A stretch of DNA of 59,113 nt, counting the filler, from Globobulimina sp. (taxonomy: Eukaryota), in NCBI GenBank assembly GCA_003354225.1. It is 9 parts of 9 records of this genome, joined end to end, with 100 filler letters (N's around TTAATTAATTAA, not from the genome) between each part and the next. Parts side by side here need not be neighbours in the genome. Positions count along the whole stretch, not along the records: positions 1 to 6,521 come from PIVH01000283.1; 8 more parts are not named here. The stretch is one strand, 5' to 3'. The position numbers were made by a program, and so were the translations under genes. Below are positions 1-59,113 of this stretch, one piece after another. Numbering within the stretch: position 1 is the first letter of the stretch; every line of letters begins with the position of its first letter. Under the pieces are notes generated by a model that was given only the letters and a program-made list of their open reading frames with translations, searched no databases and had not been told where the DNA came from.

Positions 1-362
1 CCTCTTTAATGCTGCTAATTTGAACCGAGTATATTCATTATCGGTATTGAAGGTGGGATCTATATCGGCGGTTTCATGGAGCCATAATAACATTGATTGT
101 GCTTGGCGAATACAGTTACAATTATTAACTTGTTGGATTCTGTCAGCAATCCAAAACAGTGCAAGGGAGGGATAAGTAGGCAATTGAAACGGATTCACTT
201 TCAGTGTGACGCAGTAAAATACCCAATTTCTTAAGTGGGAGATATACTGTACTTTAGTGCCGGTACATTTGTCCAATGTATTAGTCTCGACAATAAATTC
301 TGCGGTCTTCGGGCGTGTTTGCGAGAGTGGGTGCGTTCGAGCGAAGCGAAGTCTGTACCAAG
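1..362 (-). CDS. Tyrosine recombinase N-terminal domain (partial; not in the ORF track)
   Basis: Manual translation is open to base 1: WYRLRFARTHP...KCTGTKVQYISHLRNWVFYCVTLKVNPFQLPTYPSLALFWIADRIQQVNNCNCIRQAQSMLLWLHETADIDPTF. This fits the T..Y...W..FC/P/H pattern of DIRS YR N-termini and lies directly after RNase H. There is no start ATG; the frame follows a TTAG acceptor at 366-363. Confidence 0.7.
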
Positions 363-440
363 CTAACAGTTTTTGTAAAATAAACACATTTTTGTAAGGA
401 AGTAATGGCAAATTTAAAAGGAGAAAAGAAAAACGGATAT

Positions 441-2206
441 TCAATCCAATTTAAAATTGGAGGCATAATTAGGATATCCAATTCTCGCTCGCTCCTTCAA
501 AGGTAAACAGAGAAAAGAAATGAAATCATTGTATTCTTCTAAGTCATATTGGTCATCAAATGGATTATTGGGATTATTGATTTGGTGATTCAGGAATTTG
601 AAATCATCAAAGTACATTGTTTCTGTTTTAGCTCTGGTCATATTGAGATTAAATTGATTGACAATGGACCAGAATGTATCTAACTTATTACGGGACAAAG
701 CATCGGATAATCCATTGGTGGATGAAGAAATCCAGTCGATCAAAAATTTGTATTCGAGCATGAGATGACATAATTCGTATACAAATAGCATCATATTATA
801 GGATGAAGACCATTTACGTTTGATGGCATAAAAACAGGTCTCATTATCAACAAATAAATGGATAGTTTTACCCGTTAAATAATAGCGGAATGTAAATAAT
901 GCGGAGAGGATCACATGAGCCTCTTTTTGGTTGATATGCCAATTATTTGTATGGGATTCATTAAATGGATAAAACGACCAATATCCACCCAACACATAGC
1001 CACCATGGGATTGAGAGGCATCGGTTGAAGCAGAAATGCTTATTTTTCTGGACATTAATATTTCGGACATTGGTACTTTTAAGATTTGGTCAGCATAAAA
1101 GTACCAATATTTCAAGTCATTCAATATGGAGAGGGGCAATATGAAATTGTGATTTTTGGGATATTTCCCCGAACGGATATTTTCATAGATAAAATGGAGC
1201 AAATTCCAGCATAAAGCCTTTGTAGGTTGCTTCAACTGGGCCCAGTGCATAATTGTACCGCAGAGGGATTCCAATGCAGCTCCAGTAATGACGCGATATT
1301 GCAATGTGTATCGGATCAACTGTTTGAAGTTACGGTATTTAATCGGTGGTATACCAATGAACTTATTTTTCAAATCAAAGAAGATGCCATAAATTACTGC
1401 TGTTTGGCAAGTCCGAATAAAGCCAGACTCCTTTAACGATACTTGAACATTTAGTTCTTTCATAAGAGCATCGAATCGTTTCTCCATTTCAATACAATCG
1501 GCTTCTTTCACCGCCGACAGAACAAAGTCATCGATATGAACCAGGGTTTTATTCTTCCACTGATGATCAAAGACTTTGTTATCCAAAATCCATATTAAAA
1601 CCTGGGCGAAGTACTGGCAGTTCGCCGGAGCAGAGGAGACTCCATATGGTTGTTTTCTGTCTCGCCATACCAAACCAAAGAGGGAGTAACAAATATAATT
1701 ACTGTCTTCCTCACACAGTCCGATTTGGCGAAAGAAGTCCGAAAGATCGCGAATTGCAAAGAAATTACAATCAATCAGGGTCTTTATATAGAGTTTCAAG
1801 TTGGGGAGAGATGGAATCTTGCATTTTATTGGGCGGATCAGTTCGTTGATGGAAGAGGTTGATTTAGTTTTAAAGGATCCGTTTCTGATTACTCTGAATT
1901 TGGTGTAACGGCCCTGTCCGTCTTTCTTAGGGGTACAGAAAATCATTACCATATATTCAGGTTTACCGAAAAATGGCTCAATTTGGCCATTTTCAGCCTC
2001 AGAAATCATTTTATCTAAAATGGCGAGAGCTTCTTGAGGTGTATTTGCAATGTTAGATATCTTCGTTGATAAACGATTATGAATGACATGTGTGGCTTTT
2101 TGCTCTTCCGCCTGAAAATGTGTCTTGAGCCACAGAGGAAAGCCAACAGTAATCCATTTGATATCGGACTTTCCTTTTGGTTTCCCTTGGAGATACTGGG
2201 CGAATG
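441..2206 (-). CDS. Reverse transcriptase + RNase H (DIRS-type Pol)
   Basis: RT motifs FAIRDLSDFFRQI, QPYGVSSAP, LVHIDDF; RNase H motifs STDASQSHGG, HINQKEAH, FVDNET, TNGLSDALSR. No ATG at the start; the frame follows an acceptor (ttgccAG at 2208-2207). Confidence 0.92.
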
Positions 2207-2220
2207 CTGGCAAATTAAAT

Positions 2221-2299
2221 TAACACACAAAAAAACTCGAGTCGTACTCTAAATAAAATTCGAGTCGTACTCTAAATAAAAGTAACACACAAAAAAACT
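2221..2299. repeat. Nested direct repeats between Gag and RT of element 1
   Basis: TAACACACAAAAAAACT at 2221-2237 and 2283-2299 enclose two copies of TCGAGTCGTACTCTAAATAAAA (2237-2258, 2260-2281). Confidence 0.85.
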
Positions 2300-2472
2300 A
2301 CTTTAGTAAAATGTAGCACAGACACCATGGGAACGGAGGTGGTGAGAATCTGGTGTGTTATCTAACGGTGTTACTGAGAAATCGATGCTAACATAGAAGT
2401 AAATATTTAGTTAAATGGGTCCTATTATAATAAGGACAAATATTAAATAGAAAGGAAAGAGGATATAATGGG

Positions 2473-3523
2473 TTAGAATTTAATTTTGCTGAATTTGTCA
2501 ACATATTTCTTATATATATTAGGTTTGGATTTGGCAGTGTCGCATGCTTTAAACGAGTGACTTTTATCCGGATGGAATGCACATCGGTGTTTATAATATG
2601 CATCGGGCGACGGTTCACATTGATTCTTTGGATTTGTACATAAATCCAATCCAAAAAAGAACATACAAATGTCACTAGGACATGTTGTGCCATATTCGGT
2701 AACACATTCATGTGTCGTTCGCCTTAATAAACGTAAGTTATCTTTGGTTGGATTGGCAGTGTTAACCGGCCGATTATTGGGTCGATTATTGTAATTATTA
2801 GGCCGATATGTCGGTCTTTTATTATTATGGCGATTGTTACTGTTGGAATTGCGATGTTCGGCAAATTGTTTATTAAAATGAATTGTTTCATGACCGGTGC
2901 GATTATTTCCATTTTGGGGCCAGTTATAATGTGGTTTTTGGTCAATGTAAACATTGAATTTCTTAGTTTTTTCGAATTCATCCAATTTAAATTCATTAAA
3001 TGTGCTTAAAAGGAATTGGATGATATTGGGTTTGGAGGTATTATCATTAAATGATTGCGTAAATGAATTATAATCCATCAAAAGACAAATGGGGACATTG
3101 TGGATAAGATAATATTGTAACAATTTTATGTCCAGAATCCCACCACATTCCAATATGGTTTTTTGGCAAATTGCTGGATTTTCTGTCCAAACAAACGAAG
3201 GTTAACTTTGACCATTTGGACCCATCCAATTAATAAACGGACATATTTGGAAGGAATGGAGGAGGAATTAATAGCGGATAACGCAAAATCCATGGTGTTA
3301 TTCCATGCGGTCAATATGTAATAAATAGGATGTTTTGATTTGAACGCAGCATGGATCTCCTTCGAAGGTGAGCTGATATCGGATATAACATATTCAGTAG
3401 ATAGAAATGTCAGAGTGGAATGCAAAAATGAAGGAATATCGACGTGGTCAGCGGTAGCAAAGCCAGTGAAGAAACGAATAACTTGGTTTCTGATTTTCAC
3501 TTTCTTTTTCGAAATAGTATTCA
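2473..3523 (-). CDS. Gag-like protein with C-terminal Cys/His zinc-binding cluster; split by a one-base frameshift
   Basis: ORFs 3524-3126 and 3153-2473 join if one A is added to the A6 run (plus-strand T6 at 3159-3164). The C-terminus CMFFFGLDLCTNPKNQC..HRCAFHPDKSHSFKAC follows an N/R-rich linker, as in YR-retrotransposon Gags. Confidence 0.7.
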
Positions 3524-4077
3524 CTATATAGTTTGTTGTGAGTTATTTAAAGAGATAAATGTGCGTAGAATATGCTGACCGTATCAATTGTTTCTGATAA
3601 ACGCTATGTACATAAATGGATTTCTTGCATTATTTTGCATACAGAGGGCATTTGCTTAAACGTGTTATTATGTACATAGAAGATATAGGAGAGAGTAATA
3701 GAATTTGCGTAAGTATACAATATGCTTAGTTTGAAATAACTCATAATCGATATGCAAAAACTGTCCAGTCTAAAAAACGAGTGGACACTTTTTGCACTAA
3801 AACTACTCATAATTGAGTATACGATTTGCGTAAAGGAGAATATGCATAGCAAAGAAAGAAGAAGGCAGAGAAACACCGTTACTTAGGAAATGAATCCAAG
3901 AATGAGAAAGGCTGTGTCATTCTATGCTGTACAGAGACCCAGCTGCAGTACCGTGCATTTCATGAAAGTCAACCGATCACACCTCAAAGAAAGCGTTTTC
4001 GAAAAGGAGCCGGGAAGTTTCAGTGGAAAAGTGATTGATTTTAATTATGTAAACACAACAATTAAAATACCACACAA

Positions 4078-6279
4078 TCAAATATATAGACCTTCAACTT
4101 TGGCGACTAATTCTTTATTGGAGGCGGTATCGGTTCGCTTATTGCCATTCATCTTTCTTTGCATGATATCCATAATTATTTCTTCATGAGAGCGCGTCTC
4201 CTCTTTCGCTACAGATTGGGCTAAAAAGAGCGCGGCTTCCTTATCTTGATTGCGGTCGACGGTTAATGCGGAGATAGAATGTGACTGCAGAGTAATAAGC
4301 TTCTTTTGAGGCGAATCGAAGGCCGAAAACGAATAACGATTTCCGGACTGATTCAGACTGTGGGAAATACGATCAATCTTCGCATTGATTTCACGGTCCA
4401 TTTTATTCAATTTGTCGGCAAATACAGCGCTTTTCTTATTGCGCACTGCATCATCGTCATTCAATTTATTATCATCCAATTTATTATCATCACAAAACTG
4501 ATACGGATTGGTCGCAAATTGCGTTTTGTGGGAAGATGGAGGAGGCGACGACGAGGTCGATGTGGAAAGGATAGAATGTACGAATTCTTTCCTACGTTTG
4601 TTGCCATGGGAATTGGACTCAAAATCGCCGGCAAATTGTACCATTTGGTCGGCAGAGCGCGCTTTCTTAAAATATCGGACTTGTTTATAAACTACGCGGT
4701 CTTTGAAATGCGGACAATGCCATCGCTTCAATTGATTATTGGTGCGATCTAAATAACGATCTGACCGTAATTGTGTGACTCTGGCCAATGTTTGAGGCAC
4801 CATCCAATTCCACCAAAATTTGATTTTTTCACTTTGCGTGTAATTTTTAAAAAAGAAAATGGTAAAAATAAAATCAATGATTGAACGGCTGTCATTGGTT
4901 TGGGATACATCGGTGAATAAATCATGAAAGTTCATCGTATATAGCATATTCAACGTAATTCCGGTCATAATAATATTATCGACAAACGCCATAAAACCAA
5001 TTCGGCGCTCTTCATTATAAATTTGCAACGTTTCTGACAACGTTTTGCCGGCTTCGAGGGATTCCTCGATTGCATGTAATAAATTGGCGAAGAAATTTCG
5101 TGCAGAAATGTACAAATTCAATAAATTGGCGGTTGCTGTCGGCTCATTCAATTTTTTGCATCGATATGATAACACATTATTTAATTTCAATGCATCGCGA
5201 CGTAAATCTTTATCGGCTTTAAAAAATTTGAATTTTTTATTGGATAAATACGAATAAATCACTTTCTTTGCTAAATATGCGTTTAATTGTGATATTGGAT
5301 CAAATTCTTCATGTTCTTGGCTTTGAAATGGGTCCAAAGCAAATAACATTGTATCCTTTGGAGTTAATAAATCATTGACTGTCTCAATGGATGTTTTTAA
5401 TTCTTCGAACTGGGCACCGCGACGTTTCTGGGTTTCCTGGGTTTCCTTGGTTTTGTTGGTTTGGGTTTGTGTTTGGTTTGCTTTGGGTTTCCTGGGTTTC
5501 CTGTTTTTGTTTGTATTCTTGTTTTTATTTTTCGTATTTTTGTTTTTATTAATATTGGCATCATTGGCCTCATCATCATCTGTGGGGTCATCCGTATCCA
5601 TCGCCTTCTTGTCCGAAGTTAGGATGTCATCATTCAAAATATGGACGTCCGGGGAATCATTCCCTGAAAGAAATGAATCGACATTGGCATCATTTGAGGT
5701 TTGTTGGGATTGTGATCCTGTAATATGGGCAAAATCCGCTCCTTGGGAGAGCTGAAACGCTTCTTCGGGATTGATGTCATATTTGCCATCATCCGTTTCG
5801 TCATTGTCATCACAGGAATCATCATTGTTGTTGGAATTGTCATCGTCGTTGTTAATAAAGAATGGCGATGTCGATAAGTCATAGTCTGCGAGACTTCGTT
5901 TATATTTTGTCCACGTACGAGAGGTGCGGAAGGCGATAACGACAGAGACTAATAATTTGCGGCAGAAGGCAGTGATCAAATCTTTCTCAATTCGAACGAA
6001 ATTCGCAGGTCGCGGTTTGGCCGCAGTCCATTTCAATTTTAATCGATCTAATACAGCTTCGTACGATGACGATTTCTTTGGTATCACATATACGAATTTG
6101 TTCGATTTAATATATGATAATATCTCTTCATAATCTTCCTTAAAATATTTGATAGGAGCGCTCTTTGGATCCTTCAATGGGGATTTATACAATGAAGGAG
6201 TACAGAAAAATAGTGCAGGATCAGCATTTACTTTGCTTGCAAATGTATTGAATGCATCTAATGATAATGCCAACGCCAT
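4078..6279 (-). CDS. ORF1 of element 1, 733 aa, unknown function (acidic and K/N-rich low-complexity segments)
   Basis: Long ATG-initiated ORF upstream of gag. Probable GT donor at 4091 (GAAG|GTCTAT), four codons before the stop. Confidence 0.7.
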   Translation of the reverse strand: MALALSLDAFNTFASKVNADPALFFCTPSLYKSPLKDPKSAPIKYFKEDYEEILSYIKSNKFVYVIPKKSSSYEAVLDRLKLKWTAAKPRPANFVRIEKDLITAFCRKLLVSVVIAFRTSRTWTKYKRSLADYDLSTSPFFINNDDDNSNNNDDSCDDNDETDDGKYDINPEEAFQLSQGADFAHITGSQSQQTSNDANVDSFLSGNDSPDVHILNDDILTSDKKAMDTDDPTDDDEANDANINKNKNTKNKNKNTNKNRKPRKPKANQTQTQTNKTKETQETQKRRGAQFEELKTSIETVNDLLTPKDTMLFALDPFQSQEHEEFDPISQLNAYLAKKVIYSYLSNKKFKFFKADKDLRRDALKLNNVLSYRCKKLNEPTATANLLNLYISARNFFANLLHAIEESLEAGKTLSETLQIYNEERRIGFMAFVDNIIMTGITLNMLYTMNFHDLFTDVSQTNDSRSIIDFIFTIFFFKNYTQSEKIKFWWNWMVPQTLARVTQLRSDRYLDRTNNQLKRWHCPHFKDRVVYKQVRYFKKARSADQMVQFAGDFESNSHGNKRRKEFVHSILSTSTSSSPPPSSHKTQFATNPYQFCDDNKLDDNKLNDDDAVRNKKSAVFADKLNKMDREINAKIDRISHSLNQSGNRYSFSAFDSPQKKLITLQSHSISALTVDRNQDKEAALFLAQSVAKEETRSHEEIIMDIMQRKMNGNKRTDTASNKELVAKVEGLYI

Positions 6280-6521
6280 ACGGGATGGTATATACTAAAA
6301 TGGTATATGCACACTGTCCAATCAATGGTTTGTTGACGTTCGAGGCTCGTTGCTGTTTTATGTGTAGTCGCTACCTACAAAAAGAAAATGAAAGAAGACG
6401 AAGAAGAGAGAAGTTTTAGTGAACTAAAGATAAATAATAAAACAAAGTAAGATGAAACGCACTTTTACATTTTATGAATCATAACACTGCGTTTTATTTG
6501 TAAACAAATAAAACTCCGAAT

Positions 6522-6621
6522 NNNNNNNNNNNNNNNNNNNNNNNNNNNNNNNNNNNNNNNNNNNNTTAATTAATTAANNNNNNNNNNNNNNNNNNNNNNN
6601 NNNNNNNNNNNNNNNNNNNNN
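6522..6621. other. Artificial contig spacer (N-TTAATTAATTAA-N); equivalent spacers at 13131-13230, 19723-19822, 26311-26410, 32884-32983, 39451-39550, 46014-46113, 52567-52666
   Basis: 100-nt N blocks with an all-frame stop linker; contig lengths fall monotonically from 6521 to 6447. Confidence 0.98.
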
Positions 6622-7455
6622 TGCATAAATTTGATCATACAGACCGCTGTGATCATACATAAGATCATACCTTGATCATACATTCCAAAAATCATACATT
6701 GACTTGTACATAGTTGCAATTTATGACTACAATTTAGTGGAAAAGTTCCTCCATACTTTTATAGTCATAAATGTATGATTCTGCTACTACTACTACTACT
6801 ACTATTTTCATAAAATTTGAAATTACCATCGAATAAGGGTCTATCGCCCCAATTATGCAGTATTATGGAATTTCTGATGCTTTTTATGGGTGTTTACGAG
6901 TATGATAATTACACTGTATCAGCATACTAAGCGGAATATTCAGACAGGATACTTAATGATTCAACGCTAGAGCACTCAAAGGTGGCCTTTGGGATAACAC
7001 TGGGTAACCTCCCCAGGGTAAGAGGGTGCACGTGGGAAACTCTAGCATCTACTTTCATATAGTCATACATAGTCGAATATAAGCAACTCGAATAACTAAG
7101 TAACTAACTAAGTAGTCAAATGTATAGAAACGAAGTCCTATATAACATGTCACTTTGTAACAATTTTTGACTTGTGGGATAAAATAAATGTATGATCAAA
7201 TTTATACGTACAGGATATGGGATCATACATTTTATGATCAAAATCATATGGATAAATACAGAGCTTTTTTTTTTGTTCATGCGGGTGACCGGGTTCAAGT
7301 CCATGTGATCATACATTTGATCATACATATGTATGATCACGGACTCGAACTCGAGTAACCCGCACAACCAGACAGCCAGACAGGCAAATTTTTACTTTAA
7401 ACAATTTTTTGTATTAGATCATGGTACAGAAATTACTGCATAAATTTGATCATAC
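6622..7455. repeat. GATCATAC-rich repeat region with inverted termini (non-autonomous DNA-transposon-like)
   Basis: Many GATCATAC/GTATGATC motifs. ATAAATTTGATCATAC at ~6625-6640 and ~7440-7455, with an inverted copy GTATGATCAAATTTAT at ~7190-7205. Confidence 0.55.
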
Positions 7456-7459
7456 TTAG

Positions 7460-7719
7460 CCTAAGAGAAATGTGTACTTTTTACACGCAACATTATGCCC
7501 AGTTTTTTACCCTAAGGGAAAGGTACATTTTTTACACGCAACCTATGCCCGAGTTATCCAAAGTTGAATGTGTTTTTACACGCAAGTCATGTCCAAGTTA
7601 TCCTAAGGTGGTGTTGGTCGAGCGACTCGCCCGAGTTATCCTAAGAGAAATGTGCACTTTTTACACGCAACTTTATTGGGCATATTTTTGCGTGTAAAAA
7701 AAACACACATTCCATTAGG
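7460..7719. repeat. Degenerate ~45-50 bp tandem repeat plus one inverted copy
   Basis: Unit ~CCTAAGAGAAATGTGTACTTTTTACACGCAAC..ATGCCCGAGTTAT at ~7460, 7511, 7558, 7640; inverted TTGCGTGTAAAAA...TTAGG at 7688-7719. Confidence 0.75.
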
Positions 7720-8069
7720 AAAAATCATGCAATGTATGACCATATTTACCTGAAAAACCCTCTCCTATAGTCATACATGTATGATTATTGTTACACACAG
7801 CTATCGTTTTTTGTTTATCTATCCACAACACAACACATACAACCGACAAACACAACAAATACTACCAACAACATGTACAACCAACAACAACATGTACATC
7901 TGAAAAAGTGATGGATGGCCATCAGGCAATATGTAATAAATGTGATGGATGGCCATTTGAACCGAATAAATTACGTTGTGTAAAACATAATTTTTCGTGA
8001 TACCAAATTTTTCGTGATACGGAAATTTACTTTTCGTGACAGTCAAATTTTCTCGTGATTTATTTTTTC

Positions 8070-8136
8070 TTTTATAGAACCTATGGGGATAAATCATATA
8101 AACTTTTATAGAACCTATGGGGATAAATCATATAAA
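8070..8136. repeat. Tandem duplication, ~33 bp
   Basis: TTTTATAGAACCTATGGGGATAAATCATATAAA occurs twice in tandem. Confidence 0.85.
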
Positions 8137-8381
8137 TCACACATATAAATCATTCAAAAATTAAGTCACCTCGAGTAGCTGGTCAATTAATGATGAGTTT
8201 ATGCGAATGTTTGGAGGTCACCTATTATTATTCCCGATCCTTTTTTCTATCACCCAATGTTGTCCATAACATCGATTTTAATATTCATAAGCTATGATTT
8301 GTATAAATCAGATAAATACAACTATGACCAGGTCATTTTCATCGCTCAAAACACGTTGTTGTGCATTCGAATTGCATTGAA

Positions 8382-8572
8382 TGATGACTAGCTCACTTCA
8401 AGAAAATCTTAATATCAGGGTTCTCACCTCATAGACGACAGTGCAAGGATAGATTTCTCCAGGTTTCTAGCATATGAAAGAAGAGACAAATCTATGCAAT
8501 GAAGGTAACATTTTGTCATCTATGAGGTGAGAACCCTCATATTAAGATTTTCTCGAAGTGAGCTAGTCATCA
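8382..8572. mobile_element. MITE with ~59-bp TIRs, TG...CA ends and a TTGAA 5-bp flanking duplication
   Basis: TGATGACTAGCTCACTTC...CATAGACGACA (8382-8440) is the reverse complement of 8514-8572 with 3 mismatches. TTGAA at 8377-8381 and 8573-8577. Confidence 0.8.
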
Positions 8573-8573
8573 T

Positions 8574-8784
8574 TGAAAGAAATGCATTAAAGTCAGAGGT
8601 TTGAGAGGTTCGGAAGTTTATGCAATTATGCATTTAGAAGTTGAGAGGTTCAGAAGTTGAATTATTACTGAAACAAGAATCCAATTCTACGATACTTTTA
8701 TCCACCAACTTCTGAACATCCCAACCTCTCAACTCCTAAACGTCTGAATCTCTCAACTTCTCAACCTTAAATGCATTCCTTTCA
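8574..8784. mobile_element. Second, more degenerate palindromic element abutting the first (TG...CA)
   Basis: TGAAAGAAATGCATTAAAG...GAGAGGTTC pairs imperfectly with GAATCTCTCAAC...TTAAATGCATTCCTTTCA; internal TGAGAGGTTC(A/G)GAAGTT repeats; followed by TTGAA at 8785-8789. Confidence 0.55.
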
Positions 8785-8830
8785 TTGAATATTAAAAAAC
8801 AAAATAAATAAAAGAGTATGAATGACTGTG

Positions 8831-11800
8831 TTATGTTGGACTATGTTTTGGTGCTTGATTTTTTAATTCAGTTAACATAGGAATTAATAGTTTTGTTTTT
8901 TCAACACGCGAGTAAAAAGTAACAAATTTTCTGGCTTTGTTGATATTTGGCACATTCCTCAATGTATACAATGCTTTGCACGCAGCCCGCAATATATCCT
9001 TTGCACGCTCACAATCTTTATTTCCTTTCGTTTGATCCATTTTTTCTTTCATTCCTTTCATTAAATCAGTTGGTAAACTGTCCAAAATGTGCGGTAACAT
9101 TATCAAGTTGCTATGGAATGTGCCAATTTTATAAAAAATCTGATAAGTTAACATTTGTATATCGGCCGACGAATCGCATAAACCATTGCGTAAAAACGAT
9201 ATAAATTCAAATAAATCGAGCATGTGCGGCGTTGCATCGATTAACGAATCTAAACAAATAAAAGCCGCTTTCCTTAATGACAAACCTTCGTCGACGCAGT
9301 GCTTAAATGGACCCAAATCCACTTCGCGAATCAGCGCCACATTGGTTACGGTCTGGCAATATATTGTATGCAATATCTGATAGACATCGATTAAGCCGCA
9401 ATTTACTCGCAATATGCGGTTAAGCGACAAAAAAGTTTGCCGCCGCACTAACAAGTTCTCGTCGGACAATCTCAATAAAAAGGCGTCAATCACCGAGGAA
9501 GGCAATGCCTTTGTGTTTAGACAGTATTTTATTGCGGTCGCCATGGTGGCTCTGGTATTGCCACACGCACAACACAGCAATCTCTCAATTTCCACAAAGA
9601 TGTCCGACTCCGCATCGATCACTGCCAATTTGCCCAAACACTCTGCGATCAGCGCCCGGACGCCTTCATCACTCGACGACGACGCACAAAACAACAACGG
9701 CCGGATGCGCTGCCCAAAGGGCATGATTTTGTTGATGCGGCAATAATAAGTTATGATCTCTCGCAGCGAGTTGAGGAGCAAATATTGCTGATCGCCGTGT
9801 TTGTGCAGCATACGCAGCAAAGCGGGCAGATACAACTCCATGTTTCCAATGCAAATGTTGCCCAAAGCAAAGGAGGCGGCCCATTTCACGCAGTCCCACT
9901 CCGAGTTGAAGGCGCAGAATATCTTAAAATTAAGCTGCTCCACCTCCCATTCGCCCAAATCTAGCCCGGCTTTGCCCAGTTCGCCAATCGCCAATAATGC
10001 GACCTGCGAATAGCACTCATTCGAGCTATCAATCAAAGATATTATGTCAATGTCCATGTCCATGTCGTTATTATTATTATTTATCAGTATTAAGACAGAC
10101 AAACACTGCGCAATCGCACTGTACGATGAACGCGACAATTTTGGTGTGGCCGACCGAATTAATTCATTCTTAAATGCGTCAAATGATAATATTTTGCCAT
10201 TTGTTTGTAAATAAAACTGCGAAAATAACGATTTGAGCGCGATCAATGCCTTGTTATTTTGCAGCAGCGGCGATTGCAAAAATTTATAACAGGATGGAAA
10301 GATATATTTGGTAATGGCCGATAATAAACGAACATTGTCATATTTCTTTATAATTTCTGCCATTAATTGTAATATTAAGGCACTTTTTTGTAGGTCGCAG
10401 TCGTTTATGTACTCACTACATTGCACAATAAGCGATAGCAATAATTTCTTGTCGATGCCATTGCCGATGCCATTGCCATTGTGCCCGATAATGCATATTA
10501 ATGTATTTGAAGCAGCCGCAGCGGCACAACCTGATTCTTTCAAAAAAAGGCAGCAAGACTCAACCACGCAATTCACAATGGATGACATGTCAATATTTAA
10601 TGTCGATTTTGCTAAAATGGAGAAGCATTCCAATGCGGTTTCTCGCGTAATTTCATTTGCTAATCGCTCATTTAATATGTTTATGCATGGATTTATAAAC
10701 GAAGACAATAAATTATCCCCAAATCGCGATATCATTGCCGTTGTTGCCACCAATGCGGCTTTTTCCGCCTCACCACAAATATCGGTCACATTCAACTGTT
10801 TAAAAGTGACACAAAATAAATCAGTTATCATTGCATCATATTTATTGTTTATAATATTATATTTTAAATATAATATCTCCGCCATACGAGACACGATTAA
10901 CATTGCTCTTCTTTTGACGGCCGGATATATGCAGTCAATGCAACATATTACGGCGGCACACAAAGCCTCGTCGTCGTCGTCGATGACGGACAAACATTCA
11001 ATGTCGTTATGAGCGCCGCTCGTTAATATTAAATACAACATACAAACGCTGCTTTGTTTCAATTGGATGTCGTTATTCTGTCTCATACACGCCATTATGC
11101 ACAAGATCAAATCCTTAAAATATTGAGATTGAGCCATGTTTGCTTGGCCAACTACCAATAAATCGCGCAATATTGCTAACAATCCATTTTTTACTTTTGT
11201 TGATGCGCTTTTTGACCCAAATTGTTTGCATATTTGTTGCATGATCGCCGCTAACTTGTCACATATTAATTCTTTGCCATTTGAATTGTCACAGATTATT
11301 GAGATTAACTCTTGAAATGCCTTAAATATATCTAACCGCACCGTTGTGTCATGTTCGCCAAATCGAGATAATAATAAGTCACATATTGGCAATAAGTCAC
11401 ATTTTGATTTATGCCTCGAAATAAATGATATTAACATTTTGATGGCGGCTCTCCTCACTTTCCATGATCTGTCATCCAAATCAGAATCACAAAATATTAT
11501 TAAATCATTCTCATTCTCATTCTCTTCCCAATCAACGGGATCTCCCCAATCTGAATCCGAATCTATATCTATATCAATATCAATATCAATGTCATTATCA
11601 TTATCATTATCATCTATATCAATATCAATATCATCATAATTTGCATCATAATTTGGATCATAAGTCATCATTGTCAGTGCCACATTGATTAACTTCTTTG
11701 AATGCGGCAACATTTGCGTTGGACATTGGGTCACCATCACATCAAATGTTTGCAAACAATTCTCTCGCAAATCCATGGCAGCGGCGTCATGGCGACAATT

Positions 11801-12631
11801 GCAACAAATGCTCATTAATGGCGGTACGATGGCATTTAAATGGCGGCATACTCGCTGTCCCGCATTGCGTGCAAATATGGCCACAGTTTGAATGAAAGTG
11901 AATAATAACAATTGATCGTCATTGTAATTGTAATTATAATTGAGACCGTGGATAACTTTTTGGATCAAAGCATTAAACAAATGGTCGTTTATTGTGCTTA
12001 CAATGGCACCCAAACAAAAAGCCACTTTTTTGCGAATCTCTGGCCTCGAATCGGTTAACATTGCTTCAATATTTTCTAAAATCAAGCTATGCTCTTTTTG
12101 AGTCATCAAAAATCCGAATTTAACGGTTAAATCTTTCAGAATGTCCAGGCACGCCATTAAGCGATGAAACTCGTTTCTTTCTTCTTCTTTATTCCAATTT
12201 TGTTTATTTTCTTGTACCAATCCTTGGAGTAAGCGCTTGATTATTTTTTTACAGATTTGGTGTCCAAAATGTTCAGGAACAGCGGCAATGATATTTTTTA
12301 AAGCAATGCAATAAATATCTCGTAACTCAGACTTTCTTCCATTAACCAATAATAAGCCGAGTTTATCAACAATTTCTTCAACCTGTTCACATACAAATTT
12401 TTGGACAATTGAACATAAACAGCGACATGCAACGGATTGTACGTCATTTGAATTATCATCCAATTGCTTTAATATTGCGTCACGAATTGGTGTCTGTAAT
12501 GAACTGTCAATGTCACCCTCAATTTTGTTTAACTCGCCGGTCAAATCAGATGTTGCCATGTAACGTTCATCTTTGTCGTGATGTTGTGTTTTTTTTAACA
12601 ATGCGCGAATCTTTGACGGATCCGGTTGCAT
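8831..12631 (-). CDS. CAND1: Cullin-associated NEDD8-dissociated protein 1 (CAND1/TIP120), apparently intronless
   Basis: N-terminus DKDERYMATSDL..EL, DDRSWKVRRAA, HEAT repeats, EGVRALIAECLGKL, C-terminal TIP120 motif IREVDLGPFKH.VDEGLSLRKAAF. Confidence 0.95.
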   Translation of the reverse strand: MQPDPSKIRALLKKTQHHDKDERYMATSDLTGELNKIEGDIDSSLQTPIRDAILKQLDDNSNDVQSVACRCLCSIVQKFVCEQVEEIVDKLGLLLVNGRKSELRDIYCIALKNIIAAVPEHFGHQICKKIIKRLLQGLVQENKQNWNKEEERNEFHRLMACLDILKDLTVKFGFLMTQKEHSLILENIEAMLTDSRPEIRKKVAFCLGAIVSTINDHLFNALIQKVIHGLNYNYNYNDDQLLLFTFIQTVAIFARNAGQRVCRHLNAIVPPLMSICCNCRHDAAAMDLRENCLQTFDVMVTQCPTQMLPHSKKLINVALTMMTYDPNYDANYDDIDIDIDDNDNDNDIDIDIDIDIDSDSDWGDPVDWEENENENDLIIFCDSDLDDRSWKVRRAAIKMLISFISRHKSKCDLLPICDLLLSRFGEHDTTVRLDIFKAFQELISIICDNSNGKELICDKLAAIMQQICKQFGSKSASTKVKNGLLAILRDLLVVGQANMAQSQYFKDLILCIMACMRQNNDIQLKQSSVCMLYLILTSGAHNDIECLSVIDDDDEALCAAVICCIDCIYPAVKRRAMLIVSRMAEILYLKYNIINNKYDAMITDLFCVTFKQLNVTDICGEAEKAALVATTAMISRFGDNLLSSFINPCINILNERLANEITRETALECFSILAKSTLNIDMSSIVNCVVESCCLFLKESGCAAAAASNTLICIIGHNGNGIGNGIDKKLLLSLIVQCSEYINDCDLQKSALILQLMAEIIKKYDNVRLLSAITKYIFPSCYKFLQSPLLQNNKALIALKSLFSQFYLQTNGKILSFDAFKNELIRSATPKLSRSSYSAIAQCLSVLILINNNNNDMDMDIDIISLIDSSNECYSQVALLAIGELGKAGLDLGEWEVEQLNFKIFCAFNSEWDCVKWAASFALGNICIGNMELYLPALLRMLHKHGDQQYLLLNSLREIITYYCRINKIMPFGQRIRPLLFCASSSSDEGVRALIAECLGKLAVIDAESDIFVEIERLLCCACGNTRATMATAIKYCLNTKALPSSVIDAFLLRLSDENLLVRRQTFLSLNRILRVNCGLIDVYQILHTIYCQTVTNVALIREVDLGPFKHCVDEGLSLRKAAFICLDSLIDATPHMLDLFEFISFLRNGLCDSSADIQMLTYQIFYKIGTFHSNLIMLPHILDSLPTDLMKGMKEKMDQTKGNKDCERAKDILRAACKALYTLRNVPNINKARKFVTFYSRVEKTKLLIPMLTELKNQAPKHSPT

Positions 12632-13697
12632 TTAGGCGAAACCTCAAGTTGACATTAGACTATGTCCAACTATGTCTACTTCAGTTATGTCTAAATTAAG
12701 AGGATTGCTACTCTATTGCCTCTACTGTCTCGTCATATGGTTTATAATTCATTTGAAAATACCAAAACAAAAGCATATAAAGACAGATATTTTGAATCCC
12801 GTCAGTTACAAGTAAGTGCGTCACCTCCTCAGTAAATTCACTCTAAAACTTTTTCTAAGCATAATGACAAAAACTTCACTTCCACTCCTCTCTCATCTTC
12901 CTCCACCATGTGACCGGGAATCCGTCACGTGTAAAGATCCTTTGGATCATCACTTTTAGGCTCTGGTCGGTACGTTGCAGGCAGATCATAACTGCACAAC
13001 TGTTGTTGCTGAGTAAGCCCGTTGGATTTTAGGCAGCTGTTCACGTGGGATATTATATGGCGTGTATAATTTTGAGACCGAAAATGCACGCCCAATGCAA
13101 TTGTAACTAATTTACACTGTGATTGGGACANNNNNNNNNNNNNNNNNNNNNNNNNNNNNNNNNNNNNNNNNNNNTTAATTAATTAANNNNNNNNNNNNNN
13201 NNNNNNNNNNNNNNNNNNNNNNNNNNNNNNAAAATTTGTGACGATTTGTCATTTGTGATTAATTGAAATAGAATGGAGTTTGTCACAATGTCACAATATT
13301 AACAAGAAATAAAATGGATTAAAAAAAAACAAAAGAAATTAAATTCCATAACACAAAAATACAGGTAAATACATAAAAATACATAAATCAAAGAAGAAAA
13401 TATATTCAAACATATTCAAATATATCAGTAATAAGTTAGTTGGTTCAATAATAGGATTAATTAAAAAATCCATGAAATAAAGTTGTTGATTAAATATAAT
13501 GATTAAATAACATATTCTTTAGGATGTGCGTTCGTTTTATATCATGAATTTTCCATAATGCTGCAAAAACAATTACGCAAAAGCCAAAATAACGAACATC
13601 GTAAAGCATAACATAACAAAAAAAATAAACTAAATCAAAATCATTTCATGAACAATTTATATACAAATACAAAGTACGGAATTCGAATTAAATTAAA

Positions 13698-14366
13698 TTA
13701 TTCGTTGAGTCTTTGATATAAACTCTTTATTAATGAGACAGATTTGGAGTCATAGTATTCGATTTTAGCGTGAATACTGACGGGGGCATTTTTTTTACTA
13801 TTTTTTTTAGTTTTTTTGGCGGTGAAACTGCTGCTTTCGGATTCGCCAATAATAGCGCTGTCTGGATCCGGAGCTGTTTTCTTGCTTTTATTGCTTTTGT
13901 TTTTCGTTCTTTCAATACGTAATAATTTAATATCACCGAATTTACCAAATAAATCTTTATTTGCTAATTTGGGTGTTGCTATTTCATTTGATATTGACAT
14001 TAAAATTATGGTATTCTTATTTAAAAACAACAATTTATGCGACATCAAATATGATATCATTACCCGGCCGATTCGTAATTTTTCAAATTCAAACTCTTCG
14101 CCATCTTCTTTAACGACAAAACATGCGACACATTCGTCATTAAAAAAACTATTCATAAAACCACAGCACGGACAATTCCATGAAGAAAATACGGTATTGT
14201 GGATGTGGACTCTTTCGTCATTGCTGTTACAAGGCATATTGATTAAGTATTGATCAATTGGTATATTGAGAAATTTAGTTGGTATGCTTTTAAAGTGATG
14301 AGAGTAAAAGGAAGTTTTAAAGTGTTTATGTATTAAATTTAGGAAAACCTTTTTAAGTCCAACCAA
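13698..14366 (-). CDS. Putative RanBP2-type zinc finger + Not4-like RRM protein (start and exon structure uncertain)
   Basis: WNCPCCGFMN.....CVAC zinc finger; NTIILMSI...LFGKFGDIKLLRI...IHAKIEY resembles an RRM. Confidence 0.45.
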   Translation of the reverse strand: MVGLKKVFLNLIHKHFKTSFYSHHFKSIPTKFLNIPIDQYLINMPCNSNDERVHIHNTVFSSWNCPCCGFMNSFFNDECVACFVVKEDGEEFEFEKLRIGRVMISYLMSHKLLFLNKNTIILMSISNEIATPKLANKDLFGKFGDIKLLRIERTKNKSNKSKKTAPDPDSAIIGESESSSFTAKKTKKNSKKNAPVSIHAKIEYYDSKSVSLIKSLYQRLNE

Positions 14367-14929
14367 CCGACCTTGGTGGACCTGTCAATGGATATATTTA
14401 TTAGTATCACCACAAATCATTTCCTTCCGTTTTTTTTTAATTTATATATTATCAAAGAACTACGCTGCTTTAAACGATATGTTCCAAAAGATAACCCTTC
14501 CACCTGGTCGATAAGTTGAATACATTTTATTCAATTATACCAGAAACGCTTTGCAAATCCAGAAACGCGCAATATATAAGAACGACACCTAAAACTAAAG
14601 GGAACACTTGAATTCTTTGAATTGACAAAGTTAGCATTGAGATTGAATTTCTGTATGAGAAGTGAGAACATAAATTTTGGAAAGTTTGTGCATGTCTCGA
14701 TTTGTGATTTCGAACATTTTGTAAATCACAAAGCTGTTTAATCTGTTCTCAAATAGTTCATAGTGTGACACTGATCTATTGTTTAAAGTATATATTTAAT
14801 TTAGCAGTTTTAAACTCATAAAAAAACAGCTTAATGCTGGACCCATCTGTTTTTAGCAAGTTTCCGAGATGATGCGACTATGCATATTCTAATACTACTT
14901 ACGACTCAATTTCGCCTTCAATCGATTCA

Positions 14930-17495
14930 ATGTCAAACGAAGAAGAATTTCAAGAAATTATTGCTGTGGTTGGATTTCTTGCAGTTGTTTGGATTTGTGG
15001 TCGATTATGCAAATTTGTAGAGTTATCTCCATTGATTGGATGGATTGCATCGGGTTTAATATTTGGGCCAAACGGACTGGCTCTAATTCCGAATAAACAT
15101 CAAGAAGTGTGGAGATTATTAGGTACATTAGGTGTAACTTTAATGATTGCGGAATCCGGAACGCATATTCACTTCGATAAAGTCCGAAAATTGGGTGTTA
15201 CGGCTGTATTGGTAGCATTAATCGGCACTTTCTTGCCACTCGCACTGGCATGTGCTCTCGGTATGTTTTTATTTAATTTTATTTAATTATATAAATAAAT
15301 ATCAAATACAAATAGTGTATGTAACGGGCTTTGGTTCCTTAAAAGAAGGATTCGCGACCGGCTGTGCCATGGCGCCGACCTCAGTCAGTGTTGCATTAAA
15401 ATTATTGTCTGAAGCAAATCAATTAAACTCATTACCCGGACAAACTATTGTAACTGCTGCCTTTTTAGACGATGTATTTTCAATTATTTTATTAGTGATA
15501 TTACAACAATTTGATAATAATAATACTTCTCCATCTCCATCAACATTAAATACAATATTTGCAATAAGCAGTAAATTTGTGTTTTGTTTTTTATTTTTAT
15601 CGATTGGTGTAATTCTGGCAATGTATGTTTTTAACGAAATTATTCCGAAGTGTTTACATTTTATGCCGTCGTATGATAATATAAATTATCAGCCGCGCGA
15701 CGAGATGCATTTGATTATAATGATAGCGGTGTTGGCGAGTTATTGCTATGTCGGGGATAAGATTGGCAGCCATTTGTTAGGCGCCTTTATCGCAGGAATG
15801 TCTTTCTCGCAAATCAGTCGCTCGATGTATGTGTGGCGCAGACAAATGAAGCGAGTGTGCCAATGGCTGATCAAACTGTTCTTTGCGTGTTCCGTGGCGT
15901 TCACCATTCCGACGCAGTCCTTATTAAAAGTGGAAGCCTTTGCTTATGGCTTATTACTTTCGTTTGTATCTGGAATTGTGGCTAAAATGCTCTCTGGATT
16001 TGCCACCCGCTCCTCTTATAACTATGTGGTTGGCTTCGCCATGGTTGGTCGCGGGGAGTTTGCCTATTTGGTGGCGCAAAAAGCAAAAGAATGGAAACTC
16101 ATTTCTTCCGATTTGTATGCCATCATTGTCTGGGCCTTATTGATCGCAGTGATTGTGGCGCCCATTGCCTTTGGTTTTGTGCTCCGAAAAGCATTTAAAA
16201 AAGAAGTCAAATCGGGAATAAAATGGTTTACCATTCGTGCCGAAGCTAAACATCACACCGGCGTCCATTTCGAAATTGTGGATGTTTTACATAATTTAAA
16301 ATTGGATATTTTAGAAGCAAAGGTAGAGACTGACGGAGATACCGATTGTTCCGAGTTCATTGTTGGTGGCGGTGCCGACTTTTTAGATAAAGATAAAATG
16401 TATGAAATATTACATGATATTCGCGAGGCAGTGGGAGATATAAACCACGCACAAGTTCAATTATTACCAATTGATGAAGTACAATTGGATGAGTTGGATG
16501 AGGATGAATCTTTTATTGAGTTGGATGTCGATGATTTATTAGAAATTAAGTTAATGAGCAAGCATTCGCCACAAATATTTGCCAAATTAATTGAAGAAAT
16601 GGAGTTAAATGGGATTCAATTAATTCGTGGACATTTAGATAATTTTTTAAACACAGACTCGCAAGTTATATTTGGTAAACTATCGGCACTCGCAAACACT
16701 ACGCAGAATAATACAGATTGTCGAAATATAAAAAGTAAATTAAAAAAAGTCTTCGAAATAAATAACATTTCGGCAGAAATGTTATGTAAAAAAATTAGTA
16801 GAGATGTCGCCGTATTTCCGCACCATACTAAATTTAGTGAGTTATTGCAATCGGCGACAAATAAATATAATCCAATGTTAAGTAATAAGTTTGAAAATGG
16901 ATACGAGATTGAGATTTATTGCGAGTGCTATGTTTGCCATTTAATATTATCGATAACGTCAGTCTTTGAATTGTTAGACTTGGACATTAGAACAATAAAT
17001 ATCCAAATAAATGAAGAGAATAACAAATTTAATTCAACTTTTTTCCTGCAAGAAAAGAATAATAATAAAAATAGAAGAAGTATTATTGAAGAAGAGATAG
17101 CGAAAATCTTTGAGAGCAGCAACATTGCGGCAAGTATCAAAACAAAAGAAATTGAAATAGGTCAAAAAGCATTGGATTTAGATAACAGTTTGCATAGTTT
17201 GCAGATTGCGACGTCGAAACTAGCATCGCCATCGATATCTGTGTCTGCCTCTGCTGGCTTGCAAAACTTAGCGGCAATCACCCAAAGTACTGTCATTATA
17301 ACACCCAACAGTTTAAAAGCTCCGCTGCCGCCATCAATCGAAAAGGGGGAAACAATATTTAATTTGATTGGTTTACTGGACAATGGCGATGTGGACCGTA
17401 TTGAAGAAATTAATGACAAATCAAACCCAGATCTAGACATTGCAGAGAGTCAAAGTAGTAGCACAATTCTTGATATTCTCAATTGTAAATTGTAG
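14930..17495 (+). CDS. CPA2 (KefB/NapA-like) cation/H+ antiporter with C-terminal ACT-like domains; intron 15261-15315
   Basis: Motifs APTSVSVA, AAFLDDVFSIILL, HLLGAFIAG, MVGRGEFA. A phase-1 GT-AG intron joins ORFs 14930 and 15252 in frame. The tail has ACT-like repeats (HHTGVHFEIVDVLHNLKLDILEAKV). Confidence 0.85.
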
Positions 17496-17601
17496 CACAT
17501 GATATATACATGATATTGTTGTGTGGTTTTCTGTTATATTTAATTGCTTTGGTTTTTTTTTGTATTTACAATTAAAAACAAACTTAAGAGTCAAGAGTAA
17601 G

Positions 17602-18936
17602 ATGGCACTTTTAAACTTATTGTTTTTGCTAATAACAACCGTAAATGTGAAGAAAGTGGAGGGTGTCGATGTTTTATCCATAGCGCGATTACATTCTAAT
17701 CCAACCATTCAATGGTACACCAATATGAGTGATCATGATTCAGTAGTTCGGATTAGATTAATTGGTCCTGCTGACAGATGGTTTGCCATTGGTATTGGGA
17801 ATACATCAATGGATAATACATACACATTTGTTGTATATGGTGATGGCACTGTAAGTGAGAGAAGATTAGGTTTCCACAATGCAGGCGATCCATTACCAAC
17901 ACAAGAAACAGATTTAAATATTACTTTTGTAAACGAAGAAAATGGAATCAGAGAAATTGAAATTAGCAGAGGAAGAGTAGGATATTCAAATTTATTTTAT
18001 ACATTTCCAAATAGTCGATTATCGTCGGTTGCTTTAATAGCGGCATGGTCCATGTCAGCAGGTGATTTATTTGGGCATTATCATGGTGAAAAAAATAGAT
18101 TATATCACAGCATAGATTTTTCATTATCCAATGAAACCACTCCCGATCCAACCAATGCGCCGACCAGAGCACCTACGCAGGCGCCTACATTAACACCCAC
18201 CATTTCTCCCACATTAACACCCTCCATATCGCCTACATTAACCCCGACTGTCTCACCAACGCAAGATTTTCGAAATAGATATGATTTATATGGCATGGCT
18301 ACAGTGGGCGGCCAGCACTTAGATAATATACAATTAGTAATTGGCATTGAATATGAGACAAACACAGTGTTTATAAACATAACTGGCCCGACAGCCACAT
18401 GGTTTGCTATTGGCTTTGGATCTGATTATATTTATGATACTCCTTCTTCTTCGTCAATGAAAGGTAAATACGCCATCATTATTGATTGGACAAGAGAAGG
18501 AAATGCATTTTCAGTCATTGACGATCAACATATATTGGAATATTTTTTAGATGATCATTATGTAAATATTCAACAGCCATTAAATAAATTCGTTCAACGT
18601 AAAATTCAACAGCACCCAGACCAAACAGACAGATTTCGGCGAAATGTATTAATGCAAAGACCAACATTCAAAGTGAATGATAGCAATGGAGAATATTTTA
18701 ATTTTTCAACATGTAATAGAAAATATAAAATTATTTGGGCCAGAGGTCAATATAGCCCTTACAAAGCAAATGCATTTGGTGGTGGAGCAGGACATACTGC
18801 AACCGATCGCGGAACTGGAAGTGTAACCGTTCAAGGCGCGCTATTTGATGACTGTAACTCCGTAAAATCACTATTTGATAAAATAAATATTATTTCTATA
18901 ATAGTGATAACAGTCTATGCAATTGAAAATATATAA
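17602..18936 (+). CDS. Secreted/membrane-anchored protein with two DOMON domains separated by a PTxxP mucin-like linker
   Basis: Signal peptide MALLNLLFLLI; two GP..WFAIG.G...M DOMON motifs with distal His; PTLTPTIS repeats at ~18140-18260; hydrophobic C-terminus. Confidence 0.8.
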   Translation: MALLNLLFLLITTVNVKKVEGVDVLSIARLHSNPTIQWYTNMSDHDSVVRIRLIGPADRWFAIGIGNTSMDNTYTFVVYGDGTVSERRLGFHNAGDPLPTQETDLNITFVNEENGIREIEISRGRVGYSNLFYTFPNSRLSSVALIAAWSMSAGDLFGHYHGEKNRLYHSIDFSLSNETTPDPTNAPTRAPTQAPTLTPTISPTLTPSISPTLTPTVSPTQDFRNRYDLYGMATVGGQHLDNIQLVIGIEYETNTVFINITGPTATWFAIGFGSDYIYDTPSSSSMKGKYAIIIDWTREGNAFSVIDDQHILEYFLDDHYVNIQQPLNKFVQRKIQQHPDQTDRFRRNVLMQRPTFKVNDSNGEYFNFSTCNRKYKIIWARGQYSPYKANAFGGGAGHTATDRGTGSVTVQGALFDDCNSVKSLFDKINIISIIVITVYAIENI

Positions 18937-20144
18937 CAATTTCTTTTCTTTTTTTTTTGTGATGAATTTCTATGTACACTGTGTGCTTTATCATTTTTTG
19001 CCATTCTCGATAGCCACAAATCTCCGATGATTTAGTACTGTTAAACTCAAGTAAACATTTGAATAATACTCATGAACAAAAAATATCCGCAAAAATTAAA
19101 AAAAAAGAAATGGATTATTTCGAAAAAAAAAACAAAATTGAAATAAAAAGTAAAAAAAGACAATATATTGGTAAACAACAAATCATTTTTGTGATTTTCT
19201 CTGCGTGGCTCTCTATTTAAAATCACAAAAACATACAAAAAAAATACATTGCATTTTCATCACCACCTCAATGTTTATTAAATGCATTCATTCATTCAGT
19301 CAATCAATTTAATAAAACACCACAAAAATACAAAAAAAATTTATAAAATAATTAAATTAAGACAAAACAAAAAAAAAGAACATAGAAAAAATAAAAGAAG
19401 GAAATATTTTGAGAAAAAATTAGAAAAAAATAATTAAAAAAAAAGGGGGTTATTACAGTGGTAGAATATGAGAGTTGTGGGGCATAATCATTTTGGGTTT
19501 TGGTTTAATTTTAAGTGGTTGCATAATTTGACATGATTTATCATCAAATGCTTCTAAAACCGGATGAATACAACGCGTGGGATCTAATAATAATTTATCA
19601 TATGATTTAACAGCAATTAACCAGTTCAATTTAGTTTTGACGACAATTTTGTCAAAACCATAATCTTCCAATAATATTCGAAAAGAAATAACTTGTTTGT
19701 CATCCTGCGCATCAATACCAAANNNNNNNNNNNNNNNNNNNNNNNNNNNNNNNNNNNNNNNNNNNNTTAATTAATTAANNNNNNNNNNNNNNNNNNNNNN
19801 NNNNNNNNNNNNNNNNNNNNNNACAGTCGATAATGTTGTGTATGATGAAGGATATGGCATTTCAGGTCGATTATTAATAAATTGTGTTTGTAAAAAAAAA
19901 TTAAATAAAAATGAAAGAATATTTGCAGGCAGTCGAACACTTGAGACTTCCAAGGTTATTGTGGTCGGAACGAAGAAGTTGAATTCTCTGATAAGTTACT
20001 ACCTTGCACTTCAGTCTTCATCAGGAATTAAAACCTTCTTCGTCCCTAGCTTTATTTAAACAATTGCCTGCGGCAACAGCTAGTGCCGATTCTGAAACTC
20101 TACATATCCTTCCTTCCCCATATAGATCGTGGTCGTTTCCCGTG

Positions 20145-21545
20145 ATGACAACTCGAACACAGCAGAGCCAGTCCAAGTTGCGATCGAATACGAAGAAGAA
20201 ACGAGACAAACCCGGCTTGTCGAATAATGAGACGGCGATATTTGACGTGGTACGGGATTTGTGTATTGATCCATATTATGTTGATGAGCGATGGGATTTG
20301 AAGGATGATTATTTAGGGTATCCCGAGGATGTCGCGATGCCCTCTGAGATTGCCGAGCTTTGCGTTGCCGGTAATACCAAGACAAAGAAGCGATCACAGC
20401 GTCGCTTATCAGTAACAATGCCGGGCGATCTTGATTTCCCGGTGAATCAGAAATGCCTTAGTTGCAAAGGCAATACGTTCAGAAAGATGGGTGGGGGCAT
20501 CGCGGGGAAGTTGCGTGCGATTCCTGCATTTTATGAATGCGATGCTCGTGGCATTCTTGACGCCCATGCTGATCATACGTGGTGTCCGCATTGTATCCGC
20601 GGAATGAGTACAGTCAGTCCTTGGACCGACGCCGAATACTATTTCCCTGCGTTATATTCCAGGATTGCTGATGAGAAAGAAGCGATGGACACCCACGGTG
20701 CCAGGATGGAGCCCATGAACGTTGATACAAAGGTTGTTACCGGAGGCAAACCGGAAACGACCGACAACGATTCGCGAGAGAAGCAAACCAGTACCAAACC
20801 AATAGCAATCCGAACCAAGAATGATAATCACAACCATAAGACAGAGATGGACGGTGATGCGGATGATGAGACCGATGATGATAATGACTTGGCTATGTTG
20901 GAATCGTCCGGCTTATTTGAGGTGACACCATTGCAACCAACGCCATTTGATGATATTGTTGAGGATGCCTTGCATTATATAAATACAACAGCGTTGGATG
21001 TGGTTGATATGGCCGTGGTTAAGAAGAAAGTTAAGTGTGCTATCAAGCAGTTCAAAGTTGAGACGCCTGGGAAGTATGACGAGGCAGTATTTGAGCGTCG
21101 CTCTGGGGGCATATTGAGCTGTGTCCGAATTTTGAGGGATGAGTTGAATGCCACAGCCAGGAGTGTTGAGAGTCGAAGGAAGGGGGATCGCGGTGCCCGA
21201 GACCGTCAGCGCAGCGCCGCCACCATGCAATCTAATGAGAAGAATAGGAAGAAGGCACGAAGTCGTTCCCGAAGCCGGAAACGCTCCGTGACCGATGACG
21301 CAGAGCCTCTCGCTATGCGTATTCCGAAACGTGACGTGCAGCCCGTTCGCAAGCCCGATAAGAGAGCCGCCAAAACCAAGACTACCACGACACGACGCAA
21401 ACGAACAGGTACACCGAGTACGCCATCGAAGGCAGCGGACCATGATAAAGTATGTTTGTATGAAATCTTGCCCCGTTGCTCTTGCTTGCGTCAGAAACGT
21501 CAAACTGTTTCAGTTTTGCGTTTCTCACTGGTGTTAGGTGTGTGA
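20145..21545 (+). CDS. ORF1 of element 2 (Cys/His cluster, acidic and RS/K-rich segments); probable donor at 21450
   Basis: First in-frame ATG at 20145; KCLSCKG...FYECDA..HADHTWCPHC; GATAAA|GTATGT donor, after which the frame reads like intron sequence. Confidence 0.7.
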   Translation: MTTRTQQSQSKLRSNTKKKRDKPGLSNNETAIFDVVRDLCIDPYYVDERWDLKDDYLGYPEDVAMPSEIAELCVAGNTKTKKRSQRRLSVTMPGDLDFPVNQKCLSCKGNTFRKMGGGIAGKLRAIPAFYECDARGILDAHADHTWCPHCIRGMSTVSPWTDAEYYFPALYSRIADEKEAMDTHGARMEPMNVDTKVVTGGKPETTDNDSREKQTSTKPIAIRTKNDNHNHKTEMDGDADDETDDDNDLAMLESSGLFEVTPLQPTPFDDIVEDALHYINTTALDVVDMAVVKKKVKCAIKQFKVETPGKYDEAVFERRSGGILSCVRILRDELNATARSVESRRKGDRGARDRQRSAATMQSNEKNRKKARSRSRSRKRSVTDDAEPLAMRIPKRDVQPVRKPDKRAAKTKTTTTRRKRTGTPSTPSKAADHDKVCLYEILPRCSCLRQKRQTVSVLRFSLVLGV

Positions 21546-21738
21546 GTTTGTTGCACACTTTGGATACAAAGAATACGTCGATTGCATAGTTAGCCGATAA
21601 GATTTCGGAGCAATCAGTGTAACGTGGCATACATTGCATAGTTAGCCGGTTAAGTCTCGGGGCAATGTGCGCGAAGTGTTGGTATTGCACCAACTGTGTT
21701 AATAATGGTTACTTTCTCTCTTTGTCTGTAATGATTAG

Positions 21739-22722
21739 GTAATGCGAGGAATGATGCATGGCGATGACCGCAAACAACGTCGCAAGAAACAAACATCCGC
21801 GGCAACAGTGACTGCCGCCATTCCGGAGATAATACCGAGACCGACTGCAGTGCCATCGGACAGCGGTGACGAATCCAGCGACGCTTCTGACTCCTCCGGA
21901 TCCTCTGAGGATGACAGCGATGATCATGACACCGACACTGTCGCACAAAAAGGATGCCTGGAAACTGCGAGAGATGACACCGTTCGGAGAGAATCCAAGA
22001 AGTTGCTGAAAAAGCACAATAGAGCGAATAAGTTCAGAGTGTCACAGCAAATATTCAGGAAATGGGCGAAGGAGCCACCGCATCAATTTGGTTTGAAAAA
22101 GGCAGTCGTTGAGACTGCGAATGATAATGTTGCATTTAACGAGATTTTGGCGAAGATGCCCGACATTAATATGTCCAGTGAAGTCATTTTGGCTTTACTG
22201 AATAAATTGGTCAAGATAAAAATAAAGGAATTCAAAACAAATGAAGAGAAGCTTCAATTATTGACTGATTTGGTGAATTTGAACGATCATTTATTTCATT
22301 TATTTTATCATGATACAAAGGATGAGTTAGCACCAACGATATTGGCTTATTTGGATAGTGAGGAGTTTGAAATAGAAACATTTTATACGGATATTATGAA
22401 GGAAGTTACAGCATTGCATATACAAAAAAGGGAAAGTCAGCATTGGTTCTTGGATAATTTACCCAAATTGACGTTTAAAAAGACATTGTGTTCATATGCC
22501 ACATCCAAGAAAGATGGCTGTACTTTGAAGAGCTGTACAGATAATAAAATGAAGTTGCATGTACGGCTATGGCCGTTTGTATATCAAAGACCTCGGACCC
22601 ATAATAATAATTATAACAATAGAGGCGAGCAGTCCGTTAATAATTTTAGGAATCGACGAGGCGGTTTCCGTGGAGGTTTCCGTGGAGGTTTCCGTCGAGG
22701 AAGAGGCAGAGGTAGATATTGA
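21739..22722 (+). CDS. Gag-like ORF2 with a C-C-C-H cluster and C-terminal RGG repeats
   Basis: Frame opens right after an in-frame TAG (21736-38) preceded by a pyrimidine tract; LCSYATSKKDGCTLKSCTDNKMKLH; RGGFRGGFRGGFRRGRGRGRY. Confidence 0.72.
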   Translation, partial: VMRGMMHGDDRKQRRKKQTSAATVTAAIPEIIPRPTAVPSDSGDESSDASDSSGSSEDDSDDHDTDTVAQKGCLETARDDTVRRESKKLLKKHNRANKFRVSQQIFRKWAKEPPHQFGLKKAVVETANDNVAFNEILAKMPDINMSSEVILALLNKLVKIKIKEFKTNEEKLQLLTDLVNLNDHLFHLFYHDTKDELAPTILAYLDSEEFEIETFYTDIMKEVTALHIQKRESQHWFLDNLPKLTFKKTLCSYATSKKDGCTLKSCTDNKMKLHVRLWPFVYQRPRTHNNNYNNRGEQSVNNFRNRRGGFRGGFRGGFRRGRGRGRY

Positions 22723-22946
22723 TGAAATAACTTCAATAAAAATTGTGTTGAGCATTGCTCAGTTTATTCTTTCTGTCGTTGTTGGGTTTTTCATGCGTTC
22801 TATTTAATACTTTATAGTTCTTTTGTTTGTTGATTGGACACACAACTCGCACACATCTATTTATAGATAAACACATGACATTTCGTTCTAAAATGTCATG
22901 TTTTGCAGCTGCATTTACTCATAATCGGTTATGCTTTGTTTCTTAG

Positions 22947-24803
22947 GTCGCCGAGCAGGAACGTTTAAAAAATGAGTGGTTGTTGAAGTTACGACGGCTA
23001 AAACAAAAAACCGAGATACACCGAAAGTATTATGACACCAAAAAGTGGCGGGCGAATGCCACTAATCATTGTTCCAAAATTGAACTTGAGAAATTGTTAA
23101 TCTCACTAGAAGTTGGGGTTGATTTAGGTTTTGATATGATACATCCGCCTGAACCACGCCATTTAGTCCGTAATCCGCCAGCTGACCCCCTAACTAGTGT
23201 TGGTTTGTCTGAAACAGTTTTTAAATGGTATAGCCGCGGCCAGATTTTGGGTCCGTTTACAAAAGCGGAAGCGCAGAAATTAGGGGTCACTGTTAGCCCC
23301 ATACACGGGGTACCAAAACCAGATGGTTCTGTAAGGCCGGTGATAAATCACTCGTTCCCGAAGAAACGCTTTCATACATCTGTGAATGGGAACATTGATG
23401 ACGAATTTTGCACAGTGCAATATGTTAATTTGCGGTCAATCATCGCAACTGTACAAGGTGAAGGAAAAGGTGCTTGGGTTTGGACCCGTGATTTGGAGGA
23501 CGGATATTTTAATTGCATTCCTCAGAATAACCAAATGAAGTTTCTTGCGTTTTCTTGGGCAGGAATGGTATGGATCCCTACTGTGATGACGTTCGGCTTA
23601 AGTTCCGCCCCTCAAATTTTCACCAATTTCATGAAAACTCCCTTGAAAGCAATCCGTATGATGAATCCAGATATTTCCTATCGTCCCATACAGCCAAATC
23701 TTGATCCAAAGTTGTTTGACATTCTCTTGAAAAATGAACCAGATAAAATGTGTGATAGTGTCTCCGCATTTTATCCATTAATTCGTAGCTATGTGGATGA
23801 CATCATTGGTGTCCATAAGAGCCCATCCATCGCAGCGCAACAATTTGCGAACGCCGGCACCAAGTTAAATACATTGAATTTATCACCAAAGTTGAAAAAG
23901 GATCAATGTCCAGGGCAGGCTTCTATTGTTTTAGGTGCTTTGTTGGATACAATAAAGCAAAAAGTATTCCTCCCTGAGGAGAAACGGAAACGTTATATCG
24001 ATGACATCAATGAGGTGATTTCAATGAAACGGATCCATAAATCCCGTTTGTTTACAATCATCGGCCGTGCACGGCATAGTGCACAATTCTTGAGGCCATT
24101 ATCCATATTAGCACGCAATTTGGATGCCTTTGTGTATGCCAGTCCACCCACCAAACAATTTATTGACATGGATAATAACTTACGCGCCGACCTTGATTTC
24201 TTGAAATGGGGCATAGAGCATGCTGCCACAGTTGGATGTTCCTTTGACTATGCAATAAAACCTGCGGATTCAGCAGACATTGAAGGATTTACAGATGCTG
24301 CAAAAGTACATGGCGGTGTGGGTGGTTTCTTAAGCGAAACAGGAGGGAGTTGGTTCCAATGTCATTGGGACAAAATTCAAATGACGAATCCACAGAATCG
24401 CGATATCCAATGGAGAGAAATGGTCGCGGTTTATACTTTATTGAAAGTGAATAAACAACGCTTAAAAGGAAAAGCCATTACGATTTGGTGTGACAATGAG
24501 CCCGTTTGTTGGATGATAAGTAAGTTCAGGGCGACATTATCGAGACCTGACTTACAATGCGTACTTCGAGAAATTGGACGGTTTTTGATTGAGAATGAAA
24601 CTCATCTATGGATGGAACACATTGAAGGTGTCACTAATGTCACAGCGGATAATTTGTCTCGTTTTAAAGAAGATCCGCTCAAAGAATGTACAAAACGTTT
24701 AAAAACAAGACCGACCCGTTGCCATCGCGCGGTACAGCGGATTACCGATTTATGTCAAGATTACGAAATTGAACGACAATATTTAGTTCCTAGAAAGACA
24801 TAA
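22947..24803 (+). CDS. Reverse transcriptase + RNase H (DIRS-type Pol)
   Basis: SPIHGVPKPDGSVRPVINHS, WTRDLEDGYF, MTFGLSSAPQIF, SYVDDIIG; RNase H FTDAAK, DIQWREMVAV, WCDNEP, HIEGVTNVTADNLSR. The frame opens after tttcttAG at 22946. Confidence 0.95.
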   Translation, partial: VAEQERLKNEWLLKLRRLKQKTEIHRKYYDTKKWRANATNHCSKIELEKLLISLEVGVDLGFDMIHPPEPRHLVRNPPADPLTSVGLSETVFKWYSRGQILGPFTKAEAQKLGVTVSPIHGVPKPDGSVRPVINHSFPKKRFHTSVNGNIDDEFCTVQYVNLRSIIATVQGEGKGAWVWTRDLEDGYFNCIPQNNQMKFLAFSWAGMVWIPTVMTFGLSSAPQIFTNFMKTPLKAIRMMNPDISYRPIQPNLDPKLFDILLKNEPDKMCDSVSAFYPLIRSYVDDIIGVHKSPSIAAQQFANAGTKLNTLNLSPKLKKDQCPGQASIVLGALLDTIKQKVFLPEEKRKRYIDDINEVISMKRIHKSRLFTIIGRARHSAQFLRPLSILARNLDAFVYASPPTKQFIDMDNNLRADLDFLKWGIEHAATVGCSFDYAIKPADSADIEGFTDAAKVHGGVGGFLSETGGSWFQCHWDKIQMTNPQNRDIQWREMVAVYTLLKVNKQRLKGKAITIWCDNEPVCWMISKFRATLSRPDLQCVLREIGRFLIENETHLWMEHIEGVTNVTADNLSRFKEDPLKECTKRLKTRPTRCHRAVQRITDLCQDYEIERQYLVPRKT

Positions 24804-24944
24804 CTCTGTTTTTTTGTGATTGTTTTAAATTATTTAAATATAACAACAACACTTAGCAACAACAAACAAAACATATACACACAACTCACTTAAATAAATA
24901 CACATTTGCTATAAATAACTTGCTTGAATAACTTGCATATATAG

Positions 24945-25985
24945 TTCGCCAATGAAGATAATACCGCTTACGCATTAGGCATTGCAGCCGATGCTAAACG
25001 CACTAAGAAACATAATAGCGACTATTTGAGATATTATTTCAAATTTTGTAAGATTAAGGAGATCGAACCCTTGGATTTCACACCAATAACACCTGAGAAA
25101 TTAATGGGTCGATATTTAGGTTGGTTGTATTGGGAGAGAACATTCCAAGATAAAGACATACCGCATGGCGTAGCAAAAGTATGTCTAACCGCTGTCGGCA
25201 AATATTGGAATGACAATGGAATCACTTGGGTCGCTAAACATCATCCAGCAATACGCAGGAAATTGCTTGGCTATAAACGCTGCAGACCCAGCTTGAAACG
25301 ATCCAAACATCCATGGAGTCTCAAACATATGCAGTTTGCATGTGATATTTTACTGCGAACAGAAACCTTGATATCCCTCACTTTGGCTGGTTGCTTGGCC
25401 ACTGGCTATTGGTGGGGATGCCGAGTAGGTGAATATACCTCCAGTCCTGCTTCCGTTGCAATGGATGATATCCCTTTACGTTATAAAAATCTCCAATGGT
25501 TTTATAATAATGATAATGAATTGATATCCGTTGCTATACGGATTGATAAATCCAAATGTAACCAACATAATGATCGATTGGAATTGATGCCTGTTGATTG
25601 TACGTGTAAGCAACATGGCACGTTAACATGTGGTCCACATATCCTTCAACGTCTATGTCTGTTAAAAGCAACATTGAAAGGGAGACCGTTAAAGAGAAAT
25701 GATTTGATTTTTGAAAAAGCAAAAAAGACAGCAATGACACCTGATTGTGTTAATAATCTATTGGATAGCATTGCGTGTAAAATGGGATTGGATGGCACCA
25801 AATATAAAAGTCATTCGTTACGAATCGGCAGAGCGACCGATTTAGCCCGATCCAATACTCCTGATTATAAAATTGCAAAATGGGGACGATGGACTTCAGA
25901 TTGTTGGAAACGAATCTACATTCGTTTGAATTTCACAGACTTAGCGAAATTATCCAATACATCAATTGACAATGTACGTAGATGA
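24945..25985 (+). CDS. Tyrosine recombinase
   Basis: Catalytic residues present: GCRVGEY (R), DKSKCNQ (K), SHSLRIG (HxxR), KWGRWTS (W), RIYIR (Y). The frame opens after atatAG at 24944. Confidence 0.93.
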   Translation, partial: FANEDNTAYALGIAADAKRTKKHNSDYLRYYFKFCKIKEIEPLDFTPITPEKLMGRYLGWLYWERTFQDKDIPHGVAKVCLTAVGKYWNDNGITWVAKHHPAIRRKLLGYKRCRPSLKRSKHPWSLKHMQFACDILLRTETLISLTLAGCLATGYWWGCRVGEYTSSPASVAMDDIPLRYKNLQWFYNNDNELISVAIRIDKSKCNQHNDRLELMPVDCTCKQHGTLTCGPHILQRLCLLKATLKGRPLKRNDLIFEKAKKTAMTPDCVNNLLDSIACKMGLDGTKYKSHSLRIGRATDLARSNTPDYKIAKWGRWTSDCWKRIYIRLNFTDLAKLSNTSIDNVRR

Positions 25986-26110
25986 TAACTGTGCAGTCAG
26001 CACGACTGTCCCATTGCTTGCTAAGTAAACACTTGTTGTTTTTTACATTTATTTTCAAAAACTCGACGACAAAAACACGTTTCTCAAGCGAGATATAGAA
26101 AAGATATAAG

Positions 26111-26274
26111 TATACGTTGGGGTAATCGCCAGATCCTTAGGATCTATTGATTTCGGTGGTCGAAGATTTGACAACCAATTAATTTATTATTTTGTAGAAT
26201 TATGAACAAATAATAAATTATTGATTGATCTCATCTTTGGTTTAGATCCTACTGGCATTACCTGCAAACGTGTA
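26111..26274 (+). other. Long imperfect rod-like hairpin in the 3' terminal region of element 2
   Basis: TATACGTT/AACGTGTA, GGTAAT.GCCAG/CTGGCATTACC, TAGGATCTA/TAGATCCTA, CAACCAAT/ATTGATTG, AATTTATTATTT.GT/ACAAATAATAAATT. Confidence 0.75.
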
Positions 26275-26410
26275 AAAACGTTGACCAACATTTCTTGTAT
26301 CTTTTATTTANNNNNNNNNNNNNNNNNNNNNNNNNNNNNNNNNNNNNNNNNNNNTTAATTAATTAANNNNNNNNNNNNNNNNNNNNNNNNNNNNNNNNNN
26401 NNNNNNNNNN

Positions 26411-28390
26411 TCTTTTGCCGTATGCTAACTTGGATGGAATCCATAATTTTACAATTGAGCCAACTTTAATTCGTGTAACAGCTTGTTCCAATCCTTTTAT
26501 ATTCTGTTTTTTGCCCAATTTGATCACTTCTCTGTGTTTTATAAATTGTTTCCCGTCTGGTAAATGTCCGGTATATTCAATTTCCACTGTCGACGAAGAA
26601 CTTGGTATATCACCAATTCCTTGCCGTATTATTTCAATATCAATCATCGACTTATCTTTTTTTTTATTTGTTGTTTTTTCTAGATCTGCCGGCTGCTTTT
26701 TCTTATATTTATTAATTCCTTTTAATACGTCATTGTTATATGATCGTACAGGTTTTGGTGCAGGTGGTGGTACAAGCGGTTTTTTCTTAGATTTCTTAAT
26801 GTCTTTCAATAAGTCAGCCCTGTTGTTATATGATCGTACCGGTTGTGGTGCAGGTCGCGGTATAGGTGGCCATGGCGGCGGTACTTTTTTCGCTGTCACC
26901 TTTTTTTTCGCTGTGTGTTTGGGTGACGCCTTTTTTTTAGCAAATAATCCACCCAATGCAGCTGCGGCAGCTTTCTGTGAGGGACCAGTCGATACACCAC
27001 CAGCCTTACTGGGTACAGAGGGTGGTACAGATGATACTTTTGATGCACTTTGATGTTGCTGCTGTTGCTGTTGTAACTGCATTTGTGGCTGAATATTTCC
27101 ATAAACATGTTGCTGAACACTCGCAATCGCTTGTTTTTCTGCCTGTTGTTTTTTCTTATATTCATCAATTTGTTTTTCATATTCTTTATATTTCCGCAAG
27201 AATTTACGTGAATGTCCCTTGGAAAAACCCAAATCGTTTCTTAAATCATCCTCTGTTAAGTCCTTCCAATCCACCACATCGTCCCAGCCTTCATCTCGCA
27301 TTTTGGCCGCAAACTGCCCCAAACCCCACTCATTTAATAAAGTTTCATAATTCTTCAATTCCGGATTATCTGCGTCTTTTGCCTCATCCCCATAGCCATT
27401 ATTATTGCCGTCTTTATATATCTCATCACTTCCAATCTTTGGTCGAATATGTTTGGTCGCATAATTATATGCTAAATTTGTGTCATTTTGCTCAAATAAC
27501 CTCGCTTTCTTATACATAGAATGTGAGATTGCTTTGAAATTATAAAAGACTTTGTGATGGAGCTGAACCTCGCAAACAATTTTGCAGTTTGGACAATATA
27601 TATTTATCAACAAATCCCTATAACCAAACGGCATTTGTTTCGGACTAAATCGGTCTTTAACCCGTAGGATACCACCCACTTCTCGGTCGGCTAAGCGTTC
27701 AATAATTACAAAAGTTTGGTATAAGTCGTCAAACGTTTCAAAAACAATGGAACATCGCAACACATCCGTCATTTGCTTAAAACCATCCTTTTGAAAATAT
27801 ACATAATATGCCTGTCAGATTAATGTATATTACACGTATACAAAGAACATGTTTTTAGGGTCGGTATGCGATGAAAAACAAATTAACTTAACTTTATAAA
27901 AGGCTCTTGCCATTTGTTTGGTTTTTGCCTTTGATGAAGCATAGATTGTAATGTTTTGTTGCTTACATTGTTGGGTTATTTTGTTTATAAATTTTTGGAA
28001 ATGGGATAAGTTTGATTGCGCTCTGAATATTAAATCAATGAAGGTATGGACTCCAGCATTTTTTGGTTTTGGTTGCTTGGAATATTTTGTGTCAATATAT
28101 CTGCAGTATTTGTTTCTTGCGTGTTGTTGTCTGGATTGGTACGGCATATATTGTTTATTGAATTTGTTTTCGATTAAGATGATATTATTTAAAAACTTAT
28201 TCAGTCCGGCGATGTCGTCCATGATTGATTTTAATATTTCTGTCTCGTTTTCCAGGGCAGTGTTTTTTGCCTCTTTTAATAGGTTTGGTTTTTCTGATTT
28301 TTGAATGGCTTTATTTACCTCCGGTTCTTTTTTTGACATTAAGTCAAAATAACCATTCATTACACCCATTAATTGTCCGATTCCTGATGC
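26411..28390 (-). CDS. Multidomain protein: RelA/SpoT-like nucleotidyltransferase + SAM + Pro-rich/WH2-like + FKBP (3' truncated; 5' end uncertain; intron 27892-27812)
   Basis: KTKQMARAFYK|AYY...MTDVLRCSIVF, RVKDRF, GYRDLLINI, CEVQLHH; SAM LNEWGLGQFAAKMRDEGWDD..DLTEDDL; RADLLKDIKK; FKBP VEIEYTGHLPDGKQF...GLEQAV...KLWIPSKLAYG. Confidence 0.75.
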
Positions 28391-28720
28391 TATTTTATTT
28401 ATATATATATATAACAACAATTTATGTTTTTATTGTCAATACCTGCTGCTTCACAAACATTGTTTCAACACATTTTTGGATCGATATTATCTTTGTGAAA
28501 CGAGCAGTGTATTGTTGAATGCTAAGGGTCAATAATTAACATTGTAATCTAGTATCCATATTGTATCCGCTGCTATATCCCTCCAATTGGATCTAATATG
28601 CTGCAATGAAGCGACACTGTAATAGTATCGAGAGCAGAGTGACAGGGATTGCGTGCAGAAGATGAAAGGGGAGAAATGTGAAAAGTTTTTTATTTGGTGG
28701 TTAAAGTTTTTAGTGTGATA

Positions 28721-29359
28721 ATGGGAAACTCTTCTCAATCTTTCAAAGAATCCACGACCACTAACCCGAACAGTACAGGGCCTAAAAGAACGAATTATGA
28801 TCATCTATTTAAGTTGTTGTTAATTGGTGATTCCAGCGTTGGTAAAAGTTCATTAGTATTGCGATTCTCTGATGATTCCTTTTTAACAAGTTTTATCACA
28901 ACAATTGGCGTAGATTTTAAAATTAAGACTATAGAAATTGATGGTAAAGTGGTTAAATTACAAATTTGGGACACAGCCGGACAAGAACGCTTTAGAAGTA
29001 TCACAGACGCATATTATAGAGGAGCAATGGGCATAATGTTAGTTTATACAGTTTGTGACGAACAATCATTTTCAAATATACGTAACTGGATATCAAATAT
29101 TCACCAACATGCTGCGGAAAATGTGCAAAAGATATTGGTGGGGCATTGTTGGAATGATGATGGTGATGAATACAGTCAATACACGGAAAATGATCGAGTA
29201 ATTTCATATGAGAGAGGAGAAGAAATGGCAACTGATTATGGAGTTCCATTTTGCGAAGCAAGTGCTAAAACAGGATGTAATGTAAAAGAAGCATTTAAAA
29301 TGTTAGCAGAGAGTGTATATAAACACAGATTATCAAATTACAGCAAAGATGACAAATAA
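28721..29359 (+). CDS. RAB8: Rab8/Sec4-like small GTPase with N-terminal myristoylation motif and divergent G4 box
   Basis: [53 protein letters not shown]; starts MGNSSQS; no C-terminal Cys. Confidence 0.88.
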
Positions 29360-29981
29360 CATAAATGTTGAAAAGAATATTAAGGGAATTGAAGAGAAAA
29401 AAAATGAAGAAAACGAGGTTCGTCTCATTGATCTCAAACAAAACGATCATGAAAATACAGAAAAAAAAGTATTGAAAGGAGCTGAGAAATATTTTTATGA
29501 TTTCTTGAAAGAAGCTCGATTAACGAAATATTTTGATAAATTTAAAGAAAATGATTGTTGTGATCTTAGAGATATTGAATTTATTAATGATGAATTATTG
29601 AATGAAATTGGTATAAATAGAATTGCATTGAAAAAATTTAAAAAACATTCACAAGAAATTCGAAACGAAATGGAAGAATTTAACCAATTGACATCAACAA
29701 TATCACCAATAATAATTAAAAAATTAAAAAATAATTTTGGAATTGTTACAATGAATATATTATGCTCCGAAATTAAGCAAAAATTTAATTTCAAAAAGAA
29801 ATATCAGATTGAGAATGATATGCAATGTGAATTATTATGGGATATTATTCAACGACATATAAATCCACAGAACAATCAACAAGAAAATGAACACAATGTC
29901 AATGATGATGATAATGAATATCAGGAAGAAGGTGTTATTGGCAACGATAATTATAATAATACAGTAACTCCGTATATGTAA
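29313..29981 (+). CDS. SAM-domain ORF overlapping the Rab 3' end (possible frameshifted continuation)
   Basis: [41 protein letters not shown] is SAM-like; overlaps the Rab ORF by 47 nt in another frame. Confidence 0.6.
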
Positions 29982-30506
29982 AACTTGTCGCAAAGAACAT
30001 CTCTTCCCCTCACAATGCGCGATTGCGATTACGATATTCTTACGTTTAATTACTCTCTGCTAGTTTTTTTGGTCGTCACTGATAAAATATCAATTTGATA
30101 GTATGAATGAATAACTAATTCCTATCACTTCTTATGATCTAAGCATTGCCTTTTGAATATGAATTCAATTCATGTGGTTTGCATTTTGGCGTTAGGCAAC
30201 TCCGAAGAACAGCGGTAATTAAAAATTACACGTACTGAAAAATCACAAGAGATATAATAATTTTTTGGACGTGTATTAAATGGTCATGAACTTGTGGCAC
30301 TGATAAAATATGATATGTCATTCTGAATTGGATGGTATGAATCAAATTTGACAATTGTAAATATCATTATTACTGAATAATGACATGGTGAATGTCCTTA
30401 ACAACACAGCTGCTGTTGTCTGAATATTCCGCATTTTCGGCCTTGTAAACAACTTATTTCATCATCACTTAAATTCGTATCTAAAAGATTTATTTCGGTT
30501 AAAATC

Positions 30507-31439
30507 ATGACAGGATATAAAATTATAGCAGTTGAGGAAGGTTATGATGAAACAAGACATTTAGTAAGAATCATTTGTATTTTTATTGCATTGACATCAA
30601 ATTTGTATTTATTAGGATTTATTGCATCCAAAGTTATCAAAAAACAAAAACAATTCAATGTCATCTTAGCAACTGCTGTGGTTTGTATTTCATGTTCAAC
30701 ATTGGCTGCATTGTATAATTTATCATATCGTTTCGTGATCAATACCGGTGGCTGTCGCGTATCAGATATCATTGAAGAATTTATCATTGCCATTGCACGC
30801 TCCGTTTTATTATTATTTTATGTTATTATGGTAACAAAAGTCTTTGAAAACACCAAACAAGCCGTTGATGATAATGTGAAACACTGTATGTTTGGTGTTA
30901 TTATTGCAGTACATATGATATTATTGCCATGCATTTATATTACAAGACAAGAAGGTGAGGCAATGCAGACTCGAACGTATGGTGTTTATTGTCGTAATAA
31001 GATGGAAGGTGGCTGGACTGTTACTGCTGTGGTCTTATATCACATTGTTGATTTTGCAATTACTATTATTTTATGTGGATTGTTTTTGCATAAATTATTA
31101 AATTTATTGGAGGATTTACAGGATCATAACGATGGCGATGAAGAAGATGACTCTGATGAGCATGTACAACAAACAAAGGCAACCGATCAATTAATGAAAT
31201 TGATCAGAAAGGTAATGATATTGATGTTTGTTAGCGTTGTGTCATCCTGGTTTATTATATTTGGTGGAAGAATGGATAGAGAGAGTGAGACATTCCTGAG
31301 ATGGATTTATCCCATCGACTATGTTGTCAATGGATGGTGTATCTTTTTATTTTTTGATTGGGGTAAATTTGAGTGTTTATGTTTAACGGACGATACTGTA
31401 ACAAATAAAAAAGATGTTGAACAAAATGAAACAAACTAA
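30507..31439 (+). CDS. Seven-transmembrane (GPCR-like) protein
   Basis: Seven hydrophobic segments, Cys at the start of TM3 and in the second extracellular loop (GVYC), acidic third intracellular loop, IYPIDYVVNGWC in TM7. Confidence 0.7.
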   Translation: MTGYKIIAVEEGYDETRHLVRIICIFIALTSNLYLLGFIASKVIKKQKQFNVILATAVVCISCSTLAALYNLSYRFVINTGGCRVSDIIEEFIIAIARSVLLLFYVIMVTKVFENTKQAVDDNVKHCMFGVIIAVHMILLPCIYITRQEGEAMQTRTYGVYCRNKMEGGWTVTAVVLYHIVDFAITIILCGLFLHKLLNLLEDLQDHNDGDEEDDSDEHVQQTKATDQLMKLIRKVMILMFVSVVSSWFIIFGGRMDRESETFLRWIYPIDYVVNGWCIFLFFDWGKFECLCLTDDTVTNKKDVEQNETN

Positions 31440-31570
31440 GCAATTACCATCTCATTGTGTTGTTTCATAACAGACAAAGTGTAATTTAATTAAATCTGAT
31501 TTATAAAAACAAAATTAACCAAAACCCCGATTGTATTTCCGTGACTACACAAAATATTTAGAAACACATC

Positions 31571-32435
31571 ATGATGTCAGCAGCGTTGCAAATGGAAACT
31601 AAAGCTAATAAAACACAGAGACGGTCGAAATCAGAACCGTATAGCAACTTTCATTCAGACTGCAATGATAACCTAATATTCAATAACAAACACATCGACA
31701 CTGCTTCATTAGGTATATGTTATGTGGTTGATTAACTTTTTGTTATTTCATCCAATCAGAATTTGTTAGGTTTGCGTCAGCTCAAAGCTAAAATGTCAAT
31801 GAAAAACAAAGACATTGATAAAGATGATATTAAAGAATATTCACCTCCGTCTAAGCCACCAATACACCCACAAAATGAGAACGAATTACACAAAATCCCA
31901 GTAATATCCAATCAATATTCGACATGTAATCTATTTGTACATGGCTTCATACGTAGCACAGTAACAACTGTCATAATAAAAATCAAGCGCATTAAACATA
32001 AAACACTGGAATATATTGCAAAAATCATCGAAAACTACAGCTACAAATCGCTGATTATTTCACCACATGAAATCAAAGAATTATATCCAAAATCTGAGTT
32101 TTTATACAATTACGTTGTGATTGAGGAAAATGGTATATTGACTACAAGAAACCAGGGAATTATTTCAATTCAATGCTTTGATATTATATTGCATAAAACC
32201 GCCACTTTACATTTGAATGCAAAGGGATATAATGGTGGCTTACCAGAAAGACAAGGCGGTTCATACACTGGTTTGCTTAATATATCTTCAAACATCTCCG
32301 AATATATATATTTGTGTGCTTGATTTTATCAGGAAACCAGGGTGTTTTTACTGCGTCGAAAGAGGCAAATTATGGAGGCGGTGGCGGTGGGATATTGTTT
32401 GGCGGCGGAGGTGGATATGGAAGCAAAGGAGATAC
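31571..32435 (+). CDS. Host gene of unknown function with Gly-rich (GGGGG..GGGGGYG) region, truncated by a bacterial-type segment; introns ~31713-31769 and ~32271-32332
   Basis: Phase-compatible GT-AG introns link MMSAALQ..., LRQLKAK...LNAKGYNGG and GNQGVF...YGGGGGGILFGGGGGYGSKG. Confidence 0.5.
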
Positions 32436-32883
32436 TTCTTTCGTTCCTAATCCGTAACTTCCTGCGACGCCTGGTACACCCATATCTTCGCCATCGACAA
32501 ATAGCAGATCAATACCTATATCAACGGGATTATTGGCCAGTAATTCTGCAATTGTCATAAGAACAGCGATGCCGCTTGCCCCGTCATTTGCACCAATAAT
32601 CGGTGTATTCTGATTCTCTTTTATCGTATCCATATCGGCAATTTCTCGAGTATCCCAATGAGCCAGGAGCATTATCCGCATTTCAACAGCGGGATTATAT
32701 CTGGCCAGAAAATTGGATAGAATAACAGTATCGCCATGCATGGGGTGGATGACGGGAGTTTTATACTCCTTGAATTCATCACACAGGGGCGGCAAAAAAC
32801 TTGTAAAAAGCTTTATCATCTCACCATGTCCCTGGCTGCCTGGATACCGTGGACCAAAATCACATTGGGTTTGAAGATGTTTG
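32436..32883 (-). CDS. Bacterial-type M28 peptidase / glutaminyl cyclase fragment
   Basis: QCDFGPRYPGSQGH, LLAHWDTR, GANDGASGIAVL, IDLLFVDGEDMG, YGLGT; no introns; higher GC; truncated at both ends. Confidence 0.85.
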
Positions 32884-32983
32884 NNNNNNNNNNNNNNNNN
32901 NNNNNNNNNNNNNNNNNNNNNNNNNNNTTAATTAATTAANNNNNNNNNNNNNNNNNNNNNNNNNNNNNNNNNNNNNNNNNNNN

Positions 32984-33926
32984 CATTCCAACCAATCAAC
33001 AGCATGCAAACAAGATAAGTTTAATTTTGATTTTTCACATTTAGGCAGTTTAAGTTTATCAGATGAAGAATTTGGTGATGTACTGATTGATTCCATTGTT
33101 GATGAAGATAAACTGGCATACAATTCGAAATTATTTCAATCTGACAGACAAAAACGAACTAGTTCATTTATAACTGCCTCGCATAAAAAACCCAGTGTAA
33201 ACTCAATGGAATTACTGAGCAAAGCACATAAATTAACCGATAAAAATGTATATGTTCGCAAACAAAAACCAAAAGCAAATACAACAAAAGTAAACAAATC
33301 TGAACCTGAACGGATTGCATCAACCATTGTTGAAGAAAAAATAGTTCCGAAAAAGCCAAAGCAGCAAATTACAACCAAGATCACTGAAAAACCAGTTATG
33401 ATTTCAGGAATTGAGAAACGAGAGTCTTTATTGCAAATTCGACAAAGAAAAAATAAGGAGATTACACCAAAAATTGGAACAAAAAGTGCAGAGACAGATG
33501 GTGGTGATAATAAATATGATGTCGGCATCGTGGATGAAGAGCAAGAGGTTAATCATTCATATCCAAAGAGTGATTTGTTCGAAACTAAAGAAGCGAAGCC
33601 CAAGAATGAAGATGCAGGCAATCGTGAGAAAAATAAGGTTGTTGCTGATGATCCTAAAAATGTACATGCTTATCCAAAAAGTGATTTATTTTCGGTTAAA
33701 GGCATTAATGGCAACAATAATATGGGACAATCGTTATCTTGGACAATCCGTATGTAAAATAATATATACTATGTGTGTACATATAATTAACGTGTTGTGG
33801 TTTGTTTTTGTTTGTAATACAGCTGTGAATGAGAAAGGAAAACAGAGTAAAGTGCCGTCACGTTTTACAAAGAATTTAAGAAAAACTGCGAACAACAAAC
33901 TCAAGAAACCAATATGGCGCCATTAA
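32984..33926 (+). CDS. 3' part of a low-complexity hypothetical protein (5' truncated; probably spliced near 33750-33821)
   Basis: K/E/S-rich reading frame; repeated H.YPKSDLF motif. Confidence 0.4.
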
Positions 33927-34135
33927 CTTATTCTATTTGTAATAATTGTTTGTTTGAATTTGCTATGATGCTACATTAACATATATAAATTGCAATATTG
34001 TGAACGGATATATATATATATATATATTTAGCACAGTTGTACTTCCCCTTTCTCATTTTGTATGAAATACACAGAACAACGTTTGGTTTTTGTTACTGGT
34101 GAATCTAACAAAGTTTTTGCCGTAAATCCATCATA

Positions 34136-37100
34136 ATGGCAAATAATGTCCATGTTGGTTTGCTATATTAATATTATCTTCATGCAGATGTAAAAATATA
34201 TTTTTTACAGCAATCAACAGAAATAGAACGAGCACGAGATAGACTCGAACGATTATCTTGGACAATTGGTTCAAAATGCATAGTATTTTCAAGTTTACAG
34301 AATGGCTGGTTTTTTGCTGAAATTATTAAAATACATAATGACGATGAAGGTGAATGGTTAACTGTCAAATATATGGATAATAATATTATCACAAAAAAAA
34401 TACAACGATTTAGTAAGGAAATATTACCGGTTTATCATGATAAAAATATTAAACCTAAATACAATAAATTAATCAATACAGATAAAAATGTTGTTATTCG
34501 AGCAATATCCGATGTATTGGATGCGGAGGAAATTAATCAAATTGTGAACAGAATAAATTCTGCAAAATCACAGGTTTGTTTCTCACAAAACATATAATTA
34601 AACACGAAAACGATATATATACTGTATACACTGTAGAAAGCACACGAAAGTATTTTGGAGACATTAGGTATTAATACAGATGAGTATGATATTGATGAAT
34701 TATTTGAGGCGGAGAATATCAAAAAAAAAGGTGATTGTTGCTTAGAGAGAGTGCGCTGTATCTCATTAATTTATTGTTCGTGGATTGATATTAAAAATGA
34801 AGAACGCAAAGATGAGAATGAAATTGATGACATTTTTGACATTATTAATAATTCATTATCCCAACAATACACATTTGCGAATTTCATCAAAGATTATAAA
34901 TTTATAATGAAAAATAAGCAAATTTTAGGTTTTGATGATGACGAAAAGAATACGAATAAGAATATTTGTGATGGCGATAAATGTTTTATTGGTGGCAGAC
35001 ATGAAAGGGATCGCGCACTTTTGTCAAAAGATTTATTTTTCAGTGCCGCCTTAAATGTATTTAATGATCACAACGATACCGATGCATCCATAAAATCAAT
35101 GGTAAGCCAGCAAATATTGGATTCGTGCCATTCTTTTTTATATCATACATTGCGAATAAATGTAAATCAAATTAGGAGGGAAATGGATAAGAAAGTGAAT
35201 GAGAATGATATAACAGACATGGATGAATTGTTACAATTATGTCATGATAGCGTAGCGGTTGAATTTCGAAAATATTTGGATTTAAAAAAAAAAGATGCGA
35301 GATATCGTATAAACGAAGAACGCGGCAAACAATTTAGTAAATTTGTAACGAAGAAAATAAATAAAAAATCAGCAACAACCGAATTGAATGAGGCAGTTAG
35401 TGGTGGTTTTATTGACGGATTAATGGAGGAAATGGGTAAATATCGAGTAAATAAAGCCGTAATGAATGATTTTTATACGTATTTAATGGATGAAGAGTGG
35501 GACAGCGATGCCGTAATTATGGATTATACAAATATTGATATTATGAATGATGATTTAATTAAATATGTGTTATGGCAGAATAATGACTCACTCATTCAAC
35601 AAATTTATAAAATATTGGCAAAGAAACATAATTCTAAATGTGATATGCAAATATTTGAGGATTATTTGACTGATTTTTTGAATATTAATAGCCAGTATTC
35701 ATCCGGCATTCGCTTCTTTTATTGGACATATTATAAACACATCACTGATAATGAAAATATTTTATACAAAAGAAAAGATGGCCAAAATAGGACAGAATCG
35801 AATATCGGATATCGTATTTGTGATTGGTACATTCCAGCCAAATATGCGTCATTTAAAGAGGAGATGCTTGAAAATGGCTTTTTTTTGGAACAATGGATGG
35901 AAACCAAAGAAAAAGCAACAATGAAATATCAAGTCTGGAAAGAAGATGAAGAGGAAATTACATGTGAATGGAGAGCACAAAATACAGCAAATAAGTATTT
36001 ACATACATATGGCATAAAAAAAGGTGAATTAATTAGAATGGATCATATAATGAGTATCCTTTTTTACACTAATTTTAGTGAGCAATCATTTAATTTCTCA
36101 GCCAGTTTCCGAAGAAATCAATGGAATGAATCGGATGTCTCATTTAAAAAAAGACATTCATGTTTCGCAAACTGGGCGAGATTATTAAGAGAAAGCATTG
36201 AATGCTATGGCACCAATATGTATTATTCAACAGTAGATATTTTTTATCATGGCATTGGTAAAGAATTTATATTTGAAGGCACTACTTTTAAAATATTTGG
36301 GCCTTTGTCTACCACTGCCGGTTTGACTTTTATTTTATTCATTATTTGTAAATGATAAATAATTAAACAGAGTTTGAAGTGGCTCATGGAAGATTTGCAA
36401 AGGATGATGGGATGGTGGTTGATATTCTAAATCTTAAATATGGACAGGCACTCTGGAATTGTGTGTTTTGGAGTGATTATCAAGAAGAAAATGAGAGATT
36501 ATTCGTGGGCTCATTGCAATGGTTTTATTTTAAATCAATTCATGATATTCCGCTGAAATTGGATTATGAAAAATTAATCCGACCCATATCTATGTTAAGT
36601 GAGATGATTCGTGGATATCCATTCAAACAATGTGCAATAAAGAATTGCGATGTTGTATGTGTTGCTGAATTAATTGGTTTGGGATTGGGATCACATTCAT
36701 CATCATCACAGACATTGAGTAAAATACCAATTTATATGCAAAGACTATTCAAAAATATGATTAATAATGTTTATAATGTTCAAATAAATATGTTTAATAT
36801 CAATAGACATAAAGAAGGTGCAATGTATAGTCAATATGGTTATTTATTATTTAAACCATTGTTTATCTCGTCCGAATGCATTATGTTTAGTAAAATATTA
36901 CATTTATTTAAACATAAATTGCAATATATTATTGTATATAATCTAATGAGACCTCCATCATTTGATAAATCAATCGAATTAAATCCATCATTTACATCAT
37001 CAACAATATCAGCCATAACAGAGATCAATGAATCAGGTAAATTACAAAGTACATTTAAAGAGATTATTATAGTAAATCCAATTAATAATATATCAACATT

Positions 37101-37218
37101 TATAAATGAAAATCAATCCTTATATAATAAACATGGATGGACATTGCAGCAAAAAATTTATTATCATATTCAACGTAATGCAAATTGTAAAAATACCTTA
37201 TTTATTACACCATTGTAA
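34136..37218 (+). CDS. Multi-exon protein with N-terminal Tudor/Agenet-like segment and C-terminal ADP-ribosyltransferase-like motifs; introns ~34154-34210, 34574-34636, 36321-36370
   Basis: Phase-compatible GT-AG introns join ORFs 34373, 34655 and 36379. WTIGSKCIVFS...WFFAEIIKI..EGEWLTVKY; FYHGI...PLSTT..VAHGRF...SDYQEENERLF. Confidence 0.6.
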
Positions 37219-37284
37219 AAAGAGTTTTTTGTTTTGTTTTTTTAATTTTTAAAGTCAAAAACTCGCAAATCACAAACAAAACCA

Positions 37285-39121
37285 ATGGCAGCTAAAGAAA
37301 ACCTCACCGAATATATAAACTTATCGCAAGAGAATGTAGAAGAAGCATTCAATGAAAACCAAACCAACACCGAAATGACCGAAACCAACAAAGCTGAAGA
37401 AAAAGCAGAAGAAGAAGAGAAGTATGCCATTAAAAAAGAAGCAGAGGCAGAAGAAAAAAAAGAAGCAGACACACGCTTAATTCATCGGATCTTAGATCGC
37501 GACCAAACAGTCCCTAAAAAAGTGCACAACAAAGACCCAAATCACACATTAAACTCCGTGGACAAAGCGTGGAAATATAACATGACTTTGGGCGACTTGG
37601 AACTACGTACCATCACTCACTATGACGGCACGCAAGAAACCCTCTGGTTTCCCATGGAGCAATATCCCAAAGATTACCATCTCTCCGCCGACAATGACCA
37701 AAAAAAGAAGAAGAAAAAAGAAACGCCGCCCAGAAAAGTCTTCGTGGCATTGAAAGTAAAACGTGTCTCCGCTGTCGACAACATCGCCGAAACAGTTAAC
37801 CAAATAAATCCCCACATTCCATTCATGCGATTTTGCGTATAAACTGGCAATCCAATCAAAACAGTTCCGAATGCGCTTCCATATGTACTTCAATTGGCTT
37901 CCCAGCGAAAGCGACTACAAATCCTATTATCGCGCGCAGAAAGAGGCGAAAAGCCGCAACGACCCCACTTTGTTGATCGAGTGGGAGCCGCGCTGGTACC
38001 CACACTTGGAATTTCAAAACATGATCGAAGAGCACACGCGCGAATGGGAGGAGTATCCGGAAGAGGGCCGCTTCCGCATCCAGAGTTTCAAGGACTTCGG
38101 CCAGGACAAAAAGGACGTCTTCAGCTCCGACGCGCAATTCGACTGCAAAAAGGCCAAGTTTTTGCGCGCCAAATTGGAGTGCGAGATGACGTTCGCTGAG
38201 GAGTTGGAACTGCAAAGCTTCCCCTTCGACTGCCAGGATTTGTCGTGCATTATCCACGAACGCACGACGGGCGGCGTGCGGTGCGTGTTTTTGCCGGAAT
38301 TCAGGAAACCGAATTTCGGCTCCATCGACCCGCGCTACTCCGTCATCGACGAATGGGACTTAGAAACCGCGATCATTGAGTTTGGCGACGCGGACCCGGC
38401 GGCGTCGCGGAGCAAGTCGTCGTATGCTATGATTGTGTTGCGGTTGAAAGTGAAGCGGCGATGGAAAGTGTTCTTCGCCAATATCGTGTTTTTGATGGCC
38501 TGCATCTCGGTGTTGGCGCTGACTGCGTTTAGTTTGTCTGCCGACGACTTGGGCGATCGCTTGAATTTGCTGATCACTTTGATATTAACTGCGGTGGCTT
38601 TCAGTTATGTGGTGTTTGACAGTTTGCCCAATGTGCCGTATTTGACGTTTATGGACAAATATATCTTGGGCTCGTACGCCTTTTTGGTGTCGTTGATGAT
38701 CGAAACCGCCATGTTGCGGCAGAGCTGGTTCTCGGAGGAGGCGGATACGGTGATTTTTTATGTGTGCATTGCGTGGCTGTTTGCCTATAACTGCGCGTTT
38801 GCGTGCTATGGGTGGTATTTACGGCGCGATGAGTCTGAGAAATTGCAGTTTAATTCGGATCAGATTGAGCGGGAAGTGAACTTATCGCGGCCCGGCTTGC
38901 GGTTTGATTATACCAAACGAATGAGATCGGGCATCGATGGCAGGTTGTTGTCGTTTGTGGGCTATACGGTGGCGTCGCATCATATGGATGACAAACAGAA
39001 GGCAGTGCTCATGAAGAAACAGGGCGAAATGGATAAGTTGTATCAACAGCAAACCACGAGACATGGCTATGATGCTTCGGAAATACCGGAATCTCCGCTC
39101 GTTGTGGCGCAAAACAAATAA
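37285..39121 (+). CDS. Pentameric ligand-gated ion channel subunit (Cys-less / Pro-loop); intron 37795-37864
   Basis: VSAVDNIAET|FRMRFHMYFNW, WYPHLEFQN, LQSFPFDCQDL, four TM helices, SLPNVPYLTFMDKY; a phase-0 intron joins the two ORFs. Confidence 0.88.
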
Positions 39122-39399
39122 TTTAAAAACCAGTAAATAATTTTGATCTGATCCGTTAAATTGTTTTTTGTGTTTGTAGTTTTTCTGTTTGTTAATTAAC
39201 TAATTTGCTATCGATATTTCTATTTCTTGTGCATGGTGCATTTTGTTGTTAAATTCATTTTGATTGATTACATTTACAGAGCGAAACTGCTAAAATACTG
39301 CTAAAATACTGCCGATAAATTGAGCTAGAATGCGAGGGGGGGTGTTGTGGAGAGGAGGTGGTGTGGTGGTGTGGTGCGTGTGGTGGTGTAGAGCGAATT

Positions 39400-39434
<35 letters not shown>

Positions 39435-39931
39435 TTTTTTTTTTTAATTTNNNNNNNNNNNNNNNNNNNNNNNNNNNNNNNNNNNNNNNNNNNNTTAATT
39501 AATTAANNNNNNNNNNNNNNNNNNNNNNNNNNNNNNNNNNNNNNNNNNNNCGTATCAAAACAATATTCGGTATACTAGGTTTTGCTGAACAGTATCTTAT
39601 ATATTGTTTTGGAATATTGTAAAACTTGGACTTTTTTCAGAGTCCATTTAAACAGTGTCATAAACAAACTGTTGCTAGAAATCATTGTTTGTAGTTTGTT
39701 TTTGCATAAATAAAAACAATATACAAACAAACAAGCCAAATTTTCACCTGAGTTTTCTAAACAATCTGTTACCTATTGTTTTTACATAATTAAAACAGAC
39801 TTGCATACAAAAACTCATATATAAAACAATATTTTATTACACAGAAACATTCATGGGATGACATAGTGATTTGAAAGCAAACAAGTTGATCATATACGCA
39901 TAACAAATATTATTTTATATCTAAAATTAAA

Positions 39932-42900
39932 TTAAAAAAACATAAATTTGTCAGGAGGTTTTCTGAAATTCAGAAATATTTCAGAAGATGTAACAAATTC
40001 TTTATCTGGAGCCTTTCTTAATTCTGCACCATTCAAATCCATTTCTTTAATTTCAACACAAAGGTTTGCTTTATCTGGAGGTTTCCTTAAATGTATACCA
40101 GACACATCATATCCATTCCAACCTATTCCCACCATTTCAACACTAATCTCTGGCATCTTATGTAATCGAACTGGATTTACCATATCATTATGAGTACACA
40201 TATCTGCCCAAATTGATTTGATTTGAACAAATTGTATTAATTTTTGAGTGACTTTCTGTGAAATTAAATGAATAATAAAATCCTCGATATGTTCTTCTGT
40301 AAAAATGTGGGTGTTATATATATCCAACAAAGATCCATGCAATTTAAATAAAATATTGAGATTGGATACTAATTGTTTATGCGTTTTAAACTTTAATATT
40401 TGATTTATTAAAATCCGCAAATTATTAACTGCGCACTGATTTGACGTACTGCATAATTTGTACAGTTCATAATCAATAGCATTTATTGTACACATCAAAT
40501 TCATACATTTCGTTTCATCTGAAAACAAATCAAATCTTTTTAGAATTAGCATTGCTTTCTCAACCCATGGAATTTGCAGTTTCGTAATACCTGATAAATA
40601 CTCAATGTGATTTGTATGAGCAGTGACAGTGTATGATTTGTAACCACCATTCATATACTGATTATTTTCTTGATTTCTATTTTGGAGTAAAAGTGGATTC
40701 TGAGAATTACGCAGTGAACAAATACGATCCGATTGAATATGATATATTTTTGATGGCGTCAATAATGATTTGATTTTATTCTTTTTTGCAATTGTTAACA
40801 ATTGAGCTAATTTGTCATTATCTATCTCTTTAACTGCAAATATTTTCTGATGTAAAAAACAAGTATCATTTAATACTTTTTTTACAACAGACGGTGCTTG
40901 AAATACTTCATCTAAATAGCCAACAGCGCCCAACGTCTGTAATATTTCGTGTGATAATAGTCTTTCTACACTAATTTCAGTTGCTTCGCTATTTTCGATA
41001 TTGACAAATATCTCGCTTCTTAATTTCGGGAAAGAATTTTGAATTCGCAACATTTTGGTCCAGTCATCATCTGTTGAACATACAAATGCAAAAAAAAGAG
41101 AAGGCGTAATTGCATTATTCAAATATTTGGAATATAACGGGTTAGATGGAATAATTACTTCAAATAATGGCCCATGTACATCTTGCTGAAAATTATGTTG
41201 GTTTTTTTCTTTCCATTCGCAATAGGCATTAAGTGCAATATAATTAACCGTTGCCACATAATTAGAATTATCCTGATCGTCATCATATACTGTATAGTCA
41301 AACACCTTCATTTGATCATCATTGTTGTCTTCACTGTAATCATCATTATTATTGTAATCATTATTAGCTTTGTTGCAATCATTGTTGTTGTCATCATCAT
41401 CATTGTTGTTGTTGTCATCTTGCTCTGAATCCTTTTGTTTCTTGTTGACAGACAAGAATTGCAATTCGACATATTTTTTAACAAAAAGATTAAATTGATC
41501 GTAGAGTGTAATACATTCAATTTGTTGCATAGCATCATTCATTTGGTTAAAGTCTTTAATAAGATAATGATTTGCATACCATATCGTTTTCATCATGCTG
41601 CACATATTCCAATTACATAAAACAGAAACTGTTTTTGGAATTATTTGTTTGTCATAGTTATTTACTATGCCTTGATTGTTTGTAAATTTTACTAAATAAT
41701 ATACATCACTGCTTGTTTTATGTATAAATTCACAAAAAAATATCATATTAATATATGGTGTCTCGCGGAAAGAATATAAATATTTTGTATTTTGAATTGC
41801 TTTCTTTGTATAGTCTCGGTCAAAATCTTGTGGATAGACAGCAAACATAGATTCATTAAAAATGATTTTTCCACATTCTACAATAGAGAGCTGTGCGGAT
41901 TCGCCATTAAAATCATATTTAAATGGTTCAATCTTTTCTTCGCTTAATATTGATATGGACTGTGGTTTTTTTTTGGGTTTTGGTGTTGGTGTTGCAGATT
42001 TGGAAGATGTTTTTTTAGATTGGGACAGATATCGATATTGTAATGGTTTATATTCTACCTTTGGTTTCCATTCTTTTGGTTTCTGTGGTATAAACCGTTT
42101 GCCATAAAGTTGAGTGTCCGGAATAAACTGTTTATCCATCCAAATATTGTCTAATTTATTATTCACCGTCATCGCTGTAATTTGCTTTAATGCTTCGCGG
42201 GGATTTGATAAATTTATTTCTTGTAATAATGTCGGAAATGTGATGCTGACTTTTGTTACAAATTTTGTAACGCCTGGGAATGATAACGTTGACAGAAACT
42301 CATTTTGAATGGATTTATTCTTTTTTCGCTTATTTTCATCTGCAATTTTAAGATTCTTGCCTGTATGCTTGTACTTGGCTACCCACTTTTTGGGCCATTG
42401 AGTTCGTTCTGTACTTTTGGAGCCAGGCATTTTTCGTAATTGACTAATTATTTGTCTACTAAATTCAACAACGACCGGTAATTTCCTTTCTAATTCTGTT
42501 TTTGTACCGTCCATTTTATCAATTTCTGCGAAAAGAACTTCTCTGTCAGGTGCTACGTTATCGGTTACTTTCTCCTTATATGTTGTGTCACTTTCAACAA
42601 ACACTAAAAAGTGTTGTGTTTTATTCGTAACAAACGTCCATCTCCCGACCATATGAGCATGTGTGAATTTGTTATCTACATGTATCGCTTTAAATATTTT
42701 ATCATTGGCACGATTCTCTGTACATTAAACAAATAAGTGATACACGAAATTTTTTCGCAAGACCGAAAGCAAACAAAACTTGGATATATTGATGAATAAT
42801 TGATTTTTATAGTTTCATTTTCTTCATTTATAATATTTAAGATTTCAATATCGTCATCAGTATGAAGCTCAGAGGCACCATCAATGTTACTGTCTGGAAT

Positions 42901-45900
42901 ATGCATCTCCTTCTTCGAATTATTGCTGTTGCCACCAAAAATGTTCACTTTTTGGGTTGTTAATTCTTTCATAATTAGTTTTTGTCTGTCAAACATTCCA
43001 GACAGTTCACTCGACAGAATCCATTTTTTTAATTTGGCTGATTCAATCTGAACATTTCTTATTTTGTTAAATTTGTTTGCTGGATTTACAGTGGCAGATT
43101 TCCAATGTAAAATACTCTTCGCCACTTGGGTGTAGTACGTTTGGATAAATTCGCCTTTTTCAAAATCTGCTTTGGTTAAATGTAACAACTGTTGAGTTGT
43201 CCTTATTGGTGGAAACTGCGATGTTCCTTTAATGTAAAATGATCTTTCTTGATTGGATATTGCATTGATTGAAGTTTGCGCGTTTAAAATTGATAGAGGT
43301 TGTTTGTACGTCGACTCATATTTAATATCATCAATTTTTTGTTTTTTATTAGCTGACGGCGATGCTGCTTTATTCGCTTTCTCATTTTTTGAGGTTTTAA
43401 TTGGTTGGTATTGAGATGGTACATGTTTTATCAAATCCTTTTGCGCGTAAAGTTCCCGTTCTTTGCCTTGTGATGCTAATTCTTTGGCAACCACATTCAT
43501 ATTATATTTGCCTATGATACTACAGGCAAAGAATGTTTCTAAATCTTTCATAGTAAATATAACAAACCTTAAATATTGATGTATTTCATCGGCATTATCG
43601 TAATGGTCTCCTAATGATGCCAGTCGTGGAGTTGATTCTCTCCTTAAAAAAGGAGCACCTAACTCAAAACATGTTTGACAGGTTGTTTGCCCTAAACCTG
43701 CGTAGCATAACATACATAAAGGATATGGTATCTTTCCCGCTTTAATACCTTTAACAAACTCAGAAGCAACACCCCAGAATATAGCCCAAATAATATAAAA
43801 AATACATTCCACAAAACAAAATCCTGCCTCCTTTTTGGCACTTGTCCTAAATTTAACTTTTCCAACAGTTTCAAATTGACATTTTTCCGATGTAAAAGAT
43901 ATCCATGAATTACCATACATTGTGGAAAATCCGAGGCGAAAGTTACCAATTTTCAACCAGTATATTGAATCAACTGCATCTCTGCAAAAAATAGATGTTT
44001 CAATGGCATGATTTATCCAACACCATCCGATTTGTGAGAAAAAACGATCTGAAATTGTTGATAAAAATGATCTGAAAAGGAGAATTGAAATGATTTTGAA
44101 TATTTAACTTTTCCGTAATTTACTCGGACCATTCTTCTGTAAATGCGCATATTTCGAATGGATGAATTTTTTTTCAGTTACAGTCCAGTAATTAACAATT
44201 TGTGGATTATACACTGTATTTTCAGAGGTAAAGCCAAACGCGGTAAGTCGGTCAAGTTGTACTGGTTTCCATATTTCGGTCATTGAATGTTTTTTGACGT
44301 TGAAAGCAAAAGCTTGTGCTGTACTGATACTTTTTTGGGGTCTGGTAATGCCGGCAATTGGTGTTTTGATTATTTCCCATTTATCGTTTTTATTTCGCAT
44401 TTTTTTTTGGATACATGCGAGAATGGAACTGGTGAATGGATATACTGCGTTGGCTATATCAATGTGAGGAAAATAATTCCAAATTAGTGAATCAGACGGA
44501 GGGGGTGGTCCTTGTAGAGATGGTAATAAACGTTTAAAATAATTTTTAGACTCTAAACTTTGAGATATTGTTTCATCGATATTTTCATTTTCTTTGTCGT
44601 CATCAACATCCATATTTTCATTTTCTTTGTCATCATCCACATCCATCCGTTCATTGTCTAAATTAAATTGGCATGCTGTAATTTGAATCAATTTATTCGC
44701 AGAGTTAATTAAAATAGGTATCCATTTTTTGGCCATCGCAATATCTTCTTGGCATGAATCATGCACTAATTTTCCTTGATTTGTGTTGATATCAAAGTGA
44801 GCAGATAGTAAACACTTGGATGACTCTTTGTGTTTGCTTTTGAGTTTTGTTAATTCTGCTGTTATATCTGTCAATGATCCATTTTCTTGTAGGTTCATAT
44901 AATATTTTGGCGATTTTTCTGTAAATAGATTCAATTTAATTTTAAACATCATAATTGCAAAAACACAAACGCTGTTCCTCGAAAAAAAATGAGAAACGCA
45001 TTATAGTAAAATACAATGTTGTACCTGCAATTTCATTTTGTTTTGTTTTTGATACTTGCTGTTGTTGTTCGTATCGTTTCATTTCGGTGATTTGTTGTTT
45101 GATTAATATTTGTCTATCTTGTACTTCTTGCTGCCGTTTGTTAAGTACTGAGTCGAAATGTGTCAAAAGAGTAACATCTTGAATGACGAGATTGGCAGCC
45201 AAGTCGTATATATCCTCGGTCAATACATAAATTATATGTAATAAATTGTACGTATCATCTTTAATTAAAAATGACGTGTTGTCATATTTATTCATCCAAT
45301 TTGTAACTCGGGCCTGTAATTCTGTCATGGGCATTGATAATAGATGAACAAATGTAATAGAATGGGGTCCAAACGGGTTTAAGTCACAAAACAAGTGATT
45401 GATGTCAAAAGCCAATGCATCTTTACATTTTTGTAATATAGATATATGTATCTCTGTCATTGTAGCTACATAATTAATGCAAGTATTCTCTTTCAATAAA
45501 TCTTTAAATATAAAATCAGTGGTTGCTAAATCTTTTTCTGTATAAATATTGTGTGTCTGAAATGTATGCTCAATATTTGAAAGGTTACATACCATAATCA
45601 TAAAATACATGAAACATTTGCTCTGTTTGTAAACATAATCCATTAAAATTAATATCAATGTTCGGGTCGATTAATTCATCATCGGTGAAACTCATTTCTG
45701 AATATGTGTCCTCTAAATTTGACATAAAAACGTTACAATCCATTGCTGCCACTCTTGATATTTCTCTGTATCTAATATCGGTGTCTGGCAAAGACATAAG
45801 TGTTTTGCAAACAATGGTTCCTGCGAGATCGTCATTGCCAGTCTCATCAAAGGCAAAATTCGCGTCTGTAAACGCCCAATGTATCAAACTTGGCACAGTT

Positions 45901-45938
45901 AACTGGGAACTTTTAGAATATTCACATAGAATTCGCAT
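39932..45938 (-). CDS. Cluster of co-oriented long ORFs, at least partly exons of one large unknown protein (introns 42779-42718 and ~44108-44050)
   Basis: A phase-1 intron joins the 43956 and 42652 ORFs in frame; C-terminal triple RK(P/A)PDK motif; MDVDDDKENEN duplication; no recognisable family. Confidence 0.45.
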
Positions 45939-46113
45939 AGGCGTATTTGCATTACCTTTAGCTGTTTATGGATGTGTTTATTTCAACGTAAAATATTAAT
46001 TGCATTAGAAATANNNNNNNNNNNNNNNNNNNNNNNNNNNNNNNNNNNNNNNNNNNNTTAATTAATTAANNNNNNNNNNNNNNNNNNNNNNNNNNNNNNN
46101 NNNNNNNNNNNNN

Positions 46114-49100
46114 AGTTAATGAGATTACAACAATTACTCTACAAATATCCAGATATTTTGATCGTGATTTTTGTTGCAATGACACGTTTATTTACCGATT
46201 CATTCCAATCATGACGCTGTCATATTTGTCACCTACTGCAGTATTTGAAAGATCCACATTAACCATAATTAATGATGAAGCAAGTGGCGAATTAACAGAA
46301 CCTGTAAACGTTTACGGTGAATATTTTTATTTCTCATCCGCGCTCTGCTGTAAATTTATGTTTGAAGATTTAGATTTGTTTTCAGAAATTGTAATTACAA
46401 ATGCAATTTATCAAACATCAAATCATATAACATGCCCAACACCGTATAATCGAGCTGTTGGTAATTATATAGTACTCATTAGTAATGATGGTGTGAATTT
46501 TGTCGGTTCAAATTTAACATTCGCCGTATTACCAATTATTACCATAACAAGTATTTTTCCAACCTATGGTAATTTTATGGGTGGTTATTTTGTCACATTA
46601 ATAGGGAGCGGATTCAATTCAACATATAATATACAGTGTGTATTTGATGATACTTATTTTAAAGATGCAATATATATTAATGATCAACATATAAACTGCA
46701 GTGTGCCGATACATAATCCGGGAACAATGGATATTTCATTGGCGTATAATTATCAGAAATTGTCGGAAATGAATAATATAAATATAAAATCGTTTGCGTT
46801 TACGTATGTATTGATAATGAGAATAGAATCACTATTTCCAACAATGGGTCCGTTGTCCGGCGGTACTAATCTCACGGTCATTGGTTATAATTTTATAAAC
46901 CAAACAGATGGTTTACTCGCATTGGATTTGAAATGTAGATTTAAAACATCTGCCAAAACATCCAGAAAAAATATGGAAATTGTATTTGAACGTCCAGTCT
47001 ATACAGACACCATTATGTCACACGACGGAACACAATTAATCTGCCAAGTTTTGTAATAGCATATTGTTTTTCTATTTTGATATAAATCAAAGATGATAAT
47101 ACCTACATAGACCCCAGCAAGAGATTTCGCGGGGTTTGTAACTGTGGAAATCGAAGCAACAAACGGTGAATGCACCGCACAGAATAAATTATTTAGATAT
47201 TATGATAAAATATATTTAGATTACACTATACCAACAACATCAAGAACCACCGGTGGTGATATAATCGCTATTTATGGAACTAATTTTGAATTTTCACCAA
47301 TTGGTTGGCTGCAATGTTTATTCTCTTTATATAATACTTCGTTATCCTCCACATCAATTATAGTAACTGCGAAATGGATGTCCGAACATGAGATGAAATG
47401 CAAAGCTCCAGATTTTGGAATCGCTGACCTTTGGAGCAACATTCAATATGATGCATACATACAAATATCAAATAGTAATGGTATAGATTGGAGTGAGAAT
47501 GTCATCAATATAACATTTAGAAATGATTTATTGATGCAGGCTACGACAATTTCACCACTATACGGTCCATCCACTGGCACAGAAGTGACTGTTACTGGTC
47601 TCAAGTTCCCATCTGATAAACAAGTTGCATGCCAATTTGGCAGTGATAAATTGCGAGCTATAGCTGACGTTATATCGGAGGTGTTATTAAAGTGCCGTGC
47701 TCCGTCCGTAGTTGGATCGATTGTGAATGATTCATGGACGACAAACTTTGCATTAGTTTCTGAGGAAGAAGTAATATTCCCATCAAATCTCAATTTTACA
47801 TATATTTTGTTGCCTGTATTGGATATGTTACATCCTACCGATGGTCCATATTTAACCTATAATGGAAGTATGGGTAATTTATTGATAACTGGCAGTAATT
47901 TACCAACATTGCCTGGTCTAACTACCGTATGTCGATGGGTTCGAGTATATGTTGCTGACACGACATTGGATTATAGAGTCAGTTCGTATACGTTAACAAA
48001 TGCGACAGTCTTAAATAGCAATGAATTGTTATGTGTGATACCAGAACCTACAGAAAAGGTTATATCCTATTACGGTGTAGAATTTTCATTCAATTTGCAT
48101 GATTATACAATGAGTCACTTAATGTACAGATACTATGAACCAATTCAATTAAAGAGTATCTCGCCTGATTTTACACCAAATACATCGAATGAATATACTG
48201 TGCAATTAATTGCAAATTATATACCATTTTGGAGAGAAATTAATTGTTGGTTGGAATTTAATACCTCATATAAAGTGAATGTGACACTGATAAACCAGGG
48301 CAGATTTTGGTGCGTTATTCCAAATCAACCCGCACCATCAACTCTATCTATCTGTGCTGGTATTTATGGCATTTCGTATGATTGTATTGCTATGAAATAT
48401 ATCCTTCCTGCTGAGCTGTATGACATTGAACCAACATTCGGTTTAACTCACGGACATACAAACGTTACGGTGAAAGGACACAGGTTCTACGATTCTGGAA
48501 TTGGTATTTTCTTCAAAATCTATAATGAACAGTATAATTTTACATCGACGGTAGAAGCGTTTTATGTGGACAATGAGACAGTGTATTTTGAAACGCATGT
48601 CGTAGAATATCCGGGAGTGTACGAATACAGTCTGACGCTTAATCGACAATCATTCACATCTTCATTTCTTAATTTTACATATATCATACCATCGCAAATT
48701 ATCTCTGTGACACCACATAATGTAATCTCAAGTGGAGGATCAGTTTTATCCGTAATTGGAGAAAATTATCCTATCCAACAAGCAAACGATACAGTTTATT
48801 GTATTTTATTTTTTGATGGCGTTTATTACTTTAAAATCAGAGGTACTTTATTATCAGCAACAAATGTAACCTGTGTTATGCCCGATTTTACGTCGTATGG
48901 CATTGAAACCGCACATGAAATAATATCTATTATGTTGACATTTAATGGTCAGAGTACTACAGCAATGGCAAGACAATTGCATATTGTCCCACCATTCAAC
49001 TTTACCTATGTTAACCCTATAAATGTGCAAATATATCGTATAACAGAGGTATACATTACTGGCACCAGCATTGGTTATAATAAATATGTTAATGTGTCAG

Positions 49101-52100
49101 AAGAATTGTTTTGCAGATGGAACGATACTATATTCACTAAAGCCGAATATTGGAACTTGACCACAATATGCTGCGATACACCAAACTTTACAAGCAATGC
49201 ATTGAATGAACTGAGATTAACATTCAATTTGCAACAATACTCGTCACCCATTTATATTTATTCATATTCGCGAATAATATTAGATTCACTAACTCCTAAT
49301 AACGTGGTCCATGAAGGCGGATCATTTGTTCTCATATTCGGTTCTGGATTTGTGGAAAGCGATTATCTGAAATGTAGATTTTATGACTTTTATGTAGTTG
49401 CATCAGAATTTCTCAATTCATCGTGTGTTAAATGCATAATAATGCCAAATGTTAAACAAAGACAAAATGTGTCGATTAAAGTCTCCAATAATGATATTAA
49501 TTATGATGGGGATATCAATAATGATCCCTTGTTTGTTGAATATCTAACACCAATAATATACTATGTAGATCCCAGAAATGGACCAGCTTTTGGTGGCACA
49601 GTATTGGAGGTTCAAGGTGGTTATTTTAAAAATACATCATATTTACATTTGTATATGATATGTGACCAAATTGATACTGCGACTGACGATTATATACAAT
49701 CTAACATCGTGCCCTTTTCCTATGTAAACTCCACTTACATGTTAATTTACAGTGCAGCAGTGATAGTGGACACTGCTCAAAAAGAAACAACCTGTCATAT
49801 TGAGGTGACAAATAATGGACAGGATTATTCCAGAAATGGTGCTGTATTTAATTATTATACATTATTGGTTGAGAAATTCTTACCACTGTCTGGCTCTGTG
49901 GATGGCGGGACAGAAATCATTGTCATTGGCTTTGGATTTCAAAATCGTTCGGAATTGAATTGTTTGTTTCATAATGTGACAAGTCAAGCATATATGTTAG
50001 AACCCGACCGATTGTCATGTAATTCACCACCATTTACCAATATTTTCCCTAATTTTGATTATTCGCAAACAAATGCATTGCCAATCAATGTAACCTTGGA
50101 AGTTACGAACAATTTATTGGATTATACCTCGCAACAAATGAAGTTTATTTATGAGATGAGACCATCCATTATAAGTATTTCGCCATCATCGAGAGTCGGT
50201 GATAGCATCACGCAGATCATTGTAAACTTAAATAATTCAAATAATTATGTGTTCAATGACTATGATAATACTGGTGGTTGGAGTGGCGCATATTGTAAAT
50301 TTGATGATCGTGTGAGAGTTGGCCAAATCATTAATAACCATACTATTTTATGTATTTCTCCGCCACTGCCATCTGGTACAAATGCAGTGATGTCAGTGTC
50401 GAATAATATGCAGGATTTCTCCAATGATTCCATAATATTTGCATACACCAATCTAACCGAAGGATATTATGTCAATGCAAGCGCAAATAATGTGGAAATA
50501 TCATGTCCGATTGGTTCGTATTGTCCAAAATCTACTTCAAGATATTTAACACATATACCATGTCGGCTTGGTTATTATCAACCAAATCCCGGCAGATCCG
50601 CATGCCATATATGTGTCCGTGGTCATGCATGTAACCAACGTGGATTATCATATCAACCAATATGTCCAGCCGGTTATGTATGTGAAGTAAACCAGGTCGG
50701 TAATGATGGTAAACCATGTCCATTTGGTTATTTTTGTGAGAATGGAACAGAAACATTTGTTCAACCAATTATTAAGTCCCAGCCATATGAATTACAGTCA
50801 TTGTATCGATCAACAATTGTGGATGGATGGAATACACAGTTTATATTCGTACAAAATGGTACTGAAAGATATCAGAATAAATCAGCCCGTGTTAATGATA
50901 TAATATTGATCGTTTCCAATGTAACATTGTTTTCAAATGCAACAGAAATACATAAATTAGCTTTAGCTGACATTAATACATCATTTATTCCACAATGGCA
51001 AGGTGAAAGGTCAGATATTCCGTATGGTTTAGTTTATGATTATCCGGATTCGATCGGAGTTACAAATATAAATATCATTAGCGATTCACATCCAATATTA
51101 TTAACTGCACAGTTTCGTTTACAAAGTGTATTTCTATTTTTGTTTTTTCAATACATTTGTTTCTTTTTACTCTGATTTTCAGTGATAATTCTCTTTATTT
51201 TACTGCATTTGATGGAGTATCGAGGAATTTATATAAATTGCATGTACCCGATCAGTCTGTAACATTATTGAAGATGTTTAACAGTGACTGCAACGTTTCA
51301 GTAGATGTGACATTATCATGTGGATCTGCTAAATATTGGGCAACCTTCAGAGGTATTATTTATTTCAGTGCTGATGGCAATGATGGTGCTGGCTATCAAT
51401 TGTGGAGAACCAACGGTACATCGGCGTCAACACTAAGATTATCAAATATCAATGTTGCAGAATCAAGTGGGTCAATTCCGAAATATTTAACTATTCAGAG
51501 TCATTATATGTATTTCAGTGCGAAAATAACAACAAACCGAGCATTATTTATTATGGAATTGCTCAATGAAGTTATATCACCAATACGTAACATGACATTG
51601 CCATATGACAATACTATATTAATGGCAAATAATGATCCAATTTATTTGGGTGAAATTTATAATTATTATATTTTTTTCGGTACAAACAATAATGTGACAG
51701 ATTTAACTGGTGATTATATACTGTCCACTACGCGAATGTGGGTGACTACTGCTGGCAGTCTCAATATTTCATTTTTAATTGATATTAGCAATATAACTGA
51801 CGATATATACAGATGGCGTGGAAGTGATGGCGGTTACGATTTAATTGGGAATGGAATCCGTTGTTTTACTGAGGATATGAAATGGATTATGTACACAACG
51901 ACCTATGATAATAATACGGGATATGAGTGTAGAATATATTTTACTGCGTTATCGCTAAATCCATCATCATGGCATAACTTTTCATATCAAATATGGGAAT
52001 CTGACGGTACTCCCAATGGCACACAATTATTAAAATCACCACAGCCGTGTCCAGAAGGTTTTTATTGTACTCTTAAAACCTCAACAAACGATCCAACCAT

Positions 52101-52566
52101 TGATTATTTGCAAGGCTCTCAAATATTTGATACTGTTCAGAATCAAACAACTTTGTACCAACAACATACGAACTTAACAGTGGATGATTTACCATATTAT
52201 CCAATGTTATGTTGGAATGGTTATTACTGCCCAGCCGGTTCAATGAATCCTCGCGGTTATGGTGCCTGTCCGACTGGTTATTATTGTCCAGGAACATTAA
52301 CCTCATCCCATCCAATAATATGTGCGCAAGGCACATTATGTCCAGGCTTCGGCAATAGAGATTATTATGAATGTATGCCTGGAACATGGAGTAATCACAC
52401 ACGGCAATCATTGTGTGAAACATGTCCGATTGGTTATGTCTGTGAAGGTGGTGATGATTTGCCGTCAATATGCCCAGCTGGTTTTGTTTGTGATGTCACG
52501 GGAACCGAAGTTGCTAATCAACCTTGTCCAGAGGGACATTATTGTATGGAAGGTACTGCAACGACA
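46114..52566 (+). CDS. Giant surface protein fragment: tandem IPT/TIG domains, Cys-rich CPxGxYC repeats and ELWxxDGT-type repeats; introns 47048-47110 and 51112-51182
   Basis: Repeated P..G...GG..V.V.G..F...C.F (IPT/TIG); CPIGSYCP, CPAGYVC; YFSADGNDGAGYQLWRTNGT, QIWESDGTPNGTQLLK; both introns join ORFs in frame. Confidence 0.85.
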
Positions 52567-53457
52567 NNNNNNNNNNNNNNNNNNNNNNNNNNNNNNNNNN
52601 NNNNNNNNNNTTAATTAATTAANNNNNNNNNNNNNNNNNNNNNNNNNNNNNNNNNNNNNNNNNNNNTATTGTTCTTTCTATTGGTATATACATTTCTATA
52701 TTACTATTCCTATTTGTATCCATTACAATATTATTTCTATTCCAATCCATTGTATCATTGTTTTCAATATCCATTTAATACAACCGGTATTCATGTCCGA
52801 GCAACAGTATAATTGCTATCATATCGATTGCAAAATACATTCCAGATGGCCGCAACAAAACAGAGAGCGTCCTTTGCCATTCGGCAAATGATAGCTTATT
52901 TCTTAGGTTGACACACTGAAAGATCGAAAAATCTTGATGTAAAATCGAGAATAGAAAATCGAGTTAGGAGCTAAAACTTCAATGTCTTGATGTTGGAAAT
53001 ATCCACGACTTGAAAACTTGTTAGTGAATTAACATTTTTCAAAGGAGTTAGCACCAAGTATTGTGAAACGATGTCAGTTCCCGTCATCAACAACGTCACT
53101 TGCATATTGATGTTATTGGAACATTTCAAAACCGTTGAGAATATATATAGAAGGTTGAATGACAAAGCTTTTGAGAGTTGGTGGAAAGATGACTTACTTC
53201 AAACCATTCTAAAAACAAATAATTGCAAATTGATATGATAATAATAGGGATCAATAATACATTCTGTTTGCTTTCTGCACATAAGCTTTCCACTTCAAAT
53301 TCTTTGGATTCACACTGCGTCAATGTCCTTGCCATTTATTCACTCTGATAAATTACCAATCGAAGAACAAACACAAAACAATTGATTGTAAACTTACAAA
53401 CACAATGTCTTCACCATTTACACAATCATCCAAATTACCAATCGCGTTCAGACATTA

Positions 53458-53713
53458 GGGATTGTTGGCAAATTACGTAATAAATTTGGATACCTACCTA
53501 GATAGGTGTCATGAAATTGTAACAAATTGTATCAACTTCAGTCAGCATGGCTTCGTCAGAATTCTGAATATGCAAGAATATGTTGTTCATTATGTGTTTA
53601 TATTGCTGCAAAGGGTTTACTAATCAACTCGAGTAAAATTGTAACAAATTGTAACAAATGACACCTACCTAGGTAGGTATCAAATTTTTATTACGTAATT
53701 TGCCAACAATCCC
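53458..53713. mobile_element. PIF/Harbinger (Tourist-like) MITE with ~55-bp TIRs and TTA target-site duplication
   Basis: GGGATTGTTGGCAAATTACGTAATAAA...TAGGTGTCAT (53458-53512) is inverted at 53658-53713; flanked by TTA|GGG...CCC|TTA; internal AAATTGTAAC repeats. Confidence 0.85.
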
Positions 53714-53926
53714 TTACATACCTTAGCCTGCATATCATCCCACCAACAAAGAATGTATTATTATTAGTACATATTATTATGAGCCACAAACAACACCAGG
53801 AATTTGTAAATATAATATAAACACAAATGAAACACAAATGAATCACAGACATTTAAACCTTCTTTACATGGTCAATTTATTGATCCATCAAATAATACAT
53901 TAATATTATATGGTGGTAACTATGAT

Positions 53927-54487
53927 ATGTTTCAAATATTTGATTTCAATACAAATCAAATGAAACATATGATCAGTGAATGTGGTATGTATCCTGAAAA
54001 TACATTTATCCCATCACCAATGAATCAAATACATACATTGGATTGGAAATGTAATCATTATCAATTTAATCTTACAAACAAAGAAACAATTAAAATAAAA
54101 ACAAATTCAGAATTAAAAGCACATAATATTATATATCCCAAATTGACATATATTAAATGCCATCAAAAATTATTCATTTTTGGTGGTAATCAAAATAATA
54201 AAATATTTTCATATAATAATAATAAATGGAACATTAATAAATTAACAATGCCATATGAAGAACATAGTATTTATTATGATATATTAAATGGATTTAATAA
54301 TATTGTATTGGTGTGTTATTTTCCAAAAAAAGAAATACATATTTTAGATTTACTTCGTTTCAAATGGCATAAATCAAAATATGCATTGCCAAATGATTTT
54401 AGGAATCCAGGTTGGAATAAATATGTAATGAAAATAGACACTAATATTCATATTATTGATTTTAAAGAGAATATTAATTTAAAGTAA
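53927..54487 (+). CDS. Degenerate Kelch-like / beta-propeller fragment
   Basis: KLFIFGG..NNKIFSY, IHILDLLRFKWHKSK; the neighbouring frames appear disrupted. Confidence 0.4.
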   Translation: MFQIFDFNTNQMKHMISECGMYPENTFIPSPMNQIHTLDWKCNHYQFNLTNKETIKIKTNSELKAHNIIYPKLTYIKCHQKLFIFGGNQNNKIFSYNNNKWNINKLTMPYEEHSIYYDILNGFNNIVLVCYFPKKEIHILDLLRFKWHKSKYALPNDFRNPGWNKYVMKIDTNIHIIDFKENINLK

Positions 54488-54789
54488 ACATATATAATAT
54501 AATACCACGTGAAATTATTATATCTCATCGGACACATTTTAAAGGATTAATAATGGGATATATTCGCCAAAATGAGTTATCATTTAAACCAATACCATTG
54601 CTTTTCTGGGAAAATTCGAAAATTGTAATTTACCAACCATGGGAAACAAAAAAAAGCAAACTGCAGAAACAAACAAAAAAATTACCACCTACTCACGCAA
54701 CAAAACCACAAACCGTAGAAAATAAAAGTGACATTTCGGTCAATAATAACACAGATAAACATATGAAAATAGAAGAATCAAGTGCCTGA

Positions 54790-55270
54790 TGAATTTGCCA
54801 ATACACTTGTAATGGACAATGGATCTTATTTAATAAGAGCAGGCTTCTGTGGCGACAATTACGCAATACAAAATGGCATCATTCAGAATTGGAATGATAT
54901 GGTATGTGTTTTTGTAAAGATATCAATCACATGAATACAATGATTCATTAATTTCAGACAGAAATTTGGAAACACACATTCTATAACGAATTGAGAATAT
55001 CACCTGAAGATCATCCATTATTAATGACCGAACCACCATGTAACCCCAAAGCAAATAGAGCAAAAACTGTATAAATAATGTTTGAACAATTTGATATTCC
55101 AAGTTTGTATTTAGCAAATTCTTCCTTGTGTGCAATGATTGCAAGTGGAAGGAGTACAGCTATTGTATTGGATTCAGGTTATCACAGCACTAATATTATT
55201 CCAATTTATGAAGAAATGGGTACTAAAAAAGAGCTTATGATTGGTGGATCTCATGTGACACAATATAGCG
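54790..55270 (+). pseudogene. Actin-like pseudogene / highly divergent actin fragment
   Basis: [86 protein letters not shown]; in-frame TAA at ~55072, deletions, no C-terminal half. Confidence 0.75.
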
Positions 55271-55502
55271 GCTGTGCTCGGCAAAACACTCTCGTAAATT
55301 TTACCTTTGGAAAGCTTGAATTATGAAATATCTAAAGAATTATGAAATAAAAATAGAAAATTATGAAATAAAAATAGTGTCTATTTTTGTTAATTCAGTT
55401 TACCACAGAACCCAAATCAATCACAAAACAAAAAATCAAATCACAAATCAATCACAAAACAACTCTCTTTCTTGTTACATTGCATCATACCGTATCAGAC
55501 AA

Positions 55503-58331
55503 ATGGAATGGAATAACAAATCTCGGATCATAGTTTGGCTTCAACAAACAACACAGTTCTCAATTTTACATAACATATCGCTGCTTTTACATAATGTGAT
55601 TTGTAACGAAATGATTCTTTTATTAGTTCCATTATTTGCATGGTTATCAGAGCCACGAAAAGGATCAATGTTTGTGATGTTTATATCAGTAACAGGTCTT
55701 TTAAATGCAACACTCAAATGGTTCTTTTTAAGACCGAGACCATTTTGGGCGTCACAAAAAATCAAAAATCTAAGTGGTAAATGGGTAAAGGAACATAGTT
55801 TCCCATCATCTCATGCTCAGCTTTCAAGCACGTTTTCAACACTCGTTTGGTTATTTTATTTAAAGAATAGTAATGACAAATTATTGTTTGTATTTTTCAT
55901 GAAATGTGTTATTATCATATTACCAATTTTAACAGGAATATCACGAATTTATTTGGGCGTTCATTATCCATTTTGTGTAGTGATTGGCTGGATTGTTGGT
56001 ATACTTTATGGATATACAATGCATACATTTTATGTTGATATTATTGAATGGTTTATTAATTTATCAGAAACAAATCATTGGTTGTTTTCTTTCATATTTC
56101 CGATATTAATATATTTAATATTATTTTTAATCAAAGTAACAAACAAACTTTCAAATAAAAAAGTAACTGAAAAATGGATAGAATTAGGCACTAAAAATAC
56201 TTTTGGTAAATTAAAAATTAATGAAACAAATATTATTAAACGAGATTTAAAAGATTATGATTTTCCAATTTGGTCATTATTTGGAGGATTAATTGGAACC
56301 ACTATCAATATAAAATATTTAATGTTAAATAAATTGTCATTTATTGAGGAAACATGTACTTCAAAACATTTGAATATTCAAATTTATCGTGCATTAATTG
56401 GGTACATTGTTTTAATCGGATTTATTGTACCAATTTGTTATGTTTTACCTAAATACATCAAAAAAAAACATAATTTGTGTATTGCAACAACTGTTCAACG
56501 TGTTGGATTTTGTATGTTTGGCATTTGGTTAATATTTGGATTGCCATATTTTGCAAAACAATATTTTGCTCTACAATGTCCCATATTTGAATGTAATAAT
56601 GAATATCAAAATGAATTCGAAACAATTATCGATTTAAATTGCACTCCACCTCAACATATACTACAATTACCAAAAACATTGATAGAACCAATGAATTTAA
56701 ATGAATTACAGAATGAAATAAAATTAGCAAATGAACAAAACTATAAATTAAGAGTTGGTGGTGGATTTAGTTTAATGCCACGTAAATTACATACAAATCA
56801 TTACTATAAAGATACATTTAATGAAACAGTAAAATTTATTTCATTAAGACATTTTAATAAATATGAAACAGTTGAAAACGAAACGAATGGAAATATTTAT
56901 GTGACAGTTGGTGGTGGTTTATATTTAGGAGAGCATTCTGATTTAAATATTTCATGGAATGATACATTAACACAAAAATTGTGGAATGACGGTTTAGCAT
57001 TACCAAATTTAGGTGGATCGACCGCTATGACTGTTGCAGGTTGGTTTAGTACTGGATCACAAGGGTCCGGACTTAAATACTCATCATTTGATTCCATTGT
57101 TGGTATAAAATATGTTAATGGTAAAGGTGAAATGAAACAAGTTTGGAGGAATGATACAAATCCACAACATTTTTATGCTGTCGGTGTTTCAATGGGTTTA
57201 ATTGGAATCATTTATGAATTAATATTTAAAGCAGAACCATTTTACTTCGTTGAATATGCACAACACTTGCAGAATGGGATGCCTTTATCATTTTGGATTC
57301 AACACTTGCAAGATTTTGAAACTGACTATGGAGAAACTTTTTGTGTTTCAGCTATAGATCGAGACGAAGGTGCATTTTGTTATAAATGGCATTCAAATCG
57401 AGTATATTACAATAAAAATGATACAATATTAGATTATTACAATGTTGATGAACTATTTGAATTATTAACATTGAATCAGTACAAATCATTACACATTCGC
57501 AATGCATTTAGCCGTAATCCAACTGAATGTCTTACAAAATATGGTAATAATTTATGTAAATTAAAATATATTGATGATGTAATGTCTAATGATGAAACAA
57601 TTGGTACCCAAAAATGTTTGAAAGCAATTAAAAAACAATACAAATCCGGAACATATTCTTATTTAAATACACATGTCGACATCAATTGTGTCTTAGCGGT
57701 ATCATCATCTTTCGATACATACGATTATAACAAAAAGAATGTATTGAAACAATGGCATAAAGGGTTGGTTTTTGAAATGAGTGCATTTCCATTGTTTACT
57801 GATGAAATTTGTGAAATCATATTTCCTTTATCAGAATCACAAACTGAACAACAATTATTAATATCACTCAGTAAAATGTTTAAAGATGAATCCAAGCCTG
57901 TCGAACTTATTAGTATTTATAAAGGAAAAGCATCACAATTTTGGTTAAGTCCCATGTATAATTCAAATGTTTTGAGAATAAATATTTTTTGTCATATACC
58001 TCAAGATATACATGTAAACTGTAACAAAAAATTTTTGGATTTCATTCAATATTTTGATTCAAATGGTTTTAAATATAGGTTGCATTGGGGAAAAACTATT
58101 CCATTTTTGTCTGATTATTACTTAAATAAAGAAATGATTCCTATTATTCAGAAAATTAAAGATGATTATGTCAAATTAAATCAATTTAAGGAAATAGCAT
58201 CATTACAGGATCCGAATGGTATTTTCAGAACAAAATATTGGGACTCCGTTTTTTGGAAAACACATAATTATGTAACACATGAAGCATTAAAAGATATGCC
58301 ATTAGAACCAGAAAGAAAAGAAGATATTTGA
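55503..58331 (+). CDS. PAP2-family membrane phosphatase fused to FAD-linked sugar-lactone oxidase (ALO/GULO-like)
   Basis: PAP2 motifs KWFFLRPRP, FPSSH, SRIYLGVHY; FAD_binding_4-like ALPNLGGSTAMTVAGWFSTGSQG, VSMGLIGIIYE; ALO C-terminal RLHWGK and QDPNGIF; one uninterrupted ORF. Confidence 0.82.
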   Translation: MEWNNKSRIIVWLQQTTQFSILHNISLLLHNVICNEMILLLVPLFAWLSEPRKGSMFVMFISVTGLLNATLKWFFLRPRPFWASQKIKNLSGKWVKEHSFPSSHAQLSSTFSTLVWLFYLKNSNDKLLFVFFMKCVIIILPILTGISRIYLGVHYPFCVVIGWIVGILYGYTMHTFYVDIIEWFINLSETNHWLFSFIFPILIYLILFLIKVTNKLSNKKVTEKWIELGTKNTFGKLKINETNIIKRDLKDYDFPIWSLFGGLIGTTINIKYLMLNKLSFIEETCTSKHLNIQIYRALIGYIVLIGFIVPICYVLPKYIKKKHNLCIATTVQRVGFCMFGIWLIFGLPYFAKQYFALQCPIFECNNEYQNEFETIIDLNCTPPQHILQLPKTLIEPMNLNELQNEIKLANEQNYKLRVGGGFSLMPRKLHTNHYYKDTFNETVKFISLRHFNKYETVENETNGNIYVTVGGGLYLGEHSDLNISWNDTLTQKLWNDGLALPNLGGSTAMTVAGWFSTGSQGSGLKYSSFDSIVGIKYVNGKGEMKQVWRNDTNPQHFYAVGVSMGLIGIIYELIFKAEPFYFVEYAQHLQNGMPLSFWIQHLQDFETDYGETFCVSAIDRDEGAFCYKWHSNRVYYNKNDTILDYYNVDELFELLTLNQYKSLHIRNAFSRNPTECLTKYGNNLCKLKYIDDVMSNDETIGTQKCLKAIKKQYKSGTYSYLNTHVDINCVLAVSSSFDTYDYNKKNVLKQWHKGLVFEMSAFPLFTDEICEIIFPLSESQTEQQLLISLSKMFKDESKPVELISIYKGKASQFWLSPMYNSNVLRINIFCHIPQDIHVNCNKKFLDFIQYFDSNGFKYRLHWGKTIPFLSDYYLNKEMIPIIQKIKDDYVKLNQFKEIASLQDPNGIFRTKYWDSVFWKTHNYVTHEALKDMPLEPERKEDI

Positions 58332-58617
58332 TTATAAAGTTTAGTAATTTGGGCGTTCAAAACCACACATGCATTTGAAAATTTGATCGTCAAAAAAAAA
58401 ATAAACAAATAAAACCAATTATTGTGGTTTTAATTTATTATTGTGCAGTTATTTATTGTGCTTTTAATACACTCATTTCAAAAACCAACCCTTTATGCCA
58501 CTGTTTCAATATATTCTTTTTCTTAAGCGACTATTAGTTTTTGACGCTTCAAAAATGCTACAAAGTCATTCAATATATTTACGCTTCCAATTTATCATTT
58601 GAGTCTTTATCAGAGAC

Positions 58618-58700
58618 GAATGCACTTTCACTGTACCATGAGCTGTAATTGCACTTTTATCGTATGAATGCACTTTTACTGTACCATGAGCTGTAATTGT
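58618..58700. repeat. Tandem duplication, ~48-bp period
   Basis: GAATGCACTTT(C/T)ACTGTACCATGAGCTGTAATTG occurs twice. Confidence 0.8.
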
Positions 58701-59113
58701 TGAACCAAGGAAAAACTCAAAGCCTGCCTGCGAAGTGCGAACATTTCCCTTCAAAGATGGCAAATGAGAGCCTTTTGCAAATGTTAAGATGGGCACACAC
58801 AATAATCAGTATCATATTAGGTCTAATTGGTCATTATTGGTATTTCAGTTGGACAAATTACTGGTGGACATTGATACCTGTAGCAATATGGAACAGTACA
58901 TTTGTTTGTATCAGATAGACCATGGAAAAATATTGAAATAATGAAATTGAATGGATTTACATCTACACACATTTGGGGATATGCTATTTTTAACATGCTT
59001 GATATTGCGCCCCTGTGTAATCATCAGGGTATTGAATATGTTTATTGTGATAATTAAATATTAGTTTATTTAGTTTCTCAATTGATTCAGAAAACCTCAG
59101 CTAAACGCAATCA

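Follow-up and report, generated by a model that had tools for sequence, protein, structure and literature searches.

Little is understood of the way in which tyrosine-recombinase (YR) retroelements such as DIRS, Ngaro, PAT and VIPER bring their separate genes to expression. Ngaro elements are defined by the order Gag, reverse transcriptase/RNase H (RT/RH) and YR, by the lack of a methyltransferase and by split direct repeats of the form A1-[ORFs]-B1A2B2 (PMC8547959, PMC13465315). DIRS1-like elements combine inverted terminal repeats with an internal complementary region and have overlapping ORFs as well as a methyltransferase-like domain (PMC13465315, PMC3783388). In DIRS-1 of Dictyostelium, the YR is believed to integrate a circular or single-stranded intermediate, and the splicing discussed in that study concerns an artificial marker intron only (PMC7192593). 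The accounts of YR retroelement expression consulted here involve overlapping or frameshifted ORFs only (PMC3783388). Splicing is used by other retroelements, among them Ty1/copia, whose Gag RNA is made by splicing (PMC5580714), and foamy viruses (PMC7828637). The literature searched contained no report of such splicing in tyrosine-recombinase retroelements.

Results

The window analysed here is a stretch of 59,113 nucleotides from Globobulimina sp. (GCA_003354225.1), in which parts of nine records are joined end to end. Element 1 is its PIVH01000283.1 part (positions 1-6521); it is read on the minus strand, as are all its features given below, and contains four genes: ORF1, a Gag-like gene, RT/RNase H and YR. 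A second element (element 2) does not belong to the same genomic neighbourhood: the two occupy separate contigs of ~6.5 kb, and the linker between them (N44-TTAATTAATTAA-N44) is artificial. At the element-proximal contig end, ~210 nt upstream of the ORF1 ATG, lies an inverted repeat, GTTTTATTTGT tt ACAAATAAAAC (6491..6514), with 11-nt perfect arms and a 2-nt spacer. It aligns with a palindrome at 7990-8044 of the related locus L001 that adjoins the point at which the L001 contig closes on itself, and a role as recombination or terminal site is possible.

The RT/RNase H ORF (441..2205, stop 443-441) provides the RT/RNase H expected of YR (DIRS-order) retrotransposons. Its Pfam matches, RVT_1 (2.5e-6, 27.8 bits against a cut-off of 29.6) and RT_RNaseH (1.3e-4), fall just below the cut-offs; the L001 homologue exceeds the RT_RNaseH cut-off (28.2 bits, cut-off 24.8). 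Among 27 relatives with 39-76% identity, 17 match PF00078 alone, seven match PF00078 and PF17917, and three match neither. The RT ORFs of 583-641 aa are occupied by RT, linker and RNase H; the motifs QPYG..SA and LVHIDDF are invariant, and conservation begins ~35 aa before the LN..F..YL motif. The tyrosine-recombinase ORF is represented by its N-terminal 121 aa (1..361; 66% identity to L001 ORF4), the catalytic half being absent because the contig ends at base 1, and this partial ORF has no Pfam match of its own. The family alignment reads R..K..YxxR..W..Y, with invariant R173, K217, W351 and Y363, and with YSxRIGG in place of HxxR; the protein is conserved from its first Ala. PF00589 was detected in one of nine YR homologues (P0035) and in none of the seven family members scanned. 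In an hhalign profile comparison, the family YR matched that of element 2 with E 1.5e-4 and a probability of 52%, and the element 2 YR matched Phage_integrase at 1.8e-5, below the cut-off. Cre chains matched the catalytic end with an E of only 0.4-1.2, and the AF2 model of the YR was unusable (pLDDT 44).

The ORF maps give the Ngaro order of Gag, RT/RH and YR. Pfam scans of the ORFs of element 1, element 2 and their relatives found no methyltransferase domain, and the ORFs of element 1, element 2, L001, L002, L005, L007 and L010 gave no DDE integrase or aspartic protease family at E <= 0.01. No terminal repeats were found in element 1, whose contig lacks the 3' end, or in element 2. In L001, the first 119 nt are identical to the last 119 nt; this closure of the contig on itself, as expected with direct terminal repeats, is compatible with such repeats, with a tandem array and with a circle, and so falls short of demonstrating an A/B structure. 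A DIRS1-like identity was also considered and rejected: element 1 shares with DIRS1-like elements an RT/RNase H and a YR instead of an integrase, but none of their repeats, internal complementary region, methyltransferase-like domain or overlapping ORFs was found here, the search for long inverted repeats having turned up nothing beyond the 11-nt arms of element 1 and, in L001, an imperfect palindrome of 26 nt. Compared with Ngaro elements, the locus differs in having a large additional orphan ORF1 upstream of Gag, start-less ORFs separated by spacers with splice-site-like signals in one common phase, and a family YR that carries Tyr for the first His of the HxxR box and escapes the Pfam model.

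ORF1 (4078..6279; ATG at 6279, stop 4080-4078) encodes 733 aa from the ATG and is the only ORF of element 1 with an early start codon. The start MAL... is common to element 1, L001 and the fragment P0038, and L005 has a Met at codon 3. A conserved N-terminal domain is followed by an acidic/basic low-complexity middle, a further domain, for which the helical prediction is unreliable, and a C-terminus of which ~90 aa are highly conserved. The proteins of element 1 and L001 are 37-41% identical over their full length. Apart from noise, no Pfam family passed 0.01, and among 1.84 billion representatives ORF1 had three matches, of which two are short fragments and the third is a spurious repeat protein.

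A putative 5' splice site, GTTGAAG/GTCTAT (4086..4098; the slash marks the junction), lies 14 nt ahead of the ORF1 stop. The exon would end at 4092 and the intron start at 4091, 2203 bases from the start of the ORF1 frame at 6294, which gives phase 1 with G as the carried base. Counterparts are GAAG/GTTTAT in L001, GAAA/GTTAAT in L010 and the canonical CAAG/GTAAGT in L005, so that the donor is in phase 1 in all four loci that contain the ORF1 end, although for L005 this holds only if a 68-nt intron or a frameshift is assumed. A diverged relative in run X2, with a loose end at 4106, also has GAAG/GTTTAT. In lineages A (element 1, L001), D (L010) and E (L005), the phase-1 GT marks the exact end of ORF1 similarity: it directly follows a conserved C-terminal motif (..LV..VE/LQ/LE), and the tails beyond it are unrelated in length and sequence. 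The donors of element 1 and L001 (GTCTAT and GTTTAT) are far from the common GTRAGT consensus; the host consensus comes from two introns only, with inferred borders (GTTTGA, GTTTCG). The proposed introns of 568, 1885 and 3729 nt greatly exceed these two host introns (~50-70 nt) in length.

The inter-ORF spacers at 4077-3543 and 2472-2220 contain stops in every frame, which rules out frameshifting or read-through; across the family, the non-coding spacers measure 0.1-0.6 kb. Within the ORF1-Gag spacer, the putative first intron, a non-coding block (3890..3966) retains ~90% identity to L001 between diverged flanks. It matched no Rfam family and showed no stable fold (z 0.26); the comparison involved two sequences, at which number covariation is not measurable.

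The original prediction placed phase-1 acceptors ahead of Gag, RT and YR, and its coordinates, phases and junction peptides were all reproduced on recomputation. The exons would begin at 3523, 2206 and 362 (AGs ending at 3524, 2207 and 363), at codon position 2 of each ORF, and the junction codons G+TG (V), G+CA (A) and G+CT (A) would yield E-VNTISK, E-AFAQYL and E-AWYRLR. Each of these AGs is the first past the in-frame stop that opens its ORF. As originally stated, Gag, RT and YR lack an early ATG; their first Met, counted in codons from the opening stop, is at 83 (the first part of Gag), 70 and 119. ORF1 does start near an ATG.

The putative Gag 3' splice site, ...aactatatAG/TGAAT (3523..3545, AG 3525-3524, phase 1), is preceded by 49 AG-free nt and aligns with a phase-1 AG of L002 (caacAG/TAAAT); the phase-1 AG of L001 is 9 nt away. 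The putative YR 3' splice site, ...ttttacaaaaactgttAG/CTTGG (362..390, AG 364-363, phase 1), follows 119 AG-free nt, and its AG aligns with those of L001 (tttatttAG/CTTGG) and L002 (cttactaAG/CGTGG) column for column; in L002, a TAA stop directly abuts the acceptor AG. At both sites, the AGs of the three loci align while the sequence upstream is unalignable, and past the YR AG the downstream sequence is conserved. The RT site is different. The predicted acceptor, ...gtttttttgtgtgttaatttaatttgccAG/CATTC (2206..2237, AG 2208-2207, phase 1), follows a copy, at 92%, of the ancestral acceptor's pyrimidine tract, yet as a candidate acceptor its AG is specific to element 1; in L001 and L002 that AG lies inside coding sequence. 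The acceptor of the family corresponds instead to two tandem copies of tttatttAG/AGTACGACTCGA (AG 2273-2272 and 2250-2249) in a rearranged RT 5' region (2220..2299), and the AG at 2207 would be a replacement acceptor at best.

This rearrangement is part of the damage that marks element 1 as a defective copy. Its RT 5' region has lost 60 nt in frame from the conserved RT N-terminus and contains an in-frame TAA (2222-2220), and reading from either ancestral-type acceptor meets a stop after 7 or 9 codons. The Gag-like ORF (2473..3522), with its Cys/His-rich C-terminal part, is split into two frames, one running from 3542 to 3126 and the other from 3201 to 2473, since 7 nt that L002 possesses are deleted at 3132/3131; in L001 and L002, Gag is a single uninterrupted ORF of 362-369 aa. 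Because of this damage, element 1 may have no expression of its own.

Taken alone, element 1 makes a weak case against chance: three first AGs would share a phase about 1 time in 9 if phases were equally frequent, and more often in fact because 47% of in-ORF AGs are in phase 1, and four GTs were available in the last 150 nt of ORF1. The phases were tabulated over element 1 and ten related loci from a metagenome collection (11 loci). The first AG behind the stop opening Gag, RT/RH or YR was in phase 1 at 19 of 23 ORF starts (binomial p 5e-4 against a null of 0.473 derived from 1422 AGs inside the ORFs), the counts not being fully independent because the loci are related; with L008 excluded (99% identical to L007), the figure was 17 of 21 (p = 1.7e-3). 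Because AGs in these AT-rich ORFs fall into phase 1 more often than into either other phase, the signal is weaker than a 1-in-3 null would imply. The remaining four starts have a phase-1 AG, accompanied by a long pyrimidine tract, 25-88 nt inside the ORF where conservation of the protein begins; this homologous AG was chosen after the data were seen. The AG-free tract ahead of the first AGs has a median of 61 nt against a background of 13 (Mann-Whitney 2e-10), and the 20 nt upstream contain 11 pyrimidines against 9 (p 5e-4). Of 21 downstream ORFs (L008 dropped), 12 lack a Met in the first 90 codons, with an expectation of 0.14 each. Phase-1 acceptor-like AGs occur in six RT lineages of 36-86% mutual identity, and the RT acceptors of L001, L002, L003, L004 and L010 lie where conservation of the RT N-terminus begins. 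With the ten loci included, the layout thus exceeds chance.

Element 2, an independent lineage with 22% RT identity, has the same layout in phase 0, in agreement with the earlier claim that dissimilar elements follow the same logic in different phases. Its donor, AAA/GTATGT, is in phase 0, as are all three acceptors, and all three downstream ORFs begin directly behind TAG; as TAG makes up 15% of stop triplets in element 2, three in a row have a chance of 0.003.

Discussion

The layout and its conservation are observed directly: conserved donor and acceptor signals of compatible phase are present in both the family and element 2. This suggests that the genes are linked by alternative splicing rather than by frameshifting. 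We propose that one 5' splice site, a few codons ahead of the ORF1 stop, would be joined alternatively to 3' splice sites a short way into Gag, RT/RH or YR, so that the start-less ORFs would be translated from alternatively spliced RNAs. Because donor and acceptors share a phase (1 in the family, 0 in element 2), ORF1 would be in frame with Gag, RT/RH or YR in every spliced RNA. Unspliced RNA would yield ORF1 alone and would also be what is reverse-transcribed, and splicing would take the place of a frameshift or read-through 'Gag-Pol' fusion. The use of the sites, the formation of fusion proteins and the role of ORF1 are what we infer from these signals. Element 1 is thus probably a defective, Ngaro-like four-gene copy from a family that uses one donor and three acceptors to produce ORF1 fusions, a new variant of expression. 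The original prediction of a lineage-wide strategy can be retained for the conserved layout of one donor at the ORF1 end and three in-phase acceptors; the RT site at 2207 has to be given up. On balance, we lean towards a YR retroelement lineage of uncultured microbial eukaryotes in which alternative splicing, from one donor at the end of a fast-evolving ORF1 to three acceptors, has replaced frameshift, read-through and overlapping-ORF expression, and in which the Gag-like, RT/RNase H and recombinase proteins are all made as in-frame ORF1 fusions. The phase would be fixed within a lineage (phase 1 down to 36% RT identity) and would differ between deep lineages (phase 0 in element 2).

It is unlikely that the AG and GT sites are there by chance and that the downstream ORFs are expressed by internal or non-AUG initiation, from internal Mets or from subgenomic transcripts of internal promoters. 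The weak phase match in element 1 and the non-consensus donors of element 1 and L001 would agree with this explanation, as would the Met at codon 70 of the RT ORF, which precedes the Pfam RT core (residues 97-263); the conserved spacer block at 3966-3890 could be a promoter. However, chance does not readily explain the family-wide excess of phase-1 first AGs, their long AG-free tracts, the alignment of the AGs exactly where protein conservation begins or the matching phase-0 design of element 2, and both the RT N-terminus and the YR are conserved upstream of the first Met.

Two further explanations retain splicing in another form. Trans-splicing occurs in several protist groups, and the three AGs could be acceptors for a spliced leader on a polycistronic transcript, with the start codon supplied by the leader and no cis-splicing from ORF1. 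Such a mechanism would account for acceptor-like sites ahead of start-less ORFs without invoking the weak ORF1 donor, and all acceptors would be tied to one phase if the leader ended in AUG and one further base. We consider it very unlikely, since the element 1 family and element 2 use phases 1 and 0 within one assembly, each matching the GT at its ORF1 end, and ORF1 similarity stops exactly at the GT in three lineages, with a canonical GTAAGT in L005. A search of window positions 1-26400, L001, L005 and L010 found no Rfam spliced-leader RNA family, which is weak evidence because it covered known families and this DNA only. Alternatively, three constitutive introns could produce one polyprotein mRNA of ORF1, Gag, RT and YR, which would likewise explain the start-less ORFs and in-phase acceptors. 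This is the most improbable of the explanations: donors would be needed at the Gag and RT ends, and element 1 is free of GT in the last 24 nt of Gag and the last 66 nt of RT, which disagrees with successive constitutive introns. Moreover, the conserved C-termini (..KFSKIKF and ..NYASNFKLD) continue right up to the stop, and the sole GT near the Gag end of element 2 is in phase 1, against a phase-0 acceptor.

The proposed alternative splicing from ORF1 resembles that of retroviruses and LTR retrotransposons, in which the unspliced RNA is both genome and mRNA of the first gene and spliced RNAs serve the downstream genes, and that of complex retroviruses with one major donor and several acceptors. 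The foamy-virus Pol mRNA is spliced, and the env of avian retroviruses shares a few gag codons. Unlike in retroviruses and LTR elements, the donor is reached only after almost all of a 733-aa ORF, so that the whole first protein would be fused in frame to each downstream product, and all three downstream genes, Gag and RT included, would need splicing; moreover, element 1 is a YR retroelement rather than an LTR or integrase element. Fusion of the complete ORF1 protein to all products would be unusual and, like the non-consensus donors of element 1 and L001 and the long introns, speaks against the proposal.

If the proposal is correct, this conserved in-frame design would be a new answer to the 'Gag to Pol ratio' problem, with an equivalent of Gag-Pol made by splicing, in a retroelement that keeps three introns through reverse transcription by having unspliced RNA for a genome, in the manner of retroviruses. 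The design would likewise account for the tendency of gene finders to cut these ORFs to internal Mets; the database proteins P0006-P0036 begin at arbitrary ATGs.

Results

Putative splice sites of elements 1 and 2

Element 1, a tyrosine-recombinase (YR) retroelement, occupies contig 1 of the window (1-6521, minus strand), and element 2, a second such retroelement, occupies contig 4 (19823-26310, plus strand). Eight N44-TTAATTAATTAA-N44 linkers (6522-6621, 13131-13230, 19723-19822, 26311-26410 and four more) divide the 59-kb window into contigs of ~6.5 kb sorted by falling size; features on either side of a linker therefore belong to different contigs and share no genomic neighbourhood, and the co-occurrence of the two elements has no bearing on linkage.

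ORF1 of element 1 runs on the minus strand from an ATG at 6279 to a stop at 4080-4078 and is followed by ORFs at 3542-3126 (Gag-like), 2219-441 (reverse transcriptase/RNase H, RT/RH) and 450-1 (YR). A putative donor, GTTGAAG/GTCTAT, has its GT at 4091-4090, 2203 bases into the ORF1 frame and thus in phase 1, and the putative acceptor AGs end at 3524, 2207 and 363, each opening an exon at codon position 2, again phase 1. The original prediction had paired this donor with these acceptors; recomputation on the minus strand confirmed its coordinates, phases and junction codons (V, A and A), and its description of the downstream ORFs as start-less agrees with first methionines at codons 83, 70 and 119. 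All three AGs are the first after the stop that opens the respective ORF.

In element 2, the putative ORF1 donor GTATGT (21449/21450, plus strand) is in phase 0, and the Gag, RT and YR ORFs open directly behind TAG triplets at 21738, 22946 and 24944, preceded by T-rich tracts. TAG makes up 15% of the stop triplets in this contig, and three in succession would occur by chance with a probability of ~0.003. The claim that both elements follow the same logic in different phases held for the layout, as donor phase equals acceptor phase in each lineage, but element 1 alone is not compelling against chance, because 47% of all AGs within these ORFs are in phase 1, owing to the common NNA-GNN codon pairs of AT-rich coding sequence, and four GTs near its ORF1 end are available to choose among.

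Relatives and coding capacity

A metagenome-contig scan with RT alignment yielded ten related loci (L001-L010), and a search for further family DNA found no relatives in the genome contigs or viral contigs covered. RT identity, down to 36% between lineages, separates six lineages: A (element 1, L001 and L002, at 75-86%), B (L003), C (L004), D (L006 and L010), E (L005) and F (L007, L008 and L009). The RT of element 2 lies far outside them, at 22-25%. All four genes (ORF1, Gag, RT/RH and YR) are present in L001, whose contig closes on itself (1-119 is identical to 8015-8133 over 119 nt), giving a unit of 8014 nt. An imperfect 26-nt palindrome (L001 7990-8044) adjoins the closure, and where the element 1 contig starts (window 6491-6514) the 11-nt arms of its core recur without a mismatch; the palindrome may be the element's recombination or terminal site.

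The third ORF of element 1 is an RT/RNase H, with matches to RVT_1 (2.5e-6) and RT_RNaseH (1.3e-4) that both fall just below the Pfam cut-offs and with 27 relatives at 39-76% identity; a protein-atlas comparison returned generic RT clusters only. The last ORF, truncated by the contig end, has no Pfam match. In the alignment of its full-length homologues (L001, L002, L006, L007, L009 and the database proteins P0030-P0036), R, K, W and Y are invariant, and a YSxRIGG box occupies the HxxR position of recombinases, with Tyr replacing the first His; L007 and L009 carry Lys instead of the box Arg. The Pfam Phage_integrase model missed all seven YR family members scanned, and PF00589 was found on one of nine homologues. 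The last-ORF profile matched the element 2 recombinase (E 1.5e-4), Cre chains matched the YR catalytic end weakly (E 0.4-1.2), and an AF2 model reached a pLDDT of 44. With moderate confidence, we regard this ORF as a divergent tyrosine recombinase. Pfam found no protease, DDE integrase or methyltransferase domain. The gene order Gag-like, RT/RH, YR is common to these elements and to Ngaro elements, as the latter are defined in PMC8547959 and PMC13465315.

Between element 1 and L001, ORF1 is 37-41% identical and RT 76%. The ORF1 family gave only noise in Pfam and nothing in PHROGs, a HMMER search of 1.84 billion representatives returned two short fragments and one spurious repeat protein, and an AF2 model reached a pLDDT of 30.7; by these searches ORF1 is an orphan. 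Its last ~90 residues are highly conserved and persist even in L005, in which the remainder of ORF1 can no longer be recognised. An ATG-bearing leader exon upstream of ORF1 was also considered and rejected, as that region holds no conserved donor and its uORFs are all short and unconserved.

Putative donor and acceptors across the family

The ORF1 C-terminus reads ...NKELVAKVE/GLYI-stop in element 1 and ...NKDLVNKVE/GLYI-stop in L001, an ending shared by a database fragment of 60 aa and by a diverged contig from sequencing run X2. L010 ends with ...NDVLTELE/S-stop and reads GAAA/GTTAAT there, and L005 carries the motif ...RDLVDELQ/, after which come a canonical GTAAGT and an unrelated tail of 38 codons. 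In all four elements (4/4) the GT is in phase 1 and ORF1 similarity stops at it. The C-terminal exon of L005 can be joined to the main ORF1 frame only by removal of a 68-nt GTGAGC...ATCAG segment (1941-2008) or by a frameshift, which would make the segment either a small spliceosomal intron within ORF1 or the place of a frameshift.

Inter-ORF spacers cannot be aligned between relatives; coding parts align. The ORF1-Gag spacer holds a conserved block of ~77 nt (3890-3966, minus strand; L001 ~2665-2745), ~90% identical between element 1 and L001 with diverging flanks; no stable fold was predicted for it, and it matched no Rfam family. By eye, a CTTTGGAT-like motif is visible in the ORF1-Gag spacer of L005, L010 and element 2.

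An early ATG is found in ORF1 only. Across 21 downstream ORFs (L008, a 99% duplicate of L007, omitted) the first Met stands at a median of codon 93, and 12 have none within the first 90 codons, where 0.14 is expected for each. In a tabulation over the ten relatives and element 1, the first AG after the opening stop is in phase 1 at 19 of 23 ORF starts, in phase 0 at three and in phase 2 at one (p = 5e-4 against an empirical 0.473). Without L008 the count is 17 of 21 (p = 1.7e-3); taking each lineage and gene once gives 13 of 14. At the four ORF starts that deviate (L002 Gag and the YR of L007, L008 and L009), a phase-1 AG and its long, T-rich tract lie slightly downstream, where protein conservation begins, for example ...ttttgttgtgttttAG/CATACAGAGAC, giving A-YRDNL; these sites were picked after inspection of the data and are outside the 19.

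The AG-free tract before the first AGs has a median of 61 nt, compared with 13 in the background (Mann-Whitney 2e-10), and the preceding 20 nt contain 11 pyrimidines against 9 (p 5e-4); both are marks to be expected of real 3' splice sites. The YR AGs of element 1, L001 and L002 align column for column. In L002 a TAA stop abuts this AG, so that no open frame extends upstream of the proposed exon start. Moreover, the first residue of every YR is Ala, encoded G/CN, and hence requires a G from the upstream exon.

Damage in element 1

Compared with L002, the Gag ORF of element 1 has lost 7 nt at 3132/3131 and is thereby broken; L001 and L002 each have one ORF. A programmed -1 frameshift, for which CCAAAAAAC in the Gag overlap would have been the site, was rejected on these grounds, the deletion lying downstream of that site.

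The RT acceptors of L001 (...ctctacttAG/AATATAAC) and L002 (...aatattcAG/AGTACGAC) are followed by ~25 codons of conserved RT N-terminus that element 1 lacks. At its RT 5' end the L001/L002-type acceptor stands twice in tandem, with the AGs at 2273-2272 and 2250-2249; 60 nt have been lost in frame, and an in-frame TAA at 2222-2220 replaces a codon that is sense in the relatives. Read from either of these ancestral-type sites, the frame reaches a stop after 7 or 9 codons. The predicted RT acceptor at 2207 is indeed in phase 1 and the first AG, but it corresponds to internal coding sequence in L001 and L002 and is not the family's site. As the ancestral pyrimidine tract recurs in a 92% copy directly before it, this AG could be usable as a substitute, and RT made from it would lack conserved N-terminal residues. 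A 23-nt tandem duplication that includes the ancestral acceptor is seen at window 2229-2299 (minus strand), and a third copy of the T/G-rich tract of that acceptor abuts the AG at 2207; these repeats suggest slippage between short similar sequences. Given the Gag deletion and the disrupted RT 5' end, element 1 is probably a decaying copy.

Discussion

A GT at the end of ORF1, followed by start-less ORFs that open behind AGs of matching phase, is a conserved layout in these retroelements. We consider it probable that one ORF1-end donor is spliced alternatively to three acceptors, yielding ORF1 fusions. The full-length transcript would serve as genome and ORF1 mRNA, and a fraction of it would be spliced to one of the three acceptors to produce ORF1-Gag, ORF1-RT/RH and ORF1-YR fusion proteins, in ratios that would follow acceptor strength. 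The conserved last ~90 ORF1 residues would adjoin every fusion junction. In retroviruses, Gag-Pol fusion brings enzymes into the particle; the proposed ORF1 fusion may likewise carry the enzymes into an ORF1-based particle.

If the AG and GT sites had instead arisen by chance, with some other mode of translation for the downstream genes, the high share of phase-1 AGs within ORFs and the several GTs near the ORF1 end of element 1 would be accommodated; given the phase-1 excess at ORF starts (19 of 23, p = 5e-4), we hold this to be unlikely. Trans-splicing, in which a common leader would be joined to the acceptors, appears very improbable, because the phases differ between lineages yet acceptor and ORF1-end GT agree within each, as expected if this donor partners the acceptors. 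We regard this match in two lineages as the strongest single argument for the ORF1-end donor. A single polyprotein made through constitutive introns can hardly be credited: the conserved ends of Gag and RT carry no GT, which favours one donor with alternative acceptors over a chain of introns.

The junctions 4092>3523, 4092>2206 and 4092>362 predicted for alternative splicing in element 1 matched none of the 11 joints listed for contigs of runs X1, X2, X4 and X5 (library type unrecorded), and none of these joints is bounded by CT..AC, as an intron on the minus strand would be; thus no intron-less DNA copies were seen, which has no bearing on RNA. A search for longer proteins with the L001 RT found no fused ORF1-RT protein among 2948 candidates, which is weak evidence. 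Short fragments of 39-99 nt that resemble the element at 85-97% and have unrelated flanks occur in high-depth X1 and X5 contigs from a different study and organism code (B), matching window 3046-3170, 3753-3813, 3893-3955 and 4084-4190; they may derive from related elements or be chance matches at the 85% threshold.

Retroviruses and some LTR retrotransposons are known to express downstream genes by splicing (PMC5580714, PMC7828637 and PMC3735527). For YR retroelements, we found no report of native splicing in a full-text literature search, and as far as this literature extends the proposal is new for them; an earlier mention is possible in subscription reviews or supplements.

Host-type genes in the window (8831-12631, 15222-18936, 47111-52614 and 55320-58331) encode CAND1/TIP120, a Na/H exchanger, a TIG-repeat protein and a PAP2-FAD oxidase fusion; the length of their ORFs indicates a eukaryote with few introns. 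An automated intron search was too noisy to yield a host splice consensus, and host signals come from two very short, AT-rich apparent introns in host genes on other contigs (50-71 nt; ~36321-36370 and 51112-51182, plus strand) with borders placed by reading frame only and donors GTTTGA or GTTTCG. The proposed introns of element 1 are ten to seventy times as long as these two.

Follow-up and report, generated by a model that had tools for sequence, protein, structure and literature searches.

By its sequence, element 2 is an intact-looking tyrosine-recombinase (YR) retrotransposon of ~6.1 kb, in which the reverse transcriptase-RNase H (RT-RNase H) and recombinase genes cannot start on their own and need an unusual route of expression. 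Splicing onto the upstream ORF1 is the best available explanation for two enzyme genes without a start codon, and it is plausible but unproven. The proposed scheme would run as follows: i) full-length RNA would yield ORF1 with a 31-residue tail; ii) part of the RNA would be spliced from the sole consensus donor at 21449/21450 (AAA/GTATGT; slashes mark splice boundaries); iii) the acceptor would be the AG with which the in-frame TAG ends ahead of ORF2 (21738), RT-RNase H (22946) or YR (24944); and iv) each downstream protein would receive its AUG and its first 435 residues from ORF1, which would make the scheme a counterpart, by means of splicing, to a Gag-Pol fusion. That splicing of some kind occurs in element 2 we hold to be about evenly balanced, and its specific form with one donor and three acceptors to be possible, somewhat short of probable. 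The translation of downstream ORFs in YR retrotransposons is poorly understood, and start-less enzyme genes behind multi-stop spacers force the question of their expression. If the splicing is true, an expression strategy like that of retroviruses would have arisen independently in YR elements, an element lacking a protease would have a way to couple its enzymes to a structural module, and no YR element before element 2 would have been shown to need splicing for making its enzymes; if it is false, element 2 points to AUG-independent initiation, which is itself of interest.

The window (the whole stretch of DNA that was analysed, 59,113 nt) consists of nine contigs with linkers (N44-TTAATTAATTAA-N44) between them, and the features of element 2 are collected in Table 1. 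A preliminary description had called it a YR retrotransposon, and this was borne out by a Pfam search that returned RVT_1 (E 1.7e-5; 25.1 bits, cut-off 29.6), an RNase H-like match (RT_RNaseH, E 0.0078) and Phage_integrase (E 1.8e-5; 25 bits, cut-off 27.1), all below their cut-offs. In addition, YVDD and 59 invariant columns are common to the RT and five relatives in the alignment, and HSLRIG and GRW are invariant in that of the YR. The four ORFs are separate and non-overlapping, ORF1 being followed by the gag-like ORF2, then by RT-RNase H and YR. The tyrosine recombinase takes the place of a DDE integrase; the ORF list of the contig contains no integrase-like ORF, Pfam gave no methyltransferase match within the RT-RNase H ORF or between RT/RH and YR, and Rfam returned only a chance-level match (E 0.1).

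Table 1. Features of element 2 and of its surroundings (positions along the window; AG ranks are by pyrimidine content among all 361 AGs on the element 2 contig)
Feature	Position	Strand	Remarks
Contig with element 2	19823..26310	+	6488 bp; element 2 alone on it; artificial linkers on both sides
Putative element 2	20062..26156	+	6095 bp; one run X1 DNA contig joins 20061 to 26157
ORF1, proposed shared 5' exon	20145..21449	+	435 codons; its ATG is the first past the putative 5' end
Candidate 5' splice site GTATGT	21450..21455	+	phase 0; AAA/GTATGT; host-type donor
T-rich tail of unspliced ORF1 frame	21450..21545	+	31 codons and TGA (21543-21545)
Two 34-nt direct repeats	21581..21666	+	82% alike; would be retained only in RNA with the first proposed intron
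Candidate acceptor 1	21737..21738	+	tgattAG/GTAATG; 20th of 361
ORF2, gag-like by position only	21739..22722	+	opens GTA ATG after attAG
ACACACAACTC, first copy	22838..22848	+	98 nt before acceptor 2
Perfect 11-bp hairpin	22873..22901	+	covers ATGs 22875 and 22893
Candidate acceptor 2	22945..22946	+	ctttgtttcttAG/GTCGCC; tttcttAG; 6th of 361
RT-RNase H ORF	22947..24803	+	618 codons and stop; opens GTC GCC; YVDD at 282-285
ACACACAACTC, second copy	24877..24887	+	57 nt before acceptor 3
Candidate acceptor 3	24943..24944	+	cttgcatatatAG/TTCGCC; atatAG; 139th of 361
Tyrosine recombinase ORF	24945..25985	+	346 codons and stop; opens TTC GCC; HSLRIGR and GRW...Y motifs
Element 1	contig 1, 6294..1	-	YR element; ORF1 of 733 codons from ATG 6279; long spacers

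The putative ends of element 2 rest on a single joint in one DNA contig, the shorter side of which measures only 26 letters; the GC content is 0.39-0.50 within these ends, compared with 0.28-0.33 on either side. Repeat finding, blastn-short and local alignment against shuffles revealed no terminal repeats (the contig may lack the true ends), nor did the repeat searches recover split direct repeats or ITR/ICR, and a target-site duplication is absent from the putative ends. Of the three runs compared, only X1 covers element 2, and it does so with DNA contigs. The intact ORFs, together with the 20 out of 47 X1 contigs on element 2 that are at least 99% alike, fit a young, working family. A metagenome scan for the DNA of relatives yielded one locus (L001, 2168 nt), a decayed copy, and scans of genome contigs and viral contigs yielded none.

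The RT-RNase H and YR frames had been described as lacking a starting ATG, and the first methionines indeed lie at codon 64 and codon 54, respectively, with conserved residues before them. The RT relatives (43-54% identity) share conserved columns that precede codon 64, including KYYDTxxWR and L.KL...L..G.DLG (relatives of 43-47% identity). The YR relatives P0020 (66-67%) and P0021 (37%) show conservation from codon 11 on, and residues 11-53, upstream of the first methionine, are conserved in P0020. The spacers between the ORFs (141-224 nt) all contain stops in all three frames, and the one between RT and YR has no ATG in any frame. Because of these late methionines, the conserved residues before them, the closed spacers and the ATG-less RT-YR spacer, an upstream exon or another unusual start is needed for both enzymes.

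The gene calls of the relatives are varied. Those of RT relatives start at columns 14 and 20 of the alignment, or begin far inside the conserved region (P0002, P0008 and P0012). Three YR relatives are called with an M at codon 11 of the element 2 frame, where element 2 itself has TTA, and for four of the six proteins in the P0021 cluster the called start lies 22 residues deeper in the frame. The M at codon 11 may therefore reflect the gene caller's choice of start; if the called methionines are true ATGs, these relatives initiate on their own. A distant relative, P0007, does carry a methyltransferase match (PF05869). An ORF1-RT fused form was absent among the RT matches of 339-1082 aa, in libraries that are mostly DNA-derived, for which reason spliced fusions are not expected in them.

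Three further routes to the enzymes were considered and set aside. Frameshifting or read-through across the spacers is ruled out by the stops in every frame, and a polyprotein joined by serial introns by the lack of an in-phase consensus donor that would link gag to RT or RT to YR. The ACACACAACTC 11-mer, which has exactly two exact copies in the whole window, could be thought of as an internal promoter; this is unattractive, as the next AUG is closed by a TAG in the case of RT and out of frame in the case of YR.

The candidate donor at the end of ORF1 had been put forward as strong and in phase 0, and its coordinates, letters and phase were confirmed in the sequence. It is ORF1's only phase-0 match in six of six positions to GTATGT, GTTTGT or GTAAGT; nine GT[AT]TGT hexamers occur on the + strand of the 6095-bp element, and ~0.05 would be expected by chance in phase 0 over the final 100 nt of ORF1. 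ORF continuity points to five putative short host introns in the window (52-63 nt), and in all five the donor is GTATGT or GTTTGT; the ORF1 donor matches this host type, and it lies in phase with the downstream frames. The ORF1 frame had been said to read like intron past this point, and the composition changes sharply at 21450 (T fraction 0.05-0.08 before, 0.37-0.40 after). The residues HDK/VC across the site are kept in P0019, with weakly conserved flanks, at the protein level and in a single relative. The YR frame contains another AAAGTATGT in phase 0, at 25176-25184, within residues that are conserved in relatives, and the motif alone is therefore no mark of a used donor.

ORF1 has a basic, Arg/Ser-rich C-terminal part, belongs to no known Pfam family and has one relative among 1.84 billion representatives of all lengths, the 148-aa protein P0019; the AF2 single-sequence model has a mean pLDDT of 44.3 and the ESM Atlas gave nothing usable. 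ORF2 ends in an RGG repeat, has no Pfam family above threshold, no homologues in the range of 179-573 aa, a mean pLDDT of 43.5 in the same type of model and only ESM Atlas scores under 0.9. It has an ATG of its own at 21742, one codon after the AG.

On the acceptor side, the letters confirm that all three downstream ORFs open right after a TAG, at 21738, 22946 and 24944, and when 21449 is joined in silico to 21739, to 22947 or to 24945, the frame stays open each time, in line with the in-frame fusions that had been proposed. All sites had also been described as being in phase 0: for the donor this stands as an independent observation (a 1 in 3 chance), whereas for the acceptors it is given by construction and adds nothing independent, because each AG ends the in-frame stop TAG. 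Opening after a TAG is seen in 7 of the 25 ORFs of at least 200 aa in the window; three of the seven are ORF2, RT-RNase H and YR, and the other long ORFs contribute 4 of 22. The RT and YR junctions have AG/KTCGCC in common (acceptors 2 and 3) and are both preceded by the ACACACAACTC 11-mer, which counts for the splicing model, and acceptor 3 is similar to the AT-rich acceptors of the host. The introns required would be 289, 1497 and 3495 nt long, 5 to 60 times the host lengths, and the acceptor-like AGs at 21494 and 21513, nearer to the donor, would compete with the three candidates; both points count against the model, as do the low rank of acceptor 3 and the ATG that ORF2 has of its own. The X1 contigs show joints in element 2 from 20061 to 26157, 22926 to 22869, 23516 to 23771, 24622 to 24693 and 24622 to 25104; none lies at a predicted junction, which is uninformative either way, as DNA contigs drop rare forms. 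Use of the candidate sites, their pairing as proposed and any control of the ratio of the products are inferred; the choice of acceptor might then set how much of each protein is made. No protease is known from YR elements, so the 435-residue fusion would have to work uncleaved.

The short host introns bear on a reading that we consider unlikely, namely that the ORF1 donor is real and is joined only to a nearby acceptor (21494, 21513 or the 289-nt intron to ORF2), with RT-RNase H and YR being produced from the long RNA in another manner (initiation at non-AUG codons or at internal sites, or AUG-free reinitiation). The AG at 21513 (TTTCAG) would give a host-like intron of 64 nt (21450-21513) and that at 21494, which has a strong pyrimidine tract (14th of 361), an in-frame one of 45 nt; however, the former leads to a stop after 7 codons, the latter merely shortens the tail, and neither explains the start-less state of both enzyme ORFs. 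ORF2 has its own ATG, in-frame near-cognate codons are present (TTG TTG at RT codons 12-13, ATT at YR codon 13) and LINE-1 ORF2 is translated by AUG-independent reinitiation, all of which count for this reading. Such near-cognate starts are weak, though, and the TAG opening of all three frames and the shared AG/KTCGCC would be left unexplained.

It is less likely still that this copy, or the assembled majority sequence, is non-autonomous, having lost the start codons of RT-RNase H and YR, and that the splice-like motifs are due to chance. The M called in three YR relatives at the position of the TTA would suit such a loss, as would the chance GTATGT inside YR, the post hoc nature of the pattern and the missing terminal repeats that are expected of YR elements. 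Two independent losses would be required, however, in ORFs that are otherwise open and conserved over 618 and 346 codons, and no X1 contig has another letter at 24975-24977. Moreover, the calls far inside the conserved region, in the three RT relatives as well as in most of the P0021 cluster, make the absence of an early start codon look family-wide.

The AGs could also be true acceptors for a 5' exon other than ORF1, either a trans spliced leader or an upstream or host exon, which would provide each ORF with its own mRNA, much as when a polycistron is processed. Among the 361 AGs on the contig, the one with the best pyrimidine tract is at 20125, 20 nt ahead of the ATG of ORF1, so that each of the four ORFs is preceded by an acceptor-like site. 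We nevertheless regard this as improbable: RT-RNase H and YR would still have no AUG unless the leader ended in one, the window's host genes begin normally at an ATG, 20062-20144 holds no donor-like site and no leader sequence is known for the host. Finally, expression of RT-RNase H alone by read-through of TAG 22944 (context TAG-G), from a small ORF in the RT frame at ATG 22875 or 22893 and open up to that stop, is very improbable, since the ATGs lie in the interior of a long RNA and within a perfect hairpin, 22860-23040 shows no unusual RNA fold (z -0.44) and YR, with its ATG-less spacer, has no equivalent.

The proposed splicing onto ORF1 can be set beside several known systems. Ngaro-like elements have the architecture gag, RT/RH, YR without a methyltransferase domain, and by architecture only we assign element 2 as Ngaro-like. 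Like Ngaro-like and PAT-like YR retrotransposons (order DIRS), it has an ORF in the gag position, an RT-RNase H and a tyrosine recombinase, with RT/RH ahead of YR, no methyltransferase between them and no target-site duplication at the putative ends; unlike these, it has four ORFs, the extra one being the 435-codon ORF1 of no known family. Split direct repeats or ITR/ICR were not found on its contig, which may lack the true ends. PMC6681497, which names the subgroups, describes the YR and RT/RH ORFs as 'frequently extensively overlapped', while those of element 2 are kept apart by closed spacers. Full-text searches on splicing, introns and start codons gave no title or abstract on native splicing in DIRS/Ngaro elements, and passages from the papers so retrieved deal solely with marker introns that had been engineered, with trans-splicing in host genes and with methods.

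Retroviruses and pararetroviruses combine a single major 5' splice site with multiple acceptors; foamy viruses make Pol from a separate spliced mRNA, and ORF IV of rice tungro bacilliform virus (RTBV) is joined in frame to a short leader ORF that supplies the AUG. Element 2 would resemble these in its single upstream candidate donor, in candidate acceptors just before the downstream genes and, as in RTBV, in an upstream exon that would supply the AUG. The segment 21450-21738, with its two 34-nt repeats, would be present in unspliced RNA only and could mark genomic RNA; the combination of three ORF1 fusions by retrovirus-style splicing with such a mark is doubtful. No unusual RNA fold was seen in 21546-21738 (z 0.06). 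Unlike in those viruses, the donor would terminate a coding exon of 435 codons instead of lying in a leader, and a large N-terminal module would be common to all products; in addition, element 2 has no protease, its host has very short introns and it is known from DNA alone. The LTR retrotransposons copia and BARE make a gag-only mRNA by splicing, in which pol is removed and Gag is raised. Splicing in element 2 would likewise balance structural protein and enzyme, but here it would be required for any enzyme production.

A second YR element in the window, element 1, is like element 2 in its large ORF1, its long spacers and an RT and YR without early methionine. No consensus donor is found near the end of its ORF1, and the only phase-matched candidates, picked post hoc, are GTACGT at 5918 and GTATTT at 4370; this absence counts against the splicing model. 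For all three of its downstream frames, the first AG after the frame opens falls in one common phase, a weak observation on sites picked after looking. The RTs of the two elements are 22% identical and their ORF1s unrelated, and in element 1, unlike in element 2, RT and YR overlap by 10 nt.

The coding layout of element 2, the YR retrotransposon that fills the single contig 19823-26310, is real and unusual. Rechecking of the coordinates in the sequence bore out the preliminary description: ORF1 is exactly 435 codons long before a donor-like AAA/GTATGT, the frames of the gag-like ORF2, the RT-RNase H (RT-RH) and the tyrosine recombinase (YR) each open straight after a TAG, and the latter two have no start ATG, their first Met being codon 64 (RT-RH) and codon 54 (YR). 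Unspliced, the ORF1 frame continues for 31 codons past 21450 to a TGA at 21543. The Pfam matches (RVT_1, E 1.7e-5; RT_RNaseH, E 0.0078; Phage_integrase, E 1.8e-5) are each below the curated cut-off and are backed by the YVDD, HSLRIG and GRW motifs, which are invariant among the relatives; ORF1 and ORF2 matched no Pfam family. GC content is 0.39-0.50 within the element versus ~0.30-0.39 in the host contigs. ORF1 itself stands at 0.50 (0.58 over its final 300 nt) and the rest of the element at 0.39-0.42; the GC-rich ORF1 might have originated separately, as a module of its own.

Conservation in relatives shows that the stretches before both first Mets are translated. Upstream of Met 64, RT-RH has KYYDTxxWR and L.KL...L..G.DLG in common with relatives of 43-47% identity, and YR aligns from residue 11 onward with the relative proteins P0020 (66-67% identical) and P0021, with A17, T20, Y31 and C35, all upstream of Met 54, invariant in the alignment. 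Each spacer (289 nt from the donor to ORF2, 224 nt between ORF2 and RT, 141 nt between RT and YR) is interrupted by stops in all three reading frames, and that between RT and YR is also devoid of ATG in any frame. Frameshifting or read-through across the spacers was ruled out, as these are closed in every frame. Serial introns from ORF2 to RT and from RT to YR were likewise rejected, as no phase-0 consensus donor occurs near either ORF end; the one donor-like sequence that ORF2 has at its end (G/GTAGAT, 22712) is in phase 1. That RT-RH and YR require a non-standard expression route is well supported.

Judged on the sequence, the best single model for such a route would be splicing from the ORF1 donor to the AGs that close the three TAGs, which we put forward tentatively, as possible rather than probable. 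The site at 21450 is the only perfect donor hexamer in phase 0 within ORF1; as the element (6095 bp) has nine GT[AT]TGT hexamers in sense orientation, ~0.05 phase-0 sites are expected by chance in the final 100 nt of the ORF1 frame. The T fraction is 0.05-0.08 over the 60-90 nt upstream and 0.37-0.40 downstream. Introns of the host were sought in all contigs as GT[AT]NGT...AG pairs whose excision gives back a long open frame, and five convincing ones of 52-63 nt were deduced, on the basis of ORF continuity rather than RNA. They are very short and AT-rich without a marked pyrimidine tract, also at their 3' ends (ATAG, GTAG, ACAG, GCAG), and since they carry GTATGT or GTTTGT, the site at 21450 matches the donor type of the host. 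The closest functional parallels are the one donor and many acceptors of retroviruses, the Pol mRNA of foamy viruses, ORF IV of RTBV joined to a leader ORF, and copia and BARE with their spliced gag mRNAs.

Coordinates of the coding frames, candidate splice sites and host features
Feature	Position	Strand	Length	Remark
Element 2 ORF1	20145-21449		435 codons	ATG 20145
Element 2 donor	21449/21450			AAA/GTATGT
Element 2 ORF2	21739			opens GTA ATG; AG ends 21738
Element 2 RT-RH	22947			opens GTC GCC; AG ends 22946
Element 2 YR	24945			opens TTC GCC; AG ends 24944
Element 1 ORF1	6279 (ATG)	minus	733 codons	
Element 1 ORF2	3542..3126 and 3201..2473	minus		split
Element 1 RT	2219..441	minus		
Element 1 YR	450..1	minus		runs off contig
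Intron	15261-15315		55 nt	GTATGT...ATAG; connects two Na/H exchanger parts
Intron	34574-34636		63 nt	GTTTGT
Intron	45592-45538	minus	55 nt	GTATGT
Intron	44970-44919	minus	52 nt	GTTTGT
Intron	43759-43698	minus	62 nt	GTTTGT
TIP120/CAND1-like ORF	other contigs of window		1266 codons	
Na/H exchanger; IPT/TIG repeats; PAP2-FAD oxidase	other contigs of window			

Conservation of the donor can be followed at the protein level only. The single ORF1 relative among 1.84 billion representatives searched (P0019, 148 aa, 52% identity over residues 313-448) keeps ...HDK VC... across the site, VC being the residues encoded by GTATGT, and the flanking residues are weakly conserved. Because the tail beyond the donor is also somewhat alike in P0019 (L..C..CL), a peptide rather than a donor may be what is conserved. 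A second phase-0 copy of AAAGTATGT, its 9 nt identical to the ORF1 donor region, lies at 25176-25184 within the conserved YR motif AKVCLTAVGKYW (AKVCL), so that the motif by itself does not identify a donor in use.

The common phase 0 of the three acceptors, also listed in the preliminary description, is true in the sequence but arises by construction, each AG ending an in-frame stop codon; among the splice-site phases only that of the donor is therefore informative. Long ORFs opening after a TAG number 7 of 25 in the window, three of them in element 2 and the others 4 of 22 elsewhere. When the 361 AGs of the contig were ranked by the pyrimidine content of the 17 bases upstream, the acceptors of ORF2, RT and YR came 20th, 6th and 139th. 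The RT and YR acceptors have AG/KTCGCC in common (four matches in the window versus 0.92 expected, two of the four being these acceptors) and are preceded, at 98 nt and 57 nt respectively, by the 11-mer ACACACAACTC, which has no further exact copy in the 59 kb and would be useless as a promoter because the next AUG is closed by a TAG for RT and out of frame for YR. Chance alone is unlikely to account for the combined pattern, although the pattern was noticed post hoc. Of all AGs on the contig, the one with the strongest pyrimidine tract (CCTTCCTTCCCCATATAG, ending at 20125) lies 20 nt upstream of the ORF1 ATG, and an acceptor-like site therefore precedes all four ORFs.

Several observations count against the three-acceptor model. 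The required introns (289, 1497 and 3495 nt) exceed those of the host in length 5- to 60-fold, and two nearer ends are available: a CAG ending at 21494, preceded by a strong pyrimidine tract, which would make an in-frame intron of 45 nt, and a TTTCAG ending at 21513, which would make one of host size (64 nt) with a stop after 7 codons. ORF2 moreover has its own ATG, in fair context, one codon past the AG. Use of a nearby acceptor together with AUG-independent initiation is the foremost rival reading, though we consider it unlikely. The relatives also count against the model: in three YR relatives the called start M falls exactly at our codon 11, here TTA, and in two RT relatives the called starts lie at columns 14 and 20 of the alignment. 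Should these be true ATGs, which is uncertain, those elements initiate on their own, as would suit a loss of the starts in this copy of element 2. The gene calls may, we assume, come from a prokaryote-type caller that also takes TTG and GTG. Four of the six members of the near-identical P0021 cluster begin 22 residues further in, and the relatives P0002, P0008 and P0012 begin past the conserved N-terminal block, which suggests that members of the family commonly lack an early start codon; loss in this copy is thus rather improbable. That a trans-spliced leader, or a 5' exon other than ORF1, is joined to the same AGs seems quite improbable to us. Read-through, conceivable for RT only, is hardly to be credited. 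Joints at the predicted junctions of the three-acceptor model were found in none of the 47 contigs of a DNA contig run (X1), which are DNA-like; as rare forms drop out of such contigs, this counts neither for the model nor against it.

The passages of PMC6681497 on YR elements describe three long ORFs, often with an extensive overlap between those for YR and RT/RH, and repeats that are ITR/ICR or else split direct ones; compared with the elements described there, element 2 has four ORFs, ORF1 being extra, and its spacers are long and closed. It is Ngaro-like in its order of RT/RH then YR and in having no methyltransferase match. A literature search for spliced YR elements, proposed in the preliminary description, gave titles and abstracts without native splicing of a YR retrotransposon; where splicing appears in the sections concerned, it is that of engineered marker introns (PMC7192593), trans-splicing of host genes (PMC6681497) or methods (bioRxiv 10.64898/2026.05.21.726589).

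Element 1 (window 1-6521, minus strand) is a distant second YR retrotransposon, with an RT 22% identical to that of element 2. Its RT and YR are likewise without early Mets, but unlike element 2 it has no consensus donor near the ORF1 end, which also counts against the three-acceptor model. The first AG after each of three frame openings falls in one phase, matched by GTACGT at 5918; this match carries little weight because the sites were picked after inspection.

Compared with element 2, 20 of the 47 X1 contigs are at least 99% alike, 8 are 95-99%, 7 are 90-95% and 12 are lower, a spread that fits a repeat family. One of them connects 20061 with 26157, no letters being shared, and may cautiously, its shorter side having just 26 letters, be read as a site without element 2; the element would then span 20062-26156 (6095 bp), have a leader of 83 nt and lack a target duplication. 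Searches of element 2 for terminal repeats, inverted or split direct, came out empty, which is odd for this order, and the placed ends may be wrong. The AT-rich 5' flank contains a host-like 43-nt intron (19886-19928, GTTTGT...TTTGCAG); possibly this flank is where a host gene, oriented as the element, has its 3' end. A perfect 11-bp hairpin (ACATGACATTT / AAATGTCATGT) occupies 22873-22901, 44 nt upstream of the RT acceptor; X1 contigs show there a joint that goes back 58 (22926>22869) and loose ends, and copies of the element may vary here or be folded back.

The window consists of nine contigs of ~6.5 kb with linkers N44-TTAATTAATTAA-N44 (window 6522-6621, 13131-13230, 19723-19822, 26311-26410 and four more), and because they are artificially joined, genes beside element 2 are not its genomic neighbours. 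The remaining contigs hold ordinary eukaryotic genes, as long ORFs with few interruptions. Among them is a host ORF of 483 codons (26411-27814, minus strand) that by eye has an FKBP-like end, proline-rich repeats, a SAM-like stretch and a RelA/SpoT-like end.
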